A DNA stretch of 64,000 nucleotides from positions 604,899-668,898 of the forward strand of contig CAWJPR010000009.1 in NCBI GenBank assembly GCA_963844815.1. The letters run 5' to 3'. Source of the DNA: an uncultured Chloroflexia bacterium (GTDB taxonomy: Bacteria; Chloroflexota; Anaerolineae; Fen-1058). Shown piece by piece: positions 1-64,000 of this stretch. Position numbers and translations under genes: made by a program. The notes beneath the pieces are model-generated. The model made no database searches, was not told the origin of the DNA, and worked only from the letters and a program-made list of their open reading frames with translations. Numbering within the stretch: the first letter of the stretch is position 1; each line of letters starts with the position of its first letter.

Positions 1-456
1 TCAACAAATACAACTGCTGGCCATTATCGCCCAGCCGTTCGGCCCGCATCTTGATCTGCTGCACGCTCTCTTCGCCGGAAACATACAACACCGGCCCGTG
101 CGCCGCGGCGACCTGCGTCGCCACCTGCATCAGCAGAGTCGATTTGCCGATGCCCGGATCGCCGCTGACCAGCACGACGCAGCCCGGCACAATGCCGCCG
201 CCCAGCACCCGGCTGAATTCCTCCATCGCCAGCGGGATGCGATCGAGCCCGTCGGTCTTCACGTCGCTCAAGCGCACGGGCGCCGCGCGCGGCTGTCCCC
301 CCGCGATCGGCCGGCCTGGCCCGATCGTTCCTCGATCACCTCGACGAGGGAATTCCATTCACCACAATCGGGACAGCGCCCCATCCACTTCAGTTGGGCC
401 GAGCCGCATTGCTGACAAACGAATTGCGTGTGTGTTTTGGTCTTGGTCTTAGCCAT
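1..456 (-). CDS. radA: DNA repair protein RadA/Sms, N-terminal part (gene runs off the left edge); reading frame interrupted
   Basis: From the Met at 456 the ORF reads MAKTKTKTHTQFVCQQCGSAQLKWMGRCPDCGEWNSL (RadA zinc ribbon) and stops at 268. The expected continuation RLSDVKTDGLDRIPLAMEEFSRVLGGGIVPGCVVLVSGDPGIGKSTLLMQ (Walker A) is read from 1-290 in another minus-strand frame. The frame change lies between about 285 and 345, a region containing a C6 run at 297-302. Confidence 0.85.
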
Positions 457-1657
457 GTTCACCATCCCCTCCCAGTATAGCCCGATCCGCCCGCCGCAAC
501 AATGCGACGGTTTCAATGTGATAGGTGTGGGGGAACAGATCGATCGGCTGCGCCTCGATCAGGTCGTAACCGCCGTCGATCAGCCGCCGCACATCGCGGG
601 CCAGCGTGGCCGGATCGCAACTGACAACCACCACCCGCTCGATGGCTCGCGCGAGGACGGCTTCGATCACGCGCGGCCCGCATCCGGCGCGCGGCGGATC
701 CAGCACCGCCGCGTGAAGCGGCTCCGCCAGCTGCGCCAGCGCCTCCTCGACCCGCGCGTGACGGACTTCGACCTGATCAAAACCTGCCAGATTCACGCGG
801 AAATCGCCGACCGCGCTGGCGCTCGACTCGACGCCGATGACGCGGCCGGCGCGCGGCGCGAGAAACCGGCTGAAGAGACCTACGCCGCAGTAGGCGTCCA
901 GGATCGTCTCAGCAGGTTGCGGCTCCAGCCCGGCTAAGACCTGATCGATCAAGGTCTCAATCAGAGCGGTGTTGACCTGAAAGAAACTCTCGCCGGACAC
1001 GCGCAGCACGGCGTCCTTGATGGAAAACTCTGCCGCGCCGCTCAACCGCTCGGCGCGAAGCGTGCCAGACCGCACACTCACGCGATCGGCCTGCGCCGTG
1101 GCGCGCCGGTTCAACCTCAACCATTCGGCCAGCGGCGGCTCGACGACGTGACACTCCTCGAGCGCCACGACGCGATGACTGCGCGCGGCCTGAAAGCCGG
1201 GCCGCCCGGCGGCAGTCAGGTGAAATTGCGCGTGGTTGCGATACTGCCAGATCGCCGGGCTGGGGATGATGTCGCGCACCGGCGGATCGAGCACGCGGCC
1301 CAGGCGCTGCAGCTGCTCGCGCACGATGGCTGTCTTGTAGCGCAGCTGCGCCGCATAGTCAATGTGCTGCCACTGGCAGCCGCCGCACGCCGCCGAGTCG
1401 AAGCCAAAGTGCGGGCAGCGCGGCACTACGCGATCGGGCGAAGGCTCGATCACTTCAAGCACGCGGCCGCGCGCAAAACGCGCGCGATCGTCCTCGACGG
1501 CGATGCGCACGACTTCGCCCGGCAGGCCGCCCGTCACGAAGACCGCCTGGCCCGCATGGCGGCCCAGCGCCTCGCCGCCATAAGTCATGGAGTCGAGTCG
1601 AAGTGTGATTTCGCGAACCAGGTCAGATCGGGCGGGCATAAAATGAATTATACTCAC
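449..1657 (-). CDS. 23S rRNA (uracil-5)-methyltransferase, RumA/RlmD family (TRAM domain + 4Fe-4S Cys cluster + SAM MTase)
   Basis: 402-aa ORF with the TRAM-like N-terminus GGEALGRHAGQAVFVTGGLPGEVVRIAVE and the cluster motif CPHFGFDSAACGGCQWQH. The C-terminal MTase part reads DAYCGVGLFS...VVVVSCDPATLARD. GTG start at 1657; an ATG at 1639 (MPARSDL) is an alternative. Confidence 0.85.
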   Translation of the reverse strand: MSIIHFMPARSDLVREITLRLDSMTYGGEALGRHAGQAVFVTGGLPGEVVRIAVEDDRARFARGRVLEVIEPSPDRVVPRCPHFGFDSAACGGCQWQHIDYAAQLRYKTAIVREQLQRLGRVLDPPVRDIIPSPAIWQYRNHAQFHLTAAGRPGFQAARSHRVVALEECHVVEPPLAEWLRLNRRATAQADRVSVRSGTLRAERLSGAAEFSIKDAVLRVSGESFFQVNTALIETLIDQVLAGLEPQPAETILDAYCGVGLFSRFLAPRAGRVIGVESSASAVGDFRVNLAGFDQVEVRHARVEEALAQLAEPLHAAVLDPPRAGCGPRVIEAVLARAIERVVVVSCDPATLARDVRRLIDGGYDLIEAQPIDLFPHTYHIETVALLRRADRAILGGDGEHG

Positions 1658-1680
1658 GTTTGGTCAACGTACCGTGTTTA

Positions 1681-1689
1681 TGCTATAGT
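1681..1689 (+). promoter_or_regulatory. Extended -10-like element TGCTATAGT upstream of module 1
   Basis: TGCTATAGT ends 10 nt before the A1 ATG at 1700, with TTGGTC 18 nt upstream. Related TGCTATATT and TGCTATAAC occur before modules 2 and 3. Confidence 0.35.
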
Positions 1690-1699
1690 ATGCAGCACT

Positions 1700-2995
1700 A
1701 TGAAAAAGCGTCGACGGCCCTCGGCAGGGCGATTCATCATTATCGTCCTGTTGGTCCTGCTCACTCTCTACGGCCTTTTCATCGGTCCCTTGCGCGCGCT
1801 GACAAACGATATCGTGTTGGGCGGGCTGCTCAACCTGGCCATTGCCTTCGCCATCATGGCGGTGTTTTTCTACGTGACGCTGTGGCTGGCCGGGCCGCAC
1901 GTGCTGCCGGTGAACCCGCGTGACCGGCATGAGAATGCAGCCGCGCGCAGCCTGCTGCGCCGCTTTGCCACGGGAGGCACTGTGGCCATGGCCGTGGTGC
2001 GTGATGGCGCGGTAGAGCCCGGCCCCCACGGCGAGTCGCGCGAGCAGATCGGGGGCTACGGTGTCATCGATGTGGACAGCACCAGCGTCGTGGATCTGCA
2101 CACCGCTGTTGGCCCCAGCCGCATCAAAGGCACCGGCCTGGTCTTCCCGCACGAATCGGAGCACCTGGCTAACATCGTCGATTTGAGAGTTCAGGTCCGT
2201 TCGCAGGAATTTGAATACATGACCCGCGACGGCATTCCCCTCAAGGCGCGCCTGTCGATGCGCTTCCAGATCGATCAGGCCAACTTTAACAAGAATCTGC
2301 ACGCGCACGATCCCAAGATCCCGTTGCCCGCGCCCATCAGCTGGTCGATGCGTCCGATCGCGCGCGCCCTGGCAAATCTGCAGGTCGTCGACGGCGGCGG
2401 CCCTGTGACAAGATGGAGCGATCTCCCGCTGCTGTATGCCAACGGCATGCTGCGCCCTGTCATCTCCGAGTACCGCCTCGACGACCTGCTGTGGCCGGCG
2501 GAACCCGCGCGCGATCCACGCAAAGAAATCCGCGAACAGATCTCCGCCCGGCTGAAGCCGGTCTTAATGCAGCAAGGCGTCAAGATGCTCGGCCTCGGCA
2601 TCGGCCTGTTCCTGCCACAGGGCTTTGACGCCGACAAAGCTTTCGATCCAGAGAAGCCAGTGCTGGACGATGTCACGGCCCAGCGCATCAAGGCCTGGAG
2701 GGCCGAGTGGGAAAGCCGCCGATTCAAGCTGAACGCCGGGGCGCAGGCCGAGGCCGATCGGCAACTCGAAAGCGCTCGATCGCTGGCTCGCTTAGAGAGT
2801 CTCCGGAGTTTAATACAGGCTCTGGAGGAAGATCTGCCGCCAAGCGGCAATCAAGATCAAATAACTCAGCAGTTTTGGGAAATCGTTAGAAACATGACGG
2901 ACCTTTCCGACACACGCACCTTGCTGGAAGAAGAAAGGTTGCGCTCTCTCACAAAGTCGCAACAGGCGGGCGAGCTGCCGCCATCGTCTGGTTGA
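1700..2995 (+). CDS. Module 1 gene A1: membrane-anchored SPFH/band-7-like protein with C-terminal coiled coil
   Basis: ATG at 1700 (MKKRRRPSAGRFIIIVLLVLLTLYGLF) followed by two hydrophobic helices. SPFH-like core: GVIDVDSTSVVDLHTAVGPSRIKGTGLVF...IVDLRVQVRSQEFEYMTRDGIPLKARLSMRFQI. The tail is Ala/Glu/Arg-rich and helical. The upstream part of track ORF 1148-2995 is antisense to rumA and was discarded. Confidence 0.7.
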   Translation: MKKRRRPSAGRFIIIVLLVLLTLYGLFIGPLRALTNDIVLGGLLNLAIAFAIMAVFFYVTLWLAGPHVLPVNPRDRHENAAARSLLRRFATGGTVAMAVVRDGAVEPGPHGESREQIGGYGVIDVDSTSVVDLHTAVGPSRIKGTGLVFPHESEHLANIVDLRVQVRSQEFEYMTRDGIPLKARLSMRFQIDQANFNKNLHAHDPKIPLPAPISWSMRPIARALANLQVVDGGGPVTRWSDLPLLYANGMLRPVISEYRLDDLLWPAEPARDPRKEIREQISARLKPVLMQQGVKMLGLGIGLFLPQGFDADKAFDPEKPVLDDVTAQRIKAWRAEWESRRFKLNAGAQAEADRQLESARSLARLESLRSLIQALEEDLPPSGNQDQITQQFWEIVRNMTDLSDTRTLLEEERLRSLTKSQQAGELPPSSG

Positions 2996-4860
2996 TTAAG
3001 CCGTCTCTTATGGACTTTCATCCGCGCTTAAAAGATCTGATCTCAACACTGGCCTACTCGCTGAGCCACGACGAGCAAGTGCGCGCTATGGGCCGGCTGC
3101 TCCTCGTCGTGACGGCCGTCATCGCCATCGGATTCGCCGGCGGCCTGATCGTGCAGGGCATCACGCCGCCTTCCGAACGCTACGTGGAACGCGAACCGGG
3201 CAAGGAGTGCATTTATAACGCCGCTTCAGCTGAAGCCGGGGCTCTCGCGGCGCAACCGGAAGGCGGCCAGCCTCCCTCGCCCGCGCTAAATATCATGGCG
3301 CCGCCGGGCGCCGAGGTTTTCGCGCAGTGGTTCATTCGCAATACCAGCACGTGCGCCTGGGACGCGGCCGTGCAGTTCCGCTTGATTGATGATGCCCGGG
3401 TGCAGGTGTTGACCGATACGCTGTCCGTCCCGCCGTATCAGATTCCCAATAACACTCTGCCCAGCATCTCCCCTGACGGCGTCCTGGCGCCGGTCGTGCC
3501 GATGATCGCGCCGTCCAGCCCCGGTTCCTATGTGACCCGGTGGCGCCTGTTCGCGTCCGATGGCGTTCACTGGTTCGGCCCGGAATTCACCTTCACCATC
3601 GACGTCGCCACCGGCATTGAAGGGGTCGTGCCCGCCGGCCGCAAGCTGCTTTTCGATTGGTGGTTCGTCATTCCCGCCCTGATCGGCATCGTCATCGCGC
3701 TGATTCGCGCCGGCGCCTTTGTGGCGCAGATGTACAGTCTCAAGTCACTCTGGCATGGCTTTACTTTTGCAGTGAATACGACGCTGGGTCTCGCGCTGAG
3801 CAGTGGATCAATTGCCGTGCGTCACGGTGATTACGAAGGCCAGATTACGGACGATCACGAAGTCCTGTTGAAGATCGGCGGACCGGGCGTGCTGTCGATC
3901 AAAGATCACACCGCCGTCCTGACCGAACGCGGCGCGCGTTACTCGCGCGTGCTCGGCCCGGAAGATCACACCCTGATGCCGTTTGAGCGCATTCGCGCCA
4001 TCACCGATCTGCGCACACAGAGTTTTGAAAGTGTGGAAACGAGCGTGACCAGGGACGGCATTCCCGTGCGCGCCAAGGTGGGCGCCATGTTCAGATTCAT
4101 GAAGCGCATGCCGGATGAGCCGGCTTCCTCCCCGCAGCATCCGCGCTTCCTGAGCGTTTTGAGCCACTATGTGAGGCGCACGCCGCCCGGCTCGGTGACG
4201 GAGCCGCCCGTTTCACCGGAAGCGCTGCGCATGGCGTGCTATGAAGTGCCCCGCCCTCTCAGTCCCCTCACCTGGCATCAAGCGGCTTTCGGCGCGGCGA
4301 AAGGCGAAGTAGCCGAAGAACTGAGCCGCCGCACGCTCGACGAGGTATTCGCGCCTGACGATCCCAGCCGCAGCCCGCGCCGCGAGATTGCCGCCCAGCT
4401 CGACAGTGCCGGCCGGGCAGCACTTGCCGCGCGCGGCATCGAGCTGGTCGACAGCACCTTTGGCAATCTGCAGCTGCCGCGCGAAGTGACGGCGCAGCGC
4501 ACCAGCATGTGGCAGGCCGGTTTGGAAAATGAATCGACTATTTCCCGCGCAACCAGCGAAGCGGACAGCCTGCTGCAAATTCAGACGGTGTACGCAGAAG
4601 CGCATGCCGATGTCATCAAAGCCATTGCACAGGCGGCCCGCATGATGGACGAAAATAACTACCTTTCACAACCCGTCATCAAAGCTCTGGCCCATGTCAT
4701 TGAGCGCACTTTGCAGCGCGAGGCGGCGCTGCCTTTGTTATCGGTTGACACACGCAAAGAAGTAGAGCAGTCATTAGAGCAGTTGCGCCAGTCCATGCTA
4801 TCGTCGGGAAGTCAGGCCAATGGTGTCGTTGAGTATTCCGCGCCTGTTACGCTTGATTGA
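2992..4860 (+). CDS. Module 1 gene A2: TM protein with NBR1-like Ig ectodomain fused to a second SPFH-like domain
   Basis: TTG start overlaps the A1 stop (TTGA); an ATG at 3010 is an alternative. TM helix LLLVVTAVIAIGFAGGLIV. NBR1-type pattern FAQWFIRNTSTCAWDAAVQFRL...SSPGSYVTRWRLFASDGVHWFGPEFTFTIDV. Further TM helices (WWFVIPALIGIVIALIRAGAFVA). SPFH-like core LLKIGGPGVLSIKDHTAVLTERGARYSRVLGPEDHTLMPFERIRAITDLRTQSFESVETSVTRDGIPVRAKVGAMFRF. Confidence 0.7.
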   Translation: MIKPSLMDFHPRLKDLISTLAYSLSHDEQVRAMGRLLLVVTAVIAIGFAGGLIVQGITPPSERYVEREPGKECIYNAASAEAGALAAQPEGGQPPSPALNIMAPPGAEVFAQWFIRNTSTCAWDAAVQFRLIDDARVQVLTDTLSVPPYQIPNNTLPSISPDGVLAPVVPMIAPSSPGSYVTRWRLFASDGVHWFGPEFTFTIDVATGIEGVVPAGRKLLFDWWFVIPALIGIVIALIRAGAFVAQMYSLKSLWHGFTFAVNTTLGLALSSGSIAVRHGDYEGQITDDHEVLLKIGGPGVLSIKDHTAVLTERGARYSRVLGPEDHTLMPFERIRAITDLRTQSFESVETSVTRDGIPVRAKVGAMFRFMKRMPDEPASSPQHPRFLSVLSHYVRRTPPGSVTEPPVSPEALRMACYEVPRPLSPLTWHQAAFGAAKGEVAEELSRRTLDEVFAPDDPSRSPRREIAAQLDSAGRAALAARGIELVDSTFGNLQLPREVTAQRTSMWQAGLENESTISRATSEADSLLQIQTVYAEAHADVIKAIAQAARMMDENNYLSQPVIKALAHVIERTLQREAALPLLSVDTRKEVEQSLEQLRQSMLSSGSQANGVVEYSAPVTLD

Positions 4861-5962
4861 TACCAGCCGTGTTGACTCAGAAATCATCGCGCGTTGTAGA
4901 GAGTCACTCCACTGGCTGCGCCGCGGCGATACGTATAAAGCTCTGGATTTGGCCCAGACTTCCGTGCGCCTCGCCGCGCGCCTGCAGAGCATTGATAAGC
5001 GTGACATTACGGATGAATCTTTGCGCCGCACTTCGACCGGCGTCGCACTACTCTTCCTGGCCTACTTGCGCCACCTCTCCAATGAACCCTTCGAGCGCAC
5101 TCGCGCACTGCTGACCGGTCAGACGGCATTGACCTGGCTGGCGCGCGACGATTACCATTATGCGCTGGCCGCGTTGGTGCTGGCCAATATCGCGTGGGAA
5201 GAAGACCAGTTTGAGGCGGCTTCTGCTAAATTTCAAGCGGCTCTGCCGCGTCTCGACAAGCTCATCGCTTTATGGCGCCGCAAAAACGATCAACTGACCG
5301 CCGACCGATACCTCCATCTCCGGCAATCCGTCCAACAGGCCATGCGCCGTGTGCCGCTGGCGGAGCGGTCGGCCGCGCCATCTTTGCCGCCGGCCCTTGA
5401 AGAAAGCGCCGAGCGTGACTGGCTTGCTCAGATCAAGCTGCCCGCCGAGCTCGTCTGGACCAACATCGATCTGGCCGGCCTGCAGCTGCTGCCGGCGCGC
5501 AGCGCCGAGCGCAACGTGACCATCCTGTCCGAACACGTCAAGATGCTGCCGGACAAGCTGGACTATCTTGAGATTGAACGGCTTTCAATCGGGGGGCAGG
5601 ATTATCAGATTCTGGCTCCTCCGCCGGCGCAGGGCAAGTTCCGAATGCAGACGAGCCAGCCTTATTACGCCTTTCAGTTCGCGGCGCGCGGGCAACCGCA
5701 GCCGGGCCAGCCTCAATTTGTGCTGGTTCGCCCGCACGATCGAGAGCTGCCGGCCGAGTGGCCGATCGTGATTCTGATCCCCGCCGAGCAGCGCGCGCTG
5801 CTGGTGCGCAGCCAGCCGCCGGCTTCGCCATTAATCATTGGCGAACGGGTATGGTCTATTCAAGACGGCACAGAGGCCAAAACTTACAGTGAAGACGATG
5901 TGCAGATTGCCGGCGCGGTCGTCGCCCTGTTGGCGCCGTTGGAATCATCAGCAACCGAGTGA
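4820..5962 (+). CDS. Module 1 gene A3: cytoplasmic protein with helical (TPR-like) N-half, Pro-rich linker and conserved beta-rich C-domain
   Basis: 380-aa ORF overlapping the A2 end by 41 nt. The N-terminus LSIPRLLRLIDTSRV aligns with B3 FSIPDLLSLLQVDRQ. The C-domain (IERLSIGGQDYQILAPP...FVLVRPHDRE...LIIGERVWSI...VQIAGAVVALL) is shared with 9599-10729 and occurs twice in 12539-14017. Confidence 0.55.
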   Translation: MVSLSIPRLLRLIDTSRVDSEIIARCRESLHWLRRGDTYKALDLAQTSVRLAARLQSIDKRDITDESLRRTSTGVALLFLAYLRHLSNEPFERTRALLTGQTALTWLARDDYHYALAALVLANIAWEEDQFEAASAKFQAALPRLDKLIALWRRKNDQLTADRYLHLRQSVQQAMRRVPLAERSAAPSLPPALEESAERDWLAQIKLPAELVWTNIDLAGLQLLPARSAERNVTILSEHVKMLPDKLDYLEIERLSIGGQDYQILAPPPAQGKFRMQTSQPYYAFQFAARGQPQPGQPQFVLVRPHDRELPAEWPIVILIPAEQRALLVRSQPPASPLIIGERVWSIQDGTEAKTYSEDDVQIAGAVVALLAPLESSATE

Positions 5963-5997
5963 AGGTTGTTGAGACTTACCTGCTGCTCCCCCTGAGA

Positions 5998-6351
5998 TCA
6001 CGCTGAACTTTCGCCGTGACCTGATGGCGCATGTTTTTCAGCGCCATCTCGCGCCGGGCGATCGTGCGCTACGTAGTCGATATGCTGCCACTGGCATCCG
6101 CCACACGCAGGAGAGTCGAAGCCAAAGAGCGGGCAGCGCGGCTTGATCTGATCGGGCGACGGTTCGATCACTTCAACCGTGCGCCCACGAGCAAAGCGTG
6201 TTTGATTCTCCTCAACGACGATACGCACGAGCTCACCCGGCAAGCCGCTCCCCTCGAAGATCGCCTTACCCTCGTGGCGGCCCAGTGCCTCGCTGCCAAA
6301 GGTCATGGCCTCCACACGAAGATTGCGCTCCGTGGCAGGAGACGGGAGCAC
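5998..6351 (-). pseudogene. Truncated duplicate of the rumA 5' end (TRAM domain and Cys cluster only)
   Basis: RVEAMTFGSEALGRHEGKAIFEGSGLPGELVRIVVEENQTRFARGRTVEVIEPSPDQIKPRCPLFGFDSPACGGCQWQHIDYVA aligns with RumA residues from 449-1657. By hand count 59 of 84 residues are identical. Homology stops near 6055 and the MTase domain is absent. Confidence 0.8.
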
Positions 6352-6448
6352 AGCAGGAAGGGGATTCCTCAGGCTTTGATTTACAATCTTCGTGGAATTC
6401 GGCAGGGATATAGGGTATTTTCGTCAGTAGATCAATGCTTCACCTTTA

Positions 6449-6457
6449 TGCTATATT
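6449..6457 (+). promoter_or_regulatory. Extended -10-like element TGCTATATT upstream of module 2
   Basis: Context cctttaTGCTATATTggtag is similar to gtgtttaTGCTATAGTatgc before module 1. It lies 39 nt upstream of the B1 ATG. Confidence 0.35.
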
Positions 6458-6495
6458 GGTAGTCACATTCTGCTGTTTTCGCGACATCTCTCCGC

Positions 6496-7779
6496 ATGAA
6501 AAAGACCTCACGTCCGCGACCTTCTACCCGATACCTCGGTCTGGCCATTGGGTTTATCATGGTCGTGCTGTCTGCCTGTGCCGTCTGGAATACCAGCTCT
6601 TTTGATTTATGGTGGACGTTGGGCACGTTCGCTGCTGCAGGCCTGATAACCTTTGCCGTCATTGCGCCTAAACTGCTGCCGATCGAGGATGCGGCAGCAG
6701 AGCACCCCGAGGCTTATCGTGTGTTCGGAAGCTCATCCTTGGGCAGGATTCGTTCATCGCACTGGTCCGTGACGGCCAGGTTGTGGCACACTCGAAACCG
6801 AATTCGAATCGGGGCGTCATCGTCACGGACAGCACCAGTGTTGTCGCGCTGCGCACTAGCACGGGCATTTCGCGTGTGGCGGGCGCTCACCTTGACGAAC
6901 AGGGCCAATCTCGTTCGGGTGTCATTTTTACCCTGCCAGAGGAAGAGATCGACGCGGTCATCGATCTGCGGCCACAGTTGCGCCGCAAGCCGACAACTGC
7001 CCAGACTCGCGACGGCATTACGGTCGAGGTAGTGATAGCCGCCGTCTTTGCACCGAAATACACACGGGCACGCAAGCTAAATGAGTTACATCAGTTGAAA
7101 CATCGACCACGTACGCAGATGCGCTACCCATCCCCGTTTTCCTGGCGTCGCGCAAGTATTATCCAGGCCCTCAGCACACGCCGTGTCGAACTCGATGGTG
7201 AACATGCCAAGAAGACTGATTGGTATGAGCGGATCATGGAGATTGCCGCTCCGCGGCTTAGAGATCTCATCAGCGAATACACCGTGGACGAATTAACGGC
7301 GTGGACGACTACGGACAAGTTCCTCAAGCATCCACGCTTCGTCATTCGTGATGAACTGGTCAAGCTCGTAAGGCGGGAACTAGATGCTGATGATGCGACG
7401 CACCACCCTACAGGCATCGACGTCCGCGCTATGTCACTCGACTCTCCGAAACCGCCGGATGGCGTCATCGAACGTCGCATTCAAGCATGGACGGAGGAGT
7501 GGCACAAGAAGGAATCTGACATCTTCGCGCGAGCCGACGCCGAAGCGATCCGCACGCGCGAACTGGCGCGCGCCCAGGTTCAAGGCGAGATGACCGCGCG
7601 CATCAACGATATTTTACAGGAAGCTCGAGTCCTCCAATGCCGCCCGAGGTGATTTGGTCATGCTGCGCTTTTTGGAAGCCCTAGAAAAGATGTCCAAAGA
7701 TCCTACGACGCGAACGCTCTTGACCTTTGATGCATTGAAGATGCTGAAGCGACTGCGCGAGCTACTGACGAGCAATTAG
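6496..7779 (+). CDS. Module 2 gene B1: SPFH-like membrane protein (paralogue of A1), read in three frames
   Basis: The TM N-terminus (6496 frame, LGLAIGFIMVVLSACAV...) switches near 6715-6735 to the 6783 frame. That frame reads FIALVRDGQVVAH..GVIVTDSTSVVALRTSTGISRV...VIDLRPQLRRKPTTAQTRDGITVEVV. It switches again near 7615-7650 to a frame ending LRFLEALEKMSKDPTTRTLLTFDALKMLKRLRELLTSN with a stop at 7777-7779. Each segment aligns with A1. Confidence 0.65.
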
Positions 7780-7791
7780 TCAGGAGCATGA

Positions 7792-8373
7792 ATGAGCAAG
7801 AGCGATAACACGTCGCCCAAACAGCCCGCCGGCACATTGCACGATTGGGCCAGGCATAATCCGCACCAGATAGGTTTTCTGCGGCTGGTGTTGTTCGCTG
7901 CCGGACTGGCGGCAGCGGGCATACTCGGTGCCATGTGGGCTAATCCAGCACCGCCAGAAGTTTATAATGAGACAGAGCAATGTACCTATGCCGCCGCTAG
8001 ATATGATCCACCGGCCGAGGCGTTGTATGCCGTGGTGAGTCAGACATTTCGAATCGACTGGACGATCCAGAACATCGGTTCCTGCCATGTGTGGGGTAAA
8101 GATATTCTATTCGTCCGCCGCAACGACGATATCCTTGGCCAAACAAATGCTTACCCGGCTCCTTCGCAACCAATCATCACGACCGGCGATAATCCCACAC
8201 CGATCATCGTGGCCTACGTGACGACGGTGATGACTGCGCCGCCGACCAGCGGTGTGTACGTGACCGAGTGGTACATGCGCGCCCCGAATGGCAGGCGCTT
8301 TGGCCCGATCATGCAGCAGCGAGTGCAGGTCGTGGAAGCCAACGCGCCCATCCCGCCAGCCTATTCCCAATGA
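7792..8373 (+). CDS. Module 2 gene B2a: TM + NBR1-like Ig ectodomain (N-terminal half of an A2-type protein)
   Basis: AGGAG RBS at 7782-7786. TM helix FLRLVLFAAGLAAAGILGAMW. NBR1-type pattern FRIDWTIQNIGSCHVWGKDILF...SGVYVTEWYMRAPNGRRFGPIM. The ORF ends where A2 continues uninterrupted into its TM/SPFH half. Confidence 0.65.
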   Translation: MSKSDNTSPKQPAGTLHDWARHNPHQIGFLRLVLFAAGLAAAGILGAMWANPAPPEVYNETEQCTYAAARYDPPAEALYAVVSQTFRIDWTIQNIGSCHVWGKDILFVRRNDDILGQTNAYPAPSQPIITTGDNPTPIIVAYVTTVMTAPPTSGVYVTEWYMRAPNGRRFGPIMQQRVQVVEANAPIPPAYSQ

Positions 8374-8395
8374 ACCACCTACTTCGCCAGGCACG

Positions 8396-9577
8396 GTGCT
8401 GCTCGTCGGCCTGCTATCGTTCATTTACCATATGTTGCCGGCACTGCTGGGCATTATCTTTATCCTGTGGCGCGCCAATGCGTTTTTGGTCAAAGTGTTC
8501 CACCTGCCTTCGGCAGCCAATGGCTGGCCGCACGTCATAGGGATGATGTTTGGCTACATTTCGGCGGAGTTATCGGTCCATCACGGCAAAGTCGACCCAG
8601 AGGAATCCAGCAAGGCCGCGCAAATCATCGGGGGACCGGCTTTCCTCACCGTGGGAGAAAGCAATGCCGTTTTGTTGGAACATGGCGCAGGGTTCTCGCG
8701 CATCGTCGGAACCGGAGTCTATCAGCTGCGCCCGCACGAACAAGTGCGCGGTGTGGTGGATCTACAGACGCACTATCGTAAATTTCCCCACAATATTCTG
8801 ACGAAAGACGGTATTCCGATCAAGATAGAAGTCGATCTCACCTTCCGCGTAACGGAGAAAGATCTCCCGGAAGACTCGCCTTTGGTTCCGCCACCATTAG
8901 GCCCGCTTAATCGGCTGCGCCGGCGGCTGGGCCTGCTTGTGCGGCATGACGTCCTGGAAACCACGCAGCCCCATCGCTTCTCGCGTGAAACGATCCGGCG
9001 CCTCGTCTACGAAACGGCGATCATGTCGCCCGATCAAACGCCCGATTGGGCAACCATGTTCTATAACGCACACTCCGGCTATATCGTCGATCAGGTTGCC
9101 GACTGCCGCCTTGACGAGATCAGTGCGCCCGAGGATATACAAGCTCACTCCCGCGCCGAGATCGCCCGCAAAGGACTGGAAGATGCGCGCGCCGCCGCCT
9201 CGCCGCTGGGCATTGAGATTTTGGACATGACGTTGGGCGTGATCGAGCCGCAGGACCGGTATCAATATATTACTACCCAGATGATTACTAACTGGAAGAT
9301 CGAATGGGAGCGCCGCGCCAGGCTTCTGGAAGCTCAGGCTGAGGCGAAACGCACTCAGTCTTTGGAAGAAGCCCGCGCCGAAGCGCAGGCCAATATGATT
9401 CAAGCGCTCACCGAAGGCTACCGCATCGCGATGGGCGATGGTCATGATCCCCAGGTCTCAAGAGATGTCATCGCACTGCGCTTTATTGACACACTCGAAA
9501 CGCTGCTCGCCCGACAAACGCCAGGCACGCAGATTGATCTAGCGGCGCTGTTGCACCTGCTACGCGGAGAGTCTTAG
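8396..9577 (+). CDS. Module 2 gene B2b: TM + SPFH-like domain (C-terminal half of an A2-type protein)
   Basis: GTG at 8396 (an ATG at 8432 is an alternative) gives VLLVGLLSFIYHMLPALLGIIFILW. SPFH core: IIGGPAFLTVGESNAVLLEHGAGFSRIVGTGVYQLRPHEQVRGVVDLQTHYRKFPHNILTKDGIPIKIEVDLTFRV. The tail is a coiled coil. The track ORF start at 8288 overlaps B2a and was discarded. Confidence 0.65.
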   Translation: MLLVGLLSFIYHMLPALLGIIFILWRANAFLVKVFHLPSAANGWPHVIGMMFGYISAELSVHHGKVDPEESSKAAQIIGGPAFLTVGESNAVLLEHGAGFSRIVGTGVYQLRPHEQVRGVVDLQTHYRKFPHNILTKDGIPIKIEVDLTFRVTEKDLPEDSPLVPPPLGPLNRLRRRLGLLVRHDVLETTQPHRFSRETIRRLVYETAIMSPDQTPDWATMFYNAHSGYIVDQVADCRLDEISAPEDIQAHSRAEIARKGLEDARAAASPLGIEILDMTLGVIEPQDRYQYITTQMITNWKIEWERRARLLEAQAEAKRTQSLEEARAEAQANMIQALTEGYRIAMGDGHDPQVSRDVIALRFIDTLETLLARQTPGTQIDLAALLHLLRGES

Positions 9578-9598
9578 TCTTTCACAGGGAGGCCGATC

Positions 9599-10729
9599 GT
9601 GCCGGACAAATTTTCCATCCCCGATCTATTGAGCCTGTTGCAAGTCGATCGTCAAAACGCTGCTATCAGAATGGCCGTGGAGTCTGAACGCTTATGCCGA
9701 CGGCAACGCTACGAAGACTCCATCACAGTTGCCAACAATGCAGTGCTAATTGCGGGCCATAAGTCGGAACTACAAGGTGTTGCGCTACTATATTTAAGTA
9801 CGGCTCGATTTGCCACCGCAATGCCGGATGAACGCCAAAAGTCGATACGCGATTGCACGCGGGCTATTAGAGCATTAGCTGTCCACTCTCATAACCGTGC
9901 TATCGCACAAATCGTTAGAGCAAAATTCGAATTAGAGTCCGATGGTATGCACAATAAAGTCAGCGCTATGAAACATTTAAATGATGCGACAAAAACATTG
10001 CAGGCACTGATCGCTGACTCATACGAACATCAACGATTAAACGAAACAAAACTATATCAGGATCTGCTAGTCTTCGTAAAAGACAAAACCGAGCAACTGC
10101 ATTCTTCGCTAACCGAAATCGAACTATCAGACCGCACGCTGCCCACTCAGCCAATTCCAGCATCATCAATACCGGTCGAACAACCCGTAGTCAAACCGAC
10201 TCAGCCACAAGAGGTTCCGCCACAACAAACCGCCAGCTGGTCTCAACGTGAGAAAATTCAAGGCAAATTGCCGGTTCCGACCCGCCTGTTATGGCCAACC
10301 CCTGCGCCAACAAAAGTCGAACTATTCCCAATAGGGAATGGCGCAAGACTTGATTACATTGATGCCAGTCGACTTTCCATTGATGGCCAGCCTTTTTCAC
10401 TAGAACCAGTATATCCGGTTTCCAGCCATGATAAGGCAGTTCGGCTATTCGCTGGACAGCAGTACCTGGCCTATCACATTGACGGTAGTCCAAACCAGCG
10501 CGTGCTAGTTCGCAGCCAAGATCGTCCTGATCAAGTGCGGCAGTTTGTCGTCGTGTCTGATCCGACAGAGCCCAGAGTCTGGATTGATGATGCTGAATCC
10601 GATCCTCTTTTTTCCAATATTCATATTCTAGGTATTAACAGATCTTGGAGTACCGAGGATGCACCTGAAGTAAAGCCTCATATTATTGGTATAGTTGAAG
10701 CACTAATGACAGCCGTTAAGCTTGCCTAA
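9599..10729 (+). CDS. Module 2 gene B3: paralogue of A3 (helical N-half + conserved beta-rich C-domain)
   Basis: GTG start; 376 aa. C-domain: LDYIDASRLSIDGQPFSLEPV...QRVLVRSQDRPDQVRQFVVVSDPTEPRVWIDDAE...NIHILGINRSWS...KPHIIGIVEALMTAV. Confidence 0.55.
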   Translation: MPDKFSIPDLLSLLQVDRQNAAIRMAVESERLCRRQRYEDSITVANNAVLIAGHKSELQGVALLYLSTARFATAMPDERQKSIRDCTRAIRALAVHSHNRAIAQIVRAKFELESDGMHNKVSAMKHLNDATKTLQALIADSYEHQRLNETKLYQDLLVFVKDKTEQLHSSLTEIELSDRTLPTQPIPASSIPVEQPVVKPTQPQEVPPQQTASWSQREKIQGKLPVPTRLLWPTPAPTKVELFPIGNGARLDYIDASRLSIDGQPFSLEPVYPVSSHDKAVRLFAGQQYLAYHIDGSPNQRVLVRSQDRPDQVRQFVVVSDPTEPRVWIDDAESDPLFSNIHILGINRSWSTEDAPEVKPHIIGIVEALMTAVKLA

Positions 10730-10752
10730 ACCTTTTAGATCCGTGAGGGGTG

Positions 10753-10761
10753 TGCTATAAC
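10753..10761 (+). promoter_or_regulatory. Extended -10-like element TGCTATAAC upstream of module 3
   Basis: Third occurrence of the TGCTATA core, 18 nt upstream of the ATG at 10780. Confidence 0.3.
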
Positions 10762-10779
10762 ACCGAGGGCTGGTGAACA

Positions 10780-11820
10780 ATGTCCAAAAGACCTCAAGCT
10801 TCCCAAAGAATCAAAATACGCAACAAATCGCGCATTATTTATCGCGATTTGGAGGGCAAGTTCATTTCCAAAGCTCAATACGAAGAATTGAGGAAACGTT
10901 TGCAAGGGGATCTGGCTCAAACACCTCAGGGAACCACTGAGCCCAGCAGTATCACTGAATCAAACGCCGCCGCAAAGCGCAAAGTGTCACCAAGTTCAGA
11001 AGCATCTTTTACCAATACCGTCGAAGATACAACTTCCAAACGTACTCGACCTAAAGAATCGACAGGTACTGAAGCGCTTCATACCGCTGGCAATATGCGC
11101 AGTGGTGGCACCGACATTAAAGGCCAAGATGTCAAGATAGGAGGCGATGCCGTTGGCCGCGACAAAAAGTCTGTCCACAAAGGAGACATCCACCATTTTA
11201 GAAATCTGCTTGTTAATACCAAGCCGAACGATTTCTCCGAGAAGGTACGTGCAAAGTTCTTGCGATTACTAGGCGATAATGCTGTCCGACGCGAGATGCA
11301 GAAGGACATAGATAGTGAACGGCAAACTGGCCGGAGGTTGTCTTTCAATAGCAGCAATCTGAACGATCTCCCTTTGAACAAAATGGTTTTGCATGATGCC
11401 GATTTTGTGGGCGCGAAACTACGCAACTGTAAGTTGACACAAGCGGACCTGCGAAATGCTGACTTTCGGGATGCTGATCTAACGCAGGCCCAGCTACAGG
11501 GTGCAATCTTAGACGGGGCGAACCTGAGTAACGCAATTATGATCGATGCCGACCTCAGCGATGCAACGTTGAGGGGAACAAGACTGCACGGAACAAATCT
11601 CGAAGACAGTATCTTAAATCAGTCTGACTTGAGTGAAGCAGTGGCCTCTAGCGCGACGTCATTTGATCGACTAAAATGGCAAAAGCGAAATTGTTTAGGG
11701 CAAATTTGCAGTCTGTCAATCTTCGAGCAGCGGAGCTTTACGATGCTAACTTACAGGGAGCCGATCTTCAGCATGCCGATCTCAGCGGGGTGCACGCCCA
11801 AGGCGCAGACTTTCGCATGA
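10780..11820 (+). CDS. Module 3 gene C1, part a: protein with short N-terminal YRDLEGKFISKAQYEEL motif, low-complexity linker and pentapeptide repeats; frame lost near 11670
   Basis: Pentapeptide repeats ADFVGAKLRNCKLTQADLRNADFRDADLTQAQLQGAILDGANLSNAIMIDADLSDATLRGTRLHGTNLEDSILNQSDLSEA. The last ~50 codons (WQKRNCLGQICSLSIF...) are non-repeat text that overlaps the next ORF, in which the repeats continue. Confidence 0.6.
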   Translation: MSKRPQASQRIKIRNKSRIIYRDLEGKFISKAQYEELRKRLQGDLAQTPQGTTEPSSITESNAAAKRKVSPSSEASFTNTVEDTTSKRTRPKESTGTEALHTAGNMRSGGTDIKGQDVKIGGDAVGRDKKSVHKGDIHHFRNLLVNTKPNDFSEKVRAKFLRLLGDNAVRREMQKDIDSERQTGRRLSFNSSNLNDLPLNKMVLHDADFVGAKLRNCKLTQADLRNADFRDADLTQAQLQGAILDGANLSNAIMIDADLSDATLRGTRLHGTNLEDSILNQSDLSEAVASSATSFDRLKWQKRNCLGQICSLSIFEQRSFTMLTYREPIFSMPISAGCTPKAQTFA

Positions 11821-12527
11821 CTAACCTTCAAGGAGCACTCCTCACTGAGGCCGTACTTAGCAGAGCCAGTTTTGACGGGGCTGATTTGACTGGTGCCGAT
11901 TTGTGTGGAGCAAAATTCGACAACTGTCGTCTCCAAAACGCAAGATTGCATAAAACACGACGTGATTCTAAGACCATATTCGAGCCAGATTCTCTCCGCG
12001 TTTGGAATGCAGTCAACCCTGGCTTGACCGGCCAGCCTGACCCATCGGTTGCGTTAGGCTCATTTGAGCATGCATTCCTACATCAAGTCAATTTCTCCGG
12101 ATTTGATCTCACACGCAGTAATTTCAATCAGACAGATTTGACGCTTGCCAACTTAAGTGTTGCAAAACTGACGGGAGTCAACTTAATTCAAGTCAATCTT
12201 GATCATGGCATCTTGCAAGGTGCACACTTGCAGTATGCAAAACTAAACAACGCATATTTAGGCCATGCTAAGCTAAGGCGTGCTCACTTATATGGTGCCA
12301 ACCTCCAAAATGCTGACCTGCGACATGCAGATCTGCGCGGATCCGATCTGCGAATTGCTGATCTAAGTGGTGCCGATCTTAGGAATGCTGACTTTATCGA
12401 TGCCAATTTGGCTGGAGCCGACCTCGCGCTTGCAAATTTAACTGGAGCAACAATAAGCAGCCGACAACTGGCAGACGCACGTAACCTCACTGGCGCGACA
12501 ATGCCCGACGGTTCGATTCATCCTTAG
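11676..12527 (+). CDS. Module 3 gene C1, part b: pentapeptide-repeat protein (probable continuation of 10780 ORF after a frameshift)
   Basis: AKLFRANLQSVNLRAAELYDANLQGADLQHADLSGVHAQGADFRMTNLQGALL...LYGANLQNADLRHADLRGSDLRIADLSGADLRNADFIDANLAGADLALANLTGA. A TGA lies 3 codons upstream of the ATG in this frame. The ORF overlaps the previous ORF by 145 nt. Confidence 0.7.
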   Translation: MAKAKLFRANLQSVNLRAAELYDANLQGADLQHADLSGVHAQGADFRMTNLQGALLTEAVLSRASFDGADLTGADLCGAKFDNCRLQNARLHKTRRDSKTIFEPDSLRVWNAVNPGLTGQPDPSVALGSFEHAFLHQVNFSGFDLTRSNFNQTDLTLANLSVAKLTGVNLIQVNLDHGILQGAHLQYAKLNNAYLGHAKLRRAHLYGANLQNADLRHADLRGSDLRIADLSGADLRNADFIDANLAGADLALANLTGATISSRQLADARNLTGATMPDGSIHP

Positions 12528-12538
12528 GTAGGTGACTC

Positions 12539-14017
12539 ATGGCTCCACGTTCCTCTCGCCGATCAACGGCACGCACAACCAAGCAAAGCACACTCAGCCA
12601 AAAACCCACACGTACGTTTACTACAACCGCAGTGACCAGGAACTTAGGTCAGTCGCCTAGCGATCTAAAGCAATTAATTGAAAATCGACGAGAATTCCCC
12701 CATTCGGCTTCATTAGCCAGTCTGGTACGCTTAGACTGGCCCCGTCGCCAAGAACTATTTCCGCATGGACCCGGGGTGACCAAACCGGAACGCTTCGGCT
12801 TCAAAGGACGAGCCTATGATGTAGAATCCCTTGAACCGGGCGCCACAGGCAACAAGTTTGTCTATTTGTATCCTGAAAAGCGCTACTATGTGGTGCCGAT
12901 CCATGAAGAAGGGCAGTCGCCCGACGCACCACATCGCTTTCTGTTGGTGAGAAGGCGGGAAGTCCGAGAAGGGCCCGGCCCGCACATCGGTGTCATCGAA
13001 CCGCCTGAGCCGTCAGGCGAACCTTTTGCGCATCTTCATATCATCGCTGGCGAAGATGACAGCGCAATCGCTGAACCTGTACCACATACGGCTGGCATTG
13101 TCGAAGCGATCTTGACAGCCACAGACTCATCGCTTTCGACGACTCCACAAGCCAAGCAACCGGCAGTTGCGTCTCAGGTATTTAGCGAACCAGTTCCACA
13201 GAGCGAACAGCTGATCATGCAGCGTCTGGTGTGGCCTCCCACTGAGCCGCTGCTGGTCATCGACGCACCGGCCGGTATGAAGGGCTTAATGCCCGATTTC
13301 TTGAGTATCCGGCAGTTGTCCGTGCAAAACCGCCTTTACGACGTCAAGCCACTTGTTGGAAACGAAGCAGTCCAGTTGCGTTTGCGTCAGAAATATTGGA
13401 TTACCCCACTGGAAGATGCACCACATGGCGAACTGGCGTTAGTGCGTGAGCAATCACAGCCCGATCAAACCGAGCAATTCGTAGTTGTTAGCGAACCGAC
13501 ACAGCGCAGAGTCTGGATCGACAAAGCGGAGGCTCTCAAAGATTCCGGGCATCTCCACATCATTGGGGCAGAACGCGAATGGACCACCCACGATTTCTCG
13601 CTTGCGCATTTGGACATGACCGAACCACGCATTATCGGCATCATCGAAGCCGTTTTAGTTCCAGAGCCCGAAGCGATCTCTCCTCAAATCACAACTGAGC
13701 CAGTTCTACCTGAGCCCCAAATCATCAAACTGGCAAGCGGCAAAACGCGTTGGATGTACCGCAACTTTGATGGACAATTCATCTCCAAAGCAAGGTATGA
13801 AGCACTAAAGGGCAAAAGGCTCGGCCAGCCGCCCAAACCACGCAAGCGTGCTGCGTCCTTCAGTATCCCGCCTTCACCGATAGAACCTACACCTGCATAT
13901 CCCAATCGGATCGAAATGATTGCGCCTGATCTATTGCGCATGACCATCGAGTCACCATCTCTGATTCCGGTGCGTGAGTTCCTGGAACGATATACCTCGC
14001 AGACTGGAATCTATTGA
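12539..14017 (+). CDS. Module 3 gene C2: protein with two copies of the A3/B3-type beta-rich domain and a C-terminal YRNFDGQFISKARYEAL motif
   Basis: Copy 1: RAYDVESLEPG...RFLLVRRREV...HLHIIAGEDD...HTAGIVEAILTAT. Copy 2: RLYDVKPLVGN...LALVREQSQPDQTEQFVVVSEPTQRRVWIDKAE...HLHIIGAEREW...PRIIGIIEAVLVP. The tail KTRWMYRNFDGQFISKARYEALKGKRLG resembles the C1 N-terminus. Confidence 0.55.
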   Translation: MAPRSSRRSTARTTKQSTLSQKPTRTFTTTAVTRNLGQSPSDLKQLIENRREFPHSASLASLVRLDWPRRQELFPHGPGVTKPERFGFKGRAYDVESLEPGATGNKFVYLYPEKRYYVVPIHEEGQSPDAPHRFLLVRRREVREGPGPHIGVIEPPEPSGEPFAHLHIIAGEDDSAIAEPVPHTAGIVEAILTATDSSLSTTPQAKQPAVASQVFSEPVPQSEQLIMQRLVWPPTEPLLVIDAPAGMKGLMPDFLSIRQLSVQNRLYDVKPLVGNEAVQLRLRQKYWITPLEDAPHGELALVREQSQPDQTEQFVVVSEPTQRRVWIDKAEALKDSGHLHIIGAEREWTTHDFSLAHLDMTEPRIIGIIEAVLVPEPEAISPQITTEPVLPEPQIIKLASGKTRWMYRNFDGQFISKARYEALKGKRLGQPPKPRKRAASFSIPPSPIEPTPAYPNRIEMIAPDLLRMTIESPSLIPVREFLERYTSQTGIY

Positions 14018-14689
14018 CGCGCTTTACTTATTCTTTTCATTCATTGCAACTGGCGAAACAGAAGCGGTTAGAGAACTAACTCTTGAATTGGCGGAAGATA
14101 AAAGTGCCTTCGCAGTAATTAACTCGGTTTTGCAGAAGTATGAATTGAACCGAGGCGTTAAGCCGCTTCAGTTAGTCCGTTTTCATTATGGCTCCGATGT
14201 TGTAACTGATCTGCTCGGAATCGGTAAGATCGTTGAAGTTATCGTCTCATTCTGGGAAAGATTGAGGAAGGGTAAGTTCGAGGAAGATCTGCTCAAGGAG
14301 GAAATCCTTAAGAAGCGTGCTGAACGCCAGAAAGAAGAAGAATCACTCAAGCGAGATATCGAACAGAAGGACCAAGATGCTGAACTCAAAGACGAGGAGG
14401 TCCTTATTAGACGTGCTGAACGCAAGAAAATCGAGAACCAGAATGTTCGTGACTTTTTTGCAGCTGTGAGAGAAGGTCGAGAGTGGGCCTGTCGGATGAA
14501 GAAATCGGACGAGCATACGAATTCTTAGAGTCCACAGCTATGCCGCTCATGATCTCCTCGCCCCGTAAGCAGCACCAACCTCTTGCTTTGCCACCAAGGA
14601 AAGGGCCTGCAAGCGAACCCAAAGTTTTAACCGCCCCAAAATCCAAGTCTACCGACCGCAAGGGGAAAGCAAAACGCCAGAGACGCTGA
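13974..14689 (+). CDS. Module 3 gene C3: Lys/Glu-rich coiled-coil protein, read in two frames; start uncertain
   Basis: ORF 13974-14528 reads ...KGKFEEDLLKEEILKKRAERQKEEESLKRDIEQKDQDAELKDEEVLIRRAERKKIENQNVRDFFAAVREGRE. ORF 14483-14689 (GLSDEEIGRAYEFLEST...KGKAKRQRR) overlaps it, and the likely frame change is at 14455-14485. No recognisable family. Confidence 0.4.
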
Positions 14690-14731
14690 TTATTACCGTG
14701 GGAAGATCGAGTCTCCATAAGGAGAAATATC

Positions 14732-15628
14732 ATGCGTGTTAAGTTGTTTCTCTCCCAATCCGTCCGCGCCGCGCTCGCCGATCGTCAGCCCATCGTCGCG
14801 CTCGAATCGACGTTGATCACGCACGGCCTGCCGCGCCCGGTCAATCTCGAGGTGGCGCTGCGGCTGGAAGCCGTGGTGCGCGAGAACGGCGCCACGCCCG
14901 CGACGATCGCGATCCTCGACGGCGAGTTGTACGCCGGGCTTGAGCCCGATCAACTCGAGCGGCTGGCAAACGCCGACGATGTCCGCAAAGTCAGCCGCCG
15001 CGATCTGCCCATCGTCGTCGCGCAGAAAGGCCACGGCGCGACCACCGTCGCCGCCACGATGTGGGTCGCCGCGCAGGCCGGCATCCAGGTCTTTGCCACG
15101 GGCGGCATCGGCGGCGTGCATCGAGGGCAGCCGTTCGACGTGTCGGCGGATTTGCCCGAACTCGCGCAGACGCCCGTCGTCGTCGTGTGCGCGGGCGCAA
15201 AGGCCATCCTCGATCTGCCGCTCACGCTCGAATGGCTGGAGACGCACGGCGTGCCCGTGCTGGGCTTCGGCACGGAGACTTTCCCCGCGTTCTACTCGCG
15301 CAGCAGCGGCCTGCCCGTCGATGCGCGCTGCGACACGGCGGAAGACGCCGCGCACATCATCCGCGCCAAGTTCGAGCTGGGCCTGCCGGGCGGGGTGCTG
15401 ATCGGCGTGCCGGTGCCGGAAGAGTACGCCGTGGCGCCCGAAGACATCGAACCGGCGATTCAGCAGGCCCTGAAAATGGCCGAGGCCGAAAACATACGCG
15501 GCAAGGCCATCTCCCCGTTTTTGCTGAAGCACGTCAGCGAATTGACCGGGGGCGAGAGCCTGAAGGCCAACATCGCCCTGCTGGAAAACAATGCCCGCGT
15601 TGCCGCGCAGATTGCCAGAGCGTTGTAA
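14732..15628 (+). CDS. psuG: Pseudouridine-5'-phosphate glycosidase
   Basis: 298 aa: VALESTLITHGLPRPVNLEVA...VFATGGIGGVHRG...VVVVCAGAKAILDLPLTLEWLETHGVPVLGF, matching the PsuG/IndA family throughout. AAGGAG RBS. Confidence 0.9.
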   Translation: MRVKLFLSQSVRAALADRQPIVALESTLITHGLPRPVNLEVALRLEAVVRENGATPATIAILDGELYAGLEPDQLERLANADDVRKVSRRDLPIVVAQKGHGATTVAATMWVAAQAGIQVFATGGIGGVHRGQPFDVSADLPELAQTPVVVVCAGAKAILDLPLTLEWLETHGVPVLGFGTETFPAFYSRSSGLPVDARCDTAEDAAHIIRAKFELGLPGGVLIGVPVPEEYAVAPEDIEPAIQQALKMAEAENIRGKAISPFLLKHVSELTGGESLKANIALLENNARVAAQIARAL

Positions 15629-15633
15629 GGGAA

Positions 15634-15840
15634 CATCTTTCAAGCAGCCTTCAACTCTCCTTCATGTGCGCTTAAGCTGCCGCAGGCATACTGAGTGCTG
15701 TAGCAAATCCTTCCTCCAAATCTATTTCGCCCGACCCTTAGGCAAGGTCGGGCGATTTAGATCAAGCGGCTGCGCCGCATCTTTCAAACAACCCTCAGCT
15801 TCGTTTCATCTGGGTTTAAGCCAACTCTTGCATACTCTCA
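15634..15840. repeat. Two ~65-bp direct repeats (15634-15698 and 15778-15840) separated by a hairpin element
   Basis: catctttcaagcagccttcaactctccttcatgtgcgcttaagctgccgcaggcatactgagtgc versus catctttcaaacaaccctcagcttcgtttcatctgggtttaagccaactcttgcatactctcaat. Confidence 0.45.
15727..15758 (+). terminator. Hairpin TCGCCCGACC-loop-GGTCGGGCGA + TTT downstream of psuG (REP-like, copy 1)
   Basis: atccttcctccaaatctatTTCGCCCGACCcttaggcaaGGTCGGGCGAtttag. An almost identical element follows the PDZ gene. Confidence 0.5.
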
Positions 15841-15862
15841 ATAGTAAACGGAGGGGTGCAAA

Positions 15863-17002
15863 ATGTCGGAAGTACAGCCACAAATTCCAGAACAACCACA
15901 GACGCAAGAACAGCCACAAACACAGACGCCGGTTGAACCGGCGGTTCAGCCGCAGCCGAAACACGGCTTCAGCGGCAAGCAAGTTTTCGCGATCATTGCC
16001 GGCGTGCTCGTGCTGCTCGCCGTCGGCCTGGCGATTGGCGGCGCGATCGGTTATCGCCTGGGCACGACGGAAGGCGCGCAGCAGGCGCTGGCCAATCAAC
16101 CGGCGGCGCAGGCCCCGGCGCCCAATCAGCAAACGCCGCAGGATCAGCCAGCGCCGCGCGGTTTTAGCCTGCCGTTTGGTCAGCAATTGCCCGCCCTCAA
16201 TCCCGGCGGCCCCTATCTGGGCGTCACGTTCCAGATGATCACGCCGGAAATTGCGGCGCAAGAGGGTATCACCGGCACCACCGGCGCGCTGGTGCGGGAA
16301 GTGCCGGCCGGGGGACCGGCGGCGCAAGCCGGCCTGAAGCAGGGTGATGTCGTCATCGCCGTGAACGGCCAGGCGGTTGATGAGCAGAACGATCTGCGGG
16401 CGCGTGTCGCCAATTTCAAGCCGAATGACGAAATTACGCTCACCGTCGTGAAGGGCACCGCGAATGGCCCGGCCGATCAACGCGACGTCAAGGTCAAACT
16501 GGGCGAGCGCCCCGCCGAGCAGTCGTTCGAGTTCCAACTGCCGTTCGGCGAAAACGGCCTGCCGGAGCTGCCCTTTGGCGACAACGGCCAGCCGGCGCAA
16601 CCAGATACTGCGCCTGCGGCAAATGGCCCCTTCCTGGGCGTCGAATACGAACTGATCACAGCCGACGTTGCCGCGCGCGAAAACATCACCGGCACACAGG
16701 GCGCCTTGATCAAGACCGTGGTGGCCGACAGCCCTGCCGCGAAAGCGGGACTGAAAGCCGGCGATGTGATCAGCGCGGTTGACGGCAAAGCGATTGACGA
16801 GACGAACAACCTGCGCGCGATCGTGTCGAATCACAAGCCGGGCGATGAAATCACGCTGACGATCGTGAAGGGCACGGCTACCGGCCCGACCGGCCAGCAC
16901 GAAGTCAAGGTCACTCTGGCGGCGCGTCCCGCCCAGCGGCAATTCCAAATGCCGCCCGGTTTCCAGCCGGGTGTTCCCAGCCCAGATTCACGCGAGGGCT
17001 GA
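15863..17002 (+). CDS. Membrane-anchored protein with two PDZ domains and Pro/Gln-rich linkers (no protease domain)
   Basis: TM helix VFAIIAGVLVLLAVGLAIGGAIG. PDZ 1: YLGVTFQMITPEIAAQEGITGTTGALVREVPAGGPAAQAGLKQGDVVIAVNGQAV. PDZ 2: FLGVEYELITADVAARENITGTQGALIKTVVADSPAAKAGLKAGDVISAVDGKAI. Confidence 0.8.
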   Translation: MSEVQPQIPEQPQTQEQPQTQTPVEPAVQPQPKHGFSGKQVFAIIAGVLVLLAVGLAIGGAIGYRLGTTEGAQQALANQPAAQAPAPNQQTPQDQPAPRGFSLPFGQQLPALNPGGPYLGVTFQMITPEIAAQEGITGTTGALVREVPAGGPAAQAGLKQGDVVIAVNGQAVDEQNDLRARVANFKPNDEITLTVVKGTANGPADQRDVKVKLGERPAEQSFEFQLPFGENGLPELPFGDNGQPAQPDTAPAANGPFLGVEYELITADVAARENITGTQGALIKTVVADSPAAKAGLKAGDVISAVDGKAIDETNNLRAIVSNHKPGDEITLTIVKGTATGPTGQHEVKVTLAARPAQRQFQMPPGFQPGVPSPDSREG

Positions 17003-17025
17003 TCACATCCTTCCTCCACTCCAGG

Positions 17026-17056
17026 TCGCCCGACCTTAGCCAAGGTCGGGCGATTT
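17026..17056 (+). terminator. Hairpin TCGCCCGACC-loop-GGTCGGGCGA + TTT downstream of the PDZ gene (REP-like, copy 2)
   Basis: catccttcctccactccagGTCGCCCGACCttagccaaGGTCGGGCGAtttaag. Confidence 0.5.
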
Positions 17057-17335
17057 AAGTGCTCAAGTAAGTCTTGCGGAATCAGCGCCGCTCAACCGTC
17101 ACACCGCACTGCACGCAGTGGGTGCAAGTGTGCCCGAGTGCTTTCGCCTTGCCCGCCGCAATGCGGTCGTAGCGTAGCGAAGATGCGCGCTGGGCGTGTC
17201 GGGCATCCACTGGATTCCCGCCATGCCGTACCCAGGCCCCACCGGGGCCTGGCGGCACGCATGAGCGAAGCACGCGGGAATGACGATCCCGCAGACCTTT
17301 CTGGACTGCACTTAGATCGAGGGCAGAGTGCCGCG

Positions 17336-17344
17336 TGATATAAT
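17336..17344 (+). promoter_or_regulatory. Extended -10 element TGATATAAT
   Basis: A perfect TATAAT at 17339-17344 is preceded by TG at 17336-17337. It lies 79 nt upstream of the peptidase ATG. Confidence 0.4.
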
Positions 17345-17357
17345 CGCAGCGCTATCG

Positions 17358-17387
17358 CTTCCGAAGCCGATCCGCTTCGGAAGTTTT
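17358..17387 (+). terminator. Intrinsic-terminator-like hairpin CTTCCGAAGC-cgatcc-GCTTCGGAAG + TTTT
   Basis: A perfect 10-bp stem is followed by a T4 tract, located between the -10 element and the peptidase start codon at 17423. Confidence 0.55.
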
Positions 17388-17422
17388 GTGTAGCAGGAAT
17401 CATTCCGTAGGAGCTATGTGTC

Positions 17423-19460
17423 ATGAAATATTTCGCCCGCCTCTTGCCTGTCCTGGTTGTTGTGGCGCTCGCCCTGGGCGGCTGTCTCAATCCAGTCTCA
17501 GTGCTGACCGGTACACGCGCGACGCCCGCTGCCGACAGCGGGCGCGTGCGCGAATTGCCCGGCCCCACCACCCCGCCGAAATCCGATCAGCCTAACATCG
17601 CCGGCGCAGCCGATCGATACATCGGATCTGATCCGCGAGCCGGTGACTCCGGCCGATCAAACGAATGCGCAAATCATCGGCCAGACCGACATCCCGATCG
17701 GCGATCTGCGCGAACTCGCCATCCGCTTCAAGGGAGTGCCCGCCGACACGCCGCTGAAGAACTGCGCCGCCGCCCCCGTTTACAACGTCGGCGACGTCGA
17801 ACAGTTCGACGTCGTGAACGGCACGACGCTGGAAAATTTTATGGTGGATGCCACCCTGGTCGCCAAAACCGATCGGGCGTATATGTGGCTGGACAATCAC
17901 TGGCTCCAGCGTGTGAACCAGGACATCCTCACGCAAGCGCTGCAGCTCTTTAGCGAAAAAATCATCCCGCGCGATCGCGCCCTCTTTGGCCAGGAAGAAT
18001 CGCCCGGTATCGATTGCGATCCGCGCCTTCACATTCTCAACACGTCCAATACCGACGCGGGCGGCTACTTCTCCAGTGTCGATCAGGTAACAAAGCAGGT
18101 TCGCTCTGACTCCAACGAAAAGGACATGTTCTTCATTGACATTGAAGGCAGCGGCGGCCCGCGCGCGCTGGGCGGCAGCTACTACAACGGCACCATGGCG
18201 CACGAATTTCAGCACATGATCCTGAACAAACAAGACTCCAACGAAGACACCTGGATCAACGAAGGCATGTCGGAACTTGCGATGTTCCTCAACGGCTAGG
18301 ATTCCGCCGTCGACGCCGTGGCCGCGCAAATCCCGGACATCCAACTCAATTCATGGCCGGATGGCGGCACGGCCGAGGCCGACACCTATGGCACGGCCTT
18401 CTCGTTCATGTTGTACTTCTGGGAGCGTTACGGCGACACGGGCGTGCAGGCGTTGGCGGCCGAACCGATGCCAACGGCCTGGCCGGGATTCAGAAACACT
18501 GAACAAGATCGATCCCGGCAAGCAGGCGGATGATCTGGTGGCCGATTGGCTGGTCGCCCGCCTGCTGGACGATCCGTCGATCGACGCCGGCCGCTACGGC
18601 TACGGCCAATCCGATCGGGCCAGGGTGGAACCGCGCCAGACGATCGATCAGTATCCCTTCGGCGAGCAGGCCCGGATTCATCAATACGCCGGCGACTACA
18701 CCGAGCTGAGAGGCGGCCGTGACCTCACGATCGATTTTGCCGGTTCCACGAAAGCGCAGTTGATCGACGCGCAGCCGCACAGCGGCAAGTATTTCATGTG
18801 GAGCAATCGCGCCGACACGGCCGATTTGCGCCTGCAGCGTGAATTCGATCTGAGTGGTGTCAAGAATGCCACGCTGAAATACTGGGCATGGTACGACCTG
18901 GAAAAAGACTGGGACTATGCCTACTCAGCGTATCCGAGGATGGCGGCCAGACGTGGAAATTGCTGAAGGCGCCGTCGATGACGGACAGCAATCCGACGAA
19001 CGCCAATTACGGTTGGGGCTATACCGGCAAATCGGGCGGAGGCGATCGGGCGGAGTGGATTCAGGAGAACATCGATTTAACGCCGTATGCCGGAAAGAAA
19101 ATCGTCGTCGCCTTCGACGTGATCAACGATATGGCCGTGAATCGCCCGGGCCTGGCGGTCGACGATGTGGAAGTTCCGGAGATCAACTATCACACGGATT
19201 TCGAGCAGGACGATGGCGGCTGGCAGTCCGCCGGCTGGATTCACACGAACAATTTTGTGCCGCAAAAGTACGTGGTGCAGCTGGTCAGCTTCGGCCAGGA
19301 TGGTCAGGTGCAGGTGTCACGCTTGCCCGTGAATGAGGACAATACCGCGCGCTGGGACGTTCCGCTGAGCCGACTGGAGAAAGCGATTGTCGTGGTCAGC
19401 CCCATGGCGTCCAAGACCACCGAGGTGGCGCGCTACAGTTGGGCGGCGCAAGAGAAGTGA
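17423..19460 (+). pseudogene. Secreted lipoprotein zinc metallopeptidase (HExxH...NEGxSE, immune-inhibitor-A/M6-like C-terminal region), multiply disrupted
   Basis: Lipobox LALGGC at the N-terminus. Catalytic region TMAHEFQHMILNKQDSNEDTWINEGMSELAMFLNG. C-terminal WDYAY..VSEDGGQTWKLL and AVDDVEVPEINY. The text must be read from ORFs 17423, 17643, 18318, 18277 and 18888, giving at least 4 frame changes. There is also an in-frame TAG at 18297-18299. Confidence 0.7.
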
Positions 19461-19548
19461 TCGAGATCATTCTGATCGGGATAAATGAAAACCGGGGGGC
19501 AGGTGATCGTCTCCCGGTTCTTCATGAATAGATGTTACATCAAGCATT

Positions 19549-19607
19549 CTGAGCGGAACGCAGTGAAGTCGAAGAATGCGCCTTCGACTGCGCTTCGCTC
19601 CGCTCAG
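19549..19607. repeat. Imperfect 26-bp inverted repeat between convergent genes
   Basis: ctgagcggaacgcagtgaagtcgaag / cttcgactgcgcttcgctccgctcag, followed by gcgaagcg pairing and a T6 run at 19623-19628. Confidence 0.4.
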
Positions 19608-19626
19608 GCTGCGCGAAGCGACTTTT

Positions 19627-19860
19627 TTAATCCTTGGGGAAGATCTGCACTTCGCCGCGCTTCATCGCTTCGTACTCGTTAATGAGTTGCTGCTTGCGCT
19701 GGTCGGCAGCTGTGCGCCCGGCCTCCCGCGCATCTTGATAGCGCTGCCGCGCCTGACCGCGCAGGCTCTCGCCGCTTTGCGGTGTCATCAACAGGGCCGC
19801 TGCCCCGCCCAGGATTGCCCCGGCGATCACACCACCCATAAAGACCAAGACTTTGCCCAT
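19627..19860 (-). CDS. YtxH-like small membrane/stress protein
   Basis: 77 aa: MGKVLVFMGGVIAGAILGGAAALLMTPQSGESLRGQARQRYQDAREAG. A Gly-rich N-terminal helix followed by a charged helix is typical of YtxH. Confidence 0.7.
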   Translation of the reverse strand: MGKVLVFMGGVIAGAILGGAAALLMTPQSGESLRGQARQRYQDAREAGRTAADQRKQQLINEYEAMKRGEVQIFPKD

Positions 19861-19981
19861 CGGTTTGTCTCCTGCTAGAATGTGTACAACGATTATACAC
19901 CGATCTAATGCGCAACGAGTAATGCGTCAAGCGTAACATACCCGGTGCCGTCTCCCCGCTCAGAGCGGCTTAAGGAGGATC

Positions 19982-21082
19982 ATGACTCAACAACGTATTG
20001 CCCAACTGCTGCAGCTCGCCGCGGAGTCCCGGCTGGACGCCATGGCGATCATGCCCGGTCCGAACATGCAGTATTTCACCGGCTTGCACTTTCACCTCTC
20101 CGAACGGCCCACGCTGGCGATCTTCCCGGTCGCCGGGCAGCCGGCCTTGATCTGCCCGGCCTTTGAGGCGACCAAGACGCAGCGCAGTCCGATCGCCTGG
20201 CAGTTGTTCACCTATGTCGATGGGCAGGATCCGGCGGAGGTTTTTCACGCCGCGTGCCATGCGCTGCAGCTCGATCAGAAACGGCTGGGCCTTGAGGCGT
20301 ATAAGATGCGCGTGCTGGAACTGCGCCTGCTGGAGAAAGCGGCCCAGGCGCTGGCGTGCGAGCCTGCCGATGCGCTCGTCGCGCAGCTGCGCCTGATCAA
20401 GGATGCGGACGAAATCGCCGCGATGCGCCGCGCCGTTCAAATCGCCGAGCAGGCGCTGGACGATGTGATCGATGCCGTGCGCGTCGGCCTGACAGAACGC
20501 CAGATCGCGAACCTGCTCACGCAGGCGCTGCTCCAGCGCGGCGCGGAGGGACTGGCCTTTGACCCCTTAATCCAGTCCGGACCGAACACGGCGCTGCCGC
20601 ATGCCACCGCCGGGGAGCGGGTCGTCCAATCAGGCGACGCGCTGCTGCTCGACTTCGGCGTCACCGTCGCCGGTTACAACAGCGACATCACGCGCACGTT
20701 TGGGGTGGGACAGACTACCGCGGAGTTCAAGAAGATCTACGAGTTGGTAAAGCAGGCCAATCTTGCCGGCCGCGCGGCAGCCAGGCCGGGTGTAAGCGGG
20801 CAAGATGTCGATCGGGCGGCGCGGAAGGTGATTGCCGATAGCGGATACGGACCATACTTCACGCACCGCACCGGGCACGGTCTGGGACTGGAAGGGCACG
20901 AGCCGCCCTACATGGTCGAGGGCAATACCGTTCCCCTGGAACCGGGCAACACCTTCACGATCGAGCCTGGCATCTACGTGCCGGAACTCGGCGGCGTGCG
21001 GATTGAAGACGATATGCTGATTACCGAGAATGGCGCGGAGAGTCTGACCACGGCCGATCGGGAGTTGAGGGTAATCGGTTAA
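19982..21082 (+). CDS. Xaa-Pro aminopeptidase/dipeptidase, peptidase family M24
   Basis: GDALLLDFGVTVAGYNSDITRTF...HRTGHGLGLEGHEPPYM...GNTFTIEPGIYVPELGGVRIEDDMLIT. AAGGAGGA RBS. Confidence 0.9.
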   Translation: MTQQRIAQLLQLAAESRLDAMAIMPGPNMQYFTGLHFHLSERPTLAIFPVAGQPALICPAFEATKTQRSPIAWQLFTYVDGQDPAEVFHAACHALQLDQKRLGLEAYKMRVLELRLLEKAAQALACEPADALVAQLRLIKDADEIAAMRRAVQIAEQALDDVIDAVRVGLTERQIANLLTQALLQRGAEGLAFDPLIQSGPNTALPHATAGERVVQSGDALLLDFGVTVAGYNSDITRTFGVGQTTAEFKKIYELVKQANLAGRAAARPGVSGQDVDRAARKVIADSGYGPYFTHRTGHGLGLEGHEPPYMVEGNTVPLEPGNTFTIEPGIYVPELGGVRIEDDMLITENGAESLTTADRELRVIG

Positions 21083-21220
21083 TCGCCGGCATGCCAAATC
21101 TTGTGTAAATTCGTTCGCCCGCAGTTAAACTGCGGGGAAACTACACAATCTTCGGCACACTGCCAGTTAATCAGTGGTCAATTGAACAGGGATCGGGAAG
21201 CCTGTGGCAGGAAAAGAATC

Positions 21221-21249
21221 AGGGGCGGCAATCATGGATTGCCGCCCCT
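21221..21249. terminator. 13-bp perfect hairpin AGGGGCGGCAATC-atg-GATTGCCGCCCCT between convergent genes
   Basis: Seen directly; located 36 nt downstream of the stop of the minus-strand oxoamine synthase. Confidence 0.5.
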
Positions 21250-21284
21250 GACTAACTGATCCCTGATCCCCGCTTAACTGATCT

Positions 21285-22517
21285 CTACCCAATCGCCGCG
21301 AGTTCGGGTTCGGCGTCTACCGCAGCGCCGAACAGATCAAGTTCCTTGCCCACCTGATAGAATGTTTCCAGCACGAAGTCCAACTGCGCGTCCGTGTGCG
21401 TCGCCATATACGACGTGCGCAGCAGGCTCTTGCTGGGCGGCACGGCGGGCGGAAAGACCGCGTTGGTGTACAGGCCGGCTTCAAACAACATCTTCCACGC
21501 CACCTGCGTCTTGAGCTCGTCGCCGATGATAATCGGGATCACCGGCGTCTGGCTGGGCCCGATGTTGAAGCCCATCGAGCGATAGCCTTCGTGCATCTTG
21601 CGCGTGATTTGCCACAGCCGCTCGATGCGCTCGGGCTCGCTCTGCATGATCTCCATCGCCGCCAGCGCCGCCGCCAATTGCGAGGGCGTAATCGACGCGG
21701 AGAACATGAAAGAGCGCGCGCCGTGCTTGACCCATTCCATAATGTCGGCGTCCCCAGCCACAAAGCCGCCAATCGAGGCGAAGGACTTGCTGAACGTCCC
21801 CATGATCATATCCACATCGTCGGTCAGACCGAAGTGCGCCGCCGTGCCGCGCCCCTGCGGGCCCAGCACGCCCAGCGAGTGCGCATCGTCCACATACAGC
21901 CGCGCGCCGCACCGCTTGCATAGGCTGACGATTTCCGGCAAGGGCGCGATGTCGCCGCCCATGCTGTACACGCCGTCGACGATGACGAGAACCCCGGACG
22001 TCGCCGGAATGGCTTTAAGTTGGCGATCCAGCGATGACAGATCGTTGTGGATGAAGCGCACCATCCTGCCGAAGCCCAGGCGGCACGCGTCGACGATGCT
22101 GGCGTGATCATCTTTGTCGATCACCACCACATCATCGCGGCCCACCACGGCCGAAATGGCGCCCAGATTGGTCTGCATGCCGGTGGAGAACACGAGCGCG
22201 GCTTCCTTGCCCACAAACGCCGCGAATTTCTCTTCGGCCTCCAGGTGCATCTTCAACGTCCCATTCAGAAAGCGCGAGCCGGTGCACGACGGGCCATATT
22301 GCTTGATCGCCGCAATGGCGGCTTCGCGCACTTTGGGATGGGTGGTCAGGCCCAGGTAGTTGTTGGAGCCGATCATGACGATCTTGCGCCCCTCCATCGT
22401 TACCTCGGTGCCCTCGGAATCTTCCAACGGCAGAAAATAGGGATACAGCCCCATCTCCTTGGCGGCCTTGACCCGTACCATGTTCTCGTCATTCGCAATC
22501 TTCGCAAAGATATCCAT
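21285..22517 (-). CDS. PLP-dependent alpha-oxoamine synthase, serine-palmitoyltransferase-like
   Basis: GSNNYLGLTTHPKV...GSRFLNGTLKMHLEAEEKFAAFVGKEAALVFSTGMQTN...VIVDGVYSMGGDIAPL...DDAHSLG...GTFSKSFASIGGF (PLP Lys). It is distinct from the kbl copy at 42161. Confidence 0.85.
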   Translation of the reverse strand: MDIFAKIANDENMVRVKAAKEMGLYPYFLPLEDSEGTEVTMEGRKIVMIGSNNYLGLTTHPKVREAAIAAIKQYGPSCTGSRFLNGTLKMHLEAEEKFAAFVGKEAALVFSTGMQTNLGAISAVVGRDDVVVIDKDDHASIVDACRLGFGRMVRFIHNDLSSLDRQLKAIPATSGVLVIVDGVYSMGGDIAPLPEIVSLCKRCGARLYVDDAHSLGVLGPQGRGTAAHFGLTDDVDMIMGTFSKSFASIGGFVAGDADIMEWVKHGARSFMFSASITPSQLAAALAAMEIMQSEPERIERLWQITRKMHEGYRSMGFNIGPSQTPVIPIIIGDELKTQVAWKMLFEAGLYTNAVFPPAVPPSKSLLRTSYMATHTDAQLDFVLETFYQVGKELDLFGAAVDAEPELAAIG

Positions 22518-22659
22518 GGCTCGACTCCTGTGTGTTAAGGATGGCCGGGCAACCGCGGCCGCCCGACAGGCTGACTGCGCGGGACAAAAATTTCTTGACA
22601 GTGCGGTTGATTCTAGACCCGTTTTCCAGATCGGTCAAGCCGCGGGGGACAGAATTATC

Positions 22660-22688
22660 TTGACATTTCAGGTTGATAGGTTTATCCT
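22660..22688 (+). promoter_or_regulatory. Sigma-70-like promoter TTGACA-17 nt-TATCCT upstream of the HTH gene
   Basis: TTGACA at 22660-22665 and TATCCT at 22683-22688. The block tcTTGACAnnnnnGGTTGAT also occurs once more at 22593-22611. Confidence 0.4.
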
Positions 22689-22712
22689 GTTACCGACACC
22701 AGGAGGATAACC

Positions 22713-23195
22713 ATGGGGCTCATCCGGCTCGCCAAGCGCTCGCGCGATCGGCTGATGCGCATGGCGCGTTCACCGTCCAATACGCGCCACGCCAAACGCG
22801 CCAAAGCGCTGCTCGGTCTGCACCACGGCAAGAGCGTGCAGCAGGTGGCCGACGAAACCGGCCTCAGCCGCCAGGCCGTGTACAATCTGCAGAAGCGCTT
22901 TTTGGAACGGCGCGATCAACGCGCGCACGAACGCGTGCAGGATGCCCAGCATACCGGCCGCCCGCCCAAGAAGCAGCGCATGGTGATCCGGGTCATCAAC
23001 AAACTGCTGCGCCGCAAGCCGCGCCAGTATGGCTACGAAGCCGAAGAATGGACCGTCGCGATGCTGCACGAGCAGGTCGAGAAAGAGACCGGCACCAGTG
23101 TCAGCCGCCGCACGATTCGGCGCGCGCTGAACGTGCTGAATCCGCGCCGCCGGAAATCGTCCAAGGACAAACTCAAAGACAACCCCGCAGCGTGA
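22713..23195 (+). CDS. IS630-family transposase N-terminal HTH/winged-helix region only (no DDE domain); remnant or domesticated regulator
   Basis: RHAKRAKALLGLHHGKSVQQVADETGLSRQAVYNLQKRF...GRPPKKQRMVIRVINKLL...WTVAMLHEQVEKETGTSVSRRTIRRALNVLN. It then terminates where the DDE_3 catalytic domain would begin. Confidence 0.65.
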   Translation: MGLIRLAKRSRDRLMRMARSPSNTRHAKRAKALLGLHHGKSVQQVADETGLSRQAVYNLQKRFLERRDQRAHERVQDAQHTGRPPKKQRMVIRVINKLLRRKPRQYGYEAEEWTVAMLHEQVEKETGTSVSRRTIRRALNVLNPRRRKSSKDKLKDNPAA

Positions 23196-23213
23196 TTCGC
23201 AACGGAGGTGGGC

Positions 23214-23471
23214 ATGTCGGAACAAGCGGTTCAACACGCGCTGGACGTTAAACGCCGTCACGAAAGCGAACTGCTGCGCAAGCCGAATGTGGTCGCCGTG
23301 GGAGTGGGCTTTCGCACCCACGGCGGACAGTCCACCTCGGAGGTATGCATCATCGTCTCAGTCACTCGCAAAATTCCAGCGGCAGATTTGAAGCACCATG
23401 AGGCTCTGCCCAGGGCGCTGGAAGGTGTGCCGATCGATGTGATTGAAACCGGCGTCATCCGGGCCTGGTAG
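23214..23471 (+). CDS. Truncated paralogue of the N-terminal domain of the adjacent S1 protease
   Basis: AVQHALDVKRRHESELLRKPNVVAVGVGFRTHGGQSTSEVCIIVSVTRKIPAADL...GVPIDVIETGVIRAW aligns with AVQEVKRLYEEQLMGLSNVVAAGVGYKIAGDTLTDEVSIVVSVTKKLPLAQL...GMKTDVIETGPIVAF of the next gene. No catalytic domain follows. Confidence 0.5.
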   Translation: MSEQAVQHALDVKRRHESELLRKPNVVAVGVGFRTHGGQSTSEVCIIVSVTRKIPAADLKHHEALPRALEGVPIDVIETGVIRAW

Positions 23472-23589
23472 GCGCACCACACTGCCCCACAGGGGCCGAT
23501 GGGCACGCACGAAGTCCCCGCAGCACACCTGGCGGCCCACCAACGCAAAGCGTCGGGATGGGCAAGCGGAGCGGGAAGGGGAGGCTGTC

Positions 23590-24603
23590 ATGGACGCATT
23601 CGGTCAGATACTGCTGGCGGTGCAGGAAGTGAAGCGGCTGTATGAAGAGCAGTTAATGGGACTCAGCAACGTCGTCGCCGCCGGCGTCGGTTATAAGATC
23701 GCTGGCGACACGCTCACCGACGAAGTTTCCATTGTCGTTTCGGTGACTAAGAAACTCCCGCTGGCGCAGCTAACCGAATCGACCGCCGTGCCCCCGGCGA
23801 TTAACGGGATGAAAACTGACGTGATCGAAACCGGGCCCATCGTGGCGTTTCAGGATCCCCAACAGCGCCTGCGCCCGGCACCCCCCGGCTGCAGTGTTGG
23901 ACATTACCTGATCACTTCGGGTACGCTGGGCTGCCTGGTCACACGGGATGATCAGGTCTACATCTTGAGCAACAATCACGTGCTGGCCAATTCCAACGCT
24001 GCACAGCCGGGCGATCCGATCTGGCAGCCGGGCAAGTATGATGGCGGGAGCAGCGCCGATCAAATTGCCACGTTGGAGCAATTCATCCCGATCGGCTTTT
24101 CCGGCGACACCCCGCCGCCGCCCGCGCCAGGCGGATGTTCACCGCTGGCCTCGCTGCTGGAATACTTCCAATCCCAGCCGGCGCAGGCTCCCGAAATCCA
24201 GATCAACGAACCGGGCAACAATACGGTGGACTGCGCCTTAGCGAAACCGTTGTCGCCCGATCTGGTCTCGCCGGATATTCTCAATATCGGCGTGCCGAGC
24301 GGCGTGGGCGCGGCCACGCTGGGCACGCCGCTGCAAAAGACGGGCCGCACCACGGGTCACACCACGGGACAGATTACCCAGCTGGATGTCACCGTCTCGA
24401 TCGATTACGGCGGCAGGCTGGCCACGTTCCGCAATCAGTTGATGGCCGGCGCGATGAGCCAGGGCGGCGATTCCGGCTCGGTCGTGCTGGATATGAACAA
24501 GCGTGCGGTGGGCCTGCTGTTTGCCGGCTCCAACACCGCCACCGTCATGAATCCCCTGCCGCTCGTGCTGGACGCGCTGCAGGTGCAATTGGTCACCGCT
24601 TGA
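23590..24603 (+). CDS. Chymotrypsin-fold (S1, alpha-lytic-like) serine protease with N-terminal pro-like domain
   Basis: ATG at 23590. SGTLGCLVTRDDQVYILSNNHVLAN (His), TVDCALAK (Asp), MSQGGDSGSVVLD (Ser), GLLFAGS. Confidence 0.75.
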   Translation: MDAFGQILLAVQEVKRLYEEQLMGLSNVVAAGVGYKIAGDTLTDEVSIVVSVTKKLPLAQLTESTAVPPAINGMKTDVIETGPIVAFQDPQQRLRPAPPGCSVGHYLITSGTLGCLVTRDDQVYILSNNHVLANSNAAQPGDPIWQPGKYDGGSSADQIATLEQFIPIGFSGDTPPPPAPGGCSPLASLLEYFQSQPAQAPEIQINEPGNNTVDCALAKPLSPDLVSPDILNIGVPSGVGAATLGTPLQKTGRTTGHTTGQITQLDVTVSIDYGGRLATFRNQLMAGAMSQGGDSGSVVLDMNKRAVGLLFAGSNTATVMNPLPLVLDALQVQLVTA

Positions 24604-24606
24604 TGC

Positions 24607-24634
24607 TTCACAAATTGCGCAAGTGTGTTAGAAT
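24607..24634 (+). promoter_or_regulatory. Sigma-70-like promoter TTCACA-16 nt-TAGAAT (with TG-like extension)
   Basis: TTCACA at 24607-24612 and TAGAAT at 24629-24634, about 35 nt upstream of the PRTase ATG. Confidence 0.4.
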
Positions 24635-24667
24635 CGCAGCGCATTTCGTAGTCCTGTGGAGATCGCC

Positions 24668-25226
24668 ATGACGCAACGTGAAACGCATACGGTAAAAATC
24701 GCCGGACTGACCCGGCATCTGCCGCTCTTTCAAGTCGCCCCCGGCGTGAAGATCGCCATCTTCAACATGCTGGGCGACACGGAAGTGATCGAAGTGGCGG
24801 CCAAAGCGCTGGCCAAGCGCCTGCCCAAAGACGCGCAGGTCCTGCTCACCGCCGAGGCCAAGAGCATTCCGCTGGCGCACGCGCTGTCCGTCGAAAGCCA
24901 GCTGCCCTACGTGGTGCTGCGCAAGAGACTACAAGCCGTACATGGGCGAGACCATCAGCGCCGAGACGCTCTCCATCACCACCGGCCAGCCGCAGACTTT
25001 ATACCTCGACGAAAAGGACATTGCCTTGATTCGCGGCAGGAAAGTGGTCATCGTCGACGACGTGATCAGCACCGGCAGCACGCTGCAAGGGATGCGCCTG
25101 ATCATCGAAAAGGCCGGCGGCGCCATCACCGCCACGACGGCCGTCTTCACGGAAGGCGAACGCGCCAAGTGGAAAGACATTATCGCCCTGGGACATCTGC
25201 CGATTTTCACTGCCGATAGCAAGTGA
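24668..25226 (+). CDS. Type I phosphoribosyltransferase (adenine/purine PRT-like), one frameshift
   Basis: The N-terminal part ([37 protein letters not shown]...LPYVVLRK) is in the 24656 frame. [14 protein letters not shown]...[20 protein letters not shown] (PRPP loop) is in the 24942 frame. The frame change is at about 24924-24932. Confidence 0.75.
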
Positions 25227-25230
25227 CGCC

Positions 25231-25737
25231 ATGGCCCAACTGACGCGCGACGACGTAGTGCGCCTGATCGCCGATCGGCAGGCGCGCGGCATCCTTGACC
25301 TGTACCTCAAGGGCGCCGATTTATCCGGGCTCGATCTCTCGGGACTCGACCTGCACAACGTGCGGCTGCGGCAGGCCAACCTGCACGCCGCCGATCTGCA
25401 CGAAGCCAACCTCAGCGGCGCGGACCTGGTGGAAGCCGATCTCTCGCTGTGCGATCTGCGCAAAGCCGATTTGTATCAAGCCAATCTCACCGGCGCGGAT
25501 CTCAACGGGGCCAACCTGACCTTCGCGCACCTGGGGCAAGCCAACTTGACGGCCGCGCTGGTCTGTGAAGCCAACCTCACCTTTGCCGATGCCCGCCGCG
25601 CCAACTTCACCCTGGCCGATCTGGGCCGCAGCAATTTGCGCGAAGCCAGGCTGAACAATGCGATCCTCGATCAGGCTGATCTGACCGGCACCCGGCTGCA
25701 GGGCACCATCATGCCGGACGGCTCCAGACACGAATGA
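25231..25737 (+). CDS. Pentapeptide-repeat protein
   Basis: 168 aa: GADLSGLDLSGLDLHNVRLRQANLHAADLHEANLSGADLVEADLSLCDLRKADLYQANLTGADLNGANLTFAHLGQANL. The C-terminus TIMPDGSRHE resembles the end of the 11676 ORF (ATMPDGSIHP). Confidence 0.85.
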   Translation: MAQLTRDDVVRLIADRQARGILDLYLKGADLSGLDLSGLDLHNVRLRQANLHAADLHEANLSGADLVEADLSLCDLRKADLYQANLTGADLNGANLTFAHLGQANLTAALVCEANLTFADARRANFTLADLGRSNLREARLNNAILDQADLTGTRLQGTIMPDGSRHE

Positions 25738-25768
25738 TCTTCTGCATCCATAATTCCACTTCGCCCTC

Positions 25769-25802
25769 AGCCGGGGACGCGCACGTCCTCGGCTGTTTTC
25801 TT
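25769..25802 (+). terminator. Hairpin AGCCGGGGAC-gcgcac-GTCCTCGGCT + TTTT
   Basis: A 10-bp stem (one G-U pair) followed by a T-tract, 32 nt after the pentapeptide gene stop. Confidence 0.5.
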
Positions 25803-25825
25803 GTAATCAATTCGTAAGCACCACA

Positions 25826-25834
25826 TGGTATAAT
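25826..25834 (+). promoter_or_regulatory. Extended -10 element TGGTATAAT
   Basis: A perfect TGnTATAAT. It is followed by a perfect 10-bp 5'-UTR hairpin GGGGCGAGAC-gcg-GTCTCGCCCC (25852-25874) and a GGGAGGA RBS before the ATG at 25900. Confidence 0.4.
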
Positions 25835-25899
25835 TTTTCCAGAAGCAAACAGGGGCGAGACGCGGTCTCGCCCCTCCTGTGTCATACCGGGAGGACAGC

Positions 25900-26541
25900 A
25901 TGTTCAATCTATTCGGAAATCGCAAGGAGCAGGAAGAACAAGTCAAGAGCGCCGGGCGTCTGCCGCCGGGGCAGGCCTTGACGCAGAAATTTCCGGTGCT
26001 GCACTACGGGCCGGTGCCGCCGTTCAATCCCGACACGTGGGATTTTCGCGTCTTCGGCCTGGTGGAAGAAGAGAAGCGCTGGACGTGGGACGAATTCAAT
26101 CGCCTGCCCCGCCGCCAGATGAATCTGGACATTCACTGCGTCACGCGCTGGAGCAAGTTTGATACCGTGTGGGAAGGCGTGCACCTGAAAGACCTGATCG
26201 ATCAGGGCTTCATCCGCCTCAAGCCGGAAGCAACGTTCGTGATGCAGCATTGCGAATACGGCTTTACCGTGAATGTACCGCTGGAAGTGGCGCTGAGCGA
26301 TGTGTTCCTGATGGCCACGCACTACGACGGCCAACCGCTCGATCCCGATCACGGCTATCCGCTGCGCGGCGTGGCCGGCGCAATGGCCGGACAGCACTCG
26401 GAAGACGATCGCTACTTCTGGAAGGGCGGCAAGTGGCTGCGCGGACTGGAGTTCATGGCAGCCGATCGCCCCGGCTTCTGGGAACAGGCCGGTTATTCCA
26501 TGACGGCCAACGTCTGGAAAGAAGAACGGTTTGGCTGGTAA
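25900..26541 (+). CDS. Sulfite-oxidase-like molybdopterin-binding oxidoreductase domain protein
   Basis: [46 protein letters not shown]...[25 protein letters not shown]...DHGYPLRGV...[26 protein letters not shown]. Confidence 0.8.
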
Positions 26542-26545
26542 ATCA

Positions 26546-26581
26546 AACCCTCCCGGAAGCAATGAAGCTTCGGGAGGGTTT
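26546..26581. terminator. Hairpin AACCCTCCCGGAAGC-aatga-GCTTCGGGAGGGTT between convergent genes
   Basis: Seen directly; one bulged base and T residues on both sides. Confidence 0.5.
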
Positions 26582-26594
26582 CTCGACCTCAGAA

Positions 26595-27992
26595 TCACCG
26601 GCCGTCTGCGTTTTCGACGGCTGATCCAGCCGGCGGCGCAACCTCGGCCGCGCCTTCAATCGGCCGGCTGCCCACAAACCGCCAGCCAAAGTTAAACTTC
26701 ATGGGCGACCAACTGCCGGGCAGCGGCGCACCCGTCTGTTGATAGTCTTCCTGGATACTGCTTTGCACGCCCGCTCTGGCCACGCGCCGGATAAGCAGCA
26801 CCATGAGGATCACCGGGAGAATGATCAGCAGACCGACCAGGCACACGAGCAGCACATTCAGCGTGAAGGCGCTGAGCCCCACCGCGATTCCAACAAAAGC
26901 CATCGTTAGCGCGCAGGCGTTCCACAGGCCGTGCATGATCACCGCCCGCCCATAGCCCCGCCACAACTGGCTGCGCTGTTGTGTTTGCAGATAGCGCGCG
27001 TAACCGAAGCCCGTGAGGCTGGTGGCCAGCCCATGCAACAGCAGTGCGGCCAGCCGCACCCAGCCGCCCAAAAACCAGTTCTCAGTCGTATCCAGATTAA
27101 ACGCGCCTTCCAAAAAACCAAAGCCCAATCCGATGGCAAAACCCAGCAGCCAGCCGTCTGCCGGGCGCTGGATCGAGCGCCGCAAGCCGCGCAGGCCCGC
27201 GGCCTTCACGGCTTCTTCAATCAGCGGCGCACCGATCACCGCGCCTGCCAGGATCGCCACCAGCAGCGCCGGGTTTTGGAGGGCCCGCTCGAGGCCCTGG
27301 TACGAACTCAGCCTCGTCTGCGGCACTTCGTCGAAAGCGGTTCCAGACAGAATGGCTATCGCCAGCACGGGAGCCGCCTCGAGCGCGATCGCGAGAAGCG
27401 TGCTGATCGCGCCCCACACACCGGCCCACAGCACCGTCCACGCCGGCGCCCAGCGCAGCAGCAGTTCCGAATTGGCCGGCCAGAGTTTCACACGCTGCCC
27501 GCTCAGCCAGCGCAGCGCCCACACACTGCCCGCGACCATCAAGCTCAAAGACAACGCCAGCATGATCAGCTGCTCGACAACTTCCGGCAGCCCGAGCAGC
27601 GCTAGAAACACAGCCACCGCGATGCCCGCGCCCCACGTCAACACGAACCACATGCGCGGATTCAGGATGGGCCGGGGCAGGAAAGATTGATCGGGCGCGA
27701 GGCCGCGCGTGCGCGCCGCCGCCACGATCAGCACCAGCCCCACGATCAACAGCGTCAGCCCGCTGCTGGACATCAGATTATTGGTGATGGTGCTCCGCGC
27801 TTCTCCGGCGGCAAACAAGACGGCGCCAAACACCACCGCCAGCAATCCCATCCCCCGCGCCCGTGTCAAACGCTGCAGCGCCCGAGCGGACCAGTGCGCA
27901 GCCTCCGCATGGGACTGCGCTCCGCCGGCCGCCTCGCCGGTTCCTGTAGACTCAATTGCACCTGAAGTCTCAACGTCCATATCACTCTTCAC
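26595..27992 (-). CDS. PrsW-family intramembrane protease-like polytopic membrane protein
   Basis: 465 aa with many TM helices. Motifs: GAPLIEEAVKAAGLRG (EExxK), LLLHGLATSL and AVIMHGLWNACAL (HxxxN). Confidence 0.7.
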   Translation of the reverse strand: MKSDMDVETSGAIESTGTGEAAGGAQSHAEAAHWSARALQRLTRARGMGLLAVVFGAVLFAAGEARSTITNNLMSSSGLTLLIVGLVLIVAAARTRGLAPDQSFLPRPILNPRMWFVLTWGAGIAVAVFLALLGLPEVVEQLIMLALSLSLMVAGSVWALRWLSGQRVKLWPANSELLLRWAPAWTVLWAGVWGAISTLLAIALEAAPVLAIAILSGTAFDEVPQTRLSSYQGLERALQNPALLVAILAGAVIGAPLIEEAVKAAGLRGLRRSIQRPADGWLLGFAIGLGFGFLEGAFNLDTTENWFLGGWVRLAALLLHGLATSLTGFGYARYLQTQQRSQLWRGYGRAVIMHGLWNACALTMAFVGIAVGLSAFTLNVLLVCLVGLLIILPVILMVLLIRRVARAGVQSSIQEDYQQTGAPLPGSWSPMKFNFGWRFVGSRPIEGAAEVAPPAGSAVENADGR

Positions 27993-28002
27993 GCTTTACT
28001 TT

Positions 28003-30477
28003 TCACTTCCTCTTTCTCCGGCGTGTCTTCGTTTCTTCCTCTTCCTTTTTTTTCTGATCTTCATCGCCCGGCTCTTCGCGTTCCTTGTGGCCGCCGTCGA
28101 GTTGTTCCGCAATCAACTTCAACTTCGCGGCGGCGCGCGCGTGCACGCTGTTTCTGGTAAATTCGCCATGCTTGCCGCGCCGCCCCGCCTTCACACCGGT
28201 CAGCAATTCCAGGCCTTCATCAATCGTATCCACCGCCCAGATGTGGAACTTTCCGGCGCGGCAGGCCGCCACCACGTCTTCGCGCAGCATCAGATTCTTG
28301 ACATTACTCGCCGGAATCATCACGCCCTGCTCGCCCGTCAGCCCGCGCGCCTGGCAGATGTCGAAGTACCCTTCGATCTTGTATTGCACGCCGCCCACCG
28401 GCTGCACGCGTCCCTGCTGATCGACCGACCCTGTCACGGCGATGCTCTGCTTGATCGGCAGATCGACCAGCGCCGACAGCAGCACGTACAGCTCCGCGCT
28501 CGACGCGCTGTCCCCTTCGATCTCGGAGTAGTTCTGCTCAAAGCTCAGGCTCGCCGCCAGTGACAACGGTTCTTTCGCCGCGTACTGCCCGTGCAGGTAG
28601 CCTTCCAGCGTCAGCACCCCTTTGTTGTGAATGCGCCCGCTCAAATGTACTTCGCGCTCGATCACCATCACGCCGCTGCGGCCCACCGAGATGCGCGCCG
28701 AAATGCGCGCCGGATGCCCGAATTGATATTCGCCGTACTCGATCACCGTCAGGCCGTTGATCTGCCCCACCACTTCGCCCTCCACCTCAACCTTGATCGT
28801 GCCGTCGGCGATGGGCTGCTGTGTCTCCTCCTCGATCAGGTTCGATCGATAACGCCACTCGTTCAGCGCGGTGCGCACATCGGCGGCAGTCACCACCGCC
28901 CGGCCGGCCTTCCGCGCCCAATGAGCCGCTTCGATGATCACATCGGCGATGTCGCCAAACTGCGTGGACAGCTTCTTTTGATCTTCGACTAGCCGTGAAC
29001 CATACTCCACGATCTGGGCCACCGCGCCGGCATCGAACGGCGGCAGATGGTGCTCGGCGCAGCGCGCCCGCACAAACAACGCATAGGCCTGCTGGTTCTC
29101 CGGCGTGTGCGCCATCTCGGACGCGAACTCCGCCTTGACCTTGAACAGCCGCGCGAATTCCTCGTCATACTGATAGAGATCGTAGTACAAGTGGGGCGTG
29201 CCCAGCAGCATCACCTTCACATCCAGCGGGATCGCCTCTGATTCCAGCGTGCGCGTGGAGAACATCTGCAAATGCGTGCCCGGGTCTTCGATGACGATCT
29301 GGTTCGTCAGGACAGCGCGCTTCAAGGCATCCCAGGCGTTGGCGTCTTTCAGCACATCGGCCGCCCGCAGCACCAGATAGCCGCCGTTGGCGCGGTGCAG
29401 GGCTCCGGCGCGCAGCATGGTAAAGTCCAGCACGTTCTCGCCCAGCTGCACGTCCCGCTCGATGCGGCCCAGCAAATTCATGAACGTGGGATTCGTCTCA
29501 AACACGATCGGCGCTCCGCGGGTCTGGCTGTGATCGACCAGCAGGTTCACTTGAAAACGCAGCAGCGGATCGAGCGCTGGTTCGTCGCCGGATGCTTCGG
29601 CCGGCTCGATCGAGCCAGCGCGGAAGTCGGCGGCGTGGGTGATGACATCAGCGCGCACTTCCTTCAGATACTCGGCCGCTTCCGGGCACTCAGGCTGGTA
29701 ACGCGCCAGCAATTGATCGAGCAGCGGATCGATCGCATGCGCTGCCGTCTGCCGCTCGAGTTCCTGCAGTTTCGCGCGCGCGGCCAATTCCAGATCGTGC
29801 ACGCGGCGCAGCACGGCATTGAAATCGTCCTCAACCGCCGGCTGGGCCTGTTCCAGGGCGGCCCGCTGCTCGTCGGACAGGGCCGCCAGATCTTCAGCCG
29901 TCGCCGGCTCGCCCTGTGGGCCGAGCGGGGTTACGAACAGCCCCTGTTGTTCGGACTGCGCCAGCGCAAACCCCTGCGGCCGCGCGCGTTGATCGAATTC
30001 CTGCAAGATCGCCGCGCGTTGATTTTCCAATTCACGCAGCAGCTGCGCCGCCGCGCGTTGATAGGCTTCACCCTCAAACGTGCGGCGCAGATCGGATGTA
30101 AGGAAGTTCACCAGGCCAATCATATCTTGCTGGAAGGGGTGCGCGCGCCCCGCGGGCAGGCGCATGGCGCGCGGGCGCAGCGGCTCTTTGAAGTTATGCA
30201 CATAGACCCAGTCGCGGGGCGTCGGCTGTCCGGCCGCGTGCTCGACCAGCGCGCGCTCGGCGGTCGTCATCCGCCCCGATCCGCCATAGCCCAGCACGAA
30301 GATGTTGAAGCCTGGTCCGCGCACGTCGAGGCCGAAATCGATCGCGCGCAGGGCGCGCGGCTGGCCGATGATGTCGTCGACGAGCGGCAGATCGTCGGTG
30401 GTTTTGAACTTCAGCGCCGACGGCCGGCACACACGGCGCAGCTTTGAAATGGGCAGTGGTTTGGTAGGCATCGGCAT
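28003..30477 (-). CDS. Lon-like S16 protease with degenerate AAA+ module and long coiled-coil insertion (LonC-like)
   Basis: Protease domain: IEGDSASSAELYVLLSAL...AVTGSVDQQGRVQPVGGVQYKIEGYF. The Walker A-like VLGYGGSGRMTT has Arg in place of Lys. The Walker B-like GGYLVLRAADVL lacks the acidic pair. The C-tail is Lys/Glu-rich. Confidence 0.85.
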   Translation of the reverse strand: MPMPTKPLPISKLRRVCRPSALKFKTTDDLPLVDDIIGQPRALRAIDFGLDVRGPGFNIFVLGYGGSGRMTTAERALVEHAAGQPTPRDWVYVHNFKEPLRPRAMRLPAGRAHPFQQDMIGLVNFLTSDLRRTFEGEAYQRAAAQLLRELENQRAAILQEFDQRARPQGFALAQSEQQGLFVTPLGPQGEPATAEDLAALSDEQRAALEQAQPAVEDDFNAVLRRVHDLELAARAKLQELERQTAAHAIDPLLDQLLARYQPECPEAAEYLKEVRADVITHAADFRAGSIEPAEASGDEPALDPLLRFQVNLLVDHSQTRGAPIVFETNPTFMNLLGRIERDVQLGENVLDFTMLRAGALHRANGGYLVLRAADVLKDANAWDALKRAVLTNQIVIEDPGTHLQMFSTRTLESEAIPLDVKVMLLGTPHLYYDLYQYDEEFARLFKVKAEFASEMAHTPENQQAYALFVRARCAEHHLPPFDAGAVAQIVEYGSRLVEDQKKLSTQFGDIADVIIEAAHWARKAGRAVVTAADVRTALNEWRYRSNLIEEETQQPIADGTIKVEVEGEVVGQINGLTVIEYGEYQFGHPARISARISVGRSGVMVIEREVHLSGRIHNKGVLTLEGYLHGQYAAKEPLSLAASLSFEQNYSEIEGDSASSAELYVLLSALVDLPIKQSIAVTGSVDQQGRVQPVGGVQYKIEGYFDICQARGLTGEQGVMIPASNVKNLMLREDVVAACRAGKFHIWAVDTIDEGLELLTGVKAGRRGKHGEFTRNSVHARAAAKLKLIAEQLDGGHKEREEPGDEDQKKKEEEETKTRRRKRK

Positions 30478-30665
30478 TCATTTCGCAACGTCATGGCGAG
30501 GAGCGTCTCTCAGCGACGAAGCAATCTCCTTGTCTGGCGCAGACTGCTTTGCACACGACGCTCGCAGTGACGCCGCATCTTCAGATTAAAAATCGCCCTC
30601 AGAGCGATCTCTAAGGGCGATCCACAGCTCGGCATCCAGTGATCGCAGCGCTCCTGGCTCAGCGC

Positions 30666-31802
30666 CTATTTTCCGCCGATGTGCATCGGCATGATGACGT
30701 GCGTAAAGCTATCATTGCCAATCGGGCGCAGCAAGCCCGGCTGCGAAGCGCTGTTAGTCTCCAGGGAGATTTGCGGCGCGTTTGCCACATTCAACACGTC
30801 GATGAGATACTTCACGTTGAAGGCGATCTCCATGGGATTGCCGGTCACCGCCGCATCCAGGTCGCCCGCGTTCTCGCCCGTTTCCGCACTTTGCGCGCCG
30901 ATCTTGATATGGCCTGGCGTGATCTCGTCGCCCGGCACGATGTTGAGCCGCACGATATTGGCGGCTTCGCGCGCAAAGACGTTGGCCGCTTTGCAAGCCT
31001 TGAGCAGCTGCAGGGTATCGATGACAGATTTGGTCCCCGCCGACTTGGGAATGATCGCGTTGTAGTCCGGGAAGCGGCCGTCAATTAACTGCGAAACGAG
31101 ATCGATGTTGGCGAGATGGAACAGGATCTGGCTCTTCTGCGGCGTGACCATGAGACTGATCGGATCGGTCTGATCGCCGCAGATGCGGCTCAACTCGGCC
31201 AGGGCACGCGCCGGAATGATCACGTCCAGCGGCTCATCCACGCCTTCGTCCAACTGCGCCGTGCGCACCGACAGGCGGAAGCCGTCGGCGGCGGCCAGCG
31301 TCAGAGTCTTGCCGCTGAACCGGGCATACACGCCCGTCAAAATGGGGCGGCTCTCGTCGGCCGCGGCGGCAAACACGACCTGATCGATCATCAGGCGCAG
31401 CACGTCCGGCGCAATGCGGATCGCGTCGGCCTCGTCGGCCTTGGGAATGATCGGGAACTCCTGCGCGTCGACACCTTTAACATTATTGGTGAAGCGCCCG
31501 CTGGTCACGGTCAGGGTCTGCGTGCGCACGGCCAGGTCCATGTCCACCGTGCCTTGCGGCAAAGCATTAACCAGATCGACGAAGGTGCGGGCGGGCACCG
31601 TGGTGGCGCCGTCTTCTTCGATCTTGGCGCCGATCCAACAGGTGATGCCGATCTCCAGATTTGTCGCGGCCAGCTTCAAGCGCCCTTGATCCGTTCCGAC
31701 GTAGATGTTGCCCAGCACTGGCAAAGTCGATCGGGCGGCAACGGCGCGGCTGACAATGCCGAGGCCCTTGGCGAGATTCTCTTGCAGGCAGGAGATTTTC
31801 AT
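30666..31802 (-). CDS. dnaN: DNA polymerase III beta sliding clamp
   Basis: MKISCLQENLAKGLGIVSRAVAARSTLPVLGNIYVGTDQGRLKLAATNLEIGITCWI...ISLETNSASQPGLLRPIGNDSFTHVIMPMHI. The Met at 31802 was chosen over the longer track ORF. Confidence 0.9.
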   Translation of the reverse strand: MKISCLQENLAKGLGIVSRAVAARSTLPVLGNIYVGTDQGRLKLAATNLEIGITCWIGAKIEEDGATTVPARTFVDLVNALPQGTVDMDLAVRTQTLTVTSGRFTNNVKGVDAQEFPIIPKADEADAIRIAPDVLRLMIDQVVFAAAADESRPILTGVYARFSGKTLTLAAADGFRLSVRTAQLDEGVDEPLDVIIPARALAELSRICGDQTDPISLMVTPQKSQILFHLANIDLVSQLIDGRFPDYNAIIPKSAGTKSVIDTLQLLKACKAANVFAREAANIVRLNIVPGDEITPGHIKIGAQSAETGENAGDLDAAVTGNPMEIAFNVKYLIDVLNVANAPQISLETNSASQPGLLRPIGNDSFTHVIMPMHIGGK

Positions 31803-31919
31803 GAATGCGACCTCCGCGTGAGGTGAATATGTGGTGGGCCGTATTTTATCACAGGCAAGACACAATTGACAGTGGATAAAGTGACGAGTGATGAGTGACG
31901 AGTGAAGGCGATTCACTCA

Positions 31920-32849
31920 TCAGCCGGGGATCTTGAAATCGTAGATGTCGTCGCGCACTGGCCAACGGTGCCCGCTGGGGCAGCTGAGTTCGTCATGACT
32001 GGGCTGGGCCGGCAGAGGAGCGCGGCAAGTGGGACAGGCAAAGACACCCCGCCCTTGTCCCGCCGCCGCACCCGTGTCCTCGCGAAGCGAGGTGGGCCGC
32101 TGGGCGTGTGGGACGGGGGTGGGTGTGCACAGCGTGAACATGCTGGGCGCAACGGCCAGCGGAGCGAGCGGACGCTGTAACGCGCCATCGATCGCGGCCA
32201 ACCGCTGCGCGCCAAAGAGCCGCTTCAATGCGCCCAGGCGAAACGTCGAGACGGCGCGCGTCTGCTGAACGGCGAAATCTGCCTCGCGCAAGCGCTGCTT
32301 CATCCACGCCGGATGGAAGTCGAAGTTGAGCGGCGCGAATTCGATCGGCATTTGATCGAACGGCGACCACTTCTGCTTCCGCAGGCTATAGCGCGCGATG
32401 GCTTTGAGGTTGCGCTTATTGGCGAACTCGAACACGAACACGCCGCCCGGCTTCAATACGGCGCGGATGTTACCCAGGGCGCGCGGCACAGCGACGATGT
32501 GATGGATGACGCGGATCATCACCACGCTGTCAAACGCGCCGTCTACAAACGGCAGCGCGTACAGATCGGCGGCGACGAACTTGAAGCGCGGATCGCGCCC
32601 CCAGCGAGCGCGCGCCTCCACGATGGTGGAGCGGGCGTAATCCATCAAGATCACTTCGTCGTAGCCCAGGTAGAGATCGCCCAGCCGGCCCGCGCCCGCG
32701 CCGATGTCGATCAGCCGTCTGCCTTGCGGCGGCAGCAGCGCGCGGATGGCCATCCGCTCGGCGCGATCTTCGTACTCGCGCGCGGGATTCCAGAACTCGG
32801 TGCTGTACTGCGAGCCTTCGTAGTCGATGACGGGAAGGGGATTACTCAT
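31920..32849 (-). CDS. Class I SAM-dependent methyltransferase with C-terminal Cys4 zinc-ribbon tail
   Basis: RLIDIGAGAGRLGDLY...LMDYA...FDSVVMIRVIHHI...LKPGGVFVFEF. Tail: FACPTCRAPL...LSCPSGHRW. Confidence 0.75.
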   Translation of the reverse strand: MSNPLPVIDYEGSQYSTEFWNPAREYEDRAERMAIRALLPPQGRRLIDIGAGAGRLGDLYLGYDEVILMDYARSTIVEARARWGRDPRFKFVAADLYALPFVDGAFDSVVMIRVIHHIVAVPRALGNIRAVLKPGGVFVFEFANKRNLKAIARYSLRKQKWSPFDQMPIEFAPLNFDFHPAWMKQRLREADFAVQQTRAVSTFRLGALKRLFGAQRLAAIDGALQRPLAPLAVAPSMFTLCTPTPVPHAQRPTSLREDTGAAAGQGRGVFACPTCRAPLPAQPSHDELSCPSGHRWPVRDDIYDFKIPG

Positions 32850-32949
32850 TACTCGTTACTCGTGACGTGATAAGTATTGCGTAATGCGTAGTGCGTAATG
32901 CGTGAAACCGTCTGTTACGCAATACGTTTTATGCAATACACTTTACGCC
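32841..32949. repeat. Intergenic low-complexity palindrome built from ACTCATT/ACTCGTT and GCGTAAT/TTACGCA words
   Basis: attactcattactcgttactcgtgacgtgataagtattgcgtaatgcgtagtgcgtaatgcgtgaaaccgtctgttacgcaatacgttttatgcaatacactttacgcc. Confidence 0.5.
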
Positions 32950-34218
32950 TTACTTGATCGGGCACATATCATCCGACGTGTACATCCGATTGGCGTAGCC
33001 GAACAGGCCCAGATCGTCGACAATTTGATACTCTTCGTTGGCAAACAGATTGACCGCCGCGCAGGTCTCGGCCCAGTTCTGTGTGGCCTGATACCTGTCC
33101 CACAGCAATTGCGCCATCTGCTGCGTCCGGTGCACGGGCGAGCCCGCGGGGTACTCCGCCGTCAGGGCGCCGAGCTGATCACCGGCATTCGCATCGCCGC
33201 GCAGCAAGCCGATGAGCAGCAGGCGAAAACGCGCATAGGCTTTCAGCGTATCCCGGTCGTGGGCATTGACTCTCCCGCTTTCGGTCAGCCAATCCTTCAG
33301 CGACTCGTCGGTGATGGCGCGGCTGTACCAGTCGATGGCTTTCCGGTAGTCGCCTGCGTTGAAGGCATCGTCGGCTTCATAGATCGCGTGAATGCGGTAT
33401 TCGACCGGCGATAGTTCCGTCTTCATCTTCACATACTGCGCGCCATTCCAGTCCCACTCTTGTGTCTCGGTGCGCTGCGGCCCGGCCCCGATCGAACCGT
33501 TCACGCCTTTATGAGCCTGAATTTCGATGGGCGCATCGCCATCCGCCTGCACGAGTTGATATTGGCCCGCCGGCAATTCCAGCGGCCCGGCCAACAGGCT
33601 CACCAGCGCCTGCCCGTCCCAGCCCAGCACATCCAGTCGCTCAAAACAGGTGCTCGCGCCGCAAGACTCGGTCTGCACGGCGACCTGATTGCCGCGCGGC
33701 GCGCCGATGAAGTTGCCGGTCTGCGCGATGCGCGGCAGCGGATTGGGGCGCGCAGCCACGTTCGAATACGACAACACGACCTGCCGGTTCTCGCAACCAT
33801 AGATCAGCAGCATGCCGCTGGGTCCGGACGTTTGATCCGCGCTGAACGGATCGACGATCGACACGATCGTCTCCGGCTCGCCATCGCCGGACAGATCGAT
33901 CGAGAACACGCCGCCCCGCTGGTCGTCGATCGAACTGGCCTGGCGCAGGATGGTCAGCAAATTGGCCGTCGTGCCGCCTTGCGCGAGATAAGCGCGAATC
34001 GCCTGCGGGTAGCCGTCAAATTGGTCGGGCGGCACCCACACCGCTGCCAGATTCTGCGGTGGACAGATCGACACAGGCGTCGGCATGGCTGTCGGGCGCG
34101 GTGTCACGGTCGGGCGCGGCGTGGCCGTGGGAGTGAGAGTCGGCGCCGGCGTGCCCGGCGCGCCGCAAGCAGCCAGCGTCAGCAGCATTGCTAAAGTTAT
34201 CACAACCTTTCTGATCAT
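32950..34218 (-). CDS. Lipoprotein of unknown function (Pro/Thr-rich linker, C-terminal TPR-like helices)
   Basis: Signal/lipobox MIRKVVITLAMLLTLAACG, then a PTxTP-rich linker. No family recognised. Confidence 0.55.
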   Translation of the reverse strand: MIRKVVITLAMLLTLAACGAPGTPAPTLTPTATPRPTVTPRPTAMPTPVSICPPQNLAAVWVPPDQFDGYPQAIRAYLAQGGTTANLLTILRQASSIDDQRGGVFSIDLSGDGEPETIVSIVDPFSADQTSGPSGMLLIYGCENRQVVLSYSNVAARPNPLPRIAQTGNFIGAPRGNQVAVQTESCGASTCFERLDVLGWDGQALVSLLAGPLELPAGQYQLVQADGDAPIEIQAHKGVNGSIGAGPQRTETQEWDWNGAQYVKMKTELSPVEYRIHAIYEADDAFNAGDYRKAIDWYSRAITDESLKDWLTESGRVNAHDRDTLKAYARFRLLLIGLLRGDANAGDQLGALTAEYPAGSPVHRTQQMAQLLWDRYQATQNWAETCAAVNLFANEEYQIVDDLGLFGYANRMYTSDDMCPIK

Positions 34219-34294
34219 AACGGGACGATTTTACCATAGGGCCTCTCATTACTCATCACTCGTCACTCATGCCGTTTCACGTTATACTTTCTGT

Positions 34295-36454
34295 ATGCAG
34301 TACTTCATCCCGTCGGATAGCGCTCCGCGCCTGCGCGTGCTGCCCACGGCCTTCAATGCCGTGCCGCCGGCCGTGGCACGCGCCGCCATCGAGCAGCACA
34401 CGCAGCCCGGCGACGTGATCCTCGATCCATTCGCCGGCGGCCTGGGCGTGCTCCAGGCTGCGCTCGATCTGGGCCGCAAAGTCATCGCGACCTCGTTCAA
34501 TCCGATCAATGCGCTGGCACTGCGCGCCACGCTGTGGCCCGCCGACGCCCGATCGGCTTTCACGCACCTCGAAGATGCGCTCAAAGCAGCGCACCGCCTG
34601 AATGAAAACATCCTGAAGCTCTACACGGCCCACTGCCCCACGTGCGGAAAGGCAGCGCTCGCGCAGCACTTCATCTGGGATCGCGAGCGCCAGCAGCCCG
34701 TCGAGAAGCACGTGCGCTGCGCGGTATGCGGTGAAAACGCCGGCCCCAGCGAAGACGAAGATTTCAAGGAACTCAAGAAGCTCGACGGGCGCGGCCTGCC
34801 GTTCTGGCGGCTGCACGGCCGCGTTATCGATCGGGAGCACGAAGACGCCGATCGGGTGAGCGATGTGCTGGATGCTTACACGCCGCGCGCGCAGGCGGCG
34901 CTCAGCGACATCCTGCTGAAGGTCGAAGCGCTGAGCGAGGAAGATCAAGCCGCGCTGCGGCCCGCGCTGCTCGCCACGCTCGACGCCTGCACATCGCTGC
35001 ACACCCCCGACGAAGCGCGTTATCCCAGCAGCCTCAAACCGCCCGCGCGCTTTGTCGAAAAGAACGTATGGCTTGAACTCGAACGGCAGGTCTCCCGCTT
35101 GCTCTCTGTCCCGCCAGATCTCCCGCGCGTTGCAACGATTGAAGAACTGCTCGCCTCCCAGACGCCTGCCGTTTGCCTGTTGGTCCTGCCCGCCCGCGAA
35201 CTTGCCAGGCGGCTGCCCGAACGATCGATCCGGCTCGTCGTCACGCATCCGCCGCTGCCGCGCCCGGGCTTCTGGTCGTTGAGCGCCGTGTGGGCGGCGT
35301 GGTTGTGGGGCAAGCAGAGCCGCCTCGTCGATCATTTGCTGCCGCTGCTCTCGCGCAAGCGCACGAGTTGGGACTGGCAGTGGCGCGCCACTGGATCGGC
35401 GCTGAACGTGCTGAATCCGGCGCTGCGCGCAGAAGCGCGTGTGGTAATGAGTTTCCCGGCGGAAGAAGCCATCCTCGACAGCGTGACCCTGGCGGCGGCC
35501 TCGGCGCAGTGCCGCGTCGAGTCGATGACCTGCGATCCGCACGACGGTGTGCGCGCCACGTGGCGCGCGGAGCCGGTCGACCCCTTGCCCGCGCCGGAAG
35601 ACACGCTGCGCATCATCCTGCAGGAACGCGGCGAGCCGACGCAGGCGGTGATCCTGCGCGCGGGCCTGCTGGCCGCGTTGGGGCAAACCCCGGCGTTGAC
35701 GGAGGTCGCGCAGCAGTCCGAAGGAGAGCAAATGCCGCTGGCGGTGCTGCGCGGCCAGATCGATCGAGCGTGGAGTGCCGCTTCCATTCGTGAGATCGAG
35801 CCGCATCGCTGGTGGTTGATGCTCTCCCGCTCGCTGCCGGCGCCGCTGGCCGATCGAGTGGAGCAGCGCGCCCGCACTTTGCTGCACGAACGCGGGGAGT
35901 GGCACGCCGACGCATTGCTGCAGCAGCTCTATCGGGACTTTCCGGGCCATCTCACGCCCGATCGCGCTCTGGCGGCGACGGTGATGCATTCGTATGCAGA
36001 AGACAGCCACTTCGAGCGCATCCGGCTGCGCGCTGAAGATCACAGCGAGGCGCGCCGGGCTGAGGTGGACGAAGCGTGTCTGTTGTTGCAGCACAGCGGG
36101 GAAAAGCTCGGGGTGGACGTCAGCGCGGTCATGCGCCCGGAAGCGCGGCGGCAGATCGTGTGGTCAAAATCGGGAGAAGCGGTCTATACTTTTGTAGTTC
36201 AAACGACGGCGGAGATCGCGCCCATGCTGAGCGCAGATTCCGGCGTGCTGGTCATTCCCGGCGGCCGCGCCACGCTGTTGCAGCACAAGATCGCCCGCGA
36301 TGCGCGCCTGCGAAAGACTCAGTGGCAGGTGCTCAAGTTCAGTTCGCTGCGCCGCGCCGCGCAGCAGAGCGATCTGTCCCTCGCGACCTTCCCGCTGGCC
36401 TTTGGGCTGGAGCCCCCGATCGAGCAGCCGGCGATGCAGATTCAACTCTTGTGA
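34295..36454 (+). CDS. Zn-ribbon-containing DNA/RNA methyltransferase-like protein (motif I DPFAGG; motif IV-like HPPL)
   Basis: ATG at 34295 (MQYFIPSD). GDVILDPFAGGLGVLQAALDLGRKVIATSFNP; HCPTCG...CAVCG; IRLVVTHPPLPRPGFW. The upstream part of the track ORF is antisense to the lipoprotein gene. Confidence 0.55.
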   Translation: MQYFIPSDSAPRLRVLPTAFNAVPPAVARAAIEQHTQPGDVILDPFAGGLGVLQAALDLGRKVIATSFNPINALALRATLWPADARSAFTHLEDALKAAHRLNENILKLYTAHCPTCGKAALAQHFIWDRERQQPVEKHVRCAVCGENAGPSEDEDFKELKKLDGRGLPFWRLHGRVIDREHEDADRVSDVLDAYTPRAQAALSDILLKVEALSEEDQAALRPALLATLDACTSLHTPDEARYPSSLKPPARFVEKNVWLELERQVSRLLSVPPDLPRVATIEELLASQTPAVCLLVLPARELARRLPERSIRLVVTHPPLPRPGFWSLSAVWAAWLWGKQSRLVDHLLPLLSRKRTSWDWQWRATGSALNVLNPALRAEARVVMSFPAEEAILDSVTLAAASAQCRVESMTCDPHDGVRATWRAEPVDPLPAPEDTLRIILQERGEPTQAVILRAGLLAALGQTPALTEVAQQSEGEQMPLAVLRGQIDRAWSAASIREIEPHRWWLMLSRSLPAPLADRVEQRARTLLHERGEWHADALLQQLYRDFPGHLTPDRALAATVMHSYAEDSHFERIRLRAEDHSEARRAEVDEACLLLQHSGEKLGVDVSAVMRPEARRQIVWSKSGEAVYTFVVQTTAEIAPMLSADSGVLVIPGGRATLLQHKIARDARLRKTQWQVLKFSSLRRAAQQSDLSLATFPLAFGLEPPIEQPAMQIQLL

Positions 36455-36467
36455 GTGCTCGGATTCA

Positions 36468-36617
36468 TGACAAAATGAAGGGATGACAAGACGAAGGGAA
36501 GACAGGATGAAGGGAAGAAGGGAGGATAAGATGATCTTTAGTCGAGATCACCTTGTCCTCTTGTCCTCCTGTCTTCTTGTCCTCTTGTCCTCCTGCTCTT
36601 GTCCTCCTGTCACCCTG
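36468..36617. repeat. Purine-word arm (GAAGGGAAGA/GACAAGA) facing a pyrimidine-word arm (CTTGTCCTC x6): long imperfect hairpin between convergent genes
   Basis: atgacaaaatgaagggatgacaagacgaagggaagacaggatgaagggaagaagggaggataag ... ccttgtcctcttgtcctcctgtcttcttgtcctcttgtcctcctgctcttgtcctcctgtc. Confidence 0.5.
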
Positions 36618-38060
36618 TCAGTACCTTGCCTGATCCCCGCCCTGCCGCTCCTCCGGCGGCTCCATATGAATAGTCACGTGCTCCAGTTGCGGCAGTTCGG
36701 CGCGCAGTTGCCGTTCTACTTTCTCCGCGATCCGATGGGCTTCCGGCAGCGAGGTGTCGCCCGGCACAGCGCAGTGCATCGACACGTCGATCCGATCGGG
36801 CCAATGACTATGCCGCAAGATGAGGGAGTGGGTGGCACCCGGGCCGCAGACTTCGTCGGCCAGTTGAGTGATCTGCGCGCGCAGCGCTTCGCCCTCGGCG
36901 CCTTCGATCGGCCTGGGGTGATCCCCCGGTTCCGCCGGCTCCAGATGCGTCACAATCTCCAACAGGCGCGGAATCTCGGCCCGCGCGCGCGACTCGAATT
37001 CGGTCACGATCTGATGCGACGTTTCAAGTGACAGCGACGCATCGATCTCGACGTCGACATCCACGATGGTGCCGCCTTCCAGCACGTCGATGTGCACGTT
37101 GTGAACGCCCAGGCCCAGGCCGTCGGCCAGCGCGCGCAGGTGCACAGCCAGAGTCTCCCATTCCGAAGCGGGTAAATCCTGCCCCGGCTCGATGTGCACC
37201 ACCGCGTCGACCACGCCGGAAATTTGATCTTTCAGCCGACGCTCCACTTCGCTCGCGATGGCGTGCGCGTGCTCGGTGGCCATCGCCGGATCGACCTTCA
37301 CATGCAGATCGAGATGCACATCATCTTCGCGGCCGCGGCTGCGGACCCGCGCCGCGAGCCACACCCCGGGGACCTGGCGCGCGATGTCTTCCACCACGTG
37401 CGGATCGATCATGGCGCCATCGGTCAACACGCTGGACGTGTCTCGAATGATGCGATAAGCGGCTACCGCGATGTAGGCCACGATACCCAGTGCGACGACG
37501 ATGTCGAGCCACGGCAGCCCGAGGGATGATCCCAACAGGCCGACCAGTGCGGCCAGCGACACAAAGATATTGATGCGGGTGCTGGTGGCGTCGGCCTGCA
37601 GCACGTCGCTGCCCAGCTCGCGCCCGCGCCGCCCTTCATACCACACGACGAAGATATTGATCGGCAGGGTGAACAGGATCAAGGCTAACGACAGCGGTGT
37701 GACGGTAGGCGGCTGGCCGCTCCCTAAGCGCTCGAAGACATCCCGCAGCACTTCCCAGCCGGCCAGCAGCATCAGGCCGCCGATACCGAGTGTGGCGATG
37801 GTCTCGTATTTGCGATACCCGTAAGGGTGATCGGGGTCGGGCGGGTCGGAGGCGGCGCGCATGCCCATCAGGCCGATGACGTTGGACGAGGCGTCGACCA
37901 GCGCGTTGAAGGCGTCGGCCAGCACCGCGATCGATCCCGTCAGCGCGCCGACGGCAAACTTGATCGCCGTGACGAGCAGGTTGAGGATCATAATGCCGAT
38001 CAAGACGCGCTTGACCGAGCGGTGGTAGTGAGCTAAACCGTGTGGCGTTGGCGAAGACAT
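36618..38060 (-). CDS. Cation diffusion facilitator (CDF) transporter with three tandem C-terminal cytoplasmic domains
   Basis: ATG at 38060 (MSSPTPHGLAHYH). TM region: AVLADAFNALVDASSNVIGL...HPYGYRKYETIATL. Three ZT-dimer-like units follow, ending VVHIEP, VTHLEP and TIHMEP. Confidence 0.85.
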   Translation of the reverse strand: MSSPTPHGLAHYHRSVKRVLIGIMILNLLVTAIKFAVGALTGSIAVLADAFNALVDASSNVIGLMGMRAASDPPDPDHPYGYRKYETIATLGIGGLMLLAGWEVLRDVFERLGSGQPPTVTPLSLALILFTLPINIFVVWYEGRRGRELGSDVLQADATSTRINIFVSLAALVGLLGSSLGLPWLDIVVALGIVAYIAVAAYRIIRDTSSVLTDGAMIDPHVVEDIARQVPGVWLAARVRSRGREDDVHLDLHVKVDPAMATEHAHAIASEVERRLKDQISGVVDAVVHIEPGQDLPASEWETLAVHLRALADGLGLGVHNVHIDVLEGGTIVDVDVEIDASLSLETSHQIVTEFESRARAEIPRLLEIVTHLEPAEPGDHPRPIEGAEGEALRAQITQLADEVCGPGATHSLILRHSHWPDRIDVSMHCAVPGDTSLPEAHRIAEKVERQLRAELPQLEHVTIHMEPPEERQGGDQARY

Positions 38061-38302
38061 GCTGAGTCCACCTGAATAGAAAACACCGCGCTCGCGCATC
38101 TGTCGGCCAGCCAGGCAGATAGCCGCCGACGGGTATCGGCCTGACGCCCGCCCGGAGCGACCGCGAGGGAGTGCTGCGATTATAAGGGAATGAGCCGCGC
38201 CCTGCAATGGCAGTTTATCACACGGCTTTGATGACGGATTATCCATTGTCTCTGATGGTAAGCCGGACTATAATGCTCATACTTCACATTCGGAGATCGA
38301 CT

Positions 38303-39145
38303 ATGCGGCATTGCGAAGGTCGCTTCACCACGTCCGACGGAGCCGGCATCTACACGCAGGCCTGGCTGCCGGACAGCACACCGCAAGCGGTCATTCTCAT
38401 CGTGCACGGCCTGGGCGAGCACAGCGGGCGCTACGGCAACTACGTGAACTATTTCGTGCCGCGCGGCTATGCGCTGTACAGTTTCGACACGCGCGGCCAC
38501 GGCCGATCGAGCGGGCCGCGCGGCCATGTCGATTGCTTCGATTGCTACGTTGAGGACATCGAGCGGCGAGCGGCCGAGGCCCGCTCAGACTGGCCGGGTA
38601 CCCCGCTGTTTATCCTCGGCCACAGCCTGGGATCGCTCATGGTGTTGAGCTACGGCGCGCACCATCCCGATCAATTAGCGGGCCTTGTCGTCACCGGGAC
38701 GGCGCTGCAAGACGCGCTGGAGCTGCCGGCGTGGAAGCGCAACCTGGCCACGCTGCTCAGCCGCGTGACACCCTCACTGAAGATGAGCAACGGCGTGGCG
38801 CTGTCCGGCCTGTCGCACGATCCGGCAGTGCTCGCCGCTTTTGAGGCCGATGCGCTGACGCACGGGTGGGGCACGCCGCGCCTCTCCACGGAAGTGGACG
38901 CGACGCGCGCGCAGGTGTGGCAGAGCGCCGCCGCGTGGCGCGTGCCGCTCCTTATGCTGCACGGCGGGGCCGATCCCGTCTGCCTGCCGGAAGGCGCGCG
39001 GCAGTTTGCGGCTCGGACTCCCGCGGGCCTGGTGGACTATCGCGAATATCCCGGGGCGTATCACGAGATTCACAACGAGCCGGAGAAAGAGCAGGTCTTC
39101 TGCGACATCGAAGCGTGGCTGCAGGCCCAGCTGCGCGCGGTTTAA
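38303..39145 (+). CDS. Alpha/beta hydrolase, lysophospholipase/monoacylglycerol-lipase-like
   Basis: VILIVHGLGEHSGRY...LFILGHSLGSLM (nucleophile elbow)...LMLHGGADPV...YHEIHNE. Confidence 0.8.
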   Translation: MRHCEGRFTTSDGAGIYTQAWLPDSTPQAVILIVHGLGEHSGRYGNYVNYFVPRGYALYSFDTRGHGRSSGPRGHVDCFDCYVEDIERRAAEARSDWPGTPLFILGHSLGSLMVLSYGAHHPDQLAGLVVTGTALQDALELPAWKRNLATLLSRVTPSLKMSNGVALSGLSHDPAVLAAFEADALTHGWGTPRLSTEVDATRAQVWQSAAAWRVPLLMLHGGADPVCLPEGARQFAARTPAGLVDYREYPGAYHEIHNEPEKEQVFCDIEAWLQAQLRAV

Positions 39146-39268
39146 GCGTGGCTGCCGAATAGGAAATATGGGGGATAGACGCGGATTGAGCTTTGAATCT
39201 ATGATCAAGAGCGGCTGGGCTCCTGCTCAACAGGGCTGGCCGACTCTCGGGGAAAGGAGGTGAGACAG

Positions 39269-39415
39269 ATGATCTATCTGCCAAGCGAGAAGGGGCAAGG
39301 GATTGTCGAGTACGCCTTGATTTTGGTCCTGGTGGCAATCATTGTGATTATTGTGCTCGCCCTGATTGGACCGGCGATCGGCAACGTTTTCTCCAATATC
39401 TATAACAACGTCTGA
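39269..39415 (+). CDS. Flp/Fap-type pilin (48 aa; below the ORF-track size cutoff)
   Basis: GGAAAGGAGG RBS at 39251-39260. MIYLPSEKGQGIVEYALILVLVAIIVIIVLALIGPAIGNVFSNIYNNV carries the G-x-x-x-x-EY Flp signature and a hydrophobic helix. Confidence 0.7.
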   Translation: MIYLPSEKGQGIVEYALILVLVAIIVIIVLALIGPAIGNVFSNIYNNV

Positions 39416-39427
39416 GCTCTGCGACAA

Positions 39428-39461
39428 AGAAACCGGGCCCCGGCTGGGTGACCCGGTTTCT
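39428..39461. terminator. Hairpin AGAAACCGGG-loop-CCCGGTTTCT between convergent genes
   Basis: A perfect 10-bp stem, seen directly. Confidence 0.5.
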
Positions 39462-39464
39462 GTT

Positions 39465-40109
39465 TCACTTCTTCAAGACCTCGCGATACAGGTTGGCGGA
39501 CTGGCCGCCATCCCGCGCTTGCTTTCTGCGCTCGCGCCAGCGATCTTTGTAATCGCTGATCTCGCGGTTGAGCGTCATCCAGTCCTCCACCCACAACACC
39601 AGCGCCCGGTTGTCTGAGGAGAAGACCAGGTTGCCCAGCCAGAAGCGCATCCAGCGCATGGACATGGGCCAGCTGTTCATCTCCACAATCACGGCCGTCT
39701 GCCCGCCGTACTTGTCGTCCAGCGCGAACTTGCGCTCGCCGCGCGACAGCCCGCCCTTGTCAAAAACGTAGAACAGGGTATTGGGCCGCGTCTCGCGCAC
39801 GCGCTTGTAAGAAAAGACCACCTGATAGAGGGGGCCCTGAATTTTGATGTTGCGCTCGCTGCACTGCACGTACGGAACGGAGGCGGCGATGACGCGAAAG
39901 ACAGCCATGACCAGCACGACGATTCCGACGAGCAGCAGCAGCCAATCGAGATCATGTACCCACGGCACGTTGACCCATGTCTCCGCGGGCAGCAGCTGGA
40001 TAGCCGCAACCAGCGCCAGCACCGCGAGCGCGACGCCGAAATACAAACCGCGCTGGCGGCGATAACGAAGGCGAAAAGCTAACAGCGGATGTTTCCGGCC
40101 TGTCTCCAT
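39465..40109 (-). CDS. Membrane protein of unknown function (two TM helices + soluble domain)
   Basis: 214-aa ORF with FGVALAVLALVAAIQLL and LLLLVGIVVLVMAVF. No family recognised with confidence. Confidence 0.5.
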   Translation of the reverse strand: METGRKHPLLAFRLRYRRQRGLYFGVALAVLALVAAIQLLPAETWVNVPWVHDLDWLLLLVGIVVLVMAVFRVIAASVPYVQCSERNIKIQGPLYQVVFSYKRVRETRPNTLFYVFDKGGLSRGERKFALDDKYGGQTAVIVEMNSWPMSMRWMRFWLGNLVFSSDNRALVLWVEDWMTLNREISDYKDRWRERRKQARDGGQSANLYREVLKK

Positions 40110-40142
40110 CGGTGCTCCTCCCGCCCGCCTGAGCTGCGCGCG

Positions 40143-40931
40143 CTACCCTTTCCGGGCTTGAAAGGTGTCGCAGTGTTTCTGCAGGACACACTGCTCACAC
40201 CGCGGGCGCTGCGCCTTGCACACCTGCCGCCCATGCTCGATCACGTTCAGATGAAACGAGTGATACCATTCCGGCGGCACCAGGGCTTCCAGGATGTCGT
40301 GCGCCTTATCCGCCGAGGTCCCGGGCGGAATCAGCCCCAGCCGCCCGGTAACACGCTGAATGTGCGTGTCCACCGGAAAAGCCGGCTTGCCCAGCGCAAA
40401 CAACAGCACAATCGAGGCGGTCTTCGGGCCGACGCCCTCCAGCGACATGAGCCACGCCTTCGCTTCGTCAGCCGGCCAGTCGCGCAGAAAATTTAGATCG
40501 AGTTCGCCGCGCTCGGCCGTGATCCGGCGCAGCACCTTCTGAATGCGCGGCCCTTTTTGATTTGCCAGGCCCGCCGGTCTGATCGCCGCGATCACCTGCG
40601 CCGCGGGCGCATCGCGCACGGCCTCCCACGCAGGGAATTTCGCCCGCAGCGCGTGATAAGCCCGATCGCGATTGAGATCGTTCGTGTTCTGGCTGAGAAT
40701 GGTATTGATCAATTCGTCGAGCGGATCAATCGGCTCCCACCGGGCGGGCGCCTCGGCCCGATCGAGCGGGCGCACCGTGCCGGCCCAGGCCGGGCGCGGC
40801 GGTTCGCCGTAAGCCGCGATCAACAGGCGCTGCACGGCGCGGACTTTGGCGGTAAGTTGACGTCGATCGGCGGCAGCGGTTGTCATCGTAGTTTGATTAT
40901 AGGCCAGTCGGCGCGCAATGACAAACGTCAC
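40143..40931 (-). CDS. nth: Endonuclease III-like HhH-GPD base-excision glycosylase with 4Fe-4S cluster
   Basis: TILSQNTNDLNRDRAY...LEGVGPKTASIVLLFALGKPAFPVDTHIQRV...CKAQRPRCEQCVLQKHC. The start is uncertain (40931 or 40886). Confidence 0.85.
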   Translation of the reverse strand: MTFVIARRLAYNQTTMTTAAADRRQLTAKVRAVQRLLIAAYGEPPRPAWAGTVRPLDRAEAPARWEPIDPLDELINTILSQNTNDLNRDRAYHALRAKFPAWEAVRDAPAAQVIAAIRPAGLANQKGPRIQKVLRRITAERGELDLNFLRDWPADEAKAWLMSLEGVGPKTASIVLLFALGKPAFPVDTHIQRVTGRLGLIPPGTSADKAHDILEALVPPEWYHSFHLNVIEHGRQVCKAQRPRCEQCVLQKHCDTFQARKG

Positions 40932-41041
40932 CGCAAAAATCCGCGTAGTGGCGATGGTCTCTCGCCGCGTCGAGTGTTATACTCGATTCTGCCCCAACCC
41001 GATCGGCCTGCCCGGCCGATCTCAATTTCAGCGCGGAGAGA

Positions 41042-42094
41042 ATGCCCATGACCCACACCATGAAAGCCCTCGTCAAGACCGAACGCAAAGCCGGCCTGAC
41101 TCTGCTGCAGCGCGATGTTCCCCACCTGGGCCCCTATGATGTGCTGATCAAAGTGCGCGCCACCTCCATCTGCGGCACCGATCTGCACATCTACAACTGG
41201 GACCCGTGGTCGCAGGGGCGCGTTAAAGCCGTGCCGCTGATTCAAGGCCATGAAGTGTGCGGCGACATTGTCGAGATCGGCAGCAAGGTCACTGAGCGCA
41301 AGGTCGGCGACTTTGTCTCATGCGAAAGCCACATCGTCAACTATCAAGGTGAGTATTACAAGCGCGGCCTCGGCCACGTGGCGCCGGAAACCAAGATCAT
41401 CGGCGTCGATTGCGACGGCACGTTTGCGGAGTACCTTGCCATGCCGTGGCAGAATGCGTGGGTTAATCCGCCCGATATGCCCACGCAGGTGGCAGTGCTG
41501 CGCGAGAACTTCGGCAACGCCATCCACACCGCATTTGCCGCCGACGTCAAGGACAAGACCGTGCTGATCACCGGCTGCGGACCGGTGGGCTTGATGACGC
41601 TGCTGGCGGTGCGGGGCCGCGGCGCCAAGACCATCATCTGCAGCGACATCAGCGATTATCGCCGCAAGTTTGCCAAGCGTCTGGGCGCCGATTACACCAA
41701 CAATCCGCGTGAAAACGATCTGGTGCAGCTGGTCAGGCACGTCACAGCCAATGAAGGCGTGGACGTGCTGCTGGAGATGTCGGGCGCGGCCACGGCCATT
41801 CAGCAGGGCTTCTCGCTGGTGCGCTACGCGGGTGACGTCGTCGCCTTCGGCCTGCCCACGCGCCCCATCGAATTCGACATTGCCAATTCCGTCATCTTCA
41901 AAGGCATCACCGTCCACGGCATCGTGGGCCGCAAGATGTGGAGCACGTGGGAACACAGCGACGAGCTGCTGCTCGGCAAAGCCGTCGATCTCCTGCCCAT
42001 CGTCACGCACCAGTACAAACTGGAAGAGTTCGATCGGGCGTTTGCGACGATGGAGAGCGGCGAAAGCGGCAAGGTAATGATGTGGGTGGCGTAA
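41042..42094 (+). CDS. tdh: L-threonine 3-dehydrogenase (Zn-dependent MDR family)
   Basis: MKALVKTERKAGLTLLQRDVPHLGPYDVLIKVRATSICGTDLHIYNWDPWSQ...IQGHEVCGDIVEIG...ITGCGPVGLM. It is followed directly by kbl. Confidence 0.9.
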   Translation: MPMTHTMKALVKTERKAGLTLLQRDVPHLGPYDVLIKVRATSICGTDLHIYNWDPWSQGRVKAVPLIQGHEVCGDIVEIGSKVTERKVGDFVSCESHIVNYQGEYYKRGLGHVAPETKIIGVDCDGTFAEYLAMPWQNAWVNPPDMPTQVAVLRENFGNAIHTAFAADVKDKTVLITGCGPVGLMTLLAVRGRGAKTIICSDISDYRRKFAKRLGADYTNNPRENDLVQLVRHVTANEGVDVLLEMSGAATAIQQGFSLVRYAGDVVAFGLPTRPIEFDIANSVIFKGITVHGIVGRKMWSTWEHSDELLLGKAVDLLPIVTHQYKLEEFDRAFATMESGESGKVMMWVA

Positions 42095-42143
42095 CGAGTA
42101 ACAAGTAACGAGTAATTTTACTCATTACTCGTTACTCATCATC
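42091..42143. repeat. Intergenic palindrome of GTAACGAGTAA / TTACTCGTTAC words (tdh-kbl spacer)
   Basis: gtaacgagtaacaagtaacgagtaattttactcattactcgttactcatcatc. Confidence 0.55.
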
Positions 42144-42160
42144 TCCAACCGGAGGAAACA

Positions 42161-43345
42161 ATGAGCGAGAACAAACTCACCTGGCTCGAAAACGAACTAC
42201 AAGCCCTCAAGGATCAGGGCCTGTTCAACACCATCCGCACCATCGGCAGCGCGCAGGGCGCGTGGATTATCGTCGACGGCCAGCGCGTGCTGAACTTCTG
42301 CTCGAACAACTATCTGGGCATTGCCGACCATCCGCGCCTGAAAGAGGCGGCGCAGCAGGCGATCGGCAAATACGGCGTGGGCCCGGCCGCTGTCCGATCG
42401 ATCGCGGGCACGCTCGACCTGCACGTCGAGTTCGAGCGGCGCATGGCGCGGTTCAAAGGCGTCGAGGATGCGCTGTACGTCCAATCGGGCTTCTGCGCCA
42501 ACCAGGCCGCCATCCCGCCGCTGGTCGGCAAAGAGGACGTCATCTTCACCGATCGGCTTAATCACGCCAGCATCATCGACGGCTGCCGCCTGAGCAGCGC
42601 CAAGATCATCGTCTACGAGCACTGCGATCCCGCCGATGCCGAGGCGAAGATCAAAGAGCATCTGCCGCAATACCGGCGCGGCTTGCTGGTGAGCGACGGC
42701 GTGTTCAGCATGGATGGCGACATCGCGCCGCTGGATCAGCTGTACGAAGTCTGCGAGAGATATGGCGTGATCACGATGGTGGACGACGCGCACGGCGAGG
42801 GCGTGGTAGGACGCGGCGGGCGCGGCATCGTCGATCACTTTGGCCTGCACGGCAAGTTTGACGTGGAGATCGGCACGCTGAGCAAGGCCTTCGGCGTGGT
42901 GGGCGGCGTCATCGCCGGGAAGAAAGTGCTGGTCGATTGGATGCGGCAGCGCGGCCGGCCCTTCCTCTTTTCCAGCGCCGCCACTGCTGCCGATACCGCC
43001 GCGTGTCTGGCCGCCGTCGACCTGCTCGAAGAATCGACCGAGCTGGTCGACCGGTTGTGGGCTAATGCGAAATTGTTCAAGGCCGAGATGAAGAAGTTGG
43101 GCTTCAACACCGGCAAGAGCGAAACGCCGATCACGCCCGTCATTCTGGGCGAAAACCAGATCGCGCAGCAATTCAGCCGCAAGCTGTTCGAGCGCGGCAT
43201 CTTCGCCATGCCGATCGTGTTCCCCACCGTGCCCAAAGGCACGGCGCGCATCCGCGTGATGATCAGCGCCGCGCACACGTCGAGCGATCTGGAGCAGGGA
43301 TTGGAAGCGTTCCAGACGGTGGGGAAAGAGTTGGGTGTGATCTGA
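42161..43345 (+). CDS. kbl: Glycine C-acetyltransferase (2-amino-3-ketobutyrate CoA ligase)
   Basis: [28 protein letters not shown]...[16 protein letters not shown]...[13 protein letters not shown]...DDAHGEG...[12 protein letters not shown]. tdh-kbl synteny. Confidence 0.9.
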
Positions 43346-43407
43346 CGAGTAACACTTGCACCGCACTGCATTTGGTGCAGTGCAGGTGTGAGTAACGAGT
43401 AAAACGT

Positions 43408-43443
43408 AACGAGGCCGCTCAATTGAGTGGCCTCGTTTCTTTT
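43408..43443 (+). terminator. Hairpin AACGAGGCCGCTC-aat-GAGTGGCCTCGTT + TTCTTTT downstream of kbl
   Basis: A 13-bp stem with one mismatch, followed by a T-rich tract. Confidence 0.55.
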
Positions 43444-43446
43444 CAC

Positions 43447-44037
43447 TCAAGCGATGATCTTCACTTCGCCCGTATCGAGGTTGTAGCGCGCGCCGACGAT
43501 CTGGATGTGCCCCGCTGCTCGCGCCTGTGCCAGCACCGGCTCGCTGGCGTGCAGCGCCAGGACCGCCTGCTGCACGTTCACATCGATGGCGTTAGATATG
43601 AGATCACCCTCTTGGGCGCGGGCGCTCTCAACCGCAGGCCGCAGCGCTTCAGCCAGCGACTGGATATGATTGCGCACTTCGACACCCTGGACCGCGGCCG
43701 TGACCGCACCACACTTGTCGTGGCCCAGGACCATAATCACCGGCACGTGCATATGTTCAACGGCATACTCGATCGTGCCGAGAATAATGTCGTCCAACAC
43801 ATTGCCCGCCACGCGAATGACGAACAGATCGCCCAGCCCTTGATCGAAAATGATCTCCGGCGGCACGCGCGAATCGGCGCACGACAGGATAATGGCAAAC
43901 GGCTGCTGCCCGCTGTCAGACACTTCGCGCCGCCGCCGCGCCGATTGATGGGGATGATCGGGCCGACCGGCGACGAACCGTTCATTGCCGCACTGGAGTT
44001 GAGTCAAAGCCTGATCGGGTGTGAGTTGTCCGGACAT
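43447..44037 (-). CDS. Beta-class carbonic anhydrase
   Basis: FAIILSCADSRVPPEIIFDQGLGDLFVIRVAGNV...VIMVLGHDKCGAV. Confidence 0.85.
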   Translation of the reverse strand: MSGQLTPDQALTQLQCGNERFVAGRPDHPHQSARRRREVSDSGQQPFAIILSCADSRVPPEIIFDQGLGDLFVIRVAGNVLDDIILGTIEYAVEHMHVPVIMVLGHDKCGAVTAAVQGVEVRNHIQSLAEALRPAVESARAQEGDLISNAIDVNVQQAVLALHASEPVLAQARAAGHIQIVGARYNLDTGEVKIIA

Positions 44038-44052
44038 GATGTGCCTCGCTGT

Positions 44053-44754
44053 TTACTTGATCCCCACGTGAATGGCCACCGTGCTCAGCATCAGCCGCTG
44101 GTATTTCACTTCGCGCAGACCCGCGCGTTCCATGATGGCCTTCAATTCATCGGGCGTGAGGAATTCGTTGACCGACTGCGGCAGGTAGGTGTACGCATCG
44201 CGCTGCCCGCTGATCAGCCCGCCGGCCAAGGGCACGATCCTGGCGAAGAAGAAGAGGAAAAACGGGCGCAGTAGATTCTTCGGTGGCTTGCTGATTTCGA
44301 GGCAGATCACGCGCCCGCCGGGTTTCAACACGCGGCGCTGCTCGCGGAAAGCCTGCTCCCGATCGATGAAGTTGCGCACGCCGAAGCCGCTGGTGACGGC
44401 ATCGAACGTGTTGTCGGGGAAGGGCAAGCGCAGCGCATCGGCGGTATTCCAGCGGATTGCTTGCGCGCCTGCTTTTGTTTTCCCCGTGGCCATCATCTCA
44501 AACGTGAAATCGCTGCCGATGGCCAGCACCGCGGGCTGCTGCCGCAGCGCCTCGATCAGAATATCGCCCGTGCCGGTCGCCACGTCGAGCAGGCGCGCGT
44601 GGGGGCCAGGCTGCGCCAGGCGAATGACCTCACGCCGCCAGGCCATGTCGCGCCCGCCGGTCATCAAGCGATTCATCAAATCGTAGCGCGCGCTGATGCG
44701 GGCAAACATGCCCTGCACGTACTGCGCGCGTTCGGGTCCTTGTAAATGGGTCAT
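44053..44754 (-). CDS. ubiE: Demethylmenaquinone/ubiquinone C-methyltransferase (UbiE/MenG)
   Basis: ATG at 44754. VQGMFARISARYDLMNRLMTGGRDMAWRREV...LLDVATGTGDI...FDAVTSGFGVRNF...LKPGGRVICLE. Confidence 0.85.
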   Translation of the reverse strand: MTHLQGPERAQYVQGMFARISARYDLMNRLMTGGRDMAWRREVIRLAQPGPHARLLDVATGTGDILIEALRQQPAVLAIGSDFTFEMMATGKTKAGAQAIRWNTADALRLPFPDNTFDAVTSGFGVRNFIDREQAFREQRRVLKPGGRVICLEISKPPKNLLRPFFLFFFARIVPLAGGLISGQRDAYTYLPQSVNEFLTPDELKAIMERAGLREVKYQRLMLSTVAIHVGIK

Positions 44755-44767
44755 GTATATCCTAATC

Positions 44768-44869
44768 GTAGGGGCGAGGCATTCGCACAGAATAGCTGGC
44801 TCATCGGTCTCGCGTGCACATCGAAGATCCTTATCAACCTGCATTCCTTGGCGAATGCCTCGCCCCTAC
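44768..44869. repeat. Perfect 19-bp inverted repeat GTAGGGGCGAGGCATTCGC ... GCGAATGCCTCGCCCCTAC separated by 64 nt
   Basis: Arms at 44768-44786 and 44851-44869, in the permease-ubiE spacer. Confidence 0.6.
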
Positions 44870-44870
44870 C

Positions 44871-45608
44871 TCATGTCGCAAATTTCCACGGGCAGAGCCG
44901 TTTCTCCAGCCAGTCGACGAAGAAGTACAACACCAGGCCCAGCACGCCCATCGCGATGGCGCCCGCATACGTCGCCGCGTAATCGAACACCGTGCCCGAC
45001 ATGAGGAAGATGTAATAGCCCAGCCCCAGATAGGTCGCGGTGACTTCCGTAAAGTACAACACCGCCACCGCCGTGCCCACGCTGAGGCGCACGGTCGTCA
45101 GCACGATGGGCAGCGAGGAGGGCAGATAGACGAACCGGAACAAAGCTCGCCGCCCGGCCCCCAGCGACTTCACGGAGTTCAACAGCTCAGGCCGCAGATT
45201 CAGCGCTTCGTCGCGCACCGGCACCAGGATCTGAAAGAACAGTATCAGCACGATCGTGAGAATCTTGGCCGCTTCGGTCGGCCCCAGAAACAACAGGATG
45301 ATCGGAAAGAACACGATCTTGGGGATGGGATAGGTGATGTAGACCAGCGGCGAAAAGATCCGATTGAGCGCCGGGATCTGCCCCATGCCCAGGCCCGCCG
45401 GCACGGCCAGGAATACCGCAATCACGATGCTGGCGATCACGCGGAAGCCGCTGGCGACGAAATGCTTGGCAATCTCGCCGAGGTTGGCCACGAACGCCTG
45501 CGCCACCGCGATCGGCGTCGGCAGGATGTCGCGCTGCAGCAGCATGGCGAGGGCCTGCCAGATCAGCAGCACCACCAGCGTCGTGATAATCAGATCGCGC
45601 TTAGGCAT
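44871..45608 (-). CDS. ABC transporter permease (NitT/TauT-type binding-protein-dependent family)
   Basis: ATG at 45608 overlaps the ATPase stop. VLLIWQALAMLLQRDILPTP...SLGAGRRALFRFVYLPSSLP (EAA-like loop). Confidence 0.8.
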   Translation of the reverse strand: MPKRDLIITTLVVLLIWQALAMLLQRDILPTPIAVAQAFVANLGEIAKHFVASGFRVIASIVIAVFLAVPAGLGMGQIPALNRIFSPLVYITYPIPKIVFFPIILLFLGPTEAAKILTIVLILFFQILVPVRDEALNLRPELLNSVKSLGAGRRALFRFVYLPSSLPIVLTTVRLSVGTAVAVLYFTEVTATYLGLGYYIFLMSGTVFDYAATYAGAIAMGVLGLVLYFFVDWLEKRLCPWKFAT

Positions 45609-46398
45609 GGGCGGCCGCAGCGATGAGGGCGTAGTGCGTGAGAGACTCGCGCACGCGCGCGCACATTTCAAAGAAGGCGGATTCGGAGCGATAGGCGAGC
45701 GCGCCGGCCTGCGGGTTCTCGATCACGACGGGCGCGGTGTGCGGCGGCTGGCCCAGCACCAGGATTTTCCGGCCCAGGAACACGGCGTCCTCGAGGTTGT
45801 GCGTGACGAAGACCAGCGTCAGGTTTTGCTCGCGCTGCAATTCAACCGTGAGGTTCTGCAAGTCCTCGCGCGTGGGCGCGTCGAGCGCGGCGAAGGGCTC
45901 ATCCATCAAGAGCACATCCGGCTCCAGCAGCAGCGTGCGCGCGATGGCCGCGCGCTGCCGCTGCCCCCCGGAGACTTGCGCCGGGAACCGATCGCGCATC
46001 GCTTCGATCCCCAGGCGCTTCAGCCACTTTTCGACCAGCGCCTCGATCGGTCCGACGACGTGCTCCACGGGCGCGTGACGGCCATCGGGCCCGTAGAAGT
46101 TGCGCACGCGCAGACCCAGCGCCACGTTCTGCTTGATCGTCGCCCACGGCAGCAGGCCGTACTCTTGCAGCACCAGCCCCGTGCGCGGGCGCGGCCGATC
46201 GATCACCTGGTCTTCCACGACGATTTCGCCGGAAGTGGGCACGCGCAGCCCGGCCAGCAGCATCAGCAGCGTCGTCTTGCCGTTGCCCGATCCGCCGATG
46301 ACGGCCCACGCCTCGCCCCGCCCGATCGACCAGTTGAAGCGATCGAAGACGGGCTGGGCGCTGGCGTAGGCGAAGGTAACTTCGCGGAACTCGATCAT
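45601..46398 (-). CDS. ABC transporter ATP-binding protein
   Basis: ATG at 46398 (MIEFREVTF). GGSGNGKTTLL (Walker A), VSGGQRQRAAIARTL (signature), LLMDEPFAALD (Walker B). Confidence 0.85.
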   Translation of the reverse strand: MIEFREVTFAYASAQPVFDRFNWSIGRGEAWAVIGGSGNGKTTLLMLLAGLRVPTSGEIVVEDQVIDRPRPRTGLVLQEYGLLPWATIKQNVALGLRVRNFYGPDGRHAPVEHVVGPIEALVEKWLKRLGIEAMRDRFPAQVSGGQRQRAAIARTLLLEPDVLLMDEPFAALDAPTREDLQNLTVELQREQNLTLVFVTHNLEDAVFLGRKILVLGQPPHTAPVVIENPQAGALAYRSESAFFEMCARVRESLTHYALIAAAAHA

Positions 46399-46401
46399 GT
46401 T

Positions 46402-46456
46402 GAGTGAAGAGTGAAGAGTGAAGAGTGAAAAGTGATATGTCACTCTTCACTCTTCA
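46402..46456. repeat. Intergenic palindrome: four tandem GAGTGAA heptamers facing TCACTCTTCACTCTTCA
   Basis: gagtgaagagtgaagagtgaagagtgaaaagtgatatgtcactcttcactcttca. Confidence 0.6.
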
Positions 46457-46460
46457 TGTG

Positions 46461-47417
46461 TCATTTCGGCAAGTAACTTGAATCGACCAGCTGGCTGTAC
46501 GGCACTTCCGCCTTGATCAGCCCCCTGGCGATCATCCACGCCAGCACGTCTTTCACCTGCGCCTCGCTGGGCACCGAGGCCGTGGGGAACTTGGGCAGCG
46601 CATATTTGCCCAGCAGCGGGGCCGGGATCAATTTCTTGTCGCTCAGCAGCGTGCCCCACCGGCCGGGATCGGCATTGACATCGGCGGTCCCTTTTTCAAG
46701 CGCGGCCAGGAACTTCTTCACCGTTTCCGGCTTGCTCTTCAGCGTATTGACGTTGAACGAAATCTCGCTGGTGCCGACCGACGGCAGGCTGCGATCGTCG
46801 ACCACGCGGACCGCGCCGCTTTGCTCGGCCAGTGACGCAAAGGGTTCAGGCAGGTTGGCCGCTTTCAGCTGGCCCTCGGCCAGCAGCTGCAGCCGATCAG
46901 GAATCTTGGGGACATTGGTCGTCTTGATGTCGGCAGCCTGCAACCCGGCATTTTCCAGCAAGCGCTGGGTCGTATAATCGATCACCGTGCCCTGCGAGAT
47001 GCCAATCTCGACGCCCTTCAGATCTGCGGGTTGAGTGATGCCACTGTCCTTCGCCGCCAGGATGGAATATTCCGCATCCGTGGGCGAAGCATTACGCGCC
47101 AGGCGCACCACAGCGATCTTCTGCCCGTCCTTGTTGTAGAACACCGTCGAAATCAAATCGTTGATCATGCCGTCGGCCTGCCCGGCCTGCATAATCTGAT
47201 CGCGCTCGGCGGCTGAAGCGACCGGCACGAATTCAACCTTAATCCCGGCGTCCTTGAAGTAGCCCTGCGCGTCGGCCGCATACATCGGCAGCGCGTCGAG
47301 AATGGGCAGCACGGCTATCTTCAGCGTGGGGTCTTCCTGCGCCGCCGGCGCTGCGCCCCCGCAGGCGCTCAACAGCACGGTGAACAGGACGAGAACGATA
47401 ACGGGTTTGCGAAACAT
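46461..47417 (-). CDS. ABC substrate-binding lipoprotein (NMT1/THI5-like), internal start within the 624-aa ORF
   Basis: AAGGAG is 5 nt upstream of the ATG at 47417. MFRKPVIVLVLFTVLLSACGG lipobox. TLKIAVLPILDALPMYAADAQGYFKDAGIKVEFVPVASAAERDQ. Confidence 0.75.
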   Translation of the reverse strand: MFRKPVIVLVLFTVLLSACGGAAPAAQEDPTLKIAVLPILDALPMYAADAQGYFKDAGIKVEFVPVASAAERDQIMQAGQADGMINDLISTVFYNKDGQKIAVVRLARNASPTDAEYSILAAKDSGITQPADLKGVEIGISQGTVIDYTTQRLLENAGLQAADIKTTNVPKIPDRLQLLAEGQLKAANLPEPFASLAEQSGAVRVVDDRSLPSVGTSEISFNVNTLKSKPETVKKFLAALEKGTADVNADPGRWGTLLSDKKLIPAPLLGKYALPKFPTASVPSEAQVKDVLAWMIARGLIKAEVPYSQLVDSSYLPK

Positions 47418-48311
47418 ATGACTCCTTTGGCTTGCCGCGAATCCTAGCGCGGAATGGTTAAGGCCAACTAGCGTGGCCACAAAGATCGTAATGCTGATAT
47501 AGCCATTGACATTGAAAAAAGCGATGTTGACTTTGGAGAGATCGGTGGGCCTGACCAGAGAATGCTCGTAGATCAGCAGCGCGGCGACAATGCCGACGCC
47601 GATCAGATACACGAAGCCGAGATTCATCACCAACCCGATCGCCCCCAGCAGCCCGACGGTCAGCGCGTGGCACATCTGCGCCACACGCAGGGCCGTCGCG
47701 TTGCCCCATTTGGCCGGAATGCTATGGAGGTTTTCTTTGCGATCGAACTCCGTGTCCTGGCAGGCATAGATCACGTCGAAGCCGCCGATCCAAAAAGTGA
47801 CGGTGAACAACAACAGCCAGGCCGGCAGATCGCCGGGCGCGAACAGCGAGCCGCGCACCGCCGCCCACGCGCCCATCGGGGCGAGGCCGTCGGTGAAGCC
47901 CAGGATGAAATGGGACAGCCACGTGAAGCGTTTGGCATAGGCGTAGCCCAGCAAAAACACGATCGCGCCCGGCAGCAGCCGCAGCGTCAGCGGCCCCAAC
48001 TGCCAGGCCGCGAAGGTCAGCACGATCAACGACACGATCGATCCGGCGATGACCGTGCGCACGCTGATCTTGCCGGTTTGAAGCGGCCGATTGGCCGTGC
48101 GCGGGTTGAGCGCGTCGATGTGCCGATCGGCTAAGCGGTTGAAACTCATCGCCAGCGTGCGCGCCGCGGCCATCGCCACCGTGATCCAGAAGAACTGCTG
48201 GAACGTCGGCAGCCCGCCCGCCGCCAGCACCATGCCCAGATAGGCAAAAGGCAGCGCGAAGATGGTGTGCTCGAATTTGATAAGATCGAGAAAAGCGCGA
48301 ACTTGCTTCAT
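47418..48311 (-). CDS. UbiA-family aromatic prenyltransferase (MqnP/UbiA-like); no stop codon before the downstream binding-protein start
   Basis: ATG at 48311 (MKQVRAFLDLIKFEHTIFALPFAY). NRLADRHIDALNPRTANRPL (Asp-rich motif). The frame runs ...VATLVGLNHSALGFAASQRSH straight into MFRKPV of the binding protein. Confidence 0.8.
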
Positions 48312-48315
48312 ACTT

Positions 48316-48378
48316 CGCAATGACGTAATGCGCAATGGCGTAAATCATGTTACGCAATACGCACTACGAATTACTCAT
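48316..48378. repeat. Intergenic palindrome of GCGTAA/TTACGC words (ubiX-ubiA spacer)
   Basis: cgcaatgacgtaatgcgcaatggcgtaaatcatgttacgcaatacgcactacgaattactcat. Confidence 0.5.
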
Positions 48379-48975
48379 TCCCTTCCACTTCGTATACCAT
48401 TCATTGTCAATCCCCAGCCGCAGCAAAATGCGCCCGATTGTACCATCGATAATCTCGTCCAGGGAGGACGGGTTGCCATAGAACGCCGGAACCGGCGGCA
48501 TGATGATCGCGCCGCTCTCCGCCGCCTGCGTCATGAGGCGCAGATGGCCCACGTGCAGCGGCGTCTCGCGCACGCACAGAATCAACGGGCGGCCTTCCTT
48601 CAAACACACGTCCGCCGCCCGCGACAGGAGATCGGCGGAGTAGCAGGCCGCCACCGCCGCGAGCGTCTTGATCGAACACGGCACGACCACCATCCCCATC
48701 GTCACGAACGAACCCGACGCGATGCTCGCGCCGATGTCGTTGGGGTTGTGCACCACCGACGCCAGGGCCTCGACTTCGCTGACCTTCCAGTTCGTCTCCT
48801 GCGCGATCGTCGCCCTGGCGGCCGCGCTCAGCACCAGATGTGTCTCGATCTCGCCGCCCTGCTGCAAGACCTGCAGCAAACGGATGCCGTATATCACGCC
48901 CGATGCGCCGCTGATGCCGACGATAAGACGGCGAAGGATGAGGGATGAGGGATGAGGGATGAAGAAGTCAGTCAT
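48364..48975 (-). CDS. ubiX: Flavin prenyltransferase UbiX (prenyl-FMN synthase)
   Basis: RRLIVGISGASGVIYGIRLLQVL...VVPCSIKTLAAVA...RETPLHVGHLRLM. The N-terminal 14 codons (MTDFFIPHPSSLIL) are encoded by the GATGAGGG repeat. Confidence 0.85.
   Translation of the reverse strand: MTDFFIPHPSSLILRRLIVGISGASGVIYGIRLLQVLQQGGEIETHLVLSAAARATIAQETNWKVSEVEALASVVHNPNDIGASIASGSFVTMGMVVVPCSIKTLAAVAACYSADLLSRAADVCLKEGRPLILCVRETPLHVGHLRLMTQAAESGAIIMPPVPAFYGNPSSLDEIIDGTIGRILLRLGIDNEWYTKWKGMSNS
48936..48964. repeat. Left arm of inverted repeat flanking the four-helix-bundle gene: GGATGAGGGATGAGGGATGAGGGATGAAG
   Basis: Three tandem GATGAGGG octamers, complementary to 49338-49370. Confidence 0.55.
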
Positions 48976-49342
48976 TTTCGGTTCTTGACGTTCTTCGCCA
49001 TAGTGACAAACATGGCAATGAGCTCTTCACACTCGTCCAATCAATGGCTTCAGCCGTTCTGCGCTGTTGACGATACCGGATTCTGAGAGCAATTCCAGCC
49101 AATAGACCGTCTCGTCCAATTCCTGCAATGCGCCCTTCCATTTTGCTGATGAAGTCAGCATCGGACTTGGCACGCCGTGCTTCACGGTAATGTGCGCCTA
49201 CGGAAGTGCCGGAGCGCAACAGCTGCTTTCCAATCACCTGCGCTTCCGTCGTTTTCGGCAAAGCCGCATACAACCGAATGATCCGCAAGGCGAAATCCTT
49301 AGTGCGCTTTCCCAAGTCTTGGCGTTGTGCATTCTTGCTCAT
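48968..49342 (-). pseudogene. Four-helix-bundle protein (23S rRNA intervening-sequence protein family), two frame changes
   Basis: The N-terminus KDFALRIIRLYAALPKTTEAQVIGKQLLRSGTSVGAHYREARRAKSDADFISKME is typical of the family. The expected continuation ALQELDETVYWLELLSESGIVNSAERLKPLIGR, and then ECEELIAMFVTMAKNVKNRK, are found in the two other frames. Confidence 0.7.
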
Positions 49343-49370
49343 CCCTCAATCCCTCCGCCCTCATCCCTTA
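49338..49370. repeat. Right arm of inverted repeat flanking the four-helix-bundle gene: CTCATCCCTCAATCCCTCCGCCCTCATCCCTTA
   Basis: Its reverse complement TAAGGGATGAGGGCGGAGGGATTGAGGGATGAG matches the left arm at most positions. Confidence 0.55.
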
Positions 49371-50835
49371 CAGGCCGTATTCTTTCCACCGCCGGTCGAC
49401 CAACTCTTTCACCGCCGCGTCCATCTCCAACTCCCCGGGCCAGCCGCGCGGATGCCCGTCTTGAGGTCCCTTGGCCGTGGCGTCGATGCCGATCTTGCCG
49501 CCCAACGAATCGCGCACGGCCGAATGATCCAGTTGGTCCACCGCGCCTTCTACAATCGTCACGTCGCGCTTCCAATCGACGTTGCCCAGCACGCGCCACA
49601 TGACATCGCGCAGGTCATGCACGTTCACGTCGGCATCGACCACGACGATGGCCTTGGTCAGCATCATCAACCCCAGCCCCCAGATGCCGAACATCGTCTT
49701 TTGCGGATGACCGGGGAAGCGCTTCTTGATCGACACGATGACCAGGTTGTGAAACACGCCCTCGGCGGGCATATGGTAATCGACCACCTCGCCCAGGAAG
49801 AGCTGGAGCAGCGGCAGGAACAGGCGCTCGGTCGCCTTGCCCATCCAGTAATCTTCCATCGGCGGCTTGCCGACCACTGTCGCCGGATAGATGGCCTCCT
49901 TGCGGTGGGTGATGGCGGTGACGTGAAAGACCGGGAACTGATCGGCGGGCGTGTAGAATCCGGTGTGATCGCCGAACGGGCCTTCGACGTCGTGCTCGTT
50001 CGGATCGACGTAGCCTTCGATCACGATCTCGGCATTCGCCGGCGCTTCGACGGGCTGCGTCACGCACTTCACGAACTCCACCGGCTGGCCGCGCAGATAA
50101 CCCGCCAGCAGGTACTCGTCGATGTTGGGCGGCAGCGGCGCGGAGGCGCACCACATCGCCGCCGGATCACCGCCCAGGACGATGGCGCACGGGATGAGCG
50201 GCTTTACGCTGTTCTTGCGCCACGCGCTCGTGTTCTGCGCCGCCCTTGTGGCGCTGCCAGTGCATCATCAAGGTGCGATCGTCTTTCACTTGCAGGCGAT
50301 ACATGCCCACGTTGCGGATGTTGCTCAGCGGATCGCGCGTGATGACCTGCATCAACGTGATGTATTTGCCGCCGTCGAGCGGCCAGCATTTGAGGATGGG
50401 CAATTGCGAGAGAGCGATCTGATCGCCGGTGAGGACAACCTCCTGCACGGGCGCGCTGCCCACGATCTTCGGTCCCAGCCCGATCGATTTCAGCACCCCG
50501 AACAGATCGCGCCCGCGATTGAGCGCGGCTTTCAAGCCCTGCGGCAGTTTCAGATCGATCGTCCGGGCGAGGTTGTGGTTGAGTTCTTCCAGATCGTCCA
50601 CGCCCAGCGCCCAGGCCATGCGTGAAGCGCTGCCGAAGGCGTTGATCAACACCGGCAGGGCTGAACCCTTGACGTTCTCAAACAGCAGCGCCTTATTTTG
50701 ATCCGCCGGGCCTTTGCTGATCCGATCGGTGATTTCGGTGATCTCCAGTTCGGGATCGACCTGGGTCGTGATGCGGATTAACTCGCCGCGTTGTTCCAGC
50801 AGTTGGATGAACTCGCGCAAATCGCGGAAGGCCAT
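49368..50835 (-). CDS. ubiD: UbiD-family (prenyl-FMN-dependent) decarboxylase, one frameshift
   Basis: The N-terminal part starts at the ATG at 50835: MAFRDLREFIQLLEQRGELIRITTQVDPELEITEI...MMHWQRHKGGAEH. The C-terminal part KPLIPCAIVLGGDPAAMWCASAPLP...GPFGDHTGFY... is in another frame. The shift is at about 50195-50210. Confidence 0.85.
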
Positions 50836-50917
50836 GTTTTTCTCCCAGATACAACAAACGCGCCCCCTCGTAACGGGGCGCGTTCGCTTCGTGAAGGCTA
50901 TAACAAAATGTACCACA

Positions 50918-51769
50918 TCATTCACCGTGCTGCAACACGTACCAGTTATGCGCCGCCCGCGCCGGCCCCCACACTTCCCCCGCGCGCACAAAATCGACGG
51001 CCTCGTAGCCGCGCGCCAGGTACGCCTCAAACAGGTCACGCGTCTTTGTACGCCAGTCCTGCGCCAGCGCCATGTTGATTTTCTTGATCGCCTGCAAGTC
51101 GTTGGGAATTTCCACGCGGATGATCGGCGCGTCGAGATCAAGGTCGAGCGCCGTGATGCGCCGGTCGCCGGTAACGCCGCTGCAGGCATTCGCAATCGGG
51201 CTGTCCACTCCGATCGGTTCCGCCGCCCGATCGTGCCGCTGCTGCACGCGATCGGATTTGATCCACCATTCGACCAGGAAGCGATCCGTCGGCAGGCCCT
51301 TGCCCAGGGCGCCGAAGTTTTCGCCGTAGATGTTCTGCCGGTACACGCGCGCCACGCCGCCGAGGGTGCGCAGATTCAGGCGGGCGTTGGGCGCTTCCAG
51401 CGGATCGTAAGTCCACGTGATGAGGTCAATGTCATTCGCCAGCACGCGCTCGCGCTGCGCCCATTTGAGCGTGGCCGCCACGCCTTTGTTGCGATACTCC
51501 GGCAGGATGCCCATGGTTTGCGAGCACAGCTTGAGGCGCCGATCGGTATGCAGGCCGAGGAAGCCGAAGAGAAAGCCAATCAGCCTGGCCCCGTCAAAGG
51601 CGCCGATGATGGTGCCGCCATTTTCAGCCGCCGTCTTGAGCATGGGCGGATACAGGCCCTCGCCCTGCGTGAAGCCCCAGATCTGCTGCTGCACTTCGCG
51701 CACCTGCAGGAATTCATCGTATTGGGTGAGATCGCGCACGGCAAAGACCATGTTACACCTCGCGGGCAT
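50918..51769 (-). CDS. GNAT-fold acetyltransferase-like protein of uncharacterised family
   Basis: 283-aa ORF (a Met at 51751 is an alternative). GILPEYRNKGVAATLKWAQRERVLANDIDLITWTYDPLE resembles the acetyl-CoA-binding segment of GNAT proteins. The assignment is tentative. Confidence 0.5.
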   Translation of the reverse strand: MPARCNMVFAVRDLTQYDEFLQVREVQQQIWGFTQGEGLYPPMLKTAAENGGTIIGAFDGARLIGFLFGFLGLHTDRRLKLCSQTMGILPEYRNKGVAATLKWAQRERVLANDIDLITWTYDPLEAPNARLNLRTLGGVARVYRQNIYGENFGALGKGLPTDRFLVEWWIKSDRVQQRHDRAAEPIGVDSPIANACSGVTGDRRITALDLDLDAPIIRVEIPNDLQAIKKINMALAQDWRTKTRDLFEAYLARGYEAVDFVRAGEVWGPARAAHNWYVLQHGE

Positions 51770-51863
51770 GACAGCGTAAGCCGGGTCTATTATATTACGG
51801 CTGGCGGATCAGGCCGCCGGCCCACTTGCCAGCCGCGCCAAACTTCATTACAATCAATCTGCC

Positions 51864-52505
51864 ATGACTCGATCACTCAAGTCCCGGACCTCGCGCCTGG
51901 CGCCGCGGCTCGTTATCGAAAACGGGCTGAACAAAGGCGACGAGTACATCGTGCACAAGCCCGTGACGCTGATCGGCCGCAACGAATCGTGCGATCTGAT
52001 CGTCAGCGATCCGCTGGTGTCGCGCCGCCACTGCCACATCTTGTGGGACGGCGTGTACTGCACGGTCGAGGACCTGGGCAGCACCAATGGCACGTACGTC
52101 AACGGCCAGCCGCTGACGGCGGCCTATGTCCTGCGGCCCGGCGATCGCCTGCAAATCGCCGACGTGATCTTCAGCTTCGCCGATCCGCAGGCGACGTTGA
52201 TCGGGCAGAAGTGGCCCAACCTCAAGATCGAGCGGGCGGCCCGGCAGGTCACCGTCAACGGCGAAGCAATCGAACTTTCCGCCAAGGAATACGCGCTGCT
52301 ATCCTACCTGGATGAGCATTCCGGCCGGATCTGCAGCAAAGAAGAACTGTCGAAAGCGGTCTGGCCGGAATACAAAGGCGATGTGTTTGACTACCAGGTG
52401 GAGAGTTTGATCAAGCGCCTGCGCCAGAAGTTGGAGCCGGAGGCCGAAGAACCGCATCTGGTCGTGACGATCCGCGGGCGCGGCTACCGGCTGATCAAAC
52501 CTTAA
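51864..52505 (+). CDS. FHA domain fused to OmpR/PhoB-type winged-helix DNA-binding domain
   Basis: FHA: VTLIGRNESCDLIVSDPLVSRRHCHILWDGVYCTVEDLGSTNGTYVNGQPL. wHTH: LSAKEYALLSYLDEHSGRICSKEELSKAVW...VESLIKRLRQKL...IRGRGYRL. Confidence 0.75.
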   Translation: MTRSLKSRTSRLAPRLVIENGLNKGDEYIVHKPVTLIGRNESCDLIVSDPLVSRRHCHILWDGVYCTVEDLGSTNGTYVNGQPLTAAYVLRPGDRLQIADVIFSFADPQATLIGQKWPNLKIERAARQVTVNGEAIELSAKEYALLSYLDEHSGRICSKEELSKAVWPEYKGDVFDYQVESLIKRLRQKLEPEAEEPHLVVTIRGRGYRLIKP

Positions 52506-52539
52506 TAAAGCTGCGCTTCTTCGACGCGTTTCACTCCGC

Positions 52540-55500
52540 TCACGCCATGTCCGCGAAGCGGGTGTGTGCGGTCGAGGTGTTGTTCCACCCACCATTACTC
52601 ATCTGCTCGACCGCGCCCATCATCTTGAGCGTCAGTTTTTGTGCATCGGTCAAGCCCTTGATGCCGGTGATGTTGAGCCGTTCATACGGGCGGTCGCGGC
52701 GCAGCGTCGTCACGTGATCGCCGCTCTCCATCTCCCAAATCTGGATCGCTCCATCATCCCCGCAGCTGGCGAGGAGGCGACCGTCGGGACTGGCGCGCAG
52801 CGATTGCACCGGTCCTTCGTGCGCTTGTCGTGACAGGATGCACTCGCCATTTTGCGGATTCCACCAGCGGAGAATGCCGTCACTGCCCGCGCTGACCAGG
52901 CGTTCGCCGTCCGCGCTCCAGGCAACGCCAAAGACTAATTCGTTCGGATCATCAAGTGCGCGAATCCGTTTCCAACTCTGGGTGTCCCAAATAAACAATT
53001 GGTCACTCCCATGTCCCCAGCTGCCCGAAGCAAGCCGCGTGCCGTCGGTACTCCAGGCGAGGGCTACCACCATGCCGCGATGTCCCTCAAGCGTGGCGCG
53101 CAAGGAATAATCATTGCTGTTCCAGATAAGAATCATACCCTCCCTCGCTTGAAGCAGCGAGATACTTGCCATCCAGGACTCCATTCCACGCGGCGGATTC
53201 TGGAGAGGCGCATCGGAGCGCCCAACGCGTTGGAAGGTTTGAGTGCGCATGTCGTAAACAAGCACGCCCTGGCGGTGAGTTGCCACCGCCAGGCGTTCGC
53301 CATCCGGACTCCACGCCGACGCGAAAAGATGAGCGTCCACCAGCGCGGATATCCGTCAAAACCCGCTCGCTCACGGCTCTGGCGACATCCCAAATTCGGA
53401 TCGTGTTGTCCTCGCTGCAGCTCGCCAGCCAGCGACCATCGGGGCTCCACGAGACGCCCCAAATGATCGCCTTGTGACCACGCAGCAGATGCAGCGGAAC
53501 ATGCTGGGCGACATCCCAAATCGTCACCAGCTTATCATTGCCCCCGCTGGCAATTTGCGCGCCGTTCTGGACTCCACGCCACATCGGACACGGTGCACGC
53601 AAAGCCCTGCCATTTGCGGATGCACTGACCAGTGGTCATATCCCAGACTTGCATGCTGCCATCTTCATGCGCGGTATCCAAAGTGCTGGCTATCCGGCGA
53701 AAAGGCAAGCGCGCGCACGGGCGCCAGCGTTCCATAGAACGTCGTGCGCTGCTTGTGTTGTTCTACATCCCAGACCCAGAACGAACGGTCCAATTCGCCC
53801 GACGCCAGATAGCGACCATCCGGACTCCACACAAGACCCTCGAAAGGCGCGAGGAAACGGGAATGGTTTCCCTTTGCGTTCCGCTCTGCGACGTCCCACA
53901 ATTTAACGGTTCTATCCCAACTCGCGCTGGCGAGCGTTCGACCATCCGGCGAAAATGCCAGTCCCCGCACCGGACTGCTGTGCCCGTCGAGTGTCTTGAC
54001 CGGCGTGAGCTTGAGCCCTGGCGAAGTCATCTTTCGCCATCTCCCAAAGGCGGATCTGCGCGTCATGTCCCGCACTGGCCAGAAATTTCCCATTAGGACT
54101 CCAGGTAACACAAAACACTGGACCGGCATGTTCGTTCAGGGTTTGGAGCAATGCACCGCTGGCCACATCCCACAGGCGAATTTGACCATCTGTCCCGCCG
54201 CTGGCGAGGGCGCGTCCATCGGGTGAAAATGCCAATCCCATGATGTGCATCCACCACGGGACTTGTCCAGAGCAGAGCGCCGTTTGCTGCATTCCACATC
54301 TTGATAACACCATCCCAACTGCCCGTGGCAAGGCACTGCTCGTCCGGGCTGAACGCAAGGGCGGTTACCACGCTGTGATGCGCTCTCCAGGTGAACTGCA
54401 ATCGTCGTTTCGTGTACAACCATATCTGAACTTGTCCTTGCCTGTCGCCTCCTGCCCAATACGTTCCATTCCTGCTGAAAGCCATGACCGAAATCGTGTC
54501 GGACACCATCGTGAACACCGCGTCGCGCAGGGTTGCCTCAGCCAGACTCGTGTCGTGCAGGTTCACGCCGCGCAAATCGGCGTTCCGAATGGAGAGCTGA
54601 TGCAAATCAAGCCCGGATAAATCGCCGCGCAAGGTGCGCAGCAGCGCCAGCAGGTTGGCAGGCGCATAGCCTTGATACTCGTCACTCTGCCCTCGTAACG
54701 GCTCCAGCAGCGCGAGCAAGCGCGCTTCTAGGGCCGAAGGTTCTGGGAACGAGGAATGCAAGCGTGCGAGCAGCGGAGTCACGATCAACCGTACCTGCGC
54801 CTCCCGAATATATTCTTTGCTGTTTGCCAGTTCCAGTCCGTGATCAATCAAGAGCTGCAAGTGCCCGCGTTCAATTTCGCTCACCGCCGCTCCGATGAGG
54901 CGCGTCGTGGCATATTCCAGCACGACCGATTGGAGGGTAAAACTGCCTTTCACCTGGCCGCGCTCAATCAGCGAGCGGCCACGCAGCGTATCCAACGCTT
55001 CCAAAACCTGCGCGCCGGGCAGCGGATGAACCAGCACGTTGGCGAGTTGTGGCACCGTCACCGGCTCGCGCAGAATCGCCAGCCACAGCATGATGCTTTC
55101 TTCCACGGCCGAGAGCCGCGCAAACTGCTCTTGCAGCAAATAACGCACGCTGCCAAAAATCAACTCGCCCTGTTCCAAAAAGGCAGCAATCTCACCCCCA
55201 AACAAATCCGCAATCGTCGGCGCCACGATTTTCAACGCGAGCGGGTTGCCGCCATAGCGCTCAATCAAGCGTTCGCGCTCTGCCGTGCTGCCCGTCACTT
55301 CTTTTTCGTGCAGTAACAATTCGCACGCGTCGGCGTCGAGCTGCCCGAGGTGCAGCGAGCGAACCGGGGTTCGATTGCCTTCGAGCGGCGCGAGCTCCAT
55401 TGGTTTTTCACGGCTCGTGAGCAGTAGGCAGCTGCGTGTGTTTGGTTTCGGCCGCGCGGCGCAGCATGCGTCCATAGCCCTCATAGCCGGGGAGCATGCG

Positions 55501-56283
55501 TCCGCTGCCTTCTGCCTCATCCATGATGCTTTCAAGGTTATCAAGCACCAGCAGGACGCGCTGTGTCCGCAGATATTCAAACAAGAGAGTGAGCCGTCGT
55601 TCGAGGCTGTCCAGCACGATGGTCAGCGGTTCGCCCGCCAAGATGCGCAGCATTTCATCGAGCAGGGGTTCGCAGGGTGGGGCGTCCCGCAGCGAGCGCC
55701 AAATCACGGCATCGAATTGATCCGCGACGCGGTGCATGAGCGTGACGGCCAGCGTGGACTTGCCGATGCCGCCCATGCCCAAAATGCTCACCACACGACA
55801 GTGCTGTTCCAGTAACCAATCGGTCAAGAGCGCGAGCTCGGATTCGCGTCCGTAAAAGGTCGAGACCTCGGGGGCATCGCCCCAGTCCACTGACCGGACC
55901 CGGCTTGGGCAACTCCGCGCCAGCGATAAGTGAGTGCGGCAAAGGAGTGGGAGCAGGCAAGTGACTCAGGTGGCTTTTCCAGCAGGCGTGTGAGCCACGT
56001 TTCATCCAGGGGCACACGGACGCGCGAGTTCTGCCACAAGGCGCGGATTTCCTCGGCTTCTTGTCCGCTGTGAAAGGCGTTGCGCTGTAAACAGAGCTCG
56101 ATCAAGTGCTTGAGATGGTGCGGGGAGGGACGACTGGAGCCGGCTTCCCAACCGACCACGGCCTGGCGTGAGACGCCCAGCAGTTCGGCCAGCCCGGACT
56201 GGGTCAAATTGCTTGCGGTGCGGAGGACCAGGATTTGCTGACCGAAACTATAGTCGTGATCTGGATACGAAGAGCGGCGACAT
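52540..56283 (-). pseudogene. STAND NTPase: XRE-type HTH + NB-ARC ATPase + short pentapeptide segment + WD40 repeats, read across at least 8 frame changes
   Basis: HTH: FGQQILVLRTASNLTQSGLAELLGVSRQAVVGWEAG. NB-ARC: FYGRESELALL...ILGMGGIGKSTLA (Walker A), VLLVLDNLE (Walker B), LLLTSR, GGNPLALK. WD40 units: AFSPDEQCLATGSWDGVIKMWN, AFSPDGRALASGGTDGQIRLWD, WSPDGRWLASCSEDNTIRIWD and others. The pieces are ORFs 55824, 55408, 54093, 53912, 53665, 53535, 53111 and 52540 (-). Confidence 0.75.
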
Positions 56284-56574
56284 TGAAACGGCTGCGTCTT
56301 TCACCGGTCCTAAAGGCGCAGCAAGATGACAAGTCGATGACAAGCGAGCTGTCAAGTCTTGCAGAGTGACTTTCAGGCATGTTCTCGCTATGATCGTTCT
56401 TGAAGAAATGCGCCCAAGCGGGTTCACAGTCGTTCAGGTAGCCCAGTGAAAGAATCGGCGCCGACGGACGGCTGTGATGCATGATAGCACACAGCACCCG
56501 CTGGGACAAGATGGAGTTAAGGATCAACGCAGGAAACTGCGAAATTATACATCCTAATGAAAAGGAGAAATACA

Positions 56575-57135
56575 ATGTCAACTCTAATCGTCGTAGGTTT
56601 CAAGAAGGACATGTACCGGGCTTCGAAAGTGCTGAACGAGCTCGTGGACATGAACTATGACTGGACCATTGATCTGGACGATGCCGTCGCGGCCTATCGC
56701 GACAACAACGGCAAACTGCGGATCGATGCCAGTTATCAGATGACAACGGGCGAAGGCGCTGCCCTCGGCGGCTTGTTCGGCTCGTTGATCGGACTCACGT
56801 TGGGCGCGATTGCTGCGCCGGTGACCGCAGGCGCCAGCGCCGCCGCTGCGGCGGGCGTCGTCGCGGCCGGGGCCGCGGGTGGGGCACTCGGCGCTGCGGG
56901 CGGCGCCCTGGATGCGAAGTGGTGGAAAGATGACTTTGGCATCCCGGAGGATTTCGTCAAAGAGGTCGGCACGCTGGTGCAGCCCGGCGACTCGGCGATT
57001 TTCGCACTGCTGCGTTCGGCCGATCCCACCGTGGTCGCCGCGGAGTTTAGCAACTATGGCGGTGTCGTGCTGTCGACCACGCTCACCCCGGAGCAAGCGC
57101 GAAAAGTGGAAGAGACTCTGAACGGCAAGAAGTAA
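56575..57135 (+). CDS. DUF1269-type membrane/stress protein
   Basis: AAAGGAG RBS. MSTLIVVGFKKDMYRASKVLNELVDMNYDWTIDLDDAVAAYRDNNGKLRI, a Gly/Ala-rich membrane segment, then GDSAIFALLRSADPTVV. Confidence 0.7.
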   Translation: MSTLIVVGFKKDMYRASKVLNELVDMNYDWTIDLDDAVAAYRDNNGKLRIDASYQMTTGEGAALGGLFGSLIGLTLGAIAAPVTAGASAAAAAGVVAAGAAGGALGAAGGALDAKWWKDDFGIPEDFVKEVGTLVQPGDSAIFALLRSADPTVVAAEFSNYGGVVLSTTLTPEQARKVEETLNGKK

Positions 57136-57234
57136 TGTGAACGTGGCAGGTTCCAAGGTCTGTTTCGTGCGAAACAACCTTGACGCTCGATAGCAAAAAT
57201 CAAATCAAAAGATCAAATCAAAAGGAGAAACAAA

Positions 57235-57907
57235 ATGAAAACCTGGACCGAAATGGAAGCAGAGATCGAACCGGAAGCTGCGCAAGGCAGCGCAAGAGAC
57301 TGGATCAGATGGAAGCGGAAGAAGCCGCCAAGGAAGCGGAGTTTGAGGCCAAAATCAAGGCCGCCACGGGGGACGCGAAAGCCAAACTGCAGGCAGAGAA
57401 AGCCAAGATGCATGCCGACTTTGAAGCCAAGCGCACCAAGCTCCAGCAAGACCTGGACGAGGTGGATCGCAAGCTCGATGCCGAGGCGGATCGCCTGGAT
57501 GCGGACATGGCGAAGGCGGAAGGCAAGGCCAAGACCGACCTGGAAGCGCAGCGCGCCAAGCTGAACGCGACCCGCGAAAAGGTCAACGCGCAGCTCAAGG
57601 CGACCTACGAAGCACAGGTCAAGCACATCAAGAGCCAGATTGCCGAAATGCAGGCTCGGGCGAAAACCACGGACGAGAAGATTCGCGCCAAGATCAATGC
57701 CGATCTCGAAGCCCTGCGCAAGCAAGGCGGCCGAGGTCGAGCAGCGCATCCAGACGCTTCACGCCGAGCACGTGGCGACGGTGGAACGAGAACAAGGCCA
57801 AAGTGGAACGCGCGATGGCAGACCTCAAGGCAGGGCGTGATAAGGCCAGCGCGGATCTCAAAGAAGGACGCGAAAAGGCCAAGGCAGAGTTCAAGAAGAC
57901 TGCCTGA
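57235..57907 (+). CDS. Ala/Lys/Glu-rich coiled-coil protein (apolipoprotein/phasin-like composition), read in several frames
   Basis: The RBS and ATG at 57235 give MKTWTEMEAEIE. The main body EAAKEAEFEAKIKAATGDAKAKLQAEKAKMHADFEAKRTKLQQDLDEVDRKLDAEADRLD is in the 57180 frame. The tail AEVEQRIQTLHAEH.. and KVERAMADLKAGRDKASADLKEGREKAKAEFKKTA are in other frames. Stop at 57905-57907. Confidence 0.4.
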
Positions 57908-57954
57908 TTCTGAAGCGCGACTGTACTGAAAACCGATTGCAGGAAAGATATGTT

Positions 57955-57981
57955 CGGCGGGATGCGAGTGGCGTCCCGCCG
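57955..57981 (+). terminator. Hairpin CGGCGGGA-loop-TCCCGCCG downstream of the coiled-coil gene
   Basis: An 8-bp GC stem followed by an A/T-rich tract. Confidence 0.4.
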
Positions 57982-58011
57982 GACCAATAAAAAATTCTAC
58001 GGAGGTGTAGC

Positions 58012-58558
58012 ATGTTAGACGTATTGACTCAGAAATGGTGGGCGGTGGCGCTGCGCGGCATTCTCGCCATCGTGTTCGGCATCGTGGCGTTGGCGTTTCC
58101 GGGCGCGACGCTGGTCTCGCTCGCGGTGGTGTTCGGCGCGTATGCCTTGGTCAGCGGCGTGTTCGCGATCGTCGCGGCGTTTGGGAGCCGGGGCCGGGAC
58201 GCCGTGTGGTATGTGCTCGACGGGATTCTCGGGATTGCCGTCGGCCTGGCGACGTTCTTCTTTCCCGGCATTACCGCCCAGGCCCTGGTCTTTCTCATCG
58301 GCGTGTGGGCGATCCTGACGGGGATCTTTGAAGTCATCGCCGGCTTTGAACTGCCCGTCAAGCGGAGACTGGCTGTTGGTGATCGCCGGGATTGCCTCCA
58401 TCATCTTTGGCGTGCTGGTGTTTGTCTATCCGGCCAGCGGCGCGCTGGCGATTGCCTGGATAATTGGGATCTATGCCTTGGTGTATGGTGGCACGATGCT
58501 CGTGTTCGGCATCCGCTTGCGCGGGATGAAGGGCAAGCTGACGACCCAAACCGCATGA
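58012..58558 (+). CDS. HdeD/DUF308-family membrane protein, one frameshift
   Basis: WWAVALRGILAIVFGIVALAFPGATLVSLAVVFGAYALVSGVFAIVAAF, then after about 58365 a second frame: WLLVIAGIASIIFGVLVFVYPASGALAIAWIIGIYALVYGGTMLVFGIRL. Confidence 0.7.
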
Positions 58559-58720
58559 GACCGAAGTCCAACCACGTCTTCCCTGACACGTCAACACGCA
58601 CCACCTTACTCGATAAAACCTGGCGTGTTGACGTGTCAGCAAGAATGTCGTCTGATGAGGCATTGTTCGCGGAGATCATTTCATGAAGACATCGTCAAAT
58701 GAAGCCGTTAGGAGGCCCGC

Positions 58721-60887
58721 ATGCTGTGGCGCTCGTTGTTGATCCGTGTTCTGGTGAACTTCGCCGCGATCTTCCTGACCGTACTGTTCATGCCGGGTTT
58801 CACTATTATCGATCCGTGGTTGGGCAGCCCGGTGCTGGATTTGCTGGCCGCGGGGTTCTTTCTGGCATTGCTCAACGCCTCCGTCAAACCGGTGCTGCAA
58901 ATCCTGACCGGGCGGCTGACCATTGCGACGCTGGGCTTGTTTGGGTTCGTCATCGATGCTATCGTTTTATGGATATTGGTGGCGCTGTCCTACCAACATT
59001 GGGAAGCCCAGTATGGCTTCATCACCTTGCTGATCGCCGGGGCGCTGATTGCGATTGCCTCGACCATCCTGGAGGCGATCCTGGGCGTGGACAAGCCCAT
59101 CATCGATACCAGCGAAGACAGTCGCACCTACTGGCGCCTCATCAGCCGGCTGCCGTTGAAACGCCGCAACTGGCTCATCGAGAACATCCGGTTGCAGCAG
59201 ACCTACAACACCATCTATCGCTACGTCGCCGATATTACCGTCAGCCGCACCCCCTTGATCAGTTTCCGGCATGCCGTACAGCGCTGGATTTACGGCCAGA
59301 AGAAGCATGACGATTTGACCACGCCGCAAAAGGTGCGCATCCTGCTGCAAGACCTGGGGCCAACCTACGTGAAGATCGGCCAGATGGCCTCCAGCCGACC
59401 GGAATTGCTACCCCAAGAATATACGGAAGAGCTGGCCAAGTTGCAAAGCACCGCGCGTCCGTTTCCGTACGCGCAAGTCGTGGAAGTCATCACGCGCGAA
59501 TTGAAGATGTCGCCGGAAGAGGCCTTCAAGGAATTTGACAAGGAACCGCTGGCGGCGGCCTCCATGGCGCAGGTGCATCGCGCGGTCTTGCACACGGGTG
59601 AAGAAGTCGTCGTGAAAGTGCAGCGTCCCGACATCATTCCGCAGGTGCAGGCGGACCTGGGCGTGATGTACGAGATCGCCGGGACTTTGCAGAAGCGGCA
59701 CATGGTCGGTCCCGGTATCGATGCGGTAGGCGCCATCGACGAGCTTGGGGCGAACATGATGCGCGAGTTGGACTATCAGAACGAAGCGTACAACACGCGG
59801 CGCATCGCCTCCAACATGCAGTCCATCCTCGGCGTGCACCTGGCCAAGATTTACAGCCAGCAGACCACATCGAAAGTGATGACCGAGGAGTTCATTCGCG
59901 GCGTCAAGACTGATCGAAGTGGATCAGATCGAGGCGGCTGGGATCGATCGGAAACAACTGGCCCGCACGTTTATCCGCGCCATCATGAAGCAGGTGTTGG
60001 TGGACGGCTTCTTCCACGCCGATCCGCATCCGGCAACTTAATGATCAACTTGAGTACCGGCGTGATCCAGTTCCTCGATCTGGGCATGGTGGGCGAGCTG
60101 GATCTACCGCAGCGCATCAGTCTGGGCGATCTACTGTTCTCGCTGCAGACCCCCGATCCCGATGGGATTGCCTCGGCCCTGCTGGGCGTCAGCTTGCCGT
60201 TCCGCGCTGATGTCGATCAAGTCGCGTTCAAGAAAGACATCGAGCGCATCATTAGCCGCTACATGATCTATGCAGAAGAAGGCGCGTCGCTGTCGGAAGT
60301 GCTGTCCGCCGTGATGAAAAGCCTGAGCGATAACGGCTATCGGCTGAATCCCAACATGACCCTGGCCCTCAAAGTGATCGTTCAAGTAGAAGAAGTGATG
60401 CGCACCTTGAACCCTGAAGAATCGATGATTTTCAGCGCGATTGAGGAAATGCAGGTGGTGCTGAAGCAGGAGATCACGCTGGAAAAGATCGGCGACCTGA
60501 GCGAAGAAAGAAGTCAACAACTTCGTGCGTGAAGCAGTGAAGCGCCTACCGGAATTGCAGGGCGCGACGATCAAGTGGCTGGACAACTATCAGAAGGGCC
60601 GCTTTGAAGTAGTTGTGGACACCAGCGATCTGGGCCAGCACGTCGATCGCTTTAATGCGAGTACTGAACGGCTGATGCTGGGCATGATCCTGACCGGCAT
60701 GTTGATCGGCGGCGCGATCGCGCTGGCCGTGCCCACGGCGACTATCGTCGGTGAATACATTAAGCTGGCCGTGCTCCTCATTTTCGTCTTTGCGGCAGGG
60801 ATTGGCCTTTGGCTGATTTATCGTATCCTGTGGCGCTCGTTCCGCGAAGAGCAGCGGCTCGATCGCAGCCAGAACCCGTGGCAGTAA
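58721..60887 (+). CDS. ABC1/UbiB-family atypical kinase fused to an N-terminal 4-TM (holin_4_2-like) domain, three indel-type frame changes
   Basis: N-terminus MLWRSLLIRVLVNFAAIFLTVLFMPGF...LLNASVKPVLQIL. Kinase: LQDLGPTYVKIGQMASSRPELLP...AAASMAQVHRAVL. The FFHADPHP motif is readable only in an alternative frame at 59910-60033. The C-terminal TM part is in ORF 60525-60887. Confidence 0.75.
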
Positions 60888-60915
60888 GAGAGATACTTGG
60901 AATCGCGAGGGCGAA

Positions 60916-61380
60916 GTGCTAGACCCCTATTGGAGTCAAACGACAACCGGCCTTGTGACGCAGCGGCAATCCACCGACAGGGGGTTAAGCCGCAGCGACG
61001 CTGCGGCGCGCCTCAAGCAGCGCGGTCTGAATAGCTTGAAAGCCGCGCGGCGGGCGAGCGCGTTCGGATTGCTGCTGAATCAATTCAAAAGCCCGCTCGT
61101 TCTCATTCTCGTTGTCGCGACAATCATCTCCGCGTTTGCCGGCGCATACATGGACGCGCTGATCACGCTCGTGATTTTGTTAATGGGCGAAACATCCGCC
61201 GCTGCGGCGTTGGCCGATCGCACCAACTGCGTCATTATGGGCACGAGCGTCAGCACGGGCACCGGATATACGCTTATTGTGCAAGCGGGCACATCGACCG
61301 AGTTTGGAAAGATTTCGGAAAAATTGACGTTGCGTCCGCCCGAAACGGAATTTGAACGCGGCACGCGTCAATTCGGCGCA
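60916..61380 (+). pseudogene. Remnant of a P-type cation-transporting ATPase (N-terminal ~150 aa with internal deletion)
   Basis: GLSRSDAAARLKQRGLNSLKAARRASAFGLLLNQFKSPLVLILVVATIISAFAG (Cation_ATPase_N + TM1). It then jumps to NCVIMGTSVSTGTGYTLIVQAGTSTEFGKISEKL...ETEFERGTRQFG (end of actuator domain). No phosphorylation (DKTGT) or nucleotide domains follow. Confidence 0.65.
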
Positions 61381-61501
61381 GGCCAAGAGGCAGGGCAGTG
61401 TTATCCGCCATCATCATCCAGCGCTTGCTCGTCTCAACTGTTAATGTCCGGCACGCCGGCAGGTGGCTCAAGGGCGCTGTCGTTAAGGTCTTCTGGAAAA
61501 C

Positions 61502-62896
61502 CTAAGCCAGCGGGTTGGCCGCCGCGACCTCGTCGTAGAGATCGGCCGCCGTGTGAGTCGGCACACCGGGGATCGCTTTGCCTTTGCCGCATCTGGCCGC
61601 GCACAGCGCTTCGCGAAACTCCGGGCCCAGATCGATGCCGGTGCCCTGCCTGACCAGGTGGACGGCGCACGCGGCCTGCGCGATCACATAGCGCGGCTCG
61701 GGCCGGTCGAGTTTCTCGAAGAACCAGCCGCAGCTGGTGAACATGCGCTGGCGGTGCAGCTGCGCCTGCACCAGCTTGCCGATGCGCAAGTTCTGCCCGG
61801 TCGTCAATTTGGCCGAGGTGTTTTCGCGGATCAACATCCCCGTGTCAGCCACGCCCAGCACGACGTCAATGTATTGATCCACCAGCAGCCACGGATTGCT
61901 GAACAAGCGCCGCAGTTCGTACAAATAGATCGCGTCGATCTCGTCGGCCAGCAGATCGAGCGCCGAGCGCAGGATGGGCTTCCAACTGTGATCGCCCGGG
62001 GTGCAGCCACAGCCGCGATCCCAGCGGTCCAGATGATGGCTGCACTCCACGCCGTGCGCTCGATGATCTCAATCTCGCGCGTGGGCGCATGCGTGCGCAG
62101 ATAATCGGTCAGCGTCACCATCTCGTACGGCGCCGCCGGCTCGTCGCGCAGCATGTCCGCCAGCAGCTGCACGCCGCGCCGCTGATGATGCCCGAAGGTT
62201 TCGCCGTCGGTGGCAATCAACGTCAAGCCCGGCCGCCCGCGCACCTGATCGGCCAGCCAGTCACGGCCGGCGGCGATCTGATCGGTGGCAAACGAGAGTT
62301 GATTGGACAGACTGTCGATCGCGCACGAAGACGGCAAAGAAGCCGCCGCCCGGCAGCCGCACACGATACGGCCCCGCATCGCCCCGCACTTCGCCCTGCA
62401 CCTGCTCTTCACTCAAGATCGTGAAGGACAGTCCGCGCCGCGAGAGGATTTCCAGTGTGACCAGATCGACGGCCATTTCCGGCAGCCACATGCCGCGCGG
62501 CTGGCGCCCGAAACGATGAATGAACGAGGCCATGCCCCATTTGATCTGCGTGATCTTGTCGCGGCGGCGGGCGAGCGGCAGGATCGTATGATGCGCGGGC
62601 TGCGCGATGGCATTCCCGACGCCGCAGGTCTGCCGGTGGATCCGATCGGCTTCCTGGATGCGGCGATACGTCTCGTGGTCGTGCCGGTCGAGCCAGCCGA
62701 TCAACGTGGGCCCGATGTTGAAACTGATCCGATCGAAGTTGCCGGCAAAGGCGTTGGGCCGGTAACTTTCGGCGGTGATCTTGGCGTTGTAATCGTGATA
62801 CGGCTCGGCCCCCTGTTCAGCCGGGACTTCACCCGTGAACGGATTTTCACGCGGCGGCTGATAGAAGTGGCCGTGTATCGCAACCGGCTGTGTCAC
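61502..62896 (-). CDS. Glycoside hydrolase family 57 protein with DUF3536-like C-terminal region, at least two frame changes
   Basis: MTQPVAIHGHFYQPPRENPFTGE...GMWLPEMAV (GH57 motifs). IATDGETFGHHQ is in ORF 61831-62412. The C-terminal WFFEKLDRPEPRYVIAQAACAVHLV is in ORF 61502-62050. Confidence 0.75.
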
Positions 62897-64000
62897 TTCG
62901 CGCTCTTGACTAATTCAAAGTGAATCTTGCACTTCCACGCTGCGCCCGGCTCCAATTCTAGCAGCCAGTGCGCCATCAGCGTCGTGCCCTGATAGTTGCG
63001 CTCGAAACCGGCTTCGGACAGCGAGATCGTTTCCAGCGGGAACTGCCACCAGTCAGCCACCTCGCTCGATCGAATCAGGCCGCGCCCCACGCGCTCCACC
63101 ACGACGGCGACGTCCTTCGAGCCGTTGACTGCTTCGTTCGCATTCAGGCGTTGCAGCACTCCGCCTGCGTAGAGCGTGTACGCTCCTTCGGCTTCGTCGC
63201 CGCCGGAGATGCCCCAGTTGGTCTCCATGCCAAAGCGCGCGGCGATCTTCTCCGCGCCGGTATTGGTCACCGCGTAGAACACGTCGAAGGCTGCGCTGCC
63301 CGCTTCCACGACGATCTTCTTCTCCACGTGCAGCGGATGGCGCGCGCCGTCGATCCATGCGCCGCCGTCGCGCTCCAGCGTGATCGTCGCTTTCCTGGCC
63401 GTGCGCGTAACCTTAGCCTGATAAGGCTGAGTGACGAAGTCGCCCCACTCGCGGTACTGGCTGCGATAGAAGTTATCCAGCGTTTCCGCCGGGTCAAAGA
63501 CGTGATCGACCAGGCTGGCGCGGCGATACCAATCGACAAAGAGTTTCTTTTCCAGCTCCGGTTCTTTGGCGCGAGTGGCGGCCATGTGAATGCTTTCTAA
63601 TTTTGTCCGCTGTCCGGCCACGATCAATGAGCCATTCGCCGCGGCGTCGATCAGATCCTGATGATACCCTTCGCGCCAGCGGGACAGCGTATCGACCAGG
63701 TTCAGCTGGCGCGCGCGCCAATCCCACTCGATGAGCGTGCCGCCCACGAACGGATCGAGCAGTAACCACTGCGCGTCGGTCGAGACAACGACATCCGGGC
63801 GCGAGTCGCAGTCGACGTCGGTCACCTCGACGGCGAGCCATTCTTCCGTGGTATGCGCGGCCTGCTCGGCCTGCGTCTGCGCCGCGATCAAGTGCGCATA
63901 GTTGGCCTCGCGCTCGTGGAACAAATAGATGCCGCCGAACAGGCCGTGCCAGTAGGGCGAGCTGCACTGCCCGGCCCACAGCTGATCCAGCGCGGCGCTG
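62893..64000 (-). CDS. C-terminal part of a GH57-type alpha-amylase/4-alpha-glucanotransferase-like protein (gene continues beyond the right edge)
   Basis: The frame is open to 64000 (SAALDQLWAGQCSSPYWHGLFGGIYLFHEREANYAHLI...). A beta-rich C-domain ends at LELEPGAAWKCKIHFELVKSAK. The stop overlaps the next gene's start by 4 nt. Confidence 0.6.
   Translation of the reverse strand, partial: SAALDQLWAGQCSSPYWHGLFGGIYLFHEREANYAHLIAAQTQAEQAAHTTEEWLAVEVTDVDCDSRPDVVVSTDAQWLLLDPFVGGTLIEWDWRARQLNLVDTLSRWREGYHQDLIDAAANGSLIVAGQRTKLESIHMAATRAKEPELEKKLFVDWYRRASLVDHVFDPAETLDNFYRSQYREWGDFVTQPYQAKVTRTARKATITLERDGGAWIDGARHPLHVEKKIVVEAGSAAFDVFYAVTNTGAEKIAARFGMETNWGISGGDEAEGAYTLYAGGVLQRLNANEAVNGSKDVAVVVERVGRGLIRSSEVADWWQFPLETISLSEAGFERNYQGTTLMAHWLLELEPGAAWKCKIHFELVKSAK

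Follow-up and report, generated by a model that had tools for sequence, protein, structure and literature searches.

SPFH cassettes with an NBR1-like Ig domain and a TPR/S24-like adaptor in a chromosomal slot of Anaerolineae-like Chloroflexota

The locus and its borders

The window, that is, the whole stretch of 64,000 nucleotides that was analysed, carries a co-directional gene train, as the preliminary description had stated; on the + strand it spans positions 1700 to 14528. It consists of two paralogous cassettes, an intact one of type A and one of type B, each built on a triad of an SPFH gene, an NBR1-SPFH gene and an adaptor gene (Table 1). Two cassettes take the place of the three modules proposed before: the pentapeptide-repeat gene, formerly assigned to a third module, belongs to cassette B as its fourth gene, and C3 and C4 are accessory. 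The membrane system encoded here is confined to Anaerolineae-like (filamentous) Chloroflexota.

The cassettes occupy a slot with conserved borders. On its left lies an RNA methyltransferase gene, divergently transcribed from A1, and a gene of this type adjoins the cassette in L001, L002, L004, L008, L011, L017 and L019, which makes it the conserved left border. The conserved right border is psuG: either this gene or the pair psuK-psuG follows the cassette, or the island containing it, in L002, L004, L005, L008, L011, L013, L017, L019, L021 and L022, and a PfkB gene alone is visible at the right border of L016. Nearly always, the triad of the related loci is found just upstream of psuG.

Two remnants occupy the 533 nt that separate A3 from B1. 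One of them is the beginning of an AAA-type ATPase gene, with 74% identity to residues 3-25 of a 365-aa protein of L001. A gene of this kind follows A3 in relatives and is intact in L001, L006, L007, L009 and L015. The other is a fragment of a methyltransferase gene, discussed below. Outside the cassettes, radA is frameshifted at a C-run, and two further genes, one InhA-like and one STAND-WD40, are split.

Table 1. Features of the cassette slot (positions in the window)
Feature	Position	Strand	Basis
TRAM/U5-type RNA methyltransferase, left flank	449..1657	-	Pfam tRNA_U5-meth_tr and TRAM
A1, SPFH protein	1700..2995	+	Pfam Band_7, 29.6 bits (cutoff 23.6)
A2, NBR1-SPFH protein	3010..4860	+	Pfam N_BRCA1_IG, Band_7
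A3, adaptor	4820..5962	+	AF2 model, Foldseek TPR matches, fold matches of C-domain
Relic, first ~25 codons of AAA-type ATPase gene	5973..6041	+	tblastn
Methyltransferase-gene fragment, 98 codons (codons ~16-106 of the gene)	6058..6351	-	Nucleotide and amino acid identity
B1, B-type SPFH protein, three frames	6496..7779	+	Band_7 6e-7; piecewise tblastn to L004, L005, L017
B2, B-type NBR1-SPFH protein, one frameshift	7792..9577	+	N_BRCA1_IG 6.8e-8 (first piece), Band_7 9.4e-9 (second piece)
B3, intact B-type adaptor (TPR half and S24-like domain)	9599..10729	+	25% identity to A3
Pentapeptide-repeat protein, one frameshift	10780..12527	+	Pfam PF00805
C3, two S24-like C-domains, without TPR half	12539..14017	+	BLAST to B3
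C4, small protein, K/E/R-rich coiled-coil tail	13974..14528	+	Composition
psuG (pseudouridine-5'-phosphate glycosidase), right flank	14732..15628	+	Pfam Indigoidine_A 2.9e-127

The SPFH pair of cassette A

The SPFH and NBR1-like assignments made from the sequence alone hold under profile searches, with PF01145 (SPFH/Band 7) above its gathering cutoff in A1, A2, B1 and B2, and the Ig model above its cutoff in A2 and B2. A profile of the SPFH cores matches PH stomatin, 3bk6, at 1.2e-5, and also matches human stomatin and HflC. Besides the curated profile, these proteins share with the SPFH superfamily a predicted N-terminal membrane anchor and a C-terminal helical, putatively oligomerising region, seen in the alignment as a conserved tail rich in A/E/R/Q.

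A1 has the two TM helices first attributed to it, which hydropathy and charge place as a hairpin at residues 13-31 and 38-56 behind a basic N-terminus; for its SPFH core and helical tail the predicted location is the cytoplasm. In A2, the NBR1-type Ig domain (N_BRCA1_IG, PF16158; 48.6 bits, 1.3e-12, cutoff 28) and the SPFH core (Band_7, 38.3 bits, 1.9e-9) are both supported by Pfam, whereas only two strong TM helices are found, at residues 36-54 and 226-244, rather than the three formerly counted. The protein thus consists of TM1, a segment of ~170 aa with the NBR1/FW Ig domain, TM2, the SPFH core and a helical tail, a layout in which the Ig segment is predicted to be external and the SPFH core cytoplasmic. 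The Ig segment contains four W residues, as the NBR1 FW domain does, and gives a weak phmmer match to the NBR1 structure 4ole. The open reading frame of A2 (2992-4860) opens at a TTG at 2992; the ATG at 3010 is the likely start, judging from the 96% identical, gapless short-read contig L014, where the gene begins at the equivalent position.

The adaptor and its LexA/S24-like domain

The layout first read from the sequence of A3 recurs in its AF2 model, with a helical half (residues 6-176), a disordered Pro-rich linker (180-199) and a beta-rich C-domain (209-373). In Foldseek, the helical half matches TPR proteins and resembles the TPRs of Hsp70/Hsp90 co-chaperones. LexA/CI proteins are recurrent top matches of the C-domain in both PDB and BFVD, these fold matches being weak (E 0.05-0.3, TM <=0.39). 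The Peptidase_S24 model of Pfam has no match in A3, B3 or C3; the outlier P0113 is the one member of the family to pass it (33.2 bits, cutoff 23.3), and it retains GSSMEP...IVKIARG. The peptidase residues are gone in almost all members. This weak but recurrent fold likeness, together with the loss of the Ser-Lys dyad, suggests that the C-domain is derived from peptidase S24 and is not an active member. According to these models, A3 would be a cytoplasmic adaptor that joins a TPR-like half to a degenerate LexA/S24-like beta domain. It would share its fold class with the S24 domain of LexA, lambda CI and UmuD, and differs from them in that it has lost the Ser loop and has another residue in place of the Lys, in B3 as well as in A3, and in that A3 has no DNA-binding domain, the S24-like domain being joined instead to a TPR half and an SPFH system.

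Cassette B and its accessory proteins

Homologues of A1, A2 and A3 do recur in the same order as B1, B2 and B3 (25-31% identity), as was claimed for a second module; the pieces of B1 and B2 had, however, been silently joined across frameshifts, which lie near 6740 and 7625 in B1 and near 8365 in B2. The Ig domain of B2 scores 33.5 bits with PF16158 (cutoff 28). B3 is 57% identical to P0053 and 39% to the B3 of L004. The pentapeptide gene is also frameshifted, near 11667, and its two pieces, joined in the same way before, belong to PF00805, the family of tandem A(D/N)LXX repeats, at 2.8e-35 and 2.8e-59. B1, B2 and the pentapeptide gene are each a single ORF in L004, L005, L017 and L019. In view of the frameshifts, the B copy of the window may be dead.

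The supposed third module did contain what had been read in it, namely pentapeptide repeats, an A3-type domain present twice in C3 and the K/E/R-rich C4, but it is no separate module. The pentapeptide gene comes next after the adaptor gene in the window, L004 and L005, and one inserted NACHT gene beyond it in L019; in L017, the repeats are fused to the adaptor. It thus completes the B-type cassette as a fourth gene, and C3 and C4, made of cassette parts, are accessory proteins. The S24-like C-domains of C3 lie at about 12728-13123 and 13223-13657, and C3 shows 71% identity to the C-domain of P0081; in P0123, an A3 C-domain is fused to a C4-like region (39% identity). A motif, Y[RK][DN]..G.F[IVL][ST]...[YF], occurs only in C3 (at about 13703-13810) and, N-terminally, in unfused pentapeptide proteins (at about 10786-10930 in the window) and is absent from the fusions, a pattern of presence and absence that is the sole source of the docking role proposed for it.

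Fusions and neighbours in related loci

The expected co-occurrence of the three gene types is borne out, the order SPFH, NBR1-SPFH and A3-type gene being kept in each of the ~15 related loci of Anaerolineae whose sequence suffices to show it. In L022, A1 and A2 are fused into one protein of 1233 aa that also has a PNP_UDP_1 (PNP nucleosidase-type) domain. Members of the A3 family occur as fusions with A2, pentapeptide repeats, EAD7, GrpE or a coiled coil. In P0120/L016, an A2-type protein carries the A3 C-domain at its C-terminus, and this fusion, along with the predicted topology, fits the dedicated cytoplasmic partner postulated before. P0100 and P0119 fuse B3 to pentapeptide repeats; four family members carry EAD7, and one of these lies within a triad (L021); three have a GrpE domain at the C-terminus. 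A cognate second EAD7 was not found in L021 or the window.

The neighbours of the triad in relatives include STAND, NACHT and AAA_16 ATPases, TCAD9 proteins, PIN and BrnT/A genes. The cassettes of the window contain no enzymatic effector, EAD, STAND gene or core NTPase. As for the novelty claimed for the triad, no description of it was found in PADLOC, NCBIfam or the literature searched, and PADLOC-DB 2.0 gave no significant match for the proteins of the window or the intact B-type proteins of L004.

Origin and state of cassette B

Cassette B is 46-56% identical to the B-type cassettes of other lineages, although the flanking genes of those genomes are more distant. Together with its 25-31% identity to A, this argues for an old type, one that occupies this slot elsewhere too and that was probably acquired, with its accessory genes, by recombination rather than copied locally. 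The left end of the incoming block is marked by the methyltransferase-gene fragment, which shows 78% nucleotide identity (6065-6321 against 1347-1603) and 68% amino acid identity to the left-flank gene. The GC content of cassette B is 0.45-0.58 against 0.61, with steps at about 9600 and about 14600; the low-GC block begins at B3 (0.477). The junction of A3, relic and methyltransferase fragment is common to the more distant L008, so that the rearrangement is old. The A-type orthologues, in turn, are about as conserved as the flank (in L001, methyltransferase 74%, A1 72%, A2 73% and A3 68%), and the earlier picture of a multiplied, fast-diverging locus therefore does not hold.

A local tandem triplication of one module, with fast divergence under conflict, would account for the identical gene order of A and B and for the duplicated piece of the upstream methyltransferase gene before B1. 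It is very improbable, considering that B is nearer to the B-types of genomes with more distant flanking genes than to A, that the methyltransferase fragment is still 78% identical though non-coding while the A and B proteins are ~27% identical, that the GC content breaks, that module 3 is not a module, and that L017 has an intact tandem of A-like and B-type cassettes. A serious possibility, which we would place somewhat below an even chance, is that acquired cassette B, perhaps with C3 and C4, is a decaying remnant and only A is functional, or, as a variant, that B is intact and its frameshifts arose as errors of assembly. Four frameshifts fall in ~6 kb of this GC-poor foreign DNA, most of them away from long homopolymers, versus none in 4.3 kb of A, which is gapless against an independent short-read contig; the damage noted above in radA, at a C-run, and in the InhA-like and STAND-WD40 genes agrees with the variant. 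Against decay, B3, C3 and C4 are intact, and B1 and B2 align full length to intact homologues even though the rearrangement is old.

Proposed working of the system

The arrangement of a putative SPFH cage, a predicted external Ig domain and an adaptor with add-ons suggests that binding outside may be coupled to partner assembly in the cytoplasm. Proteins of the A1 and A2 types would come together as a ring or cage at the cytoplasmic side of the membrane and display the Ig domains outside. The adaptor would dock by its S24-like domain close to the C-terminal end of this assembly, and its TPR half, with exchangeable add-ons (pentapeptide beta-helix, EAD7, GrpE, coiled coil), would recruit partner or effector proteins. 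In this way, whatever is bound outside would bring partners together in the cytoplasm, with conflict, immunity or envelope surveillance as the most likely setting. To this reading as a whole, an SPFH platform that faces the cytoplasm, bears an external Ig domain and works with a modular adaptor in such a setting, we give only slightly less than an even chance, and a conflict role of the cassette is likely. The EAD7 fusions, the PNP_UDP_1 fusion of L022 and the STAND/NACHT/TCAD9 neighbours point toward conflict; the fixed chromosomal slot and an A-type divergence like that of ordinary flanking genes, i.e., vertical and housekeeping-like, point away from it, as do the lack of a PADLOC match and of any enzymatic effector, EAD or STAND gene in the cassettes of the window. 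The GrpE fusions and the TPR fold are equally compatible with a chaperone or proteostasis role.

Such a role is central to a rather unlikely alternative, a housekeeping scaffold for membrane microdomains or proteostasis. This would be a counterpart of stomatin-NfeD or HflK/C-FtsH specific to the lineage, with an SPFH cage and a (pseudo)protease/TPR partner that hold or triage membrane proteins, possibly passing them to DnaK. The fixed slot upstream of psuG, the ordinary conservation of the A-type orthologues, the three C-terminal GrpE domains, the co-chaperone-like TPR half, the classical pairing of SPFH proteins with Ser-Lys proteases (NfeD) or FtsH (PMC2636767) and the lack of PADLOC matches would all agree with it. 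The EAD7 and PNP_UDP_1 fusions and the recurrent STAND/NACHT/TCAD9 neighbours would be unexpected for such a scaffold; two deeply diverged types exchanged between lineages, the existence of double cassettes, the loss of peptidase residues in almost all members and the lack of a linked protease gene also speak against it.

The boldest form of the platform reading, which we consider unlikely, is that of a platform for immunity or conflict that acts across the envelope of filamentous Chloroflexota. Here, an FW/Ig ring on the SPFH cage would sense an invader, a neighbour cell or envelope damage, and the inactivated LexA-like adaptor would recruit exchangeable effectors (a PNP nucleosidase-type domain, STAND NTPases via EAD7, pentapeptide beta-helices), with types A and B being swapped between lineages at a dedicated slot. 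If true, this would be a new kind of such platform.

Comparison with known systems

The logic of SPFH operon partners has been set out before (PMC2636767, PMC4208085). Two adjacent SPFH paralogues, for which a hetero-oligomeric cage is expected, are also found in HflK/HflC-FtsH, and HflC is a weak profile match to the SPFH cores. However, HflK and HflC have a single N-terminal TM helix and an SPFH domain outside the cytoplasm, whereas A1 and A2 have two TM helices and a predicted cytoplasmic SPFH core; no ftsH gene is present in any of the loci examined, and the HflK/HflC models of NCBIfam have no match in the cassette proteins. The HflK/HflC analogy drawn at first is abandoned on these three grounds, and identity with that system is rejected.

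Stomatin-NfeD (e.g., Pyrococcus PH1511/PH1510) likewise combines a membrane-anchored SPFH protein, here the closest solved one by profile, with a partner of its own, in which a Ser-Lys-protease-type domain is joined by a binding domain of beta-barrel form. NfeD is a membrane S49/ClpP-like protein with an OB fold, whereas A3 would be a cytoplasmic TPR protein of LexA/S24 type (clan SF) that has lost the peptidase residues; moreover, the cassette has two SPFH paralogues, one with an external Ig domain. No NfeD is among the Pfam matches of the cassette or neighbouring proteins. An operon-paired SPFH duplication is also known from Chloroflexi, as SPFH11a/b, adjacent paired genes in 4/8 genomes then available (Hinderhofer et al. 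2009); set beside A1/A2 by its description only, the account consulted mentions neither an NBR1 domain nor a third partner.

Finally, the searched text of Kaur, Burroughs, Iyer and Aravind 2020 (PMC7159879) does not describe the triad. It presents ternary, EAD-coupled systems as built around a core NTPase, be it MoxR-vWA, a GTPase or STAND, to which paired EADs link effectors, EAD7 being one that recruits them. Contrary to these, the cassette has no MoxR-vWA pair or GTPase core, and the window no EAD. The EAD/STAND conflict systems of multicellular bacteria do, as far as that text goes, combine a constant module with variable partners as seen here, and also use Band7-like, TPR and pentapeptide 'superstructure-forming' domains; EAD7 itself occurs on A3-family members, and TCAD9, nSTAND1 and NACHT genes are neighbours of the triad in relatives.

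Gene layout and cassette A

The genes considered here form one co-directional + strand train, as the preliminary description had it, flanked by a divergent TRAM/U5-type RNA methyltransferase gene (MT) and by psuG. Cassette A, comprising an SPFH protein (A1), an NBR1-SPFH protein (A2) and an adaptor (A3), is intact. The homologous counterparts B1, B2 and B3 follow in the same order, and after B3 come a pentapeptide-repeat gene, C3 and C4. As described earlier, C3 carries the C-terminal domain of A3 twice, and C4 is a coiled-coil protein, rich in K, E and R. The SPFH and NBR1-like assignments also hold, both A1 and A2 exceeding the Pfam cutoffs, whereas A2 has two strongly predicted TM helices, not the three proposed. 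A3 has no match in Pfam, NCBIfam or PADLOC.

Coordinates of the gene set, its flanks and the contents of the A3-B1 gap
Feature	Position	Strand	Remarks
MT (TRAM/U5 RNA methyltransferase)	449-1657	-	left flank, transcribed divergently from the gene set
Co-directional gene set	1700-14528	+	between the divergent MT gene and psuG
A1	1700-2995	+	Band_7 above Pfam cutoff
A2	ORF 2992-4860, likely start ATG 3010	+	N_BRCA1_IG (48.6 bits) and Band_7, both above cutoff
A3	4820-5962	+	AF2 model, Foldseek TPR-type matches
Relic of ATPase gene	5973-6041		first ~25 codons of the gene following A3 in relatives; in the 533-nt A3-B1 gap
Methyltransferase gene fragment	6058-6351	-	98 codons; 78% nucleotide and 68% protein identity to the resident MT
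psuG	14732-15628		right flank and right border of the gene set

The A2 stop in contig L014 (96% identity) lies at the equivalent of window position 4815; the window ORF reaches 4860 because of a substitution, not an indel, and the region 4813-4860 thus adds ~15 residues that overlap the start of A3. Promoter and terminator scans gave nothing above chance, and the window contains no tRNA and no Rfam match. The psuG-PDZ intergenic region holds a 59-nt direct repeat in two copies (15634-15692 and 15778-15836, 71% identity). Further along, short tandem arrays lie between two genes at 36469-36619, GACAAGATGAAGGGAA three times and then CTTGTCCT 7.8 times, with array cores that are mutual reverse complements.

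The triad and its chromosomal slot

The triad is real, since the order SPFH, NBR1-SPFH, A3-type recurs in other genomes. Co-occurrence had been set beforehand as a refutation test, and every related locus with enough sequence keeps the order. A-type or A-like loci are L001, L002/L003, L008, L011, L015, the first cassette of L017, L021, L022 and two triads on a 42-kb JGI contig, and B-type loci are L004, L005, the second cassette of L017 and L019; L017 and the JGI contig thus carry tandem double cassettes. Homologues of A2 and A3 are few (~25 each among 5.8 billion clusters), from Thermoflexales/Anaerolineae MAGs, and a homology search with a 40-sequence alignment returned almost exclusively close A-type relatives.

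Nearly all loci have psuG or psuK-psuG as their right border; on the left stands MT in the Thermoflexales-like group and a urocanase region in L016, L021 and L022. In these last three a PfkB-family kinase gene, probably psuK, stands 5' of psuG to the right of the cassette, which is thus linked to pseudouridine-catabolism genes, perhaps by conserved synteny only, despite the differing left flank. The slot between the rRNA/tRNA methyltransferase gene and psuG is a site at which these cassettes and STAND-type genes are exchanged among Anaerolineae. Several A-type relatives (L001 12967-21812, L015 10628-20597, the JGI contig) have an island after the triad, with AAA_22-like, AAA_16, small Band_7, nSTAND1 and GAF histidine kinase genes and a TCAD9-bearing response regulator; of this island, nothing but a relic of 25 codons from the first gene is left in the window. 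L019 carries a radA gene with an intein (1317-4169; Intein_splicing, LAGLIDADG_3).

Cassette B: composition, origin and integrity

Three tandem modules had been proposed, but there are two cassettes, and the pentapeptide gene assigned to a third is the fourth gene of cassette B, since it follows B3 in L004, L005 and L019 and is fused to B3 in L017 (P0100). Directly after the B-type triad, L004 and L005 have the pentapeptide gene and then psuG; L019 has the same order, but with a low-GC (41.5%) NACHT gene inserted at 10295-13450 between B3 and the pentapeptide gene. A motif of ~35 aa (...Q.IKL..G....YRD..G.FIS...Y..L) is confined to two places, the N-terminus of pentapeptide proteins that are free and a stretch near the C-terminal end of C3; the B3-pentapeptide fusions lack it, which suggests a docking peptide made redundant by fusion.

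Cassette B appears to have been acquired by recombination, an origin to which the identity pattern, GC steps and a methyltransferase gene fragment all point. Cassette A, judged by identity, is conserved about as well as its flanks: relative to L001, MT is 74%, A1 72%, A2 73% and A3 68% identical, and relative to L002, MT is 78%, psuG 92% and A1-A3 52-59%. The B genes share 46-56% identity with the B-type cassettes of L004, L005, L017 and L019, but only 25-31% with A, even though the flanking genes of those loci are more distant from the window's (MT 48-55%). GC is 0.61-0.62 in A, 0.58 in B1/B2 and 0.45-0.53 from B3 to C4, with sharp steps at ~9600 and ~14600 and GC3 falling from ~0.73 to 0.41-0.52; in L004 and L005 the B cassette has the GC of its host. 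The 533-nt A3-B1 gap holds the ATPase relic and the methyltransferase fragment. Duplication in situ, implied by the earlier view of modules multiplied and diverging fast, is rejected on the identity pattern and GC. There is no evidence of a phage or plasmid origin. Scans with B3-like patterns, the first of metagenomes and one of viral sequences, found nothing, and tblastn with B3 against plasmids and phages gave no match. The slot has a reticulate history, because L008 has the window's A3/relic/fragment junction, although all that lay between it and psuG has since been lost there, while L015, a nearer relative, keeps the ATPase island instead.

The second module had been said to repeat the same three proteins; homology and order stand, but B1 and B2 are not intact as read. 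B1 lies in three frames, and B2 and the pentapeptide gene in two each, giving four frameshifts (~6740, ~7625, ~8365 and ~11667), and the counterparts in L004, L005, L017 and L019 are single ORFs. These may be real lesions, as cassette A aligns gaplessly with the independent short-read contig L014 (96% identity) and most B sites lie away from long homopolymers; they may also be assembly errors, given other split genes in the window: radA (~300, C-run), an InhA-like gene and an HTH-STAND-WD40 gene. The radA/sms gene at the window edge (1-456, - strand) changes frame near 298-304, at a C6-7 run, relative to L001 and L002 RadA; either this housekeeping gene is truly damaged or the assembly has introduced an indel. 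In L002 the InhA-like MAM metalloprotease gene (17423-19460, +) is whole, with 682 aa; the window copy shifts frame in its N-terminal part near 17560-17600, has a stop in frame at 18297 and runs out of frame over ~18450-18850. The gene at 54093-56207 (- strand), seemingly three overlapping ORFs, encodes an HTH(XRE)-P-loop STAND-type NTPase with pentapeptide-like and WD40-like C-terminal parts, possibly a further conflict-type gene with further frameshifts.

The adaptor and its fusions

In the AF2 model of A3 (pLDDT 73.5), eight helices, for which Foldseek gives TPR-type matches, are followed by a disordered linker and then a beta domain, in agreement with the helical and beta-rich halves described before. 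In the C-domain modelled separately (pLDDT 86.6, pTM 0.83), LexA and CI C-terminal domains recur as best matches in PDB and BFVD, although weakly (E 0.05-0.3), and an alignment of this domain found no match among Pfam and PDB sequences. The family member P0113 provides a bridge, with Pfam Peptidase_S24 at 33.2 bits (cutoff 23.3) inside the C-domain and GSSMEP...IVKIARG kept; A3, B3 and C3 have lost the Ser loop and have another residue in place of the Lys. A3 thus combines a TPR half with an inactivated LexA/S24-like domain, and an active S24 peptidase is rejected because the dyad is lost. This LexA-type autopeptidase domain is here re-employed as a non-catalytic module, in a family missing from Pfam with 92 clusters at 50% identity (profile search, 1.84 billion representatives).

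Natural fusions predict contacts among the parts. A 1233-aa protein in L022 (13849-17550) joins A1-like SPFH, A2-like NBR1-SPFH and a C-terminal nucleoside-phosphorylase-type PNP_UDP_1 domain; a PIN_3 gene and one for a pentapeptide protein are close by. An A2-type protein is fused to the A3 C-domain in L016 (P0120), and this C-domain to a C4-like coiled coil in P0123. A3 is fused to pentapeptide repeats (P0100, P0119), to GrpE (P0054, P0084, P0087) and to EAD7 (P0094, P0095, P0105, P0129; P0095 belongs to the L021 triad), a domain not found in the window.

Proposed role

A1 and A2 would form a hetero-oligomeric SPFH ring facing the cytoplasm, with the FW/Ig domains displayed outside the membrane; using its S24-like domain, A3 would dock close to the C-terminus of A2, its TPR half and add-ons bringing in partners. 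We lean towards a conflict or immunity role because of the neighbours and fusions in relatives: AAA_16, nSTAND1 and NACHT ATPases, TCAD9 response regulators, PIN, BrnT/A, EAD7 and PNP_UDP_1. In Kaur et al. 2020 (PMC7159879), EAD7 is an effector-recruiting adaptor, and Band7, TPR and pentapeptide domains are scaffold-type effectors. A housekeeping or proteostasis scaffold stays a serious rival to the conflict role, since the cassette keeps to one chromosomal slot, the A type diverges to an ordinary degree, its ties to GrpE and TPR suggest chaperones, PADLOC gives no match and the window itself holds no effector.

Comparison with known SPFH systems

SPFH scaffolds are, to our knowledge, universal, their clients and triggers being mostly unknown, and the literature searched held no description of an SPFH + NBR1 + TPR/S24 system. 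We rate the cassette as an SPFH scaffold with a protease-type operon partner, plus a new protein family and a testable architecture; it offers a compact, genetically defined case in which the binding domain is external and the cytoplasmic adaptor modular. By the positive-inside rule, the basic N-termini and TM hairpins predicted in A1 and A2 would make the two SPFH cores cytoplasmic and the Ig domain external. Neither A1 nor A2, searched as a single sequence against PDB, matched an SPFH structure; a profile of the cores was required, and its best matches are archaeal and human stomatin, then HflC. The HflK/HflC-like arrangement suggested earlier is rejected, given the opposite predicted topology, the absence of FtsH and the lack of an NCBIfam match, and the cassette also differs from stomatin-NfeD systems, having no NfeD gene. 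A1/A2 may overlap with the paired SPFH11a/b subfamily reported from Chloroflexi in PMC2636767.
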